A DNA stretch of 64,000 nt from Mustelus asterias. Lineage: Eukaryota. The translations under genes were made by a program, and so were the position numbers. A model generated the notes under the pieces. It was not told the DNA's origin and searched no databases. It saw only the letters and a program-made list of their open reading frames with translations. Where the stretch lies: positions 372,001 to 436,000 of the forward strand of contig NW_027590215.1 of assembly GCF_964213995.1 (NCBI RefSeq), in the 5' to 3' direction. Below, piece after piece: positions 1 to 64,000 of the stretch; within the stretch, counting starts at the first letter, position 1; each line of letters starts with the position of its first letter.

Positions 1-719
1 TCTGCCATTTACTATATATTTTCTATCTGTATTAGACCTTCCAAAATGCATGACCTCACATTTGTCCGGATTAAACTCCATCTGCCATTTCTCCATCTAA
101 GTCTCCAACCAATCTATATCCTGCTGTATCCTCTGATGGTCCTCATCGCTATCAGCAAATCCACAAACCTTTGTGTCATCCGCAAACTTACTAATCAAAC
201 CAGTTACGCTTTCCTCCAAATCATTTATATATATTAGAAACAGCAAAGGTCCCAGCACTGATCCCTGAGGAACACCACTTGTCACAGCTCTCAATTCAAA
301 AACGCACCCTTCCACTGCTACCCTCTGTCTTCTATGACCGAGCCAGTTCTGTAGCCACCTTGCCAGCTCACCTCTGATCCCATGCGACTTCACCTTCTGC
401 ACCAGTCTGCCATGAGGGATCTTGTCAAAGGCCTTACTGAAGTCCATGTAGACAACATCCACTGCCCTACCCTCATCAATCATCTTTGTCACTTCCTCGA
501 AAAACTCGATCAAGTTAGTGAGATACGACCTCCCCTTCACAAAACCATGTTGCCTCTCGCTAATAGGTTCACTTATTTCCAAGTGGGAGTAAATCCTGTC
601 CGGAGAATCCTCTCCCATAATTTCCCTACCACTGATGTAAGGCTCACCGGCCTGTAATTACCTGGATTATTCTTGCTACCCTTCTTAAACAAAGGAGCAA
701 CATTGGCTATTCTCCAATC
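1..719 (-). mobile_element. CR1-clade LINE ORF2 reverse-transcriptase fragment, frameshifted
   Basis: ORFs 573..788 and 97..618 give [46 protein letters not shown]. Confidence 0.95.
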
Positions 720-992
720 TCTGTGTGGAGTTTGCACATTCTCCTCGTGTCTGCGTGGGTTTTCTCCGGGTGCTCCGGTTTCCTCCACAGTCCAAAGATG
801 TGTAGGCTAGGTGGATTGGCCATTCTAAATTGCCCCTTAGTGTCCCGGGATGCATAGGTTAGAGGGGAAAACCCACGCAGACACGAGGAGAATGTGCAAA
901 CTCCACACAGACAGTGACCCGAGCCGGGATTCGAACCCAGGTCCCTGGAGCTGTGAAGCAGCAGTGCTAACCACTGTGCCACCGTGCCGCCC
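720..992. mobile_element. Two partial HE1-type tRNA SINEs in opposite orientation
   Basis: CTGTGTGGAGTTTGCACATTCTCC body on + then its reverse complement with tRNA-like head on -. Confidence 0.9.
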
Positions 993-1059
993 CGTGAAGC
1001 TGTTTGAAAATCTGATGCTCATTGTTGGTATGCTTTATAACCAGGTGGGAGCAGAAACA

Positions 1060-1250
1060 CAAAGACCCGCCCACTCACGGTTGCGTCACCAATAAAACAG
1101 CGCATGCGCTCTGCTCCCTGCTCAATCAAGATGGCGGCCGTTAACCTGAGCTTCATCTCTGGAAAAAGACCTGAAGCTGCAAACACGGGACCTACGGGCT
1201 CATATTCGATGTTTGAGGCCTTCAACAGATATTTAGAAACCCTCTACGTC
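1060..1250 (+). promoter_or_regulatory. ZNF promoter / first-exon module A (CRE half-site, CCAAT, NRF1, YY1)
   Basis: GCGTCACCAAT, GCGCATGCGC at 1100-1109, CAAGATGGCGGC at 1127-1138; paralogous modules near 19430-19600 (+) and 51450-51640 (-). Confidence 0.7.
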
Positions 1251-1389
1251 CATCCGCCGGTTCCATTGCTCCCTCCATGTTTCTGAATCCTTACCGGCTG
1301 CTGATGAGACAGAGGAACTTCTCTCCAGTTGCTTTCACCCACACGGCGAACGCCGTTGCTTCATGGGCATGCAGTGGATCCGGAACTCG

Positions 1390-1620
1390 TAGCCCCGCCC
1401 CCATTCACTCCGATTGGTTGGAGGACCAGCCGCTGCCGCTCGGTCCTCCAGCCCCGTCCCCTCTTCCTATTGGTCCGGAGCTGCCGTCAATCAGCCCCCG
1501 GGCATTGTGATCTGGAGCATGCGCAGTGTCATTGCTGTCCTTGGCGCTTGTTTGTCCCGGAGAAGCGGAGTCAGCGTTAGGCGGTGGCTGGGAGGATTTG
1601 GAAACACTTTGTGGATCCGC
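1390..1620 (+). promoter_or_regulatory. CpG-rich promoter module B (GC boxes, inverted CCAAT boxes, PBX/PKNOX-type decamer, NRF1-like)
   Basis: CCCCGCCCC, ATTGG x2, CCGTCAATCA (TGATTGACGG on -), GCATGCGCA; recurs at 6645-6936, 51140-51295, 63955-64000. Confidence 0.65.
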
Positions 1621-1944
1621 AAACCCTTCAGAATCATTGTCAGCTCCCTGGTTTGCAGCTGCGGGGCTTCTCCCTCCCGGGAACAGGCCCAGGTTAACGG
1701 CCCCATCCTGGCTCAGCCACTGGAGGATGGTTCACATCAGAGGATGGGGGAGGGGGACAATAAATAAGAGGTTACACTTTGGCCTCAAATCAATGAGGAC
1801 TCTGATCTCTGGGAAGGGAGGAAACCCTGGGAGGTGGGCGGGGAGGATTCACAAACACCCGCTGGAGGCCCCAACACCCCCAATAAGACCCATTGGTTTT
1901 ATTGTCAGTCTGCAGACAGGAGCTGGAGAACTGAACCTGTCTTG

Positions 1945-2208
1945 GTGCTCTCTCCACTCCCATTGTTTTGTTTCTTAAAGACTTGATTAGTTGTAAGTAT
2001 TCGCATTCCAACCATTATTCATGTAAATTGAGTCTGTGTCTTTATAAGCTCTGTTTGTGAACAGAATTCCCACTCACCTGAAGAAGGGGCTTAGAGCTTC
2101 GAAAGCTTGTGTGGCTTTTGCTACCAAATAAACCTGTTGGACTTTAACCTGGTGTTGTTAAACTTCTTACTGTGTTTACCCCAGTCCAACGCCGGCATCT
2201 CCACATCA
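1945..2208 (+). mobile_element. Penelope-like element pseudo-LTR fragment
   Basis: Matches the 3' end of the GIY-YIG-coding elements at 32812-33150 and 62978-63318. Confidence 0.85.
2074..2114 (+). ncRNA. Minimal type I hammerhead ribozyme motif (PLE family 1)
   Basis: TCAC-CTGAAGA-A-GGGGC/GCTTC stem II-GAAA-GC-TT-GTG. Confidence 0.6.
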
Positions 2209-2753
2209 GAACTGAACCCAGACAGAGGAGGGAGGGAGAAAACTGGGAGTGGAGGAAAGAAATGGTGAGATGGGTTTGGATTTCAGCCCAGGGAGGAGGG
2301 AGAGTGTGTGGGACGGGGATTTACAGATTTGGGGGAACAAGAGAGGAAAAAATGTTTTAGAGAAATTAGAATTGTCTGTTCAGAGTTTCTATCTGATTGA
2401 CCGTGACAATTTTTGTAAACTCCTTTTACAGGTGAGGTGAGGAAACATCACATAAAAATCAGACTGAGTATCGATTTATTAGGACCTGAATATCCTGAGA
2501 CTTTGAATGTGGAAGGAGAAATGTTTGTCTGTTCTGCCTGGAGGAGAAGATTTCAAACATCAGTGTGACTGGAAAAGCACTGAGACACACACACCCAAGT
2601 GAGAGTGTTCCAGTGAACTGACTGTGGAAAGAGCTTAAACCAGTTACACAGCCTGAAAAAACATCACACCATTCACATCTGGGAGAAACTGTACATGTGT
2701 TCTGAGGCTTCAACTGATCATTCAACGTGGAGAGACACAAGGACACTGGCACG

Positions 2754-3287
2754 ATGGAGAAACCGTGGAAATGCGAGGACTGTGGGAAGGGATTCAATTA
2801 TCCTTCCCATCTCGAAACTCATCGTCGCAGTCACACAGGAGAGAGACCGTTCATCTGCTGTGTGTGTGGAAAAGGTTTTCTTCAGTCACAACACCTGCAG
2901 TCACACCAACGCTCTCATTCCAATAAGAGACATTTAAAATGTTCCAACTGTGAGAAGAGCTTTAAGAGCAAAAAGCACTTGAAACAACACCAACACACTC
3001 ACACTGGAGAGAGGCCGTTCATCTGTTCTGTGTGTGGGAAGGGATTCACTCAGTCAGCCACACTGATGAGACACCAGCAGACTCACACAGGAAAAAGGCC
3101 GTTCACCTGCTCAGTGTGTGGGAAAGGATTCATTCAGTCATCCACCCTGCTGAGGCATCTGCGAGTTCACACTGGGGAGAGGCCGTTCCCTTGCTCCAAG
3201 TGTGGGAAGGAATTCACTCGGTTAGACACGCTCAGTTTGCATCAGCATGTTCACACTGAAAAATTACTTTTTAAACATTACGAATGA
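2754..3287 (+). CDS. C2H2 zinc-finger protein, 6 fingers, decayed fingers before the start and after the stop
   Basis: [14 protein letters not shown]..., HTGERPF linkers; first ATG at 2754. Confidence 0.8.
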   Translation: MEKPWKCEDCGKGFNYPSHLETHRRSHTGERPFICCVCGKGFLQSQHLQSHQRSHSNKRHLKCSNCEKSFKSKKHLKQHQHTHTGERPFICSVCGKGFTQSATLMRHQQTHTGKRPFTCSVCGKGFIQSSTLLRHLRVHTGERPFPCSKCGKEFTRLDTLSLHQHVHTEKLLFKHYE

Positions 3288-3865
3288 GAGAAGAGTGAGT
3301 TGCAGACACACCAATGCATTCATCTGCTCTGTCAGTGGGAAGGGACTTATTCAGTCACAACACCTATTGAGACATCAGTAAGTTTTTGTGCAAGGGTGGG
3401 ATTCTATCAGTCACTTCCATTGTGTGTTTCTGCTCATGTTAAACTCCAACCCTGTTATAGGAGTTATTGATATTCTAGATAAATGTCACTAAGTCAGTTT
3501 TTATGGAAATGCTCAGTGCTGTGTTAATATTTCTCCAATGTAAGAGGAGACGAATTGATGTCCTGCTACCAGCTTCATTTGGGGCCTTTGCTCATTTCGA
3601 ACTCTAGATTATTTCAGTTCTCACGCCTTCGGTTAGTCTCGTGGACAATTCTCAGCTCCCCATATTTTCCAGAGTGTCTCTCCTGGCGCTGGGATCCAGG
3701 GAAGTTATCGGTCACAGTCCTGTGATCAATAAAGCTAAAAGCAAGTTTGCTTGTTGTTTTTGACTCTTGGACTTCACCCCTGTCCCAAAACATCTCTCTC
3801 TTCTTTGACATGTGAATGGAACATGATGCCTGCAAACCTGGTTTAAATTGAAATCGTCTCAGCAA

Positions 3866-5366
3866 ATTTAACAGGAGCCTGCAGGCTGATGAGACAGTGT
3901 AACACTGTCAGTGTGTTCCTGTACAGCTCTGTATTTAACAGGAGCCTGCAGGCTCATGAGACTTTATGAAGATGTGACTAGTGCGGTTGACAGAGGGGAA
4001 CCGGTGGATGCAGTGTTTTTGGATTTCCAAAAGGCGTTTGATAAGGTGCCTCACAAAAGGTTGCTGAAGAAGATTGGGTCACACGGAGTTGGGGGTAGGG
4101 TGTTAGCGTGGATTGGGGATTGGCTATCCGACGGGAAGCAGAGAGTCGGAATAAATGGGTGCTTTTCTGGTTGGCGGATGGTAACTAGTGGCGTGCCGCA
4201 GGGATCGGTACTGGGGCCTCAACTATTTACCATTTATATAGACGATCTGGAGGAGGGGACTGAGTGCAGGGTAACAAAGTTTGCAGACGACACAAAGATA
4301 AGTGGAAAAGTGAATCGTGTGGAGGGCGTAGAAGGTCTGCAGAGATTTGGACAGGCTGAGTGAGTGGGCGAGGATCTGGCAGATGGAGTATAACGTTAAC
4401 AAATGCGAGATTATTCACTTTGGAAGAAATAATAGCAAATTGGATTATTATCTAAATGGAAAAAATTACAACATGCTACTGTGCAAAGGGACCTGGGGGT
4501 CCTTGTGCATGAGATGCAAAAACCCAGTCTGCAGGTGCAACAGGTGATCAAGAAGGCAAATGGGATGTTGGCCTATATCGCAAGGGGGATAGAATATAAA
4601 AGCAGAGATGTCTTGCTGCATCTGTACAGGGCATTGGTGAGGCCGCAGCTGGAATACTGTGTGCAGTATTGGTCCCCTTATTTGCGGAAGGATATATTGG
4701 CCTTGGAGGGAGTGCAGAGAAGGTTCACCAGGTTGATACCAGAGATGAGGGGTGTTGATTATGAGGAGAGACTGAGCAGATTGGGTTTGTACTCGTTGGA
4801 ATTTAGAAGGCTGAGGGGGGATCTTATAGAGACCTATAAGATAATGAAGGGGCTGGATAGGGAAGAGGTGGAGAGATTCTTTCCACTGAGAAAGGAAACT
4901 AGAACTAGAGGGCACAGCCTCAAAATAAAGGGGGGTCAGTTTAGGACAGAGTTGAGGAGGAACTTCTCTCAGAGGGTGGTGAATCTCTGGAATTCTCTGT
5001 CCACTGAAGTGGTGGAGGCTTCCTCGTTGAATATGTTTAAATCACGGATAGATGGATTTCTGATCGGTAAGGGAATTAGGGGTTATAGGGATCAGGCGGG
5101 GAAGTGGAACTGATCCACTTCAGATCAGTCATGATTTTATTGAATGGCGGGGCAGGCTCGAGGGGCTAGATGGCCTACTCCTGCTCCTATTTCTTATGTT
5201 CTTATGACTCTTACACTGTCTGTGCTCCTGTACTGCTCTGTATTTAACAGGAGCCTGCAGGCTGATGAGACAGTGTAACACTGTCAGTGTGTTCCTGTAC
5301 AGCTTTGTATTTAACAGGAACCTGCAGGCTGATTAGACTTATACGGTCAGTGTGCTCCTGTACTGT
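3866..5366 (+). repeat. About 65-bp minisatellite (4 units) split by a CR1 insertion
   Basis: TTTAACAGGAGCCTGCAGGCTGATGAGAC...CCTGTACAGCTCTGTA units at about 3866, 3933, 5243, 5310. Confidence 0.85.
3960..5206 (+). mobile_element. 5'-truncated CR1 LINE (RT C-terminal half, 3' UTR, tail), frameshifted
   Basis: ORFs 3911..4363 and 4481..5113; [29 protein letters not shown]; TTCTTATG tail. Confidence 0.95.
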
Positions 5367-5922
5367 GGAGCCTTTGCTGTTATGAAATGTGGGTGAAAAG
5401 TAATGAGACTCATATCCTTGCTCATGTTGCTGTGATTGTGTAGAAAGGGGGATGTGTAAAGAGCTGGTCTTTGTGTGGAGATGTGAACCAAGGAAATGGT
5501 ATCTGTTTGTGAGTGACACAACCTTGTGCTCACACTCAGAACAATGCACAGATATCATTCTGGTTATGGTTTGAACAGGGTCAGATCACAACTGTAGTGA
5601 GCAATTTAAATATAAATATCTCCAGTATAGCTGCAGCTTGTTCGATCAGAGCTGGGGAGGAGAGAGCTCTGAATCCACTGTATTATCTCTGTTCTCCAGA
5701 CTGGGTAACTTTTTAAATCGAATGATATTTCATTCAAGAAACAGGCTTACAGCCAATGGGTCTTATTGGGGGTGTTGGGGCCTCCAGCGGGTGTTTGTGA
5801 ATCCTCCCCGCCCACCTCCCAGGGTTTCCTTCCTTTCCAGAGATCAGAGTCCTCATTGATTTGAGGCCAAAGTGTAACCTCTTATTTATTGTCCCCCTCC
5901 CCCATCCTCTGATGTGAACCAT

Positions 5923-6129
5923 TCGCATTCCAACCATTATTCATGTAAATTGAGTCTGTGTCTTATAAGTTCTGTTTGTGAACAGAATTCCCACTCACCT
6001 GAAGAAGGGGCTCAGAGCCTCGAAAGCTTGTGTGGCTTTTGCTACCAAATAAACCTGTTGGACTTTAACCTGGTGTTGTTAAACTTCTTACTGTGTTTAC
6101 CCCAGTCCAACGCCGGCATCTCCACATCG
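5923..6129 (+). mobile_element. PLE pseudo-LTR fragment with hammerhead motif (about 5995-6035)
   Basis: Near-identical to 2000-2208; CTGAAGA-A-GGGGC/GCCTC-GAAA-GC-TT. Confidence 0.85.
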
Positions 6130-6559
6130 TGAACCATCCTCCAGTGGCTGAGCCAGGATGGGGCCGTTAACCTGGGCCTGTTCCCGGGAGGGAGAAGCCC
6201 CGCAGCTGCAAACCAGGGAGCTGACAATGATTCTGAAGGGTTTGCGGATCCACAAAGTGTTTCCAAATCCTCCCTAATGTCCAACCGCTTCAGCGCTGTC
6301 CCTGCGGTAAAGCTGAGGCCTGGGCCAGAAGTTGGTGCTGTTTCCAGTGCAGCCGTGGTTTCCATTCCCACCCTGTGCTCACAATCTCCTCCAGAACCCT
6401 CACCAACACCATGACTGACACTGAGCATGCTCAGAGCGTGCACCCACACCACCTGATGTGGAGGTGCCGGTGTTGGACTGGGTGAGTCACCTGATAAAGG
6501 GGCGGAGCTCCGAAAGCTCCTGATTCCAAATAAACCTGTTGGACTTTCACCTGGTGTGA

Positions 6560-7080
6560 TTTCTTACTGTGCACACCACACCTGCGCAGTGCGTTCCCAG
6601 GCTCCCCAGCGCCTGATCATCTTTCCGCATGCTCCACTCCCAGCCTGGACCCGCCCCTCATTTACTCTCATTGGCTGGAGGACCAGCCGCTCCCGCTGGG
6701 TCCTCCAGCCCCGCCCCTCATTCACTCCGATTGGTTGGAGGACCAGCTGCTCCCACTCGGTCCCCCAGCCCCGCCCCCTCTTCCTATTGGCCCGGAGCTG
6801 CCGTCAATCAACCCCCGGGCATTGTGATGTGGAGCATGCGCAGTGTCATTGCTGTCCTTGGCGCTTGTTTGTCCCGGAGAAGCGGAGTCAGCGTTAGGCG
6901 GTGGCTGGGAGGATTTGGAAACACTTTGTGGATCCGGAGGCGGGAAGGAGCTCGAGCCGGCGGGTTTTCAATGGAAATTTTAAATGGCGCGGATCCAGAG
7001 CCCGAAAGAAAACCGGAAACATAAATGGATCCGGGCGGTGAGGCTTCATAAACACCCGGTGTCGGTCAGATGCCGGATCT
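6560..7080 (+). promoter_or_regulatory. CpG-rich promoter / first-exon region, likely of the ZNF at 9319
   Basis: Three tandem GC-box plus ATTGG units, CCGTCAATCA, GCATGCGCA, AAATGGCG. Confidence 0.6.
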
Positions 7081-7087
7081 CGGGTCA

Positions 7088-7832
7088 GGGTGACACAGTG
7101 GTTAACACTGCTGCTTCACAGCGCCAGGGACCCGGGTTCAATTCCCAGCCTCGGTCAGTGTCTGTGTGGAGTCTGCACATTCTCCTCGTGTCTGCACGGG
7201 TTTCCTCCGGGTGCTCCGGTTTCCTCCCACAGTCTGAAAGACATGCTGGTTAGGGTGCATTGACCCGAACAGGTGCCGGAGTGTGGCGACTAGGGGATTT
7301 CCACAGTAACTTCATTGCAGTGTTAATGTAAACCTACTTGTGACACTAATAATTAAACTTTAATCCCTCAATTTGTGAGGCAAAATCCTCAGATGTTAAC
7401 ATCGGCCATCTTTATTAAGGGCAAAACCAAATGGATAATCCTCAGCAAACAAAACATCAGAGATAGAGTTTGCTGTGAAATCAGTGGGTTGTTGTAAAAC
7501 AGGAGGTCAGAATTATAGCCAACAACAACTTCTATTTATAATATCATAAATCATCCCAGTGCACTTCACACAAGTGGCACAGTGGTTAGCACTGCTGCCT
7601 CACAGCGCCAGGATTCAATTCCCGGCTTGGGTCACTGTGTGGAGTTTGCACATTCTCCACCGTGTGTGCGTGGGTTTCCTTCGGGTACTATGGTTTCCTC
7701 CCACAGTCGGAAAGTTGTGCTGGTTAGGTGCATTGACCCAAACAGGTGCTGGAGTGTGACGACTAGGGGAATTTCACAGTAACTTCATTGCAGTGTTAAT
7801 GTAAGTCTTACTGGTGACTGATAAATAAACTT
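7088..7832 (+). mobile_element. Two HE1-related tRNA SINEs (7088-7360, 7574-7832) with the GGCGACTAGGGG-type tail
   Basis: GCACAGTGGTTAGCACTGCTGCCTCACAGC head and conserved body. Confidence 0.85.
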
Positions 7833-8550
7833 TAAGGAACATTATAAAACAAAGTGAGATTCCCAGATACATCAGGAGATATTAGGACAGATAACCAAAA
7901 ACTTGGACAAAGAGGTGAGTTTAAAAGAGGCTTAAAGGAGGAAAGTGAGGGAGAGACAGAGAGGTGTAGGAAGGGAATTCAGATCCTGGGGCTGAAGACC
8001 TGAAGACACGACCACCAGTAGTGGAGCAATTACAGTAGGGAATGTACAAGAGCAGCACTGATATCTCGGATGTTTGTGGGAAGATTACAGAGATCAGGAG
8101 GGCTGAAGCCATGGAACGATTTGAAAACAAAACAATCAAGGTGTTTCATGACTGGGAGCCAAGGCAAGTCAGGGAGGACAGGGGTGATCAGGGACTTGCT
8201 GTTAATTAGGAAAGGGTTGGCAGACTTTTGGATGACTTCACGTTTCCATGGGTAAAATGTGGGAGACCTGCAAGAGTGCGATGGAACAGTTGAGTTTGGA
8301 GGTAACAATGGCCTGAATGAGGGTTTGAGCAGCAGATGCACTGAGGTAGAGCTGAGGTCATGTGATGTTACCGAGGTGGAAATAGGTGGTCCCAGAAACT
8401 TGGGATCAAATGGGACACCGAGGTTATGAACAAACTAGCTTAATTTCAGACATTTGCCAGGAAGAGGGATTGAGTGGATTGCAAAGGAACAAGACTTGGA
8501 AGGGGGACCAAAAACAGTGGCTTCAGTATTCTTGATATTTAATTGAGGTT
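7833..8550 (-). mobile_element. Old L2-like LINE 3' fragment
   Basis: Minus-strand residues ITPVLPDLPWLPV and VFKSFHGFSPP resemble the L2 ORF2 C-terminus. Confidence 0.6.
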
Positions 8551-9318
8551 AATTAGTCAGCAGGAAGAGAACCAGAAAGCAGAATGGGCCATGAGACTGA
8601 AACCAGGTTTAACTTAGTTAGAGAGGGAGGTTTAGAGAAACCCTCTTCACAATTTCTCATCAAATCTCTAAACAGTCAGTTCTGGACACAAAGTTAACAT
8701 CTGCTATTCTGACTGATCGGGTCAGGGTGATTCAGATTAATGTTTTCTCATGTGTAATGAATGAAGTGAATCATCGAAAATACCATCTCGAGTTGTACAC
8801 ATTTTTAAGAGGAAACTGAAATAATTATCTGTCAATTTATTTGGATTTCAGTTCAGGGAGGAGGGAGAGTGTGTGGGATGGGGATCTGCAACTGTGGGGG
8901 TTCGAGAGGAAAGAATTCCAGAGAAACTAGAATTGTCTGTTCAGAATTTCTATCCTGGACTGTTCGTGATGACTTTTATTGATGGTTTTTACAGGTGTTA
9001 GAAGTTGAGGATTGCAGATGGGAATCTCAATCCAGACCTCACATCAAGATCTGACAGAATCACTCGATTCATAGGACCTGGATATCATCATAGTTGGAAA
9101 GTGGAAGGAGAAATGTTTGTTTGTTCTGTCTATGGGAAAAGATTTCAAACATCGGTGTGACTGGAAAAGCACCGAGACACACAGTGAGAGTGTTCCAGTG
9201 AACTGACTGTGAAAAGAGCTTTAACCAGTTACACAGCCTGAAAATACATCACCATTCACAGCGAGGAGAAACTGTACACGTGTTGTGTGTGTGGACGAGG
9301 CTTCAACTGATCATCAAC

Positions 9319-10026
9319 ATGGAGAGACATGATGACACTGACACTGACACCACAGAGAAACCGTGGATATGTGGCGACTGTGGGAAAGCATTCACTTGCC
9401 CATCCAAACTGGAAACTCATCGACGCACCCACACTGGGGAGAGACCCTTCACCTGCTCCACATGTGGGAAGGATTTCACTCAGTCATCCAACCTAGCATT
9501 ACATCAGCGTGTTCACACTGGGGAGAGGCCGTTCAGCTGCTGTGTGTGTGGGAAAAGGTTCATTCAGTCATACAATCTAGCGTTACACCGGCGGGTTCAC
9601 ACTGGGGAGAGGCCATTCACCTGCTCCGTGTGTGGGAAGGGATTCATTAATTCCTCTAACCTAGTGGCACACCAGCGAGTTCACTCCGGGGAGAAACCAT
9701 TCAGCTGCACTGACTGTGGAATGAGCTTTAGGCTTTCATCCACCCTGCTGAAACACCAGCGAGTTCACACTGGGGAGAGGCCATTCAGCTGCACTGACTG
9801 TGGAAAGAGTTTCAGACACTCAGGCAGTCTCACTGTACACCAGCGAGCTCACACTGGGGAGAGGCCATTCACCTGCTCCGAGTGTGGGAAGGGATTCACT
9901 GATTCATGCCAATTGCTGAGACATGAACGAGTTCACACCGGGGAGAGGCCGTTCACCTGCTCCGAGTGTGGGAAGGGATTCATTGATTCATCTCAGCTGC
10001 TGAAACACCAGCGAGTTCACAAGTGA
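9319..10026 (+). CDS. C2H2 zinc-finger protein, 8 fingers
   Basis: Eight intact CxxC-x12-HxxxH units with TGERPF linkers; first ATG at 9319. Confidence 0.85.
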
Positions 10027-10259
10027 GGGCAGGGATTGGATTCTGCTGTTATTGCTGCTGTTAATGACAACCGGGCCCTTTCATTCTGACAGCTGGAGTT
10101 TGTTTCTGCTGATGTTAATACAGCCGGTAACTGGGCTGGAGTTTAATATTCTGGATCTAGAGGTGATTGTGCTCCTGGGGCTGCAGTTACCGCGGTCCAT
10201 CTGAAATTAGTTTACAACAAGATTCAGAACTTTTACTTCAATCTCAAATTGTTTCAGTG

Positions 10260-10552
10260 AAGTTTATTTATTAGTGTCACAAGTAGGCTTACATTAACAC
10301 TGCAATGAAGTTACTGTGAAAATCCCCCAGTCGCCACACTAGTCGCCTGTCCGGGTTACACTGAGGGAGAATTCAGCATGGCCAATGCACCTAACCAGCA
10401 CATCTTTCGGACTGTGAGGAAACCAGAGCACCTGGAGGAAACCCATGCAGACACGGGGAGAATGTGCAGAGTCCGCACAGATAGTGACCTAAATCAGGAA
10501 TCGAACCCGGGTCCTGGCGCTGTGAGGCAGCAGTGCGAACCACTGTGCCGTC
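10260..10552 (-). mobile_element. HE1-related SINE
   Basis: Reverse complement of SINE head, body and tail. Confidence 0.85.
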
Positions 10553-11689
10553 CTATTGATCTTTGGCCCGAATTCTACAATTCAGTGTCTGAGAGGTTCC
10601 ACTGATGAACATCTCCAATTAGAAAGTGCTGATTAATCCTTGCTGAGAATTCTTACTGACCTACACACAGTGACACCTCCAGTATCCCCCAGAAAGAAGG
10701 GGAATGGGAATTGGTGGAGAATCGAGAGTTCCCAAATGTTCCCGTCTGGAACAGAAATTCCCTCAGCACAGGAATGGAGAAAAGTCAAATCCAAGTAACA
10801 GGTTCTAAGAAATCACCATCTAATAGCCTTATAAAATCTTTGGATACTGATGGAATATTATACAAAGAGCCTTCCCTTTGTCTTCTGAAGAAAGCTTGCT
10901 GGCTGACAAACACAGGACAAGCCTTTCTCCCTGCCAAGGACCTGTCTCTCGCACAGGCCCTGAAGCAAGACATTTTTAATCCTGATACCATTGGCTCTTA
11001 TGGTAACTAACTACATGTAAAGGTTAAAACAGGCCCTCAAGAGCAAGGAGATTTCAAATTGACTGGCTTCTCCCCAACACCCACAATCAGGCTCATTGAA
11101 GTGAACCTTCCATAGGCACCAGTTATGGACATCAACATTCACTTGGCTTCATCCGTCTGCTTGTCCTCTGGGATCTGTAAATCTCTCTCACCTGTCACAG
11201 GTCAGGTGCTTTTCCTATCTATTTAACTCACACATCTTGTTTTAACTGTTGCTTCTCAATAAACTGTTTTAAAATCGCTTCTGAGCTCAATTCCCTCTTT
11301 GGGTGCAGACCAGTAAGAGTTTAGAAAGTAGATTTTTAAATGTTTCTGTCGGTATGTGGATAGGAAGAAGTGAGTGAAAGTAAACATTCTCTATGAGAGG
11401 CAGATAAAAGTCAAAATATAATGGGGAACAAGGAAATGGCAGAGAAATGCAACAAATACTTTGTATCTATCTGTCTTCATGGTAGAAGACAAAAGAGAAA
11501 TTCTAATAATGGGGAACCAAGGGGTTAGTGCAAGGGGCGGGAACTTTAATACAAGGAAGAGCCATTTTTAAACATTAGTCATCAATACAATATCGTTCGA
11601 GTTGTAATGCTGTTCAGTAAATGTCAATAATAATGAAAAACCAGACAGACATGTTCTGACATCATTTTATGGAACTTTACAGAAAAGAT

Positions 11690-12608
11690 AAGAACATAAG
11701 AAATAGGAGCAGGAGTAGGCCATCGAGTCCCTCGAGCCTGCCCCGCCATTCAATAAGATCATGGCTGATCTGAAGTGGATCAGTTCCACTTACCCGCCTG
11801 ATCCCTATAACCCCTAATTCCCTTAGCGATCAGGAATCCATCTATCCGTGATTTAAACATATTCAACGAGGTAGCCTCCACCACTTCAGTGGACAGAGAA
11901 TTCCAGAGATTCACCACCCTCTGAGAGAAGAAGTTCCTCCTCAACTCTGTCCTAAACCGACCCCCCTTTATTTTGAGGCTGTGCCCTCTAGTTCTAGTTT
12001 CCTTTCTAAGTGGAAAGAATCTCTCCATCTCTACCCTATCCAGCCCCTTCATTATCTTATAGGTCTCTATAAGATCCCCCCTCAGCCTTCTAAATTCCAA
12101 CGAATACAAACCCAATCTGCTCAGTCTCTCCTCATAATCAACACCCCTCATCTCTGGTATCAACCTGGTGAACCTTCTCTGCACTCCCTCCAAGGCCAAT
12201 ATATCCTTCCGCAAATAAGGGGACCTATACTGCACACAGTATTCCAGCTGCGGCCTCACCAATGCCCTGTACAGATGCAGCAAGACATCTCTGCTTTTAT
12301 ATTCTATCCCCCTTGCGATATAGGCCAACAACCCATTTGCCTTCTTGATCACCTGTTGCACCTGCAGACTGGGTTTTTGCGTCTCATGCACAAGGACCCC
12401 CAGGTCCCTCTGCACAGCAGCATGTTGTAATTTCTTTCCATTTAGATAATCCAATTTGCTAATATTCCTTCCAAAGTGAATAATCTCGCATTTGTTAACG
12501 TTATACTCCATCTGCCAGATCCTCGCCCACTCACTCAGCCTGTCCAAATCTCTCTGCAGACCTTCTACGCCCTCCACACAATTCACTTTTCCACTTATCT
12601 TTGTGTCA
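11690..12608 (-). mobile_element. 5'-truncated CR1 LINE, same young subfamily as 3960-5206 and 47640-50069
   Basis: ORF 11780..12586 nearly identical to ORF 4481..5113. Confidence 0.95.
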
Positions 12609-13059
12609 TGTTGTTAATTAAATGATCCTTTCTGACAAGTGAAATGTGAATAAAAGTTTTTAAAAATGGGTTTGATTGATCAAGATTGGGAGCTGCACAA
12701 GTCCAAAGCTGTGGTGGCTTTGGAGACACAGGTTACACACTCCCTTGTCCAATAAGAATGAGGGTCTTATAGAGACTGGAGAAATTAATGGGACTAAATG
12801 GTGACAAATTCCTAGGACCAGACAACCTGCATCTTGGGGATTTAAAAGAGGGAGCTGCAGAAATAGTGGATGCATTAGTTTGATCTTCCAGAATTCCTTA
12901 AACCCTCGAACAGGTTCCCAAGGATCGGAAGTCAGCAAACATTAACTAGTCCAGAAAGTAGGAAAGAAAATGGGGAATATAGACCAGTTCACATCGGTTG
13001 TAGGTGAAATATTAGAAATCTTATTGTTAGGGACTTGGTAACAGGGTACTTATAAAATC

Positions 13060-13285
13060 AAAAACAGAAAATGCTGGAAAATCTGAGCAGGTCTGATAGC
13101 ATCTGTGGAGAGAGAATAGAGCCAACGTTTCAAGTCTGGATGACCCTTTGTCAGCTCTGACAGACAGTCATCCAGACTCGACATGTTGGCTCTATTCTCT
13201 CCCCACAGATGCTGTCAGATCTGAGATTTTCCAGCATTTTCTGTTTTTGTTTCGGATTCCAGCATCCACAGTATTTTGCTTTTAC
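13060..13285. mobile_element. Palindromic non-autonomous element made of two inverted PLE-family-2 termini
   Basis: AAACAGAAAATGCTGGAAAATCT...GACCCTTTGTCAG arm and its reverse complement; decayed hammerhead-like core in each arm. Confidence 0.65.
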
Positions 13286-14294
13286 CGATAAAATGAGACT
13301 AGGATCAAATTAATGGTGGTGAGAAAAATGAGAGGTGATCTAATCAGAGTATATGATTCTTCATGGGCCTGAGAGGTTCGATGGTGTGAAAATGTTTCCC
13401 CTGACTGCGGAACCTGGAACACTGGGTCACAGTCTCAGAATAAGGGGTCAATCATTGGGATTGAATTGAGGAGAAAATTCTTTACTCAGTTGTGAATTCC
13501 TAGAACTCTCTACCCCAGGGAGCAGTGGATGCTCGGCATTGGGTGTAATTAAGACAAAGATTGATAAATATTTGGGTACAAAGAGAAGTTAAGCGATATG
13601 GGGACAGTGCGGGGAGGTGGGGTTGAGGCAGATTATCAACCTTGATCTCAGTGAATAGCTGAACAAACTCAAAGGGCTGAATGGCCTCTTCCTGCTCCTA
13701 TTTCTTATTACATTAAACCTCAGTCTGGTTCCCCTCAAACTGCTGAGTGAGTGAATTAAATCTTTCTTCACAAATCACCAAGACACCAATCTACAAGTCA
13801 GAATATAAACATTGTTTATTGGTTACAAATTGCAGTTAAATCTGGGCAAATTGTCTCTTTCTAGACATGTCTAAATGCAATCAGAGTTATCCAGCAGTTC
13901 AACACTAATGGGGAGAGATATTTCACAAAACAAGTAACAAAGATCCCAGGATACGCAGTGATTCACTGTAAATTAGCACTAATGGATGCTGAGAATTCAT
14001 TACAGCAAGGAGCAGAGTCTGAGCTTATAAATTATCGAGTTTACTTTCAGAGTAATTCCTTCAATATCTGCAAGTTAACAGCTATGAACAACTCATCTAT
14101 CAAACAGCTCAAGCCTGCTTGTGATTCCCAACATTCAGAGCTGACACTGTCTGATCCTGGATTTACAGAACAGACTTTCTCCTGTCAATGTAGAGCTGCA
14201 GCATTGGACTGTGATCTGTTTATTGTTCATCTTTATTTCAGCAGTGTTTCTAAATGATATAAATTTAAAACAAAGTATTGCAGATGTGATGGTT

Positions 14295-15925
14295 TATTGA
14301 CAGGGGATCTCATAGAAACTTATAAAAATCTAACAGGGTTAAACAGGGTAGATTCAGAAAGAATGTTCCCAATGGTGGGGGGAGTCCAGAACTCGGGGTC
14401 ATAGTTTGAGGATAAGGGGTAAACCTTTTAGGACTGAGTTGAGAAATTTCTTCACCCAGAGGGTGGTGCATCTGTAGAATTCACTACCACAGAAAATAAT
14501 TGAGGCTAAAATGTTTTGTGATTTGAAGAAGGAATTAGATATAGCTCTTGCGCCTAAAGGAATATTGGGGGGGAGGGGGCGGGGGAGGGGGGATCGGGAT
14601 ATTGAATGTGATGATCAGCCATGATCATAATAAATGGCGGAGCAGGCTCGAAGGGCTGAATGGCCTACTCCTGCTTCTAGTTTCGATGTATGTTTCAATG
14701 TAACAAGGCCTCTAACTCAAATATAACTGTCAGTTGTCAATGGCTGGGAAGCTAATGGCTCCAGACCTTAACTCACCAAGACTTGATGGGTTTCACAGTA
14801 CTTGCTCTATAATTATCCAAGGGTATGTGATGTATTTCACTTGTCAAATAAGGATGCAGCTACAGACAAAGAGCCAGTCACAAGATTCTCATATCTTACA
14901 CTGATTACAATTAAGCTGAATATCACATCAGGTTAAATGATTAATATAATTCCATTATTTGATCATTACACATAACTAAACTACAAACTGACCTTTCCTA
15001 CAGTCTCACAGTCCAGTCAAGCAACAGGTTGACACGGAGATAGATAGGAAAGTACGTTGTGAGGAGGATACAAAGAATCTGCAAAGGTATATAAATAGGT
15101 AAGTGAGTAGGAAAAATCTTAGCAGACGGAGTATGATATGGGAAAATATAAGGATTTTGACTTTAGCAGGAAGAATAGGAAAAAACAATATAATCTAAAT
15201 AGAGTGTAGAATGCTGCAGGACTGAGGGATCTGAGTGAACTTCTAAAAGAATCACAGAAAAGTAACAAGCAGGAACAGCAAGTAATTAGGAAGGTTTTCT
15301 GTAAGGGAGATGGAATATAAAAGTAATAAAGTCTTGCTACAATCATAGAAAGAATTGGTGAAACTGCACCGAGAGTACTGTGTACAGATTTGGTCTCCTT
15401 GCTTGAACAGTGATACGGGTGCATTGGAGACAGTTCAGGGGAGATTCACTAGACTGATTGCTTGGATGAAGGAGTTTGTCTTCTGGGGAAAGTTGAGCAA
15501 GTTGGGTCTATACTCAATGGAATTTAGAAGAATGAGAGGTGACCTGACTGAAACATGAGATTCTGAGGGATCTTGTCAGGGTGGATGCCGAGAGAATGTT
15601 TTGTTTTTGTGAGGAATCTCGAAGCAGGAGTCACACTTTAAAGATAAGGGCTCTCCCATTTCAGGCAGATATCAGGGGAAATTTCTTCTCTGGGGGTCAT
15701 TAGTCTGTGGCATTTTCTTCCCCAGAGAGCAATGGAGACTGTGGTTCATTGAACATATTCAAGGCTGAGTTAGACAGAGTATTAATCAACAAGGAGTCAA
15801 GGATTATGGAGCAGCAGGAAAGTGGAGTGAAGGCCACAGTCAGGTCAGCCATGATTCTTATTGAATTGTGGAGAAAGTTTGAGGGGCCAAATGGCCGACA
15901 CCTGCTCCTAATTCTTGTGATCTGA
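14295..15925 (+). mobile_element. Decayed CR1 3' fragments (14295-14700, 15030-15925)
   Basis: EYCVQIWSP, LGLYSMEFRRMRGDL, CR1 3' UTR GAATGGCCTACTCCTG. Confidence 0.8.
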
Positions 15926-15929
15926 TACC

Positions 15930-16370
15930 CTCCATCATCTCGTGTGGCACGGGATAGATTCAGAATAGACAAAGATCAAAATTGCACATCCATGAGGTGC
16001 TGTGGGTCATCAGCATCACAATATTCAACCACAATCTGTAAACTCATGGCCCGGCACATCCCTCACTCTACCATTACCATCAAGCCAAGGGACCATCCTG
16101 GTTCAACATGGAGTATAGGACGACATGTCAGGAGCAGCACCAGGCACCCTAAAGCTGAGATTCCAATCCAGTGACTGGTAACACTTTACTATAAGCACAT
16201 TAAACAACAGAAGCAGCATGTTCTAGGCAAGGACCAAACAATCTACAAACAACGGATCAGATCAGAGCTGCAGTCCCCCCACATCCACCCGTGAATGGTG
16301 GGGGACAATTAAACAAATCAGAGAGAGAGAAAGCTCCACAGATATCCGCATCTTCAATGACTGGGGAAAC
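15930..16370 (+). mobile_element. Decayed non-LTR retrotransposon ORF2 fragment
   Basis: LMARHIPHSTITIKP followed by a PWFN-like motif typical of the EN-RT linker. Confidence 0.55.
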
Positions 16371-16598
16371 AAGCGGATCAGTGCATTTAACTGTTTTGTC
16401 TTTCGTGATCACAGATATGTTATTGATATGTTCTTTGGATTCCGAGACCAGGAAAGACACTCTGGAAGGGATGGGAGCTGGGACTTGTCCATGAGAGTAA
16501 CTGAAGGTATGAGAACTGAAATAATTGAGAGTTAGAAAAGACAAAGGCCACAAAAAAGCAGCAATTGGTAACAAGACACTGATTAATCTGTTCTTATC

Positions 16599-16932
16599 CG
16601 GCACGGTAGCACAGTGGTTAGCACTGCTGCTTCACAGCTCCAGTGTCCCGGGTTCGATTCCCGGCTCGGGTCACTGTCTGTGTGGAGTTTGCACATTCTC
16701 CTCTTGTCTGCGTGGGTTTCCTCCGGGTGCTCCGGTTTCCTCCCACAGTCCAAAGATGTGCGGGTTAGGTTGATTGGCCAGGTTAAAAATTGCCCCTTAG
16801 AGTCCTGAGATGCGTAGGTTAGAGGGATTAGCAGGTAAATATGCGGGGGTAAGGCCTGGGTGGGATTGTGGTCGGTGCAGACTCGATGGGCCGAATGGCC
16901 TCCTTCTGCACTGTAGGATTTCTATGATATGA
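16599..16932 (+). mobile_element. Full-length HE1 SINE
   Basis: tRNA head with GGTTCGATTCC B box, conserved body, CR1-like tail ending TTCTATGA. Confidence 0.92.
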
Positions 16933-17077
16933 TCCTGAAGAAATGAAGGTCCCCGCTTTGTGTCTGAAACAATATTAGTTCATCTGACATTTATCCAGAG
17001 TATTAATCTCCAGCCCAGTTATAGCGATGTTCAGGTTCAGTCCTGGATGTGATTAACAGCAGCAATAACAGCAGAAT

Positions 17078-18720
17078 CTAATCCCTGCAGACACTTGTCA
17101 ACTTTCTGGCGGGTAAGATGATGGGTTGACTGAGTGAATCCATTTCACACTCAGAGAAGGTGAATGGTCTCTCTACATTGTGAGTGTGTTGGTGTCTCAG
17201 CAGGTGGGATGAGTGAGAAAATCCCTTCCCGTATTCAGAGCAAGTGAACAGTTTCTCCCTGGTGTGAATGTGCTGGTGTGTTTGCAGGTTGGATGAGCGA
17301 GTGAATCCCTTTCCACAGTCAGAGCAGGTGAACGGTCTCTCCCCGGAGTGAACTTGCTGGTGTCTCAGCAGAATACTTGAGGTCTTAAATCTCTTCCCAC
17401 ATTCAGAACATCTGAAAGGTTTCTTATCCAAGTGAACAAGTTGGTGTGATCTGAGGCTGGTTAAATAAATGAATCTTTTTCCACACAAGGAACAGGTGAA
17501 CGACCTCTCCCCAATGTGAACGCGCGGTGTTTCTGGAGGCTGGATAACAGAGTGAATTCCTTCCCACACACTGTACATCTGAATGGCCTCTCCTCATTGT
17601 AAACTCACTGGTGTATCAGCAGATCACTTGTGGTTTTATAACGCTTCTCAAATTCCGTACATTTGAAAGGTCTGTTATCAATGTGAACCAGTCGGTGTGT
17701 AGTGAGGTGGGATGATCATGTGAATCCGTTCCCTCACACAGAGCAGGTGAATGGCCTCTCCCCAGTGTGAGTGTGTTCGTGTTCAGTGAGGTTCTGTGAT
17801 TGTTTAAATAGCTTCCCACAATGCGAGCAACTGAACTGTCTCACAATGTGAATGACCTGGTGCTTCACAGGTCCTCAGAGCTTTTAGAATTGTTATCACT
17901 GTCAACGCCTCTCTTCAATGTGAACTTGCTGGTGGGTCAGCAGGTGGGATGATTGAATGAATCCCTTCCTGCACACGGAGCAGGTGAATGGTCTCTCCCC
18001 AATGTGACCGCGGCGATGCATTTCCAGCAGAGATGGATAATTGAATCCCTTCCCACAGTCACCACATTTTAAAGTTTTTTTACACAGAGGGTGGTGGATG
18101 CCTGGAACTCGATGCCAGGGGAGGTAGTGAAAGCAGATATGATAGTGAGTTTTAAGGGGCATCTGGACAAATACATGAATAGGATGGGAATAGAGGGATA
18201 TGGTCCCCGGAAGGGTAGGGGGTTTTAGTTTAGTTGGGCAGCATGGTCGATGCAGGCTTGGAGGGCCGAAGGGCCTGTTCCTGTGCTGTAGTTTTCTTTG
18301 TTCTTTGTTCCATGGTTTCTCCATGGTGCCAGTACCCTTGTGTCTCTCTTGGTTAAATGATCTGTTCAAGCCTTGTCCACACAAAGAACTTGTGTATTCT
18401 TTCTCAGTAAGGGAATCAAGGGTCATGGGGATGAGGCAGGAAAGTGGAGTTGAGGATTATATCAGATCAACCATGATCTCATTGAATAGTGGAGCAGACT
18501 CAATGGGCCCAATGGCTTAATTCTGATCCTAGGTCTTCCCATCCTTTGGCTCTCTGCTGTGAATAGTGTGATGTTTTTTCAGGCTGTGTAACTGGTTAAA
18601 GCTGTTTCCACAGTCAGCTCACTGGAACTTGGGTGTATGTTCGTCTCGGTGCTTTTCCAGTCACACTGATGTTTGAAATCTTTCCCCACCATCAGAACAA
18701 ACAAACATTTCTTCTTCCAA
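17078..18720 (-). pseudogene. C2H2 zinc-finger pseudogene
   Basis: Finger array broken by frameshifts (ORFs 17078..17578, 17902..18426) and by CR1 fragments at about 18071-18309 and 18410-18535. Confidence 0.85.
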
Positions 18721-18949
18721 TTTAAAAGTCGATGATATTCAGGTTCTGATGAATGGAGTGACTTTTTCAGATTTTGATGTGATGTTTGGTTTCAGTTTCC
18801 CATCTGTGTGCCTTGTAAAAGACATTGGCAGGGTCAGTATCACTGTCAGTACAGGATAAAAATTCAGAACAAGCATTTCTAGTTTCCATGGAATATTCTT
18901 TTCTCTTTTGTTTCCCCAATCTTGTGGTCCAATCAAACTTCCATTTCAA

Positions 18950-19190
18950 CTGAACCAGAACTTTGTTTCCAGTGTCTATGAGACATTGTACCCTGAGTTG
19001 TGGAAGGTATCGAGTGTTCCAGTCGACACCACACACTCCCTCTCCAGGACCATTCGAGCATGGACAAGACCACGGAAGAGCAGCCGACAGCCAAGTTACC
19101 CCCTGCCGATCTACAAATTACTGTTTTAACCAGCCCCAAGAGCAGGTCCAGGAAAAGATCCTCTGACCTCCCCAGCCTACTCCACACTGA
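18950..19190 (-). mobile_element. Tx1/L1-clade LINE ORF2 C-terminal fragment
   Basis: EDLFLDLLLGLVKTVICRS resembles the Tx1-type LLLGLAKxAI motif. Confidence 0.55.
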
Positions 19191-19259
19191 GCAGAATTGG
19201 AGTGTGGGGCAAACCAGAAGTGTAATTAAAAGTGGAGAAGCAACTCCTTCAAGGTCTGC

Positions 19260-19760
19260 AACCTCTCACACTGAATATAAACATGGCTCATGGACTCCTC
19301 CCGGCTGCAAAACATCAGCTGCAGCTTGAGACTGGGTGAAAATGTTGAAAAATCTTAGTTCCTTGTGGCTGTATCGGACACTAGGACCCGGTGGGAAGAG
19401 AATAACCTTAGCCCCGCCCCCATACTGTTGCGTCAAGAATACCCAGCCGCATGCGCTCCTCGTTGAACCAAGATGGCGGCCGTCAGCCTGGACTTGGGCC
19501 TCGGAGGGGAAAAGACCCAGAGCTGCAAACACGGGAGCGGCAGAGTCTCAATCGCGGTTTGAGGCATTCACCAGGTGTTTAGAAACTCTCCCTATCCAGA
19601 GCCCGCTCCATCAGAGTTTTCTCTTCCTTCCCCGCTGCAAAGAGGCAAAAACAGCCCAACCCCATCGCCATTACTGACAGTGCGCACGCTCCAATATGGG
19701 GGGTTAATGCGCCTGTGCGGTGCCTGCCTCTGGTGTGAATAGGGGACATTCAGCACCGCG
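19260..19760. promoter_or_regulatory. CpG-rich, probably bidirectional promoter between divergent ZNF loci
   Basis: CCCCGCCCC, TTGCGTCA, CGCATGCGC, CAAGATGGCGGC at 19469-19480, further TGCGCACGC / TGCGCCTGTGCG. Confidence 0.65.
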
Positions 19761-20451
19761 GGGAATGCTGGGTCAGGACTCTGCCATTGAAAGTCATTAT
19801 TAGTAGCTCGTGATGTTTTTACTATTGTGTGTAGATTGGGGGACGGGGGCGGGTTCGATAAATTAATTAAAAGAGGAACCAAGTTATACTGAAATCTATG
19901 CATAGATCTTTCATTATCCATCAGAAAGAAAGGGAGTGGTAATAGGTGGAGAATTGTAAATGTCCCAAAGTTTTCCACAAGCAGCAGCAATTACAGCGGA
20001 ATCCAAGAGCTCCAGTCAAATGTAAACTCAGAAAATGGTGTGACTGAGTGAAGTATTTCACTAAGTAATTGTCAGAATTGTATTCTCATGGATATTCCAG
20101 GTCATTTCTCAAAACCATTCAATGGTGGTGGGTGTCATTGATTAGACCAGCACTTATTTCCCATCCCTAATTGCCCTTGAAAAGTTGTTGGTAAGCTGCC
20201 TTCTTGAATCGCTGCAATCCATGTGGTAGGTACACCCACAGTGACGTTAGGGAGGGAATTCCAAGATTTTGATCCAATGACAGTGAAGGAAAGTGACATA
20301 TTTCCAAATCAAGATGGTGAGTGGCTTGGAGGGGGAATTCCAAATGGTGGTTTCCCATCTGTCCACTGTCCTTGTAGATTGTAGTGGTCGTGGGTTTTGT
20401 TTCATTGCAAGTTTCATATAGATTTGCAAAAAAAAACTTCTTAGGATGTGC

Positions 20452-20788
20452 GGCGGCACGGTAGCACAGTGGTTAGCACTGCTGCTTCACAGCTCCAGGG
20501 ACATGGGTTCGATTCCCAGCTTGGGTCACTGTCTGTGTGGAGTTTGCATATTCTCCTCGTGTCTGCGTGGGTTTCCTCCGGGTGCTCCGGTTTCCTCCCA
20601 CAGTCCAAAGATGCGCGGGTTAGGTTGATTGGCCATGCTAAATTTGCCCTTTAGTGTCCTGGGATGCGTAGATTAGCGGGTAAAATATGTAGGAATATGA
20701 GGGTAGGGCCTGGGTGGGATTGTGGTCGGTGTAGACTCGATGGGCCGAATGGCCTCTTTCTGTACTGTAGGGTTTCTATGATTCTATG
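20452..20788 (+). mobile_element. Full-length HE1 SINE
   Basis: Head, body and tail as 16599-16932. Confidence 0.92.
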
Positions 20789-21492
20789 TGGACATTACTG
20801 ACAAGGCTCAGGTATCTGTCCTGAATTACTATCCTGCACTGACAGTGATATGTTACCAATCACCAGTTATCCTTTGTGATGGTGATAGTTGGCCTTTTTC
20901 TTAAACCTCTGCAGTCCATATAGTAAAGGTGCTCCCACAATGCAACAGTATTAGGATTTTAACCCAGTCACACTGAAGGGATAGTGATATTTGTCTAAGT
21001 CAGGGAGTTGTGTGGTTTTCCCATGTCCCAGCTGCTCTGGTACTTCCAGGTGGGAAAGATTGTGGGTTTGGGAGATTCTGCCAAAATGCTGGTTGAGTTG
21101 CTGATGTATAAAATCTCTTTCCATCACCCTCCTCCCTGACCTCTCCCTCTTCACACATAAAGGCTGGATTTTTGTTGTGGGCTCTGAAGGGTGAAGGGTT
21201 CCTGTCCCTCAGTGCATTGGTGAACAGTTTGAAGCTTTATGACAATCCAGCAGCTTTCATATCCTTTTTCCTATTCCCAATCCCACAATTTACCAGATTC
21301 ATTCAGCTCAATTTCACATCTTGCCTTTGTGTTATAATGGCTTGTCTCTTATGTTTCCCTCTTTCTGTTTTCAATTCATTTTTCAGGGGATTAGAAGGTG
21401 AGGAATTACAGACAATTGAATATCAAGGATCACATCAAGATCTGACAGAGTGCCTCGATTCATCAGGATCTAAATATCATCGGCCATTAAAC

Positions 21493-22698
21493 ATGGAAGA
21501 AAAAAGCACCATTCACAGTGGGGAGAAACCATACACATGTTCTGTGTGTGGACAAGGCTTCAAACGATCGTCTGGCCTGTCAAGACACAAGCGCAGTCAC
21601 ATCAGGGAGAGACCGTGTAAATGTGGAGGCTGTGGGAAAGGATTCAATTACCCAGTTGACCTGGAAAATCACCGACGCACTCACAGTGGAGAGAGACCTT
21701 TTAGCTGCCCTGTGTGTGGGAAGGGATTCACTCAGTCAGCTGGCCTGTTGATACACCAGCGCATTCACAGCAGGGACAGGCAGTTCACCTGCTCCGAATG
21801 TGGAAAAGGATTTACTCAGTCATCGGCCCTGCTGATGCATTGGCACATTCACACAGGGGAGAGGACATTCACCTGCTCCGTGTGTGGGAAGGGATTCACA
21901 GATTTCTCTGCCCTGCAGAGACACCAGCAAGTTCACACCGACAGGAGAGAGTTTAAATGCACTGAGTGTGGAAAGAGTTTTAAAACTCCACGCACACTGC
22001 GGGAGCACCAGTACATTCACACTGGTTCCACACCGTTCAGCTGCTCCCACTGCCAGAAAGGGTTCAGGACATCATTCCACCTTGTGGCACATGAGCGCAT
22101 TCACACTGGAGAGAGGCCATTCACCTGCTCTGAATGTGGGAAGGGATTTAACCGATCATCCAACCTGCAGAAACACCAACGAGTTCACAGTGAAGAGAGA
22201 CGGTTTAAATGTCCAGACTGCGGGAAGGGCTATAAAAGTTCTGAGGAACTGCGTCACCATCAACGTGTTCACTCTGACGACAGACCATTCATGTGCTCTC
22301 ACTGCGGGACTGGCTTCAGGCGATCAGGCGACCTCACTGTACACCAGCGAATTCACACTGGGGAGAGGCCGTTCACCTGCCCTGTGTGTGGGAAGGGATT
22401 CACTTGTTTATCCTCTCTCACTTCACACCAACTTGTTCACACAAATGAGAGACCGTTCAGATGTTCTGACTGTGAGAAGAGCTTTAAAAGCAGAAAACTT
22501 CTGCTCGCACACCAGCGAAATCACTCTGAGGAGAGATCGTTCACCTGTACTGAGTGTGGGAAAGGATTCACCCGGTCATCCATTCTGCTGAGGCACCAAC
22601 AAGTTCACAGTGAGGAGAAGCCGTTCACTTGTTCAAAGTGTGGAAAGAGATTCACCCAGTCACACAACCTGGTGAGACACCAGCGAGTTCACCAGTGA
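21493..22698 (+). CDS. C2H2 zinc-finger protein, 14 fingers
   Basis: 14 intact fingers; ATG of [12 protein letters not shown] at 21493; acceptor TTTTTCAG ends 21386 and the frame is open from it; AATAAA near 22844. Confidence 0.9.
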
Positions 22699-23169
22699 TC
22701 ACAGGGGTGTGATTCTGCTGTTATTGCTGCTGTTAATTACATCCAGACTGAATTATGTTTATTCTGATAGTTGGAGTTTTTCTGATGTAAATCAGCCCTG
22801 TTAGACTCGTAGAATGCCCCACAGCATCTCTCATTCATGTGTCAATAAATCTTCACGCCTGCAGACCTTGTTTTAAATTTAAATCACTCAGAAACTGTAT
22901 TGAACTAAAGATGAACAATAAACAGATCACAGTCCAATCCACCCCTGTGTGAATGTGCCGATGTATCAGCAGGCCGATGACTAAAGTCTGTTTTGTAACT
23001 TCAGGATAAGGATTTGAAAGCTCTGAATGTTGGTCCTCTCATACGTAGGCTGGAGCTATTTGATAGGCAGGATGTTAATAGCTGTAAACTTGTCAGATGT
23101 CGAAAGAATTACTATTGGAGTAAACTCACCCATTTATAACCTCAGACTCTGGTCCCTATTGTAATGAAT

Positions 23170-26129
23170 AAGTAACACAGTGGAATAGCGGGATAAATAT
23201 GTGGGGCTACGGGGATAGGGCCTGGGTAAGATGCTCTGTTGGAGAGTCGGTGCAGACTCGATGGGCCCTGTACCCTTGTGCATTTACCCTGCTAACCCCC
23301 CCAACCTACACATCTTTGGACGCAAACAGATAATTTAACATGGCCAATCCACCTAACCTGCACATCTTTGGATTGTAGGAGGAAACTGAAGCACCCAGAG
23401 GAAACTCAGACGCAGGGAGAAGGTGCAAACTCCACACAGAAACCAAAGGCTGGATTCAAACCCGGTGCTGTTAGGCAGCAGTGCTAACCACTGTTCCACC
23501 GTGCAGCCCTTCATCTGCTGCTGAATCCCACATCCACACATTACTGCCAGACTTGACAATTTCAACACATTTCTGACTGGTCTCCCATATTCTGTAATTT
23601 TGAGATAATCCAAAATGTCCTCATGTCTTGCAGACACTTCCTCCATCTTCACAACCCACTCTTCTAATTCTGGGCCTCTGTGGAGCCCCTTTGCAATTCT
23701 TGCAGCATTGCTGGCCGTGCGGACTAATGTCTGGTTCAATCCCCATTCCAGCTGAGGTCGGTGTCGGAGCTGTCTCCTCACCCTGCCCAAGAGTGGATGG
23801 TAACGGCAGCCTACTACTGACACAAACTGCCAGGGAAACAGCTCTGGATGACACATCAGCAGACAATGAGCCAAGGAGCTGCCTATGGGATAAATTCTGC
23901 ATTACTAGCTATGTGGTGGGTCAGTGCTTATTTAGTCACTGCTATAAACAGCGGAATTTTCACTTTGTAAACCTCAGCTTGAAGGAATAAAGTGAATAAA
24001 TTGGGATATTCACTTTTACCATTATCCATCTGAAGCCAATGGACTCCTTTTTCCCCGTCCTGATGTGACACTGAATCTTCTTTGATTTGAAGAAGAAACT
24101 TAACCTTAGAGCACTGGGTGGTACAGTGGCCCAGTGGTTAGCACTGCTGCCTCACAGCACCAGGGGTTTGGATTCGATTCCCGGCTGGGTCACTGTGTGG
24201 AGTTTGCACATTTTCCACGTGTCTGTGTGGATTTGCTCCAGTTTCCTCCCACAGTTCAAAAGACAGGCTGGTTAGGTGCATTGGCCATGCTGAATTCTCC
24301 CTCAGTGTACCCGAACAGGTGCCGGAGTGTGGCAACAAAGTGATTTTCACAGTGACTTCATTACAGTGTGAATGTAAACCTAGTTGTGACACATAAATAA
24401 ACTTTACTATTGGCCTCAGTACCCGAGACCTGGCAGGATGGCAAGAATGGCCCGGGGCTCCAGTGAGGTGTACTGGAGGGGCTGGAGTGGGCAAGAGGTG
24501 ACACTGGGAGGAGCAGCAGCTGGGAGGCATATAGCGACCCCTGGTGGACAGGAGGCGAAACAGCAGCAGCACAGTCTGTGCAAAAGCTTCCCCAGTTCAG
24601 CTGGAGACTGGAGATCAGAGAGACTGGGAACCTCCTCAAATGTAAACTTCAGCTTTTCACATTCACCCCCATTCATCCCTCTCACCCTCCATCCACCTCA
24701 CACTCCCTCCCTTTCTCCATCCCTCCCTCTCACCATCCATCCCTCTCTCCCTCCTCCCATCCCTCCCTCCAATAAGAACCATTCACTGAGCACAGCAGTT
24801 TCAGCCTCATTCCCACAGTCTGTATTCCAGCCTTTATCACATCCACTCTGCTCCCAGATACTTTACACCATTAGATATTACAATTCAAACTTTATAATCT
24901 CAACAATTTACTATTTGTTCTAGAAGATGAGGGCAGCATGGTGGCACAGTGGTTAGCACTACTGCCTCACAGCGCCAGGGACCTGAGTTCAATTCCCGGC
25001 TTGGGTCACTGTCTGTGCAGAGTCTGCACATTCTCCCCGTGTCTGTGTGGGTTTCCTCCGGGTGCTCCGGTTTCCTTCCACAGTCCAAAGATGTGCTGCT
25101 TAGGTTGACTGGCCATGCAAAATTGACCTTAGTGTCAGGAGGATTAGCAGGTTAAATATGTGGAGTTACGGGGATAGGGCCTGGGTGGGATTGTGGTTGG
25201 TGCAGACTCGATGGGCTGAATGTCCTTCTTCTGCACTGTAAGATTCTACGTTTCTATGAGATCACAAAATTCAAGTTAAAAGTTAAAGTTTATTTATTAG
25301 TCACAAGTAAGGCTTACATTAACACTGCAATTAACACTGTGAAATTCCCCTTGTCACCACAGTCTGGCAACTGTTCGGGTCAATGCACCTAAACAGTGCA
25401 TTTTTCAGACCATGGGAGGAAACCAGAGCACCTGGAGGGAACCCACACAGACACGGGGAGAACATGCAGACTCTGCACAGACAGTGACCCAAGCCGGGAA
25501 TTAAATCAGGTCCCTGGCACTATGAGGCAGCAGTGCAGACAGACAGTCAAGAAATCATCAATTCCACTCCCACCCGGAGCGATGGGGATATATTTATACA
25601 TTATCTCATTTCACAATAAAACACACACACTGAGTTTCAGATTGGCTTCTGTTATTATTTTGGTGCCCAGCAGTTGGATTAGACTGAGACTGACATCAAC
25701 CCGTGTGTGCGGGTGCGTGCGTGCGCGCATGCGCGTGCGTCCCGAAAGCCCGTGATACCAAATAAACCTGTTGGATTTTAACCTGGTGTTGTGAGACTTC
25801 TAACTAGAATCATAGAATCCAACAGTGCAGAAGGAGGCCATTCGGCCCATTGAGTCTGCACCGACCACAATCCTATCCAGGCCCCACCCCCTTAATGCCA
25901 TGCATTTACCCTAGCTAATTCCCCCTGAAACTAAGGGGCAATTTAGTATGGCCAATCCACATAACCCGCCCATCTTTGGACTGTGGGAGGAAACTGGAGC
26001 ACCCAGAGGAAACACATGCAGACACGGGGAGAATGTGCAAACTCAACACAGACAGTGACCCAAAACTTGAATCGAACCCGGGTCCCTGGCGCTGTGAGGC
26101 AGCAGTGCTAACCACTATGCCACAGTGCA
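23170..26129. mobile_element. Cluster of HE1-type SINEs (23270-23507 -, 24117-24403 +, 24931-25258 +, 25280-25535 -, 25806-26129 -)
   Basis: SINE consensus motifs on both strands, with unique sequence between copies. Confidence 0.8.
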
Positions 26130-26131
26130 GT

Positions 26132-26352
26132 AATCCAGGAGAACTGGATTAATTGTTGGATTACACAGTGATATGTTACAGAGCAGAAATCCAGGGGAAC
26201 TGGATTAATTGTTGGATTACACAGTGATATGTTACAGAGTAGAAATCCAGGAGAACTGGATTAATTGTTGGATTACACAGTGATATGTTACAGAGTAGAA
26301 ATCCAGGAGAACTGGATTAATTGTTGGATTACACAGTGATACGTTACAGAGT
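26132..26352 (+). repeat. 56-bp minisatellite, 4 units
   Basis: AATCCAGGAGAACTGGATTAATTGTTGGATTACACAGTGATATGTTACAGAGTAGA; CACAGTG at 26164, 26220, 26276, 26332. Confidence 0.95.
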
Positions 26353-26883
26353 CTTAAAATCTGAAATAAAACAGTCAATGCCACAAATAGTCAACAGGCC
26401 CAGCAGCTTCTATGAAGGCAGAAACAGAGTGAAACATACAGCCAAACATCCATATGAATGAGGAGCAGCAGTGGACCATTGGGCCCCTCTGCTGCAGCAT
26501 TTGACAAGATCCCGACTGATCTGATTGTGGCCAGAACTCCATTTTTCTGTCTCCGCCCTCCCCCCCCGTCCCCTCTCCCCTCCCCCCACCCCCAAATCCT
26601 CTGACTCTCTTGTCAATCAGGAATCCATTTATTCAGTCTTAAAAATATTCAATGACTCTGTCTACACTGCTCTCTGGCGAAGAGAATTCCACAGACCAAA
26701 GACCCCCTGAGAGAGAGAGAAAAATCTCGTTCTCTCTGTCCCTAACGTCTCAAGCGCTCCCCAGAGCCACACAGGGAAAATCAGGATAAAAGCAAATTAC
26801 AGTGAATGCTGGAATCTGAAACCAAAAGAGAAAATGCTGGAAAATCTCAGCAGGTCTGGCAGCATCTGTCAGGAGAGAAAAGT

Positions 26884-26921
26884 GCTGACGTTTCGAGTCC
26901 AGATGACCCTTTGTCAAAGAC
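26884..26921 (-). ncRNA. Minimal hammerhead-like motif with U3-A8 core (PLE family 2)
   Basis: Minus strand TTGACAA-A-GGGTC-ATCTG-GACTC-GAAA-CG-TC-AGC. Confidence 0.5.
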
Positions 26922-29529
26922 TGACCTCTGAAGAATTGAGAGAGGGAGGTGGAGAAGAACAAAATGTAAGATCCGCAAACTGACAAAATGATTCACGGCC
27001 CAAGACCAAAGCGAGTGGTAATGGGACAAGTAAAGACACAAAAGATGTTCTGGATGAGGTGTGAATAGCTGGTGAGCAATAGTCTGAATGTAAAGTAAAC
27101 AAGAAGGAAATGAGGTGAAAAAAGCAACAACGAAACACAGATCACAATGCGGGCAGAGATTGTGGTGTAAAATTGTTGAGCTCAGTTTTGTTCTGAAGGC
27201 TGTAAAGTGTCTCTTTCAGTTGCGAGAAATAATATTATATTTCCCAGTTCCGATGACAGGTCACATTCAGTCTGTTTCTCTCTCCACAGAGGCTGCCTGA
27301 CTTGTTGAGTATTTCCAGCCAAAAGAGAAAACGCTGGAAAATCTCAGCAGGTCTGGCAGCATCTGTAAGGAGACAAAAAGAGCTGACGTTTCGAGTCCAG
27401 GTGACCCTTTTGACGAAAGCAACAACTTGCTTTCATTCATGAGTATTTCCAGCGTTTTCCGTTTTATGTCAAGCAGAGAATGTGTAAGAATTGTCACATC
27501 TGGAACAGATGTCTCTTACACAGGACACCCCAGCTCGGGTCTTGGGGGATTAACCGGAGAAGCTTTTTAAACTGAGGAGAGTAACTGCATTTGGGCGCTG
27601 ACTTTAAACAACATTAACAAGCCCGGGCTGCTGGAGAAACATTTGGGGATTTGTGAGCAGTCAGTTCCGGCTGGTTTGAAGTGAAATCCTGTCGGTGCTG
27701 CGGCAAATCTGAACTCAAACCAGACAAACTGGAACCGCTGGGTTAGAGATTCCGGGTGTTGGGATGTGGAGGCTGGGGGAGGGGGAGATGGCGGTAAAAC
27801 TCTGAGCCTGACTTCAGACAGGGTGAGCGGGGTACAGGGGAGGAATGACAGAGTTAATGTGGGAGTCAGGGACAATAGCAGAAGGTGGGAAGCTCTGGAA
27901 AGGAGCATTGAGGATAAAGGCCACCAAAGAATGCTTGTTTAAATGAAGATAAAAGCAAAATACTGCAGACGCTGGAATCTGAAACAGAAACAGAAAATGC
28001 TGGAAATCTCAGCGTCTGTGGAGAGAATAGAGTTAATGCTTCCAGTCTGGATGATCACAGATGCTGTCAGACCTGCTGAGGTTTTCCAGCACTTTCTGTT
28101 TTTGATTAACTGAAGGTTCAGCTCAGCAGGGAAAGAAGCACCGAACTGAACACACTGAACCCAGGGAGAGGGGGTGACCGAGGATAAGGGACAGGCGCAG
28201 CTCAGTGAGGCTCTGCAACGTCCATCAACACATCCACATTCAGACCTTAGAGCGCCAAGGGGGAGGGGAAGAAGAAACTATTTGGGACACAGCAGGAGGT
28301 CACCCCTCCCCCCACTCTGGGGTTCCACATCCCTCCCACACCTGGGCAAGGTTGGCTCAAGGTGCAGGAAGCTGCAAGCTGAGAGGCTGAGCTGTGAACT
28401 GGGCCGGGTTGGGGGTTTGAGTGACAGTCCTGGGGCTATTTCAGGACAGGAACTGCCACAGATTCCCTCTTTTTCCTGGGACGTTTCAGTGGAGCTGTGT
28501 TGGTGAGTGTTTGTAATCTCTGTCTCACTGTCTCGGTAATGGGGGTGGGTTGTAGATTGCTGTGAGTGTTAGACTAAATAACCTCTCCTCATGCTGCCAG
28601 TTCCAGTCTGCAGATTCCATTTCTCAGTCCAGTCTGCTGCTCTGTCTCTGTGTACTTTGCTGCAGTGCTCCACATTCTGAGCAACATCCAGCCCATTGTT
28701 ATCACCCCAAATTTGCGGCAAACTCTCTTCACTGTGGCACAGTGGTTCACACTGCTGCCTCACTGAGTCAGGGTTCGACTCCAGCCGTGGGTGTGTGACT
28801 GTCTGTGTGGAGTTTGCACAGTAAGGGTACAGAATATATTGTTGCGGTTGCAGGCAGGATGAAGAAAAAGGTCAGGATGGGGATTAGCAGAGTAAGTGCG
28901 TGGGGTTACTGGGATAGGAGGTGAGCCTGGGAAAGATGCACTCAGAGTCAGCAGAGACTCGATGGGTAAAATGGCCTCTTTCTGCACTGGAAGGATTCTA
29001 TGATTAGTGAATTACGGTGAACAACTTTTGAATGGAGGGATTTCTGAGGCGCAGAGCATTGTGGGAAATGTGACCGCCATTAGTCAATCCCTGACTCTAG
29101 ATGTTTCATTATAGACTGAGGGCAAGTCAGCAAACTGAGCCCTCAATTCTGTTTGTGACTCTGACAGGTTGCCTGGCCTGTTGAATATCTCGAGGATTTG
29201 TTCTTTTTGTCCCAGATACAGTCTCTACAGAGTTTCCTGTGTTATTGTTTTATAGCTTCGAATTTGGAAACACAGTTAGGAGCCGGTTTGAATCAGGCTG
29301 CGTTTTGGATGCAGAACTCAGTTCCTGGCCTCCTGCGTGTTTTTTTTTACTGTTGCTTCGGTCTGGACTCTGTTCATCATCTGTCTCTATAGGTTCTCTC
29401 TCAATCCCCTTTTTTCTGTTTTAAATCAGTTTCACAGGGACTAGAAGGGGACGATTTGCAGTCAGGAAACTGAAAGTAAATATCATATCAGGAACTGCCA
29501 TCATAACTGAATATCAGTGGATTTTGAAC

Positions 29530-30483
29530 ATGGAAGGAAAAAGCACCGTTCACAGTGGAGAGAAACCGTACACGGGTTCTGTGTGTGGACGAGGCTTCAG
29601 CCGATCCTCTGGTCTGGCAAAACATAAGTGCAGCCACTCCATGGAAAAACTGTGGAAATGTGTGGACTGTGGGAAGGAATTTAATTACCCATCCCAGCTG
29701 GAAACTCATCGGCGCAGTCACACTGGGGAGAGACCGTTCACCTGCTCTGAGTGTGGGAAGAGATTCACTCAGTCATCCAACCTACTTACTCATCAGCGAG
29801 TTCACACTGATGAGAGACCTTTTAAATGCTCAGACTGTGGGAAGTGCTTCAAAAGTTCTTGGGAACTGATGTCCCATCAACGTGTTCACACTGATGAGAG
29901 ACCTTTTAAATGCTCAGACTGTGGGAAGTGCTTCAAAAGTTCTTGGGGACTGATGTCCCATCAACGTGTTCACACTGATGAGAGACCGTTCAGGTGCTCT
30001 CACTGTGGAATTGGGTTCCAGCATTCACATAACCTTACTGTACACCAGCGAATTCACACTGGGGAGAGGCCATTCACCTGCTCCGAGTGTGGAAAAGGAT
30101 TCACTCGGTCATCCCAACTATTGATACACCAGCGTATTCACAATGGGGAGAGACCTTTTAAATGCTCTGACTGTGTGAAGTGCTATAAAAGTTCTGGTGA
30201 ACTGATGTCCCATCAACGTGTTCACACTGATGAGAGACCGTTCAGGTGCTCTCACTGTGGGACTGGGTTCAGGCGATCATATGATCTCATTCTACACCAG
30301 CGCACCCACACTGGGGAAAGGCCATTCACCTGCTCTGAATATGGGAAGGGATTCATTCAGTCCTCCAGTCTGCTGAGACACAAGCGAGCTCATGCTGGGG
30401 AGAGACCATTCAGCTGCTCTGAGAGTGGGAAGAGATTCACTCAGTCATCCTACCTGCTTAGACACCAAAGAATTCACCAGTAA
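29530..30483 (+). CDS. C2H2 zinc-finger protein, 8 intact plus 3 degenerate fingers
   Basis: [13 protein letters not shown] start; first and last two fingers have lost a Cys. Confidence 0.85.
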
Positions 30484-30779
30484 CCACAGTGATTGGAATC
30501 TGCTGTTAATCCTATCCAGGACTGTAATATGTTCATTGCGTTTGTTTTTGTTGATGTTAATGAACTCCAGCCAGTTATACGGTTTAATATTCTGAATAAA
30601 AGTCAAATCAATTATCTTTGTGTTCAGTACTGTGAATCTTTTTAATATCATCAGCACAACTGAATTCCTTCTGAGTTGCTCTCCCTTTGTCCCTCTCCCA
30701 TCTTTACCTCCCCCGCAAGTGCTCATTGGGAATAAAACTCACAATCTTCTTTGTCACTAAGTTTGAGACAATCCAATCA

Positions 30780-31140
30780 GCTGCCTCTACTGCTTCCCTC
30801 CTTCCCCTAACCCACTGGAACAAACCTCCTCTAACGCTGCCCTTTATCTGAGCTCTGAACTCTCATCTTTCTGCAGTTTCTCTCCTGCCTCCCCTCATGT
30901 CCTCTTAGCGCTCATCTTGCCCATGAGACCCATCTCTTGATCCCTCAATCCTTTTCCCACTGTACTACTGACAGCACAACTTCTCCATATCAGCTGATAT
31001 TGTCAATATCTTCCTCTCCTTCAAATCCGATATCATCACCCACTTCTCAATAAAATATCTTTGACACATGCCCTTGTAAACTACCATCCCATCTCCCTTT
31101 CCTCTCTAAAGTCCTTGAATGTTTTACCTTCCACATATTG
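30780..31140 (+). mobile_element. Old L2-like LINE RT fragment
   Basis: Decayed AAACTACCATCCCATCTC...TTCCTCTCTAAAGTCCTTGAA (NYxPIS..FLSKVLE). Confidence 0.5.
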
Positions 31141-31891
31141 TAACTTGTTTTCCCTTTCTCACTGTGTGTAGTAAAGTTTAATTTGTTTGTGCAGAATCTG
31201 TGGAATCTTTTGCCTTTATTCACTTGTTAAGTGTTTGAATCTCCACCTTTGTCAATTTTATACAAACTCACCCAAATCTAAAAACTATTTTGTGGGAATT
31301 GGGGGAATAGAACAGAAGATGGGTTTCTGCTGCTAAGTTACAATCTCAGCTGATGTTACTTCTGGGCAGGAAGGTCCCAGAATAAAACCCTGGCTCAATT
31401 GACCGTAACTTTCCCCACGATCCCCACCTTCTTGGTGCGTTTGGCCATCTTCCCGGATGGAGCAGAGAGGGCGGACATGAAAATACTGACAATAACACAA
31501 GATTCCTTCATTCCACACAATCACAGTGGCGAAGTGAGGTAAATGGCCTCTGCCTGGGAGATCACTGAATCCTCAGGCTACTGAAGGGTAATTTTCAAAC
31601 ATAGAAACGTTGGAGGATTGTGCTGCTGGATTTTTCTTGTTCCTATTTTTTTCATATTAACGCAGACGAATCTATTTAGAGAATTGAAACTTGCCTCAGA
31701 AATAGCAACAGGCGAACTCGAAGACAAACACATTCACAGAAATGCACTCTCAGACAGACACAGGCAAACTCGCACACACAGACATGCAGACAAAAAAACA
31801 CTCTGACTTCACAAATACACACACACTCACAACACAGAGACAGGCTGAGACCAATTTCAGTCCAAATAATCTGCTGGGCACTAAAATAATG

Positions 31892-33151
31892 TGAGAAGTC
31901 TCACAACACCAGGTTAAATTCCAACAGGTTTATTTGGTAGCACAAGCTACTAGCTTTCGGAGCGCTGCTCCTTCATCAGGTGACTGGGAGTTCTGTTCAC
32001 AAACAGGGCATATAAAGACACAAACTCAATTTACAAAATAATTTACATAATTTACATAATCCTGTTCATAAGAGCAGGATATGGTGCTCGACTCAACGAT
32101 CGACAGTTCTGACGCGCCACAGCGAAAAACCGCACCCACCTCCTCAGAAGACAAACACGGGACATTGTGGAAAGAGTACCCTTCATCGTCCAGTACTTCT
32201 CTGGAGCAGAGAAGCTACGACATCGTATCCGGAGCCTTCAACATGTCATTGATGAAGACGAACATCTCGCCAAGGCCATCCGCACACCCTCATTTCTTGC
32301 CTTCAAACAACCGCACAATCTCAAACAGACCATTGTCCGCAGCAAACTACCCAGCCTTCAGGAGAACAGTGACCACGACACCACACAACCCTGCCACAGC
32401 AACCTCTGCACAACGTGCCGGATCATCGACACGGATGCCATCATCTCACGTGAGAACACCATCCACCAGGTGCACGATACATACACTTGCAACTCGGCCA
32501 ATGTTGTCTACCTGATACGCTGCAGGGAAGGATGTCCCGAGGCATGGTACATTGGGGAAACCATGCAGACGCTACAACAATGGATGAATGAACACCGCTT
32601 GACAATCACCAGGCAAGAGTTTTCTGTTCCTGTTGGGGAGCACTTCAGCGGTCACGGGCATTCGGCCTCTGATCTTTGGGTAAGCGTTCTCCAAGGTGGC
32701 CTTCAAGACACACGGCAGTGCAGAGTCGCTGAGCAGAGACTGATAGCCAAGTTCCGCACACATGAGGATGGCCTCAACTGGGATCTTGGGTTCATGTCAC
32801 ACTATCCGTGACCCCCACGACTTGCCTGGGCTTGTAAAATCTCGCTAACTGTCCTGGCTGGAGACAATACACATCTCTTTAACCTGTGCTTAACCCTCTC
32901 TCCACTCACATTGTCTGTACCTTTAAGACTTGATTACCTGTAAAGACTCGCATTCCAACCATTATTTTGTAAATTGAGTTTGTGTCTTTATATGCCCTCT
33001 TTGTGAACAGAACTCCCACTCACCTGATGAAGGGGCAGTGCTCCGAAAGCAAATGGCTTTTGCTACCAAATAAACCTGTTGGACTTTAACCTGGTGTTGT
33101 GAGACTTCTTACTGTGTTTACCCCAGTCCAACACCGGCATCTCCACATCAT
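31892..33151 (+). mobile_element. 5'-truncated Penelope-like element: inverted pLTR, GIY-YIG endonuclease C-terminus, 3' pLTR; 13-bp TSD
   Basis: ORF 32167..32811 has NVVYLIRC...WYIGET; CACTAAAATAATG at 31879-31891 and 33152-33164; inverted pLTR 31892-32040 with intact hammerhead core on - (31946-31985). Confidence 0.92.
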
Positions 33152-33589
33152 CACTAAAATAATGACAGAAGCAAATTTGAAACTCAGTGCGTGGGTTTTA
33201 TTGTGAAATGAGAAAATGTATAAATATATCCTCTCGCTCGGGTTGGTTTGGAATTGATGATTTCTCTGCTGTCTATAAGGTTACTGAACAAATATTAAAT
33301 TGTAGAGACTGTGAAGTTTGAATTGTAATATCTATTGGTCTAAAATATCTGGGAGCAGCGTGGATGTGATGAAGGCTGGAATACAGACTGGGGGAATGAG
33401 GGTGAAACTGCTGTGCAGAGTGAATGGTTCTTGGTGTCGGGAAGGATGGATGGAGAGAGGGAGGGATGGTGAGATGGATGGAAGGAGGGGTGGATGGAGG
33501 GAGAGGGATGGATGGAGAGAGGGAGGGATGGTGAGATGGATGGAGGAAGGGATGGATAGGTAAATGTGAGAAGCTGAAGTTTACATTTG

Positions 33590-33840
33590 AAGAGGTTCTC
33601 AGAGTCTTTGAGCAGCTGAACTGCGGAAGCCTTCGTGCAGAGACTGTGCTGCTGCTGTTTCCCCTCCAGTCCACCAGGGTTCGCTGTAACCCTCTCGGCT
33701 GCTGCTCTCGCTGGTGTCACCTCTTGCCCGCTCCGGCCCGGCCGCTGTTCCTTGGCGGATGGGAGATCGGAGAGGAATTGGAGAAAGAGGTGGAACAGTA
33801 GGGCGCATGCGTAGCCGCCATGTTTGTGAGGGGCAATGTT
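33590..33840. promoter_or_regulatory. CpG-rich promoter (NRF1, YY1) upstream of the ZNF at 34588, with a divergent non-coding exon-like segment
   Basis: GCGCATGCG at 33803-33811, GCCGCCATGTT at 33814-33824; left part is an inverted paralog of 24430-24640. Confidence 0.6.
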
Positions 33841-34587
33841 TTGAAATTCTTCCCAGTGACAGAATTTGAACATCTTGTCCATCAAACTGCTTCACTCTTT
33901 CACTTCCAATTTCTTACTGATGAGCAGAACAACAAAATCAGGGCAGCGAAGATAATTTGTATTCATACTGTGTCTTTAACAAAATAAAATAGTCCCAGAC
34001 ATTTCACAAAATTGTTCCAGTTCTTTGAAAAAGGGTAGCACAGTGGTTAGCACTGCTGCCTCACAGTTCCAGTGACCCAGGTTCAACTCGAGCCTCGGGT
34101 GACTGTGTCTCCCCGTGTCTGTGAGGGTTTTCATCTGGGTGCTCCTGTTTCCTCTCACAGTCCAATGACGTACAGGCTTGGTGGATTGGCCATGATAAAT
34201 TGCCCCTTAGTGCCCCAAGATGTGTAGGTTCGGGGAAGTAACAGGATATGTGGGGCTCCGGGGATAGGACCTGGGTGCAGAGTCCAGATAAGTTGGCAGG
34301 TTTCTTTCCCTGAAGGACCATGAGTGAATCAATTGAATCCAGCAGTTTTCATGGTCACTTTTTCCTGGTGCCGGCCCCACAAATGACCAGATTCATTCAG
34401 CTCAATTTCACAACCTGTCTTTGTGCTTTTGTGGGTTCTCTCTCACTCCCTTTTTTCTGTTTTAAATCAATTTCACAGGATTTTAGAAGGGGACGATTTG
34501 CAGTTGGGAAACTGAAACCAAACATCACATCAGGGAATGATACAGTCGGCTAATTTATCGTAACCTGAATATTGTCATATTTTAAAC

Positions 34588-35289
34588 ATGGAAGAAAAAA
34601 GCACCGTTCACAGCGGAGAGAAACCCTACTCGTGTTCTGTGTGTGGTCAGGGATTCAATCGATCATCTGACCTGTCAAAACATAAATGCAGTTATGATGG
34701 GGACAAGCTGTGGAAATGTGAGGACTGTGGGAAGGGATTCAATTACCCATCCCAGCTGGAAACTCATCAGCGTGGTCACACCAGGGAGAGGCCGTTCACC
34801 TGCTCGGACTGCGGGAAAGGATTCATTAAGTCATCCACCCTGCTGACACACCAGCGCACACACACTGGGCAGAGGCCATTCACCTGCTCTATGTGTGGGA
34901 TGGGATTCACTCAGTCACCCACGCTGCTAACACACCAGCAAATTCACACTGGGGAGAGGCCATTCACCTGCTCTGACTGTGGGCAGGGATTCACTCACCA
35001 ATCCACCCTGCTGACACACCAGCGAGTTCACACTGGACAGAGACCATTCACTTGCTCTAGGTGTGGGAAGAGATTCACTCAATCATCAGCACTGCTCAGA
35101 CACCAGCGAGTTCACACTGGGGAGAGACTGTTCATCTGCAATGATTGTGGGAAGAGATTCACTCAGTCATCCAACCTGCTGACACACCAGCGAGTTCACA
35201 CTGGGAAGAAACCATTCACGTGTTCTGAGTGTGGGATGGGATTTACTCAGACATCCAACCTGCTGAGACACCAGCAAATTCACAATTAA
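34588..35289 (+). CDS. C2H2 zinc-finger protein, 7 intact fingers plus one atypical
   Basis: [14 protein letters not shown] start, TGERPF/TGQRPF linkers, acceptor TTTCACAG near 34478. Confidence 0.87.
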
Positions 35290-36319
35290 CTCCAGAGATT
35301 GGATTGTGTTGTCAATCAGATTGAGAACTGAGCTATATCCATTAGGATCTGATTCTGCTGATGTTAATAAACTTCAGGTCAGTTATAGAGGCTAATATTC
35401 TGGACAAAAATCAAATAATTTGTCTTTGATTTGATTTGATTTGTCTTTGATACCCACACAGACATGGAGGAAAGCTGCTGAATTGTCATAAAAACCTAAG
35501 TGGTATGCTGATGTCTGTCAAGAAAGGAAATCTGACACCTGGTCTAGAGTGGAGACAGCGAGAAGTAGAAGGGGCCGGGGTGAAGGAGAGGGATTTTATA
35601 CATCTAGAACTCAATGAGAACTTTGACAGCATCTCCCAAATCCTCAACCTCCACCACCTAGAAGGACCAAGGTAGCAGGTAGATGTGAACGCCATCACCT
35701 CCGAGTTTCTCTCCCCCAACTCGCACACAATCCTGACTTGTCTGATATCCAGTACTAAAAGGATTGTATTTGTCGGGTTCTCCGGTTCTCTTTTTGTTTG
35801 GGACCGATGTATCTCGTTCTGTCATTCCGCCTTGGTTTCTCTATCTCCCTTTGTCCTGCTTCTGACCGTCTCTGTCTTCACACTGGCTCTATGTTCTTCT
35901 GTTTCTCCCCTTTTCCCTAAAGTTCAGGGTTGAGACAATCCGATTTCTTCCACTCTCTCATTTCAACGAGTCCACTCAATTACTCATTATATTATCGCAG
36001 CAATAATTGATAACGTTAATAACCAGAACTTAAGGGGTAACATTACGATGGAAAGATTTAAATGCAAATAACTAAAGAATATAGGAAATGAATGTGAATC
36101 CAGGGTCATGTTTGCATCTTGTGTTGTTATTTTAGACTAGGCATCTTATCGGAATCTTGGTGGCTCCTTCTTGTTTAAAATGGGCGTTTATAACCACTAT
36201 TAATTGAATAAAGCGAATCGCCAGCAACAAAATAAAGTTGGGATTATCTCTCATGCATACGTTCAACTGCATCAAATTACATTGCAATAGTAAAAGTACT
36301 GCAAGAATAATCCGACATC

Positions 36320-36570
36320 GTGGCACAGTGGTTAGCCGTGCTGCGTTACAGCGCTGGGGACCTGGGTTCAGTCACTGTCTGTGTGGAGTCTGAAAATTCT
36401 CCCTGTGTCTGTGTGAGTTTCCTCCGGGTGCTCCGGTTTCCTCCCGCGGTCCGAAAGATGTGCTGGTAATGTGCATTGGCCATGCTAAAGTTTCCCTAAG
36501 TGTATCCGAACAGGCGCCAGAGTATGGCGACTAGGGGATTTTCACATTAACTTCATTGAAGTGTTGATGT
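36320..36570 (+). mobile_element. HE1-related SINE in the putative V leader intron
   Basis: SINE head, body and GGCGACTAGGGG tail. Confidence 0.85.
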
Positions 36571-36673
36571 GACTGAAAATTTCCAGCATTAAGCCGATGT
36601 TTGAATGATCAGTGTCTGTTTCATGGGCTCTCTTCGCTCTGAGATATTTAATATCTTCTGTGTTTTGTTACAG

Positions 36674-36977
36674 GGATAAATGTTGAAGCTTCAGTGTTTC
36701 AAGATCGATCTAAATGAAGTGTTCTGGAAGGACAGAGCATATTGTTGGACTGTAAATACTCGACAGCTGCTTTTCAAACTGTGTTCTGGTGCATCCACTA
36801 TCCCGGGCAAGCTCTGAGATATTTGATGAAGATATATAGCTCGGGCAATACCGATACGTCTCCGGATTTGTCAGATAGGTTCTCGGCTGCTTTGCACAAA
36901 GGAAACAACACTGTTCCTTTAAAAATCGCCAGGGCTCTTCTGCCTGACAGCGCCGTGTATTTCTGTGCCATGGAGTT
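36674..36977 (+). pseudogene. T-cell receptor alpha/delta-type V gene segment with in-frame stop in FR1
   Basis: Acceptor TTGTTACAG, then GINVEASVFQDRSK*SVLEGQSILLDCKYS...VFWCIHYPGQALRYLM...DRFSA...LKI...DSAVYFCAME; TGA at 36715-36717. Confidence 0.88.
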
Positions 36978-37017
36978 CACACTGGTGCAGAAATACAGCG
37001 AACTCCGCCCAAAAACC
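36978..37017 (+). other. 23-bp-spacer recombination signal sequence
   Basis: Heptamer CACACTG at 36978-36984 directly after YFCAME; nonamer CCCAAAAAC after 23 bp or CCAAAAACC after 24 bp. Confidence 0.8.
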
Positions 37018-38064
37018 CCAGACTGGGGGTTCCGGTTAGAGATCAGCAGAGGGCGCTCCCGCACCGATAAACAGAAACAATTATATCGTGTCCACAGAAA
37101 GAGTCACAAGATCATAAATGAAATATCAAATCAAAACAGAACACTCAACCTGAACAGCTGTGCCGCAGTTGGGTTTTTAACTTGCAACTATACTAAAAAT
37201 ACAGTTATGCTTCGTTCACTCATGCTCAGTCCTTTGATGATATTTCCTTGCTCGTGTAATTACTGTGTAGCACTTTCCCCATCTTGACTGTCCGTTTCGA
37301 GGTCGCTTTGCTCAAAGGGTCTGTTTGGTCAGAGTATTTTGCTGCCTAACGGACAGTCTATAGAACATATGCATTTCGCAAGGTTGCCATTGTGCTATTT
37401 AAAACAATCCCTGGGAACAAGTTACCATCAATGTTCATTCTCATTTTGTATATCTGTGAAATGTTTTCTGACACAATTCGTAAGCCAGGGCTTCCGCCTG
37501 ACAATAACAAGACCAGGGAATTCATTCCCACCCGTGCCCTTAACAATAAAGTGATTTTCCTAATGGGCACATTGATTAAATCCCAGATTGGGATATTTCT
37601 GTTCACTGAAAGGCAGGTCTCCAACATTGGGAAACATGTAAATGACGTGAGAGAATGCAATGACACTAGAACAGATTAATGAGAGTGCGGATTAGATTGA
37701 GACTCCTCTGTTTCATCTTCCCTTTTACAGAACGTACAGCAACAATGCGGGAAGGCAGAAGTTGGGTGTTCTGGGGAATTTCAGAGAAGCAATTGTGGAA
37801 TAAACACATTTAATCTAATTTCCCAATCGCAATTTCAACCTAAAGTTTAAAAGTATTCCGACATGAGAGAGCACTTCAAAAAGGAATTCAGATATGTTGA
37901 TGATGTGAAAAAGATTCAACACAGTATTAAACACAAAGCTGGTTTATTTTGACTTCTATTCAGAATATTAAACCACACAACTGGCTGGAGTTCATTATCA
38001 GCAAAAATCCAATTAACACATTACAGTCATGGATAGGATTAACAGCAGATTCCAATCACTGTGG

Positions 38065-38766
38065 TTACTTGTGAATTATTTGGTGTCTAAGCAGGTGGAA
38101 TGCCTGAGTGAATCCCTTCCCACATTCAGAGCAGATGAATGGCCTCTCCCCAGTGTGAACTCGCTGGTGTGTCAGCAGATTGGAGGACTGACTGAATCCC
38201 TTCCCACACTGAGAGCAGGTGAATGGCCTTTCCCCAGTGTGGGTGCGCTGGTGTACAATGAGGTTACATGAATGCCTGAACCTAGTCCCACAGTGAGAGC
38301 ACCTGAATGGTCTCTCGTCAGTGTGAATACGTTGATGGGACATGAGTGCATCAGAACTTTTGTAGCACTTCCCACAGTCTGAGCATTTAAAAGGCCTCTC
38401 ATCAGTGTGAACCCGCTGATGTGTCAGCAGGTTGGATGACCGAGTGAAGCCCTTCCCACACTCTGAGCAGATGAATGGCCTTTCCCCAGTGTGAATGCGC
38501 TGGTGTGACACCAGATTTCCTGACTCAGTAAATCCTTTGCCACACTCAGAGCAGGTGAATGGCCTCTCCCCAGTGTGAATGCGCCAATGAATTTTCAGCT
38601 GGAATGGGTAATTGAATTCCTTTCCACAGTCCACACATTTCCACAGTTTTTCCATGGAGTGACTGCACTTGTGTCTCGATAGGCCAGATGATCGGCTGAA
38701 GTCTCGTCCACACACAGAACACATGTATGGTTTCTCTCCACTGTGAACGGTGCGTTTTCCTTCCAT
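38065..38766 (-). CDS. C2H2 zinc-finger protein, 8 fingers; inverted paralog of 29530-30483
   Basis: [16 protein letters not shown]...[23 protein letters not shown] shared with 29530. Confidence 0.88.
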
Positions 38767-38974
38767 GTTCAAAATCCACTGATATTCAGTTACGATAAAT
38801 GAGATGACTGTCAGATTCTGATATGATATTTATTTCTTGTTTCCTCACTGCAAATCGTCTCATCCTAGTTCCTGTGAAATTGATTTGAAACAGAGAAAAA
38901 GTGGATTGAGAGAGAGCCCACAGAGACAGGTTATAAATAGAGTTCAGACTGAAGCAACAATAACAAAAACACTC

Positions 38975-39990
38975 AAAGAACAATACAGCACAGGAACAGG
39001 CCCTTCGGCCCTCCAAGCCCGCGCCGCTCCCCGGTCCAGGATTGAATCCTGAATCCAGGATCCCCGCCCAATTTTCCAGCCTATCTACATCCTAATATCC
39101 TATCCACCGAGCTGTCCCTCACAGCTACGATGCTTTGTTCATCACAACCTATTAACTCACCCCCACCCCCCCATTCCAGACCATGTGATCTCCAGGGAGA
39201 GGCGAAAACCCAGAGTGAAAACCCCAGGGCCAATATGGGGGAAAAAAATCTGGGAAATTCCTCTCCGACCCCCTGAGGTGATCGAAACGAGTCCAGGAGA
39301 TCACACTGGCCCTGATCGGAAAATGCTTCCCAACCCTATTCATTTCCACTTCCACGAACACCATATGAATTCCCTGCCCCCGAGACAGGTTCCCAACTAT
39401 CCGCAGTCTCGCTCTGTACTGGCACCAGCAAGATGATCATAGAATGAAGCCTTGAAATGAGAAACAAAGAACAATTAGCCCGCGCCGCTCCCTGGTCCAA
39501 ACTAGACCACTCTTTTGTATCCCTCCATTCCCACTCCGTTCATATAGCTGTCTAGATAAGTCTTAAACGTTCCCAGTGTGTCCACCTCCACCACCTTGCC
39601 CGGCAACACATTCCAGGCCCCCACAACCCTCTGTGTAAAATATGTCCTTCTGATATCTGTGTTAAACCTCCCCCCCTTCACCTTGAACCTATGACCCCTC
39701 GTGAACGTCACCACCGACCCGGGGAAAAGCTTCCCACCGTTCACCCTATCTATGCCTTTCATAATTTTATACACCTCTATTAAGTCTCCCCTCATCCTCC
39801 GTCTTTCCAAGGAGAACAACCCCAGTTTCCCCAATCTCTCCTCATAACCAAGCCCCTCCATACCAGGCAACATCCTGGTAAACCTCCTCTGTACTCTCTC
39901 CAAAGCCTCCACGTCCTTCTGGTAGTGTGGCGACCAGAACTGGACGCAGTCTTCCAAATGCGGCCGACTGCGTCCAGTTCTGGTCGCCAT
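38975..39990 (-). mobile_element. 5'-truncated CR1 with long 3' UTR and fold-back 5' junction
   Basis: ORF 39502..40023 CR1 C-terminus; insertion absent from the paralogous site near 29330. Confidence 0.88.
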
Positions 39991-40285
39991 AGGAGGCCAG
40001 GGACTGAGTTCTGCATCCAACACGCAGCCTGATTCAAACTGGCTCCGAACTAGTCAGCCTGTGTTTCTAATCTCGATACAATAAAACAATAGAACATAGA
40101 AACCCTACAGTGCAGAAAGAGGCCATTTGGCCCATCAAGTCTGCACCGACCACAATCCCACCCAGGCCCTACCCCATATCCCTCCATATTTACCCACTAA
40201 TCCCCCTAACCTACATGTACTGGAACAAAACTCTGTAGAGATTGTATCTGGAATAAAGAGAATAAATCTTGGAGATATTCAGCAG

Positions 40286-41194
40286 TGATGTGGAGATGCT
40301 GGCATTGGACTGGGGTAAACAGTGTAAGAAGTCTCACAACACCAGGTTAAAGTCCAACAGGTTAATTTGGTAAAAAAATCCATTAGCTTTCGGAGTGCTG
40401 CTCCTTCATCAGGTGAGTGGGAGTTTTTCACAAACAGGGCATATAAAGACACAAACTCAATTTACAAAATAATGATTGGAATGCGAGACTTTACAGGGGA
40501 TCAAGTCTTAAAGGTACAGACAATGTGAGTGGAGAGAGGGTTAAGCACAGGTTAAAGAGATGTGTATTGTCTCCAGACAGGACAGTTCATGAGATTTTGC
40601 AAGTCCAGGCAAGTCGTGGGGATTACAGATAGTGTGACATGACCCCAAGATCCCGGTTGGGGCCGTCCTCATGTGTGCGGAACTTGGCTATCAGTCTCTT
40701 CTCAGTGACTCTGCGCTGTCGTGTGTCGTGAAGGCCGCCTTGGAGAATGCTTACCTGAAGATCATCGGCCTCTGATCTTCGGGTAAGCGTTCTCCAAGGT
40801 GGCCTTCATGACACATGACAGCGCAGAGTCGCTGAGCAGAGACTGATAGCCAAGTTCCGCACACATGAGGACGGCCTCACCCAGGATCTTGGGGTCATGT
40901 CACACTATCTGTAATCCCCACGACTTGCCTGGACTTACAAAATCTCATGAACTGTCCTGTCTGGAGACAATACACACCTCTTTAACCTGTGCTTAACCCT
41001 CTCTCCACTCACATTGTCTGTACCTTTAAGACTTGATTACCTGTAAAGACTCGCATTCCAATAATTATTTTGTAAATTGAGTTTATGAAAAGAACTCCCA
41101 CTCACCTGACGAAGGAGCAGCGCTCCGAAAGCTAGTGGATTTTGCTACCAAATAAATCTGTTGGACTTTAATCTGGTGTTGTGAGACTTCTTAT
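40286..41194. mobile_element. Fold-back Penelope-like insertion (two inverted 3' ends), 12-bp TSD
   Basis: Arms meet at the 40765-40772 loop; GATATTCAGCAG at 40274-40285 and 41195-41206. Confidence 0.92.
41102..41138 (+). ncRNA. Minimal type I hammerhead ribozyme motif, intact core
   Basis: TCAC-CTGACGA-A-GGAGC-AGC-GCTCC-GAAA-GC-TA-GTGG; predicted cut after 41134. Confidence 0.72.
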
Positions 41195-43914
41195 GATATT
41201 CAGCAGGCCAGGCAGTCTCTGAGGAGTGACAAACAGAATTGAGGGCTCAGGTTGCTGACTTGCCCTCAGACTGCAATGAAACATTTAGAGTCAGGCACTG
41301 ACTAATGGCGGTCACAATTCCCACAATGCTCTGCGCCCCAGAAACCCCTCTATTCAATGGTTGTTCACCGTAATTCACTAATCACAGAATCCTTACAACA
41401 CAGAAGGAGGCCATTGGACCCATTGAGTGTGGACTGAACTTACGGCTGAGCACCTTTCCCAAGCACGCCCCCTATCCCTGTAACCTCACGCATTTTCCCT
41501 GTTAATCCCCCGACTGACCTTTCTCTTCACCCTACCGGTAACTGCAACAATATGTTCTGCACCCTACGTTTTTCCTTTCCCCCATGTACTTTCTCAACGT
41601 ACGTTTTGCCTGCATAGTACGGAAGAAATATTACTTCTCACTCTATTCCAGTACATGTGACAATAATAAATCAGATTAGAACCTATACATGGTGGGACAC
41701 TAAGGGACAATTGTAAGCATGGTCAATCCACTTAACCTGCACATCTTTGGACGGTGGAAGGAAACCGGAGCACCCGGAGGAAACCCACGCAGACACGGGG
41801 ACAATGCACAAACTCCACACAGACAGTGACCCGAGGCTGGCATTGAACCCGGGTCCCTGGCGCTGTGAGGCAAAAATGTTAACCAGTGAAGGCAGTTTGC
41901 CGCTTTTTCCAGGCGATAACAATGGGCTGGATGTTGCTCAGAACGTGGAGCACTGCAGCAAAGTACAGAGAGAGACAGAGCAGCAGACTGGGCTGAGAAA
42001 TGGAATCTGCAGACCGAAACTAGCTGAGGACAGGTTATCTCGTCAACACGCACAGCAATGTACAACCCACCCCCATTACCAAGACAGCGAGACAGAGGTT
42101 ACACTAAAATATTTATAGGATCAAGAGAAACCAGAGTGCACCAACACTCACCAACACAGCTCCACGGAAAAAAGGGAGAATCTGTGGCAGTTCCTGTCCT
42201 GATATAGCCCCAGGACTGTCACTCAAAGCCCCAACCCCGTCCAGTTCACAGCTCAGCCTCTCAGCTTGCAGCTTCCTGCACCTTGAGCCAACCCTGTCCA
42301 GGTGTGGGAGGGATGTGGAACCACAGAGTGGGGGGAGGGGTGACCTCCTGCTGTGTCCCAAATAGTCTCTCCTTCCCCTCCCCCTTGGCGCTCTAAGCTC
42401 TCAATGTGGATGTGTTGATGGACATTGCAGAGCCTCACTGAGCTGCGCCTGTACCTTATCCTGGGTCAACCCCTTCCCCTGGGTTCAGTGTGTGTGAACT
42501 CGCTGCTTGTTTACCTGCTGAACCTTCAGTTAATCAAAAACAGAAAGTGCTGGAAAACCTCAGCAGGTCTGATCACATCTGTGATCATCCAGACTGGAAG
42601 CATTAACTCTATTCTCTCTCCACAGATGCTGTCAAACCTGCTGAGATTTTCCAGCATTTTCTGTTTATGTTTCAGATTCCAGCATCCGCAGTGTTTTGCT
42701 TTTATCTTCATTTAAACAAACATTCTGTGAAGGCCTTTACCCCCATTGCTCCTTTCCAGAGATTCCCACCTTCTGCTATTGCCCCTGAATCCCACATTAA
42801 CCCTGTCATTCCTCCCCTTTACCCCACTCACCCTGTCTAAACTCAGGCTCAGAGTTTTCCCGCCATCTCCCCCTCCCCCAGCCTCCACATCCCAACACCC
42901 GGAATCTCTAACCCAGCGGTTCCAGTTTGTCTGGTTTGAGTTCAGATTTGCCGCAGCACCGACAGGATTTCACTTCAAACCAGCCGGAACTGACTGCTCA
43001 CAAATCCCCAAATGTTTCTCCAGCAGCCCGGGCTTGTTAATGTTGTTTAAAGTCAGCGCCCAAATGCAGTTACTCTCCTCAGTTTAAAAAACTTCTCCAT
43101 TTAATCTAAGGTATTATTCGCGCCAGACACAAATATAAAACAGTGAACATTATCCCCCCACCCAGACCCGAGCTGGAGTGTCCCGAGGAAGCGACATCTG
43201 TTCCGGGTGTGACAATTCTTACACATTCTCTGTGACATAAAACAGAAAACGCTGGGAATATTCATGAATGAAAGCAAATTGTTGCTTTTGTCAAGAGAGT
43301 CATCTGGACTCGAAACGGCAGCTCTTTTCTCTATTTACCGATGCTGCCAGACCTGCTGAGATTTTCCAGCATTTTCTGTTTTGGCTGGAAACACTCAACA
43401 AGTCAGGCAGCCTCTGTGGAGAGAGAAACAGACTGACTGTGACCTGTCATCGAACTGGGAAATATATTTCCCGCAACTGAAAGAGGTATCTTACAACCTT
43501 CGGAACAAAACTGAGTTCAACAATTTTACACCACATTCTCTGCCCCCTTTGCGTTCTGTGTTTCGTTGTTGCTTTTTTCACCTCTTGTTTTCTTTACTTC
43601 GTATTCAGACTGCTGCTATTCACACCTCATCCAGAACATCTTTTGTGACTTTACTTGTCCCATTACCACTCGCTTTGGTATTGAGCCGTGAATCATTTTG
43701 TCAGTTTGCAGACCTTTCATTTTGTTCTTCTCCATCTCCCTCTCTCCCTCCTTCACAGGCCTGGCTTTCTCTGGGTGGCACTGGAGAGCGAACTAGACTT
43801 GAGATGTTTGAGACAGAGAGATTGAAATGTTTTTTTCTCTCAGAGGGTCTTTGGTTTCTCTTCCCCAGAGAGCAGTGAAGACAGAGTCATTGAATGTTTT
43901 TAAGACTGAGTAAA

Positions 43915-44330
43915 TGGATAAAAGCAAATTACTGCGGATGCTGGAATCTGAAACCAAAAGAGAAAATGCTGGAAAATCTCAGCAGATCTGGCAGCATCTA
44001 TAAAGTGAGAAAAGAGTGGACGTTTCGACTCCAGATGACCCTTTGTCAAAGCTAAAAGGCATAGAAAGTGGGAGATATTTATACTGCAGGGTGAGGGAAT
44101 GAAAAATGAGTCACAGCCACAGAAACTCGGGTAAAGAGCTGCTAATGGCAGTCCATCGAGAGAATAAAGGGTGTGAATGGCCAACGGCAGAGAAGCTGAA
44201 ATCAGCTGTGACAGATGAAGATGTGGGGGGAGGGGTAGAGGGAATGGGAAGAAGAGAGGTAAAATGGGAAAAGGGGGGAAGGGAAATAAAAGGGGGAGAA
44301 AAGGTAAGGAAAGGATGGAGGTAGACAGGA
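43915..44330 (-). mobile_element. PLE-family-2 terminus with U3-A8 hammerhead-like motif (44014-44053)
   Basis: Minus strand AGCT-TTGACAA-A-GGGTC-ATCTG-GAGTC-GAAA-CG-TC; absent from the paralogous site near 26620. Confidence 0.6.
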
Positions 44331-44878
44331 AAGTGGAGTTGTGGTCGCAATCAGATCAGCCAGGATCTTATCAAATGCTGGAGCAGAGGGGCCACTGCTG
44401 CTCCGGATTCATGTGGGTGTTTGACTGTATGTTTCACTCTGTTTCTGCCTCCACAGAAGCTGCCGGGCCTGTTGACTATTTGGGGCTTTGACTATTTTTA
44501 TTTCAGATTTGAAGCATCTGCAGGATATTCTGTCCATGCAAACCCAACACACCTTTCATTGTTTAATGCAGAGCAGTGCATGTGCACGGTGCTCCCTGTC
44601 AACAGGAGAGAATGTTGTGAATTCCTATCCTGGATTGACTGGGATGGATTTTGTAAATTAATTTTATCTGGGTTAGAAGGGAAGGATTTACACACACAAA
44701 ATTCAAAACCCTGTTTCTTATTTCAATATTGGATATATGAGTCGCTGGTAAGGTCGCTGCATTTCAAACAGAGCTTGCGAGTGTTTTGAAGTGTTTTCTT
44801 TAAAAGTCCCCTTCACTCCTGTGCTACTCAGGAGAAGATTTCACATTCACATTCTCCAGGATAGAGGGGCAAGAGAAC

Positions 44879-45468
44879 GGGCGGCACAGTGGCACAGTGT
44901 TCAGCACCACTGCCTCACAGCACCAGGGAAATCATAGAAGCCCTACAGTACAGAAAGAGGCCATTTGGCCCATCGAGTCTGCACCAACCACAATCCCACC
45001 CCACCCCTACCCCCTTATCCCTACATATTTACCCGCTAATCCCTCTAACCTACGCATCTCAGGACACTAAGGGGCAATTTTAGCATGGCCAATCAACCTA
45101 ACCCGCACATTTTTGGACTGTGGGAGGAAACCGGAACACCCGGAGGAAACCCACGCAGACACGAGGAGAATGTGCAAACTCCACACACAGGGGTCCCAGG
45201 TTCAATTCTGGCCTCGGGTCACTGTCTGTGTGGAGTTTGCACATTCTCCCCGTGTCTGCATGGGTTTCCTCCAGGTGCCCTGGTTTCCTCCCACAGTCCA
45301 AAGATGTGTGGGCTAGGTTGATTGGCTGTGCTAAATTGCCCCTTAGTGTCAGGGGGATTAGCAGGGTAAATATGTGGCGTTACAGGAATAGGGCCTGGGT
45401 GGGATTGTGGTCGGTACACACTCGATGGGTCAAATGGCCTCCTTCTGCACTGTAGGGATTCTATGATT
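44879..45468. mobile_element. HE1 SINE (+) with a second HE1 (-) nested at about 44929-45190
   Basis: Head interrupted after CAGCACCAGGG and resuming at GGGTCCCAGGTTCAATTC. Confidence 0.85.
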
Positions 45469-46319
45469 CAGACCAATTGCAGGTGTAGCTTTCTTCCCAC
45501 CTCACTCTCACAGACTCCAGTGAAGACAGTGTGGAAAGGCTTTGGGACAAGATCAGATCTGTGATGCAGTGAACACCCACTCAGCTCATCGGGTTTGAAT
45601 TGCTCAGGCCGTCACACTGGCTCAACAAGAATGACAAAGAAATGAGCAAAATCAGAAAGTGTCTCTGGATTGAATGGAGTAGTATTCCTCCTATTGAACC
45701 ATTCACACTGATGTATCACTGACTGTACCTGTACCAGCTCTCTAACCTGACACATAGTCATATTATATGGATAAGTGGGCATAGCCTTTAGGTGTTGGTC
45801 TGTTAACTACAAGGGAACCATTTTCTTTAATTGATTCATGGACATGGGCAGCGCTGGCTGGCCAGCATTTATCGCCCATCCCCAGCTGCCCTTGAGAAGG
45901 TGGCGGTGAGCTGCCTTCTTGAAACCCTGCAGTCCATGTGCTGTGGGTTCACCCACAATGCCGTTAGGGAGGGAATTCCAGGATTATGACCCGGTGACTG
46001 TGAAGGAACAGTGATTCATTTCCAATTTAGGATGGTGAATGGCTTGGAGGGAACTTGCAGGTGGTGGTATTCCCATGTATTTTCTGCCCTTCCGATGAAG
46101 GGTCATCTGGACTCAAAGCATTGGGTCTATTCACTCCCCCCAGGTGCTGTCCGACCTGCTGAGATTTTCCACCATATTCTGTTTTTGTTTCACATTCCTG
46201 CATCGGCAGTATTTTGCTTTTATCTTCTGTCCTTGTCCTTTTAGATGGAAGTGGTTGTGGCTTTGGAAGGTGCTGCCTCAGGAGCCTTGGTGAATTGCTG
46301 CAGTGCATCTTCCTTTAGC

Positions 46320-47635
46320 AATATACTATATCATCTCTCTGGCTTGTTCCACCAACCAAGATCCATACATTATACATTCAGTAGATTCACTTAATACAAT
46401 TTTACTTTCTTTAATAATTTGATTGATCATTTGTACGTGAGACTTTAGGGCCTGACCATATGTTGTAAATGTGTGGTTAAGTTCCGACCTTAAGAGTGGC
46501 TAAGTTAATGGTATTAACAACCCTGGTGTTAAAAGCTGTTGCAGCATCATTCATTATACTCCGTTACCTGTCTGACATTTTGGATATCATTCCCCTTCCT
46601 AATGTGGTTTTGGATAACATCCAGATGAAGATGCTGAGGGGGATTGAGCTTCCATCTTAACGTCCTCCTGATACAATAGCCATGGTACAGGTGCACTTTT
46701 CACTTCTTTTTCATCATTGTCCCAGGTCCGCAGCATATTCTTCACCGTGTACGTAACAGTCCTGATCCTTCTCAGCTTCTTCCGTTATCTGGGACTCTGA
46801 GCTTCACCGAGTTATGAGAAAACCATTTGACTTTTTAGCAAAAACGTTTATTATTTTATTTGTGCCACAAATAGGCTTATATTAACACTGCAATGAAGTT
46901 CCTGTGAAAATCCGTGCCTGTTCAGGTACACTGGGGGAGAATTTAGTATGGCTAATTCAACTAACCAGCACGTCTTTCGGACTTTGGGAGGAAACTGGAG
47001 CACCCGGAGGAAACCCACGCAGACACGCGGTGAAAGTGCAAACTCCGCATATAGTACCCAAGCCAGGAATTGAACCCGGGTCCCTGGCGCTGTGAAGCAG
47101 CAATGCTAACCACTGTGCCCCACCATGCCGCCCGTTTGCATATTCAATACAACTGACCTTATCCACTGTAGTGTATGGTCCCTTATACAGGGGTCCAAAC
47201 ACATCTCCCTTTGCACAATTTCTTACCCTCACTTGGTCTCCACACTCATGTGGTTCGATGGGGCTAATAGGGACCTACTCCAGATACTCATGAGAACCAG
47301 TGGAAGTTCTTCAATCCACTTTGTGCTGTTCCATCCAGTTATTTTCTGAGAACGAGCTTCATGTGCGGTTCATTCTTTCGACAATTCCCAGCAATTGGTG
47401 TGAGTTATTTGCCATCTCCCTCCTTTCAATTTTCCAATTAAACAAAAGCACGGAGGAACAAACTGTTCTCTGGAGCATTCCACATTGCAATGACTCAGCC
47501 AAAGTCAACTTCCCAACCCATCAGCAACTTCTTTTCATACAGAATAAATTGTTGTTCCCTTTGAAATTTGCTATTCTTGTATCTGTCATGTAAAGTGAAA
47601 AAGCTTCTGCAGCATGTCTCATTTTATTTGACTCA
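46320..47635 (-). mobile_element. Decayed LTR-retroelement / endogenous retrovirus relic (integrase core and C-terminus, possible env remnant), interrupted by a SINE at 46850-47133
   Basis: Minus-strand GIVERMNRT, KWIEELPLVLMSI, VRVRN...FGPLYKGPYT. Confidence 0.7.
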
Positions 47636-47639
47636 AGTT

Positions 47640-50069
47640 GGAAGGGGTGGGATGGAGGAAGAGTTCTTCGAATGCTGTCGGGATAGTTACCTTGAACAGT
47701 ATGTTACAGAACCGACGAGGGAACGAGTTATCTTAGATCTGGTAATGTGTAACGAGGTAGGTAGAACTAAGGATGTTCTTGTGAAGGATCCTCTTGGGTC
47801 AAGTGATCACAATATGGTCGAATTTCTGATATAAATGGAAGAGGAGAAAGTTTGGTCCCACACCACTGTCCTCTGTTTGAACAGAGGGAAGTACGATAGG
47901 ATGAGGGCTGAATTGGCTAAGGTGGACTGGGAGAGCAGACTGGTAGGTAGGACAGCTGAGGAACAGTGGAGGATTTTTAAGGAGATCCTTTTCAGTACTC
48001 AGCAACAATATATTCCGGTGATAAAAAAGGGCTGTAAAAAAAGGGATAACCAGCCGTGGATAACGAAGGAAATTAAGGAGAGTATTAAATTAAAGACCGA
48101 TGCGTACAGAGTGGCCAAAAATAGTGGAGAATTGGAAGATTGGGAAAACTTTCAGAAACAACAAAGAACGACTAAGAAAGTGATAAAGAAAGGAAAGATA
48201 GGTTATGGAGCTAGGCTAGCTCTAAATATAAAAAATGATAGTAAAAGCTTTTACAAATATATAAAAAGGAATAGAGTGGCAAGAGTGAATGTTAGACGCT
48301 TGGAGGATGAGAGGGGGGATTTAATAGTGGGAAATGAGGAAATGGCTGAAACTTTAAATAAGTTTTTTGTGTCGGTCTTAACGGTGGAAGACACAAATAG
48401 TTTACCGAATATTAACGATAGAGGGTTGGTAGGAGGAGAGGTACTCAATAAAATTAATGTTACCAGGGAGGCAGTGCTTGGTAGACTAACAGGACTGAAG
48501 GTGGACAAGTCCCTGGGCCCGGATGGAATGCATCCCAGGGTACTGAAAGAAATGTCAGAGGTAATAGTGGATGCGTTAGGGGTTATTTATCAAATTTCGT
48601 TGGATTCTGGGGTAGTGCCGGCGGATTGGAAAACGGCTAATGTTACGCCGCTGTTTAAAAAAGGAAATAGACAAAAGGCGGGTAACTACAGGCCGGTTAG
48701 CTTAACGTCTGTAGTTGGGAAAATGCTGGAATCCATCATTAAAGAGGAAATAGCAGGCCATCTGGATAAGAATGGTTCAATTAAGCAGACGCAGCATGGA
48801 TTCATGAGGGGAAAGTCGTGCTTGACGAACTTGTTGGATTTTTATGAAGATGTGACTAGTGCGGTTGACGGAGGGGAACCGGTGGATGCGGTGTTTTTGG
48901 ATTTCCAAAAGGTGTTTGATAAGGTGCCTCACAAAAGGTTGCTGAAGAAGATTGGGTCACACGGAGTGGGGGGTAGGGTGTTAGCGTGGATTGGAGATTG
49001 GCTATCAGACAGGAAGCAGAGAGTCGGAATAAATGGGTGCTTTTCTGGTTGGCAGACGGTAACTAGTGGCGTGCCGCAGGGATCGGTACTGGGGCCTCAA
49101 CTATTTACCATTTATATAGACGATCTGGAGGAGGGGACTGAGTGTAGGGTAACAAAGTTTGCAGACGACACAAAGTTAAGTGGAAAAGTGAATCGTGTGG
49201 AGGGCGGAGAAGGGCTGCAGAGAGATTTGGACAGGCTGAGTGAGTGGACGAGGATCTGGCAGATGTGAGGTTATTCTCTTTGGAGGAAATAATAGCAAAT
49301 TGGATTATTATCTAAATGGAAAAAAATTACAACATGCTGCTGTGCAAAGGGACCTGGGGGTCCTTGTGCATGAGACGCAACAACCCAGTCTGCAGGTGCA
49401 ACAGGTGATCAAGAAGGCAAATGGGATGTTGGCCTATATCGCAAGGGGGATAGGATATAAAAGCAGAGATGTCTTGCTGCATCTGTGCAGGGCATTGGTG
49501 AGGCCGCAGCTGGAATACTGTGTGCAGTATTGGTCCCCTTATTTGCGGAAGGCTATATTGGCCTTGGAGGGAGTGCAGAGAAGGTTCACCAGGTTGATAC
49601 CAGAGATGAGGGGTGTTGATTATGAGGAGAGACTGAACAGATTGGGTTTGTACTCGTTGGAATTTAGAAGGCTGAGGGGGGATCTTATAGAGACCTATAA
49701 GATAATGAAGGGGCTGGATAGGGGAGAGGTGGAGAGATTCTTTCCACTTAGAAAGGAAGCTAGAACTGGAGGGCACAGCCTCAAAATAAAGGGGGGTCAG
49801 CTTAGGACAGAGTTGAGGAGGAACTTCTTCTCTCAGAGGGTGGCGAATCTCTGGAATTCTCTTCCCACTGAAGTGGTGGAGGTTACCTCGTTGAATATGT
49901 TTAAATCACGGATAGATGGATTCCTGATCGGTAAGGGAATTAGGGGTTATGGGGATCAGGCGGGTAAGTGGAACTGATCCACTTCAGATCAGCCATGATC
50001 TTATTGAATGGCGGGGCAGGAGCGTGGGGCTAGATGGCCTACTCCTGCTCCTATTTCTTATGTTCTTAT
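47640..50069 (+). mobile_element. Long CR1 LINE copy (end of endonuclease, RT, 3' UTR), frameshifted
   Basis: ORFs 47568..47834 (LDLV..SDHN), 47835..49268, 49240..49977. Confidence 0.96.
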
Positions 50070-51720
50070 GAACAAACAATTCTAGTTTCTCTGGAACATT
50101 TTTTCCGCTTGTTCCCCCAAATCTGCATCTCCTCGTCCCACACACTCTCCCTCCTCCCTGGGCTGAAGTCCAAATCTATCTCACCATCTCCACCATTCTT
50201 TTCCTCCACTCCCAGTTTTCTCCCTCCCTTTCCTCTGTCTGGGTTCAGTTCTGATGTGGAAATGCCGGCATTGGACTGGGGTAAACCCAGTAAGGAGTCT
50301 AACACCACCAGGTTAAAGTACAACAGGTTTATTTGGTAGCAAATGCCACTAGCTTTTGGAGTGCTGCTCCTTCGTCAGATGGAGTGGAAATCTGCTCTCA
50401 AACAGGGCACAGAGCCCTCCGAAAGCTAATGGTATTTGCTACCAAATAAACCTGTTGGACTTTAACCTGGTTTTGTTAGACTCCTTACTGGGTTCAGGTC
50501 TCCAGCTCCTGTCTGCAGACTGACAATAATACCAATGGGTCTTATTGGGGGTGTTGGGGCCTCCAGAGGGTGTTTGTGAATCCTCCCCGCCCACCTCCCA
50601 GGGTTTCCTTCCTTCCCAGAGATCAGAGTCCTCATTGATTTGAGGCCAAAGTGTAACCTCTTATTTATTGTCCCCCTCCCCCATCCTCTGATGTGAACCA
50701 TCCTCCAGTGGCTGAGCCAGGATGGGGCCGTTAACCTGGGCCTGTTCCCGGGAGGGAGGGAAAAGCCCCGCAGAAATCAAATGAAATCATAGAAACCCTA
50801 CAGTGCAGAAGGAGGCCATTCGGCCCATCGAGTCTGCACCGACCACAATCCCACCCAGGCCCTACCCCCACATATTTACCCACTAATCCCTCTAACCTAC
50901 ACATCTCAGGACTCTAAGGGGCAATTTTTAACCTGGCCAATCAACCTAACCCGCACATCTTTGGACTGTGGGAGGAAACCGGAGCACCTGGAGGAAACCC
51001 ACGCAGACACGAGGAGAATGTGCAAACTCCACACAGACAGTGACCCAATCCGGGAATCGAACCCAGGTCCCTGGAGCTGTGAAGCAGCAGTGCTAAGCAC
51101 TGTGAAACCAGGGAGCTGACAATGATTCTGAAGGGTTTGCGGATCCACAAAGTGTTTCCAAATCCTCCCAGCCACCGCCTAACGCTGACTCCGCTTCTCC
51201 GGGACAAACAAGCGCCAAGGACAGCAATGACACTGCGCATGCTCCACATCACATTGCCCGGGGACTGATTGACGGCAGCTCCGGACCAATAGGAAGAGTT
51301 CCCTATCCACTGCAGGGAGGAGGTGCGCATGGGCAGTAAGCAACGACGTTCGCCGTGTGGGTGACAGCAACTGGAGAGAAGTTCCTCTGTCTCATCAGCA
51401 GCCGGTAAGGATGCAGAAACATAGAGGGGGCAATGGAACCGGCGGATGGACGTAGAAGGTTTCTAAATATCTTTTGAAGGCCTCAAATATCGAATATGAG
51501 CCCGTAGGTCCCGGATTTGCAGCTTCAGGTCTTTTTCCCGAGACAAAGCTCAGGTTAACGGCCGCCATCTTGATTCAGCGGGGAGCAGAGCGCATGCCCT
51601 GGTGTCTTGGTGACGCAACCGTGAGTGGGCGGGTCTTTGTGTTTCTGCTCCCACCGGGTCCTAATGCACCCATCGTGGCCTTTTGCATACCAACAATGAG
51701 CAATAGATTTTCAAACAGCT
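50070..51720 (-). repeat. Inverted duplicate of 990-2380 (ZNF promoter and intron) lacking its finger exon
   Basis: YY1 motif GCCGCCATCTTG at 51561-51572; homology stops at the CR1 tail; HE1 SINE inserted at about 50775-51104. Confidence 0.88.
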
Positions 51721-51834
51721 TCACCCACTCCCAGGCTGCACCTCACGTTTGCAGCCGAGAGAAGTTTATGGGTCATGTACATATTCAGTATGAGAGGTTG
51801 AATCCCTGTGTAGTTACCTGAAGCGGTTACACGG

Positions 51835-54770
51835 CTTTTGTACTCGTTGGAGTTTCGAAGGTTGAAGAGGAACTTATTGAATCTTACAGGATACGGCGAG
51901 GCCTGGACAGAGTGGACATGGAGAGGATGTTTCCACGAGTAGGAAAAACTAGAACCAGAGGCACAACCTCAGACTAAAGGGACGATCCTTTCAAACAGAG
52001 ATGAGGAGGAATTTCTTCAGCCAGAGTCATTGAGGTTTACAGCATGGAAACAGGCCCTTCGGCCCAACTTGTCTATGCCGCCCTTTTTTAAAAAAACCCT
52101 TTTTTTTTAAAACCCCTAAGCTAATCGCAATTGCCCGCATTTGGCCCATATCCCTCTATTCCCATCATACCCATGTAACTATCTAAATGCTTTTTAAAAG
52201 ATACAATTGTGTCCGCCTCTACTACTACCTCTGGCAGCTTGTTCCAGACAGTCACCACCTTCTGTGTGAAAAAATTGCTCCTCTGGACACTTTTGTATCT
52301 CTCCCCTCTCACCTTTAACCTATGCCCTCTAGTTTTAGACTCTCCTACCTTTGGGAAAAGATATTGACTATCTACCTTGTCTATGCCCCTCATTATTTTA
52401 TAGACCTCTATAAGATCACCCCTCAGCCTCCTACGCTCCAGAGAAAAAAGTCCCAGTCTGTTCAGCCTCTCCTTATAACTCAATCCATCAAGTCCCGGTA
52501 GCATCCTAGTAAGTCTTTTCTGCACTCTTTCTAGTTTAATAATATCATTTCTATAATAGGGTGACAAGAACTGCACACAGTATTCCAAGTGTGGCCTTAC
52601 CAATGTCTTGTACAACTTCAACAAGAGATCCCAACTCCTGTATTCAATGTTCTGACCGATGAAACCAAGCATGCCGAATGCCTTCTTCACCACTCTGTCC
52701 ACCTGTGACTCCACTTTCAAGGAGCTATGAACCTGTACCCCTAGATCTCTTTGTTCTGTAACTCTCCCCAATGCCCTACCATTAACTGAGTAAGTCCTGC
52801 CCTGGTTCAATCTACCAAAATGCATCACCTCGCATTTGTCTAAATTAAACTCCATCTGCCATTTGTCAGCCCACTGGCCCACCAGAGAGTGGTGAATCTG
52901 TGGAACTCTTTGCTGCAGAAGGCTGTGGAGGCCAGGTCATTGAGTATCTTTAAGACAGAGATAGATAGGTTCTTGATTAATAAGTGGATCAGGAGTTATG
53001 GGGAAAAGGTAGGAGAATGGGGATGAGAAAAATATCAGCCCATGACTGAATGGTGAAGCAGACTCGATGGGCCGAGTGGCCTAATTCTGCTCCTATGTCT
53101 TATGGCCTTTTGGTTACCCTTCAGCCCCAAGCTCCTCATGTTTACATAGAAACATGCATAGAAAATAGAAGCGGAAGGAGACCATTCAGCCCTGCCATTC
53201 ATTATGGTCATGGCTGATCCTCAAATTCAATACTCTTGTCCCACCCATCCCCCCATAATATCCCTTTAGCCCCAAGAGATATATATCTAATTGAAATCAA
53301 TCTCTACTCCCACCTTAGAGGAATGGAGATCCAAAGATTCACGACCCACTGAGAGAAAAATATCTAATCTCTGTCTCTATGGGCAACACTTGTTTAAACA
53401 GTGACCCCGAGATTCTCCCATAAGAGTAAACAACAGTTCCAACAAGTTGTTAGAAGGTATTTTGAGAGACAGGATCTACAGGCATGTAGAGAGGCAAGGA
53501 CTGATTAGGGACACTCAGCATGGCTTTGTGAGTGGAAAATAATGTTTCACAAATTCAATTGAGTTTTTTGAATGGGTAACCAAGAAGGTAGATGAGGGCA
53601 GTGCAGTTGATGTTCTTTACATGGACTTTAGCAAGGCCTTTGACAAGGTATCAAATGGTAAGTTGTTGCATAAGGTAATCTCACGGGATCCAGGGTGAGG
53701 TAGCCAAATAGGTACAAAATTGGCTTGATGACAGAAGACAGAGGGTGGTTGTAGATGGTTGTTTTTCAAACTGGAGGCCTGTGACCAGCCGTGTGCCTCA
53801 GGGATCGGTGTTGGGTCCACTGTTATTTGTCATTTATATTCATGATGTGGATGAGAATTTAGTAGGCATGGTTAGTAAGTTTGCAGTATGGTTAGTAAGT
53901 TTGCAGATGACACCAGGATTGGTGGCATAGTGGACAGTGAAGAAGGTTACCTAGGATTGCATCGGGAATCCAGTGGGCTGGTGAATGGCAGATGGAGTTT
54001 AATTTTGATAAATGCGAGGTGATGCATTTTGGTAGATTGAACCAGGACAGGACTTACTCAGTTAATGGTAGGGCAATTGGGGAGAGTTACAGAACAAAGA
54101 GATCTAGGGGTACAGGTTCATAGGTAGAGTGGTGAAGAAGGCATTCGGCATGCTTGGTTTCATTGGTCAGAACATTAAATACAGGAGTTGGGACGTCTTG
54201 TTGAAGTTGTACAAGACTTGTGTAAGGCCACACTTGGAATACTGCGTGCAGTTCTGGTCACCCTATTATAGAAAGGTTGTTATTAAACGAGAAAGAGTGC
54301 AGAAAAGATTTACGAGGATGCTACTGGGATTTGATGGTTATAAGGAGAGACTGGATAGACTGGGAATTTTTTTTCTGGAGCGCAGGAGGCATAGGGGTGA
54401 TCTTATAGCGGTCTATAAAATAATGAGGGCCATAGATCAGCTAGATAGTCAATATCCTTTTGCAAAGGTAGGGGAGTCTAAAACTAGAGGGCATAGATTT
54501 CAGGTGAGAAGGGAGAGATACAAAGGGTCCAGAGGGGCAATATTTTCATACAGAGGGTGGAGAGTGTCTTGAGCAAACTGCCAGAGGTAGTAGTAGAGGC
54601 GGGTACAATTTTTTCTTTTGAAAAGCATTTAGATAGTTACACGGGTATGATGGGTATAGAGGGATATGGGCCAAATGCGGGCAATTGGGACTAGTTTCGG
54701 GGTTAAAAAAAGGGGCAGCATGGACAAGTTGGGCTGAAGGCCTGTTTCCATGCTATAAACCTCGATGACT
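51835..54770. mobile_element. CR1 fragments: + copy (51835-53105) with nested - copy (52027-52881), and + copy 53440-54770
   Basis: ORFs 52121..52882, 53745..53930, 54129..54572; CCAGAG on both sides of the nested copy. Confidence 0.88.
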
Positions 54771-56358
54771 CCTCTCCACATCCAAGACCTTTCAGGATCT
54801 GAAAGGTTTAAATTAAGTTGCCTCTTACTCTTTTAAACTCGAGCAGAGACTGTCTCACTGCTCCTCATCAGACTATCCACCTATTCCAGGTGTTAGTCGA
54901 CTAAACCTTCTATGAACTTCTCATGCATTTATATTTTTCCTTAAATAAGGAAATCGATAATGTAGACATTGCTCCAGATACAGACTCACCGTGTGCAACT
55001 GAAACATAACTTCCCTGCTTTTACTCCATTCCCCTCATAACAAACAATAGCTTTCTGAATTACTTGTACCTGGATTTTCTATCGTGATGGATTTTGGATA
55101 TTTTTTGTTACAGGGGGTTAGAAATTGAGGATTTACACACAAGCTCAAACCAAGAGAAAAATGTTGTCTCTTCTGATACGGACTTTCTGAATGGGATAAG
55201 TAGGGGGATGTGAATGGAATGTTTCCACTTGTTGGTTCTTCCATTACTGGGAACCATGAACAGACAACAAATAAATCAAACAGGAAAATAGGAGATGTTT
55301 CTTTCTTCAGACGTTGTTAGAATATGGAACTCACTGCGACTGGAAGTGGTTGACTCAAATACTTTAGATGCTTTCAAAAGGAAAATATATGAGCCTATGA
55401 GAGAAAAGGGATTGGAAAAATCAACTGAAAAGCTGAGATGTGGTGATCAGAATGAGAGGAGACTCATGTGGAGGATAAACTCCAGTACAGACTCGATAAA
55501 CCGAATGGCCTGTTTGTGTATTGTCACAGACAGAACAAACAATTCTCCTTCCCTGTTCAAAGACAATAACAATCAGCTCCTAATGATCCGAGTGACTGTC
55601 AGATCTCAACGTGATGTTTGGTTTGTGTTTTCTTGCTGTAAATCCTCCTTTCCAATATCCTGCAAAGGGAATTTACAAAAGTCATCACTGTCAGTCCAGG
55701 ATAGATATATTCATAGAATTCCACAGTTCAGAAGGAGGCTATTTGGCCCATCAAGTCAACTCTCCGACAGAGCATCCCACCAAGGCCCCAACAACATAAC
55801 CCAACTTATTTACCCCACTAATCTCCCTAACCTACACACCATGGGGGGAAAATGGATAATTTAGCATGGCCAGTCCACCTAACCTGAATATCTTTGGACT
55901 GTGGGAGAAAACCGGAGCACCTGGAGGAAACCCACGCAAACAAGTGGAGAATATGCAAACTCCACACAGCAGCGCTCCGAAAGCAAGTGGCGTTTGCTAC
56001 CAAATAAACCTGTTGGACTTTAACCTGGTGTTGTTAAACTCCTTACTGTGTAAACTCTACACAGACAGGTAACCACGGCCGGAATCGAACCCAGGTCCCT
56101 GGTGCTGTGAGGCAGGAGGACTAACCACTGTGCCACCGTGCCAGCCACGTAATTCTTTGTAAACTTATTTTGCAGGAAATAGAAGAGGAGGATTTGCAGT
56201 CTGGACAATCAAATCTCACGTCAGACAGAGTCAATCAATTCATTGGGATTTGAAGATTTGTACATCTGAAGGGATTTAATTGACCATCTCAGTTGGAAAC
56301 TGGTGAGAATCTGTTTCCTTGCTCCTCCTGTGGGGAGGGATTGATACAGCTGGAAAAC

Positions 56359-57564
56359 ATGCTGACACGACAGCGAGCTCGCAATAGTGAGAGTTCATTC
56401 ACCTGCTCCGTGTGTGGGAAGAAATTCATGTGTTCGTCCAACCTGCTGGCTCACCAACTCGATCACATTATTCAGAAGCCTCTTCAAAGCTCTGACTCTG
56501 GGCAAAGCATTGAAATCTCTGAGGAACAGGCCCAACACCAGCTCCTTCACACTGACGAGAGACCGTTCAGCTGCTCCCACTGCGGGAAGAGGTTCAGCCA
56601 GTCCTCCCGCCTTGCAGAGCACCAGCTCCTTCACACACACGAGAGACCGTTCAGCTGCTCTCACTGTGGAGAGTCGTTCAGCGACTCAGTGCATCTCACT
56701 GAGCACCAACAAGTTCACACCAAGGACAGGCCATTCAGCTGCTCCCAGTGTGGGAAGAGATTCACTCAGTCCTCCCACTGCACCGTTCACCAACAGATTC
56801 ATTTTCAGAAGAGACATTTTAAATGCTTTAAATGTGAGAAGACCTTCAAAAGAAGGATTAGTCTGCTGAGACACCAGGGCACTCACACTGGGGAGAGGCC
56901 ATACGTTTGCTCTGTGTGTGGGAAAACATTTACTTGTTTGCAGCATCTGCTGAGTCACCAGCCTATTCACACCGGGGAGAAGGCATTCATCTGCTCCGTG
57001 TGTGGGAAGGCTTTCACGGAGTCATCCAGCCTCCGGAGACACCGCCGCATTCACACAGGGGAGAAGCCGTTCTCCTGCTCCATTTGCGGCAAAAGATTTG
57101 CTCAGTTTTCCTACTGCAATCAACACCAACACATTCACTCTGATAAGAGACCTTTTCAATGCTCAGAATGCAATAAGACCTTTAAAAGAAGTGATGATCT
57201 GCTGAAACACAATCGCATTCACACCGGGGAGAGGCCGTTCCTGTGCTCTGTGTGTGGAAAGGGATTCGCTCAGTCGTCTGGCCTGCTGAGACACCAACGC
57301 ATTCACACCGGGGAGAAGCCGTTCACCTGCTCTGTGTGTGGGAAGGGATTCACTGATTCATCCTATATGCTGAAACACCAGCGAGCTCACACTGGGACAG
57401 AACCGTTCACCTGCTCCCTGTGTGGGAAGGGATTCACTGATCCATCCCGTCTGCAGAGACACCAGCGAGTTCACACTGGGGCAAAACCGTTCAACTGCTC
57501 CATGTGTGGGAAGGGATTTAATCAGTATTACAGCCTGCTGAAACATAGACGACGTCATGTGTGA
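56359..57564 (+). CDS. C2H2 zinc-finger protein, 13 intact fingers plus degenerate ones
   Basis: ORF 56293..57564; first ATG at 56359; acceptor TTTTGCAG near 56175. Confidence 0.88.
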   Translation: MLTRQRARNSESSFTCSVCGKKFMCSSNLLAHQLDHIIQKPLQSSDSGQSIEISEEQAQHQLLHTDERPFSCSHCGKRFSQSSRLAEHQLLHTHERPFSCSHCGESFSDSVHLTEHQQVHTKDRPFSCSQCGKRFTQSSHCTVHQQIHFQKRHFKCFKCEKTFKRRISLLRHQGTHTGERPYVCSVCGKTFTCLQHLLSHQPIHTGEKAFICSVCGKAFTESSSLRRHRRIHTGEKPFSCSICGKRFAQFSYCNQHQHIHSDKRPFQCSECNKTFKRSDDLLKHNRIHTGERPFLCSVCGKGFAQSSGLLRHQRIHTGEKPFTCSVCGKGFTDSSYMLKHQRAHTGTEPFTCSLCGKGFTDPSRLQRHQRVHTGAKPFNCSMCGKGFNQYYSLLKHRRRHV

Positions 57565-57627
57565 CCGGCAAAGTTGGATTCTGTTGTTTCTGCGCCCTGA
57601 GATAAACAATAACAATTGGATGAATAG

Positions 57628-57975
57628 GGGAGGCAGCGGCACAGTGGAATTATCACTGGACTCAGGGTAAGGCTCTGGGGACCCAGGTTCGAATCCCACC
57701 ACAGGCAATGGTGAAATTTGTATTCAATTAAAATCTTCAATTAAAAGTCTAATGACAAACCTCAACCTTTAATCAATTGTCGTAAAAACCCATTTGGTTC
57801 AGTAACGTCCTTTGGAAAAGGAAACCTGCCGTCCTTACTTGGTCAGGCCTACATGTGACTCCAAACCAGCAATGTGGTTGACTCTCAAATGCCTTCTGAA
57901 ATGGAGGCAGTTAGAGATGGGCAAGAAATGCTGGCCCAGCAAGTGACGCCTACATTCCGTAAAAATGAATAAAAC
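57628..57975 (+). mobile_element. Older tRNA-derived SINE (non-HE1)
   Basis: GGTTCGAATCCC B box; tail matches the LINE-type 3' ends near 45830 and 58510. Confidence 0.65.
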
Positions 57976-58639
57976 AAAGTTCCTCAGTATCTCAGTAACC
58001 TGCTCCAGTCCCACAACACTCTGTGTAAATACAAGTTGTTGATGATTATGTCCTGAGATAGATAACGTGAACCCGATTCCCCTCATCCGCCAACTCGGCA
58101 ACTTCTTCACAAAAAGTAAAGCACATGGGATTGGGGCTGTTGTACTGAGATGGGGAGAAAACTGACTGGCAGACAGGAACCAAAGAGTAGGATTAAACGG
58201 GTCTTTTTCCAACTGGCAGGCAGTGACTATTTGGGTAACGCAGGATCAGTGCTGGGGCCTCGGTTACTCACCTGCCATGGGTCTTGTTTTTTTCCCCCTG
58301 TTTATTATGCATCATTTTTAAATTGTTGCTTCCTAAGAATCTAATTTAAAACCATGGATAAACTCAAACCACTTTTGGAAAATCTGTGACTCTCTGATCA
58401 AGAATCTTACTGACCACTGCACACCATTCTGGTCACCGTATTATTAACAAAAATATCCAGGCACTGGAGAGGGGGCAGAGAAGATTTTAATGATGAGACT
58501 TTAATGTAGAAGGCAGCTCACCACCACCTTCTCGAGGGCAATCAGGGATTAGCCCCTAAATGCTGGCCAAGCCAGTAATGCCCACATCGCATAAATGATT
58601 TTCAAAACGTGTGTGGTTTTTTTATCAGGAAAGGATTAG

Positions 58640-61140
58640 AACCATAGAACCATAGAAAATTACAGCTCAGAAACAGGCCTTTTGGCCCTTCTTGTCTGTG
58701 CCGAACCATTTTATGCCTAGTCCCACTGACCTGCGCTTGGACCATATCCCTCCACACCCCTCTCATCCATGAACCGTCCAAGTTTTTCTTAAATGTTAAA
58801 AGTGACCCCGCATTTACCACTTTATCCAGCAGCTCATTCCACACTCCCACCACTCTCTGCGTGAAGAAGCCCCCCCTAATATTCCCTTTAAACTTTTCTT
58901 TCACCCTTAACCCATGCCCTCTGGTTTTTTTCTCCCCTAGCCTCAGCGGAAAAAGCCTGCTTGCATTCACTCTATCTATACCCATCAAAATCTTATACAC
59001 CTCTATCAAATCTCCCCTCAATCTTCTACGCTCCAGGGAATAAAGTCCCAACCTATTCAATCTCTCTCTGACTCAGCTTCTCAAGTCCCGGCAACATCCT
59101 TGTGAACCTTCTCTGCACTCTTTCAATCTTATTTACATCCTTCCTGTAACTAGGTGACCAAAACTGTACACAATACTCCAAATTCGGCCTCACCAATGCC
59201 TTATACAACCTTACCATAACACTCCAACTTTTATACTCGATACTCCGATTTATAAAGGCCAATGTACCAAAGGCACTCTTTACGACCCTATCCACCTGTG
59301 ACGTCACTTTTAGGGAATTCTGTACCTGTATTCCCAGATCCCTCTGTTCAACTGCACTCTTCAGAGTCCTACCATTTACCCTGTACGTTCTACTTTGGTT
59401 TGTCCTTCCAAAGTCCAATATCTCACACTTGTCTGCGTTAAATTCCATTTGCCATTTCGGAGCCCATTTTTCTAGTTGGTCCAAATCCCTCTGCAAGCTT
59501 TGAAAACCTTCCTCACTGTCCACTACACCTCCAATCTTTGTATCATCAGCAAACTTGCTGATCCAATTTACCACATTATCATCCAGATCATTGATATAGA
59601 TGACAAACAACAATGGACCCAACACCGATCCCTGTGGCACACCACTAGTCACAGGCCTCCACTCAGAGAAGCAATCCTCCACAACCACTCTCTGGCTTCT
59701 TCCATTGAGCCAGTGTCTTATCCAATTTACTACCTCCCCATGTATACCTAGCGACTGAACCTTCCTAACTAACCTCCCATGAGGGACCTTGTCAAAGGCC
59801 TTGCTGAAATCCAGGTAGACAACATCCACCGCCTTCCCTTCATCCACTTTCCTGGTAACCTCCTCGAAAAACTCTAATAGATTGGTCAAACATGACCTAC
59901 CACGCACAAAGCCATGTTGACTCTCCCTAATAAGTCCCTGTCTATCCAAATATTTGTAGATCCTATCCCTTATCACACCTTCCAATAACTTGCCCACCAC
60001 CGACGTCAAACTTACTGGCCGATAACTTCCCGGATTTCTTTTGGAACCTTTTTTAAACAACGGAACAACATGAGCCACCCTCCAATCATCCGGCACCTCC
60101 CCCGTGAATACTGACATTTTAAATATGTCTGCCAGGGCCCCTGCAAGTTCAACACTAGCTTCCCTCAAGGTCCGTGGGAATACCCTGTCCGGTCCTGGGG
60201 ATTTATCCACTCTGATTTGCCTCAAGACAGCGAGCACCTCCTCCCCTTTAATCTGTAAAGGTTCCATGGCCTCCCTACCAGTTTGCCCTATCTCCGTAGA
60301 CTCCATGCCCGTTTCCTCAGTAAATACGGATGCAAAAAAACCATTTAGTATCTCCCCCATCTCTTTTGGTTCCATACACAGTGTACCACTCTGGTCTTCA
60401 AGAGGACCAATTTTATCCCTCACTATCCTTTTGCTCCTAACATACCTATAGAAGCTCTTTGGATTTTCCTTCACTCTGTCTGCCAAAGCAACCTCATGTC
60501 TTCTTTTAGCCCTCCTGATTTCCCTCTTAAGTAGCTTCTTGCACTTTTTATACTCCTCGAGCATCTGATCTGTTCCTTGCTGCCTGTACATTTCATACAA
60601 CTCTCTCTTCCTCTTAATCAGTGTTACAATCTCCCTCGACAACCAAGGTTCCTTATTCCTATTTACTTTGCCTTTAATCCTGACAGGAACATACAAACTC
60701 TGCACTCTCAAAATTTCTCCTTTGAAGGCCTCCCACTTTCCATTTACATCCTTACCAGAGAACAGCCTGTGCCAATCCACACTTCCCAGATCCCTTCTCA
60801 TTTCATCAAATTTGGCCTTTTTCCAGTTCAGAACTTCAACCCGAGGACCAGATCTATCCTTATCCATGATCAGGTTGAAACTAATGGCATGATGATCACT
60901 GGATCCAAAGTGCTCCCTCACACTCACATCCATCACCTGCCCTAACTCATTTCCCAATAGGAGATCCAATATCGCATCCTCTCGAGTTGGCACCTCTATA
61001 TACTGATGTAGAAAATTCTCCTGAACACATTTTACAAACTCTACCCCGTCTAAACCTTTAACAGTATGCGAGTCCCAATCTGTATGTGGAAAATTAAAAT
61101 CCCCTACTATCACAACTTTGTGTTTCTTGCAGTTGTGTTT
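58640..61140 (-). mobile_element. Long young CR1 LINE (partial APE endonuclease plus RT)
   Basis: 686-aa ORF with [21 protein letters not shown]-like, KFADD; frameshift near 59055. Confidence 0.96.
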
Positions 61141-62029
61141 CTTGCAGTTGATTGACAGGCTAGTTCTTCTTTCTTGAGAAATGAAGGCTGAGGGGTAACC
61201 TGAGCAGAGGTCTTCAAAATTATAAAAGGTTTAGATCCAGAAATAGTGTTTCCTCTTGTGGGGAAGAGCAAAAAGTAAAGTTTATTTATTAGTCACAAGT
61301 AGGCTTAGATTAACACTGCAATGAAGTTACTGGGAAACTGGAGACAATCAATATAAAACAGTCACTAAGAAATCCAATAGGAAATCCAGGATAAATTTCT
61401 CTACACAGAGAGTGGCGAGAATATGGAAATCACAGCTACAGGGAGTGAAATGAACAGTACAGATGTCTTTCAGGGGAATCTCAACAAGTACTTATGAATT
61501 ATTTTATAGTTCATTCAGGATTTATTTCAAAACGACTAAAAACAATAAAGTGACAGGAGATAATTTGCACGGTGTGAGACTGTGTGTGAGGGTGTCTGTG
61601 AGTGTGTCTGTTGCTTTCCATTGGTGTCACAGAAACCTTCCTCTTTCTGAGCAGACAATCTGGCTCCTGAATGATGTGAATTGTACAACTCAGAGATTCT
61701 CCATTCAGAATGACCATGTGCTGTGTAAAACCTGACATCTCCACAACCAGACGCCACTTCTCCTGGAACAACGTGAAGTGACTACAATTTTCTAGATTGA
61801 TTTCTTTGCTCTCACATATTTTCTCAGTTCATAAATTCCATCACGACCTTTAAACACACCGATGGTCTCCACTTTAAATACTTCCCTCAGTCTTACCAAC
61901 ATATAGCAATTGGATTGCTGCTATTGCAGGAATCCATTCTGAAATTCTGTAAATCTGATTCCCACCTAACACCAACCCATATCCCCATCTGAGTTCCAGA
62001 TTTTAATGAGATTTCTTAAAACACAGGCA

Positions 62030-62328
62030 GCCTGGCAGCACAGTGGTTAGCATTGCTGCCTCACAGCGCCAGGAACCCGGGTTCAATTCCTGCCTCAGCT
62101 GACTGTGTGGAGTCTGCACATTCTCCCTGTATCTGTGTGGGTTTCCTCCGGGTGCTCTTGTTTCCTCCCACACTCCAAAAATGTGCAGATTAGATTGATT
62201 GGCCATGCTAAATTGGCCCTCAGTGTCGGGGATTAGCAGGATAACTACATGGGTTACAGGGATAGGGCTGGGGGTGAGATCGTTGTTGGTATAGGCTCAG
62301 TGACCTCCTTCTGCACTGTAGGGATTCT
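62030..62328 (+). mobile_element. HE1 SINE
   Basis: Head, body and tail. Confidence 0.85.
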
Positions 62329-62504
62329 CTACCGTCTGTCCTGTCATTACATTGGAACCAATACTGTGTTCACTGACACACTGCAGCCTGACTTATTATT
62401 GGAATAAACACTGTGTTTGTTACATCCAGAGTAAGTAAATCAAGCCAATCCATGACGAAGGGTCATCCAGACTCGAAATGTTGGCTAGAATCTCTCTGTA
62501 AGTC

Positions 62505-63318
62505 TCACAAACTCCCCACCCTTCAGGAGAACAGTGACCACGACACCACACAACCCTGCCACAGCAACCTCTGCAAGACGTGCCGGATCATCAACACGGA
62601 TGCCATCATCTCACGTGAGAACACCATCCACCAGGTACATGGTACATACACTTGCAACTCAGCCAATGTTGTCAACCTGATAGGTTGCAGGAAAGGAATG
62701 TCCTGAGGCATGGTACATTGGGGAGACTATGCAGACGCTACGACCACGGATGAATGAACAGCGCTCGACAATCACCAGGCAAGAGTGTTCTCTTCCTGTT
62801 GGGGAACACTTCAACGGTCACAGGCATTCGGCCTCTGATCTTCGGGTCAGCGTTCTCCAAGGCGGCCTTCACGACACACGACAACGCAGAGTCGTTGAAC
62901 AGAGACTGATAGCCAAGTTCCGCACACATGAGGACGGCCTCAACCGGGATCTTGGGTTCATGTCACACTATCTGTAACCTCCACGACTTGCCTGGACTTG
63001 CAAAATCTCACTTACTGTCCTGGCTGGAGACAATACACATCTCTTTAACCTGTGCTTAATGCTCCTTCCACTCACATTGTCTGTACCTTTAAGACTTGAT
63101 TACCTGTAAAGACTTGCATTCCAACCATTATTTTGTAAATTGAGTTTGTGTCTTTATATGCCCTGTTTGTGAACAGAACTCCCACTCATCTGATGAAGGA
63201 GCAGCGCTCCGAAAGCTTATGGCTTGTGCTACCAAATAAACCTGTTGGACTTTAACCTGGTGTTGTGAGACCTCTTACTGTGCTTACCCCAGTCGAACGC
63301 CGGCATCTCCACATCATG
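62505..63318 (+). mobile_element. Penelope-like element 3' fragment (frameshifted GIY-YIG plus pLTR)
   Basis: ORFs 62413..62706 and 62729..62977 match 32167..32811. Confidence 0.9.
63186..63222 (+). ncRNA. Minimal type I hammerhead ribozyme motif, intact core
   Basis: TCAT-CTGATGA-A-GGAGC-AGC-GCTCC-GAAA-GC-TT-ATGG. Confidence 0.7.
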
Positions 63319-63397
63319 GAATCTCTCTCCACATCATGGAATCTCTCTCCACAGTTGCTGTCAGACTTGCTGAGGTTTTGCAGCATTTTCTGTTTTG

Positions 63398-63918
63398 AAG
63401 TCAGTGCTTTGCTGTGTTGTCTCTGTGCTCCATCTCCACTCTGATTGTATTGGAGCCTGTGTGTGTCATTGTTACACTCAGAGTAAGTCAGTGCTTTGCT
63501 GTGTTGTCTCTGTGCTCCATCTCCACTCTGATTGTATTGGAGCCTGTGTGTGTCATTGTTACACTCAGAGTAAGTCAGTGCTTTGCTGTGTTGTCTCTGT
63601 GCTCCATCTCCACTCTGATTGTATTGGAGCCTGTGTGTGTCATTGTTACACTCAGAGTAAGTCAGTGCTTTGCTGTGTTGTCTCTGTGCTCCATCCCCAC
63701 TCTGATTGTATTGGAGCCTGTGTGTGTCATTGTTACACTCAGAGTAAGTCAGTGCTTTGCTGTGTTGTCTCTGTGCTCCATCCCCACTCTGATTGTATTG
63801 GAGCCTGTGTGTGTCATTGTTACACTCAGAGTAAGTCAGTGCTTTGCTGTGTTGTCTCTGTGCTCCATCCCCACTCTGATTGTATTGGAGTCTGTGTGGG
63901 TCATTGTTACACTGAGAC
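63398..63918 (+). repeat. 87-bp minisatellite, about 6 near-identical units
   Basis: GTCAGTGCTTTGCTGTGTTGTCTCTGTGCTCC...ACACTCAGAGTAA; 29-aa periodicity in three ORF frames. Confidence 0.95.
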
Positions 63919-63954
63919 TCTGTCACTGTTATTATTGGACAAACAGCAAGCTAC

Positions 63955-64000
63955 CGTCACAATGCCCGGCTGATTGACGGCAGCGCGCACCAATGGGAAG
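63955..64000 (-). promoter_or_regulatory. Further copy of promoter module B at the window edge
   Basis: CACAATGCCCGG-CTGATTGACGGCAGC...CCAAT matches 51250-51295. Confidence 0.55.

What the first reader, a model, noticed from the sequence alone, without database searches (positions are those of the whole stretch)
36674..37017. Lone TCR alpha/delta-type V segment with RSS embedded in a zinc-finger cluster
A complete V exon (both Cys, the Trp, DSAVYFCA) with a recognisable 23-RSS sits between the 3' ends of two convergent ZNF genes, between the arms of an inverted duplication. No other V, D, J or C was seen in 64 kb. It has one FR1 stop and WC for WY but no frameshift. It is either an orphon carried by ZNF-cluster duplications or part of a dispersed antigen-receptor locus interleaved with ZNF genes. 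In the second case V(D)J events would delete or invert ZNF genes in lymphocytes, and the pseudo-V could be a conversion donor.
Basis: partly seen in the sequence, partly recalled or inferred. Interest (0 to 1): 0.7.

Follow-up and report, generated by a model that had tools for sequence, protein, structure and literature searches.

The report
Dead shark T-cell receptor V segment
This is a broken shark T-cell receptor variable gene piece (stop codon, lost leader exon) that likely died in a V-gene neighbourhood and was later joined to zinc-finger DNA and copied in blocks, which is ordinary decay, although the locus it belongs to has two separate alpha-chain cassettes whose use would delete or flip intervening zinc-finger genes.

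Summary
The V exon is real: a TCR alpha/delta-type V (Pfam V-set) between two convergent ZNF exons in a shark genome. Two corrections: the RSS spacer is 24 nt, not 23, and the gene is not complete. Its leader and proximal promoter are gone, replaced by a SINE beside a 554-nt inversion. The same dead allele (TGA, WC, 24-nt spacer, no leader) stands at 12 places. Seven lie beside another V; five, including this one, lie between ZNF genes. Breakpoints suggest it died first, then joined ZNF DNA and spread in a 20.6-kb duplication. Copies decay neutrally and gave no tracts to 23 intact paralogues. A 99.7% identical copy lies on a 20-Mb sequence holding Ig-like C exons, dispersed V segments, TCR-delta cassettes and a J-alpha/C-alpha array, so the wider locus is dispersed and ZNF-interleaved. 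Dispersed V segments are published (Flajnik 2025), V(D)J loss of ZNF genes has a human IGL precedent, and this scan noted V-among-ZNF and 19 C-delta on other DNA. Less ordinary: two C-alpha cassettes (74% identical), one behind at least 270 kb of gap-free ZNF DNA with no V. No RNA was available to test usage.

The parts
36674..36977 (+). TRAV/TRDV-type V exon, pseudogene (TGA 36715-36717; WC at 36787-36792)
   Evidence: 84-88% aa to intact paralogues
36978..37017 (+). RSS: heptamer CACACTG, 24-nt spacer, nonamer CCAAAAACC (intact family: 22-nt spacer, ACAAAAACC)
37044..37058 (+). CTCF-like motif 26 nt behind the nonamer (label by resemblance to a recalled consensus; binding untested)
   Evidence: present in 30 of 30 family loci printed; position
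36572..36673 (+). 3' remnant of the leader-V intron with intact acceptor
36320..36570 (+). High-copy SINE-like repeat standing where promoter, leader exon and 5' intron lie in intact paralogues
   Evidence: (83-84% matches on many contigs)
35765..36318 (-). Upstream flank of the V gene, inverted relative to intact paralogues
37018..37866 (+). 3' flank from the V locus; ends at a join to ZNF 3' DNA
35470..35760 (+). ZNF-type 3' flank joined to the V module at about 35760-35765
34564..35286 (+). C2H2 ZNF exon, 7 fingers, open frame
38068..38829 (-). C2H2 ZNF exon, 8 fingers, open frame
37867..43768 (-). Right arm of an older inverted ZNF duplication (partner 26916-30683, 82-84%)
26241..46817 (+). 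20.6-kb recent segmental duplication shared with G000:C71:13.893-13.915 Mb (97-99%); overlapping blocks on C89, C109 (99%) and C106 (about 95%)

Best explanation
It is a dead TCR alpha/delta V pseudogene that likely lost its leader and gained its stop while still beside other V genes, was then likely joined to zinc-finger 3' DNA, and was copied passively in recent block duplications of the shark antigen-receptor region. Shown: the lesions (no leader or proximal promoter, SINE plus inversion, TGA, WC, 24-nt spacer), 12 copies of the allele, two genomic settings, both junctions, and the 20.6-kb shared block. Inferred: the order of events (V-neighbour copies keep 35 more bases of the inverted piece and the original V-locus 5' flank, whereas ZNF-type copies are cut inside it), that contig C183 belongs to the same chromosome as C71, and that the segment makes no receptor chain. 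The junctions lie 0.85-1.2 kb from the RSS, so ordinary germline rearrangement rather than RAG is the likely mover.
For: Lesions. SINE-junction allele at 12 places, 3 on C71; 12 of 12 have TGA, WC and a 24-nt spacer, 5 of 12 have a second insertion inside the exon, 7 of 12 have a V neighbour 3-6 kb upstream and no ZNF array within about 10 kb, 5 of 12 lie between ZNF arrays. The 7 unsplit dead copies form one branch, 100/100 (the 5 split copies were not in the tree). pN/pS against the intact majority 0.71-0.79 for 4 dead copies, 0.44-0.49 for two open-frame relatives (small counts). Variable sites among the 12 copies: exon 29 of 304, non-SINE flanks 165 of 1327, p = 0.17. In 524 of 670 kb of C183 scanned: 46 ZNF arrays, this V, one decayed V fragment, no J, D or C; no C-alpha or C-delta match anywhere on C183. 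A contig of public run X1 spans the SINE join and the TGA with 2 other letters, neither in the TGA (may be the source sample).
Against: The RSS is only weakened: 7 of 53 stop-free V exons scanned on C232 and C546 also have 24-nt spacers, and the CTCF-like motif and splice acceptor are intact, so a rare non-productive join is not excluded. On the 3' side the ZNF-type copies keep more of the ancestral V flank (to 37866) than the V-neighbour copies (to 37747), and the copies are mosaics, so the history is not a simple line. C183 is not linked to C71 by contiguous sequence, and 146 kb of it were not scanned.
Confidence: 0.88

Rival explanations
1. The segment is dead as a gene, but its RSS is still cut by RAG now and then, giving non-productive V-J-alpha joins that delete or invert megabases of ZNF genes (for the C71 copy, a 4.47-Mb deletion to J-alpha).
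For: Heptamer CAC and the nonamer A-tract are intact; 24-nt spacers occur on 7 of 53 stop-free V exons; CTCF-like motif kept; the C71 copy (+, 13.905 Mb) points at the J-alpha array (+, 18.372 Mb). Measuring pseudogene V use from rearranged genomic DNA is an established approach (PMC4657264, abstract).
Against: Promoter lost, and germline transcription helps RSS access (recalled); spacer 24 plus a changed first nonamer base; no J on scanned C183; no rearranged contig seen, though the runs looked like DNA.
Confidence: 0.15
2. The pseudo-V serves as a gene-conversion donor for functional TCR V genes.
For: No frameshift in 7 of 12 copies; the dead copies exchange sequence among themselves (C71:9.43 Mb and C210 differ at 17 of 304 exon sites but at 1 of 554 upstream and 1 of 330 downstream); shark TCR-alpha is mutated by AID (PMC5931798, passages).
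Against: Only 2 of 23 intact paralogues share even one of the 22 dead-fixed bases, none a tract; 5 of 12 copies are split by an insertion; exon not conserved over flanks. Germline only; somatic use untested.
Confidence: 0.04
3. The C183 copy is a true orphon on a ZNF cluster away from the antigen-receptor chromosome.
For: No J, D or C in 524 kb scanned and no C-alpha or C-delta on the contig; placement unknown.
Against: Its closest copy (99.7%) lies on C71 among V, Ig-like C, TCR-delta and J-alpha segments; other copy-bearing contigs (C89, C96, C106, C109) also hold V-RSS, C-delta or Ig-like C matches.
Confidence: 0.15
4. Part of the copy number is assembly redundancy (uncollapsed haplotypes).
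For: C183, C109, C89 and C71:13.90 Mb are 99.4-99.7% alike over 18-20 kb.
Against: C183 and C71 share only 20.6 kb and then diverge; three copies lie on C71 itself at 93-100%; four near-identical copies exceed two haplotypes.
Confidence: 0.2
5. It is a non-rearranging IgSF V-set exon.
For: Top PDB hits by E-value are multi-domain antibody constructs.
Against: The exon ends at an RSS with no G strand; paralogues have split leader and RSS and lie 5' of J-alpha on C546; the best single-domain PDB hits are TCR V-alpha.
Confidence: 0.01

Closest known systems
Elasmobranch antigen-receptor complex (Flajnik et al. 2025, PMC12227049; read parts 1-2 of 8, term search, whole Table S1)
   Same: TCR alpha/delta V exons, some marked pseudo, scattered over many Mb between IgH clusters in both orientations (great white chr 27, 8.2-17.1 Mb); here 24 exact V-end+RSS matches over 4.5-17.8 Mb of C71.
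   Different: The main text has no 'zinc' or 'ZNF'; Table S1 lists one TCR-alpha C model per species, whereas this genome has 2 C-alpha and 19 C-delta-like exons.
V pseudogenes and orphons of IMGT (PMC7555362, passages)
   Same: Stop codon, missing leader, spread by duplication, no contribution to chains.
   Different: An orphon lies outside the main locus; at least 3 of 12 copies here lie on the sequence that carries J and C, so pseudogene inside a dispersed locus fits better.
Human IGL locus with ZNF280A, ZNF280B, PRAME and GGTLC2 between V genes (PMC9282919, whole letter)
   Same: Host genes, including ZNF genes, lie between V and J-C and are deleted by normal rearrangement.
   Different: Scale: 2 ZNF genes in human IGL, against at least 23 ZNF arrays directly 5' of the C71 J-alpha array; TCR rather than Ig; deletion here is inferred, not observed.

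Membership tests
TCR alpha/delta V segment | V-set Ig domain with both Cys and the Trp, ending before the G strand | tested here: met
TCR alpha/delta V segment | 3' RSS with about 23-nt spacer | tested here: inconclusive
   24-nt spacer, 2 mismatches; intact family has 22; census of 53 stop-free V: 23 x40, 24 x7, 22 x6
TCR alpha/delta V segment | Family members linked to J-alpha/C-alpha or D-J-C-delta | tested here: met
   family member at C546:35417, 5' of 134 J-like hits and C-alpha, across one assembly gap; three dead copies on C71
TCR alpha/delta V segment | Use in alpha versus delta chains | not testable with these tools
   no RNA run listed; no V-J contig shown
Functional V gene | Split leader and promoter | tested here: not met
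   absent within about 10 kb in 12 of 12 copies; present in 6 of 6 intact loci checked
Functional V gene | Open reading frame | tested here: not met
   TGA in 12 of 12 copies
Orphon (IMGT) | Outside the main locus | tested here: inconclusive
   C183 unplaced; 3 copies on J/C-bearing C71
Conversion-donor pseudogene | Donor tracts in recipient V genes | tested here: not met
   germline only: 0 of 23 with a tract; somatic repertoire not available
RAG-mediated germline transposition | Junction at an RSS heptamer | tested here: not met
   junctions at about 35765 and 37866, away from the RSS

The most novel reading that the evidence does not exclude
This dead V marks a shark TCR-alpha system that is not one translocon: two old, divergent J-alpha/C-alpha cassettes (74% aa), neither with TCR-delta in front in the DNA scanned, draw on hundreds of V segments of both orientations scattered through a ZNF-dense chromosome. 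For the C71 cassette every V-J join from upstream must cross at least 270 kb holding 23 ZNF arrays (nearest exact V-end+RSS 0.57 Mb away), so each alpha-beta T-cell clone would carry its own somatic deletion or inversion of dozens of ZNF genes.
Probability: 0.4. Interest if true: 0.62.

Novelty: new member of a known kind. Interest (0 to 1): 0.3.

Why it matters
The segment itself matters little; it is a dated marker of how V and ZNF DNA shuffle in the shark antigen-receptor region. If the wider layout holds, it would show long-range V-J-alpha joining across gene-dense DNA in the oldest jawed vertebrates, a duplicated C-alpha uncoupled from TCR-delta, and clonal loss of many ZNF regulators in normal T cells, on a much larger scale than in human IGL. 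That is testable by long-read sequencing of thymocyte DNA.

Tried and rejected
Expression: no RNA holder listed. Contigs of six runs laid on the window and on an intact paralogue ran through the intron and showed no spliced leader or V-J loose end in the rows displayed; they look like DNA, so this says nothing on usage. A pairwise hint of exon conservation (C183 vs C210: 5 of 300 exon, 37 of 430 3' flank) did not hold over all 12 copies and is explained by mosaic flanks. The exact 12-RSS pattern found only 21 sites but led to both J-alpha arrays. Two RSS patterns were uninformative for C71 (cut at 100 rows; gap too short). Searches for named rearranged chains of this V family gave only one gene model and unnamed or generic relatives, so no published shark V-family number could be assigned. 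V-family and C1-set genome searches are capped at 150 rows, so they give lower bounds, and IgH C exons on C183 are excluded only for the scanned part. C183 1-72 kb and 596-670 kb were not scanned. Ott et al. 2021 and Deiss et al. 2019 were not held and the Flajnik supplementary PDF was not read; they may describe ZNF neighbours or extra C genes. Paper searches for ZNF genes in the shark TCR/Ig region or duplicated shark C-alpha (listings only) showed no such report. RAG transposition as mover was rejected on junction position.

Full report
Observation. The window is G000:C183:372001-436000 of a 3.68-Gb genome. It is a shark: the closest named proteins are from Mustelus asterias (88% to this V, 99% to the C-alpha found here). 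An acceptor ends at 36673 and a V exon runs 36674-36977 with Cys 36751, Trp 36787, WC, Cys 36964 and a TGA at 36715-36717. It matches Pfam V-set at E 3e-13; the best single-domain PDB matches are TCR V-alpha. The RSS is CACACTG, 24 nt, CCAAAAACC, so not a 23-RSS; it is the only such site in the window, with none in 30 shuffles. Open ZNF exons flank it convergently and it lies between inverted arms of 82-84% identity.

The gene is more broken than reported. Of 30 loci fetched from 150 capped matches, 23 are open-frame paralogues with a 22-nt spacer and 7 share the TGA. Six of six intact loci checked have a 15-codon leader and a 193-194-nt intron. In the window about 350 nt holding promoter, leader and 5' intron are missing; a SINE-like repeat (36320-36570) stands there and the 554 nt upstream are inverted. 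The leader is not found in 264 kb around the window nor near any dead copy. WC alone is not a lesion marker: 1 of 23 intact loci has it.

History. The SINE-junction allele occurs at 12 places, three on C71. All 12 have TGA, WC and a 24-nt spacer; five have a second insertion in the exon; seven have a V neighbour upstream and no ZNF array within about 10 kb; five (C183, C109, C89, C71:13.90 Mb, C106) lie between ZNF arrays. The seven unsplit copies form one branch at 100/100 against 23 intact and 2 more distant relatives; the five split copies were left out. V-neighbour copies keep 35 more bases of the inverted piece and the V-locus 5' flank, while ZNF-type copies are cut inside it and joined to ZNF 3' DNA; the right join at 37866/37867 links V flank to the ZNF arm. 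I infer that the lesion preceded the 5' ZNF join. Neither join is at an RSS. A 20.6-kb block (26241-46817) was then duplicated, 97-99% identical on C71. Divergence is compatible with neutral decay: pN/pS 0.71-0.79 for four dead copies against 0.44-0.49 for two open-frame relatives (small counts); exon 29 of 304 variable sites against 165 of 1327 in non-SINE flanks, p = 0.17. Dead copies are mosaics of each other, but no intact paralogue carries a tract of the 22 dead-fixed bases; two carry one base each. A contig of run X1 reads the SINE join and the TGA, though it may be the source sample.

Surroundings. In 524 of 670 kb of C183 there are 46 ZNF arrays (112-438 kb), this V, one decayed V fragment at 577.8 kb and no J, D or C. 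C71 (20.4 Mb) carries many Ig-like C1 exons, 24 exact V-end+RSS matches between 4.5 and 17.8 Mb out of 341 genome-wide, control 0, a D-J-C delta-type cassette at 7.117-7.138 Mb (delta assigned from its 12/23 D segment), three of 19 such C exons, and 31 J-alpha with a C-alpha at 18.372-18.420 Mb. The C71 twin of this V points at that J array from 4.47 Mb; an intact V with a 23-RSS lies 98 kb from it among ZNF arrays. The dense V arrays are on other contigs: 200 kb of C232 held V exons on both strands with four ZNF arrays inside. A second J-alpha array (134 J-like hits) and C-alpha lie on C546, behind 10 V, four open ZNF arrays and one assembly gap. The two C-alpha are 74% alike in protein and about 76% in DNA; both have named gene models spliced J to C. 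C71:18.10-18.372 Mb is gap-free and holds 23 ZNF arrays, 16 with four or more fingers in one open frame, and no V; 18.46-18.56 Mb holds six arrays and no V.

Mechanism. Most likely (0.88) the segment does nothing: no promoter or leader, a stop, a weakened RSS. It travels with ZNF duplications. Rare non-productive cutting stays possible (0.15), since 7 of 53 stop-free V exons also have 24-nt spacers and a CTCF-like motif persists. Donor use is unlikely (0.04). No RNA was available, so all statements on usage are inferences.

Comparison with what is known. Flajnik et al. 2025 (PMC12227049; parts 1-2 of 8, term search, Table S1) report V exons of TCR alpha/delta type between IgH clusters and list scattered and pseudo V genes over about 9 Mb in great white shark; the text does not mention zinc fingers and lists one TCR-alpha C model per species. 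A review (PMC6795676, passages) describes shark TCR loci as translocons. Ott et al. 2018 (PMC5931798, passages) report V segments shared by alpha and delta chains. IMGT defines orphons as outside the main locus (PMC7555362, passages). Human IGL rearrangement deletes ZNF280A, ZNF280B and PRAME (PMC9282919, whole text). PMC12205992 (passages) gave only the general 12/23 rule and nonamer effects; that off-by-one spacers lower but need not abolish joining is recalled. Earlier notes of this scan report V islands among ZNF genes, 19 C-delta with none in front of J-alpha, and the CTCF motif on other DNA of this genome; I confirmed the count of 19 and the motif. None of the 13 different notes shown mentions two C-alpha, but only the first lines of a small share of the notes were visible.

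Verdict. Observation partly confirmed; the segment is an ordinary pseudogene, a new member of a known kind (interest 0.3). The notable by-product is the two-cassette, ZNF-wrapped TCR-alpha layout (probability 0.4, interest 0.62 if true), which depends on assembly accuracy and has no transcript or rearrangement evidence yet.

Noticed in passing
G000:C71:18371964-18419673 and G000:C546:137540-240422: Two divergent TCR-alpha J-C cassettes (31 and 134 J-like hits; C-alpha 74% aa); no D, delta-type J or C-delta match in the DNA scanned in front of either.
   Followed up: partly
G000:C71:18100001-18372000: Gap-free 270 kb directly 5' of J-alpha with 23 ZNF arrays and no V; nearest exact V-end+RSS at 17.805 Mb (-) and 17.085 Mb (+).
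   Followed up: partly
G000, 19 places incl. C71:7138081, 11043399, 12270544: 19 C-delta-like exons at 81-100% aa; several named models carry NAR-type double V domains.
   Followed up: partly
G000:C232:50001-140000 and 280001-390000: Dense TRAV/DV array in near-equal orientations (22 +, 21 - among stop-free V with a good RSS) with four open ZNF arrays inside.
   Followed up: partly
window 37044-37058: CTCF-like motif 26 nt behind the nonamer, present in 30 of 30 family loci.
   Followed up: partly
G000:C71:9.43 Mb vs C210:0.234 Mb: Dead copies nearly identical in both flanks but 17 of 304 apart in the exon: an exon-sized germline exchange between dead copies.
   Followed up: partly
L008-L030: A recently expanded intact V family (about 2.6% pairwise exon difference) has a fixed 22-nt RSS spacer; other families have 23 or 24.
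   Followed up: no
window 26121-26340: 56-nt tandem repeat whose unit holds a perfect heptamer and a weak 12-spaced nonamer-like run; no coding segment beside it, likely chance.
   Followed up: no
window 63311-63928: 87-nt tandem repeat, 97-100% between most units.
   Followed up: no
window SINE copies, e.g. 7094, 24945, 62039: The shark SINE begins with CACAGTG and gives weak 23-spaced nonamer matches (3-4 mismatches) in many copies.
   Followed up: no
G000:C183:577775-577954 (-): Decayed V fragment without a recognisable RSS, the only other V-like match in the scanned part of the contig.
   Followed up: no
G000:C71:18420325-18429890 (L063): About 10 kb of short-unit satellite directly behind the C-alpha Ig exon.
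   Followed up: no
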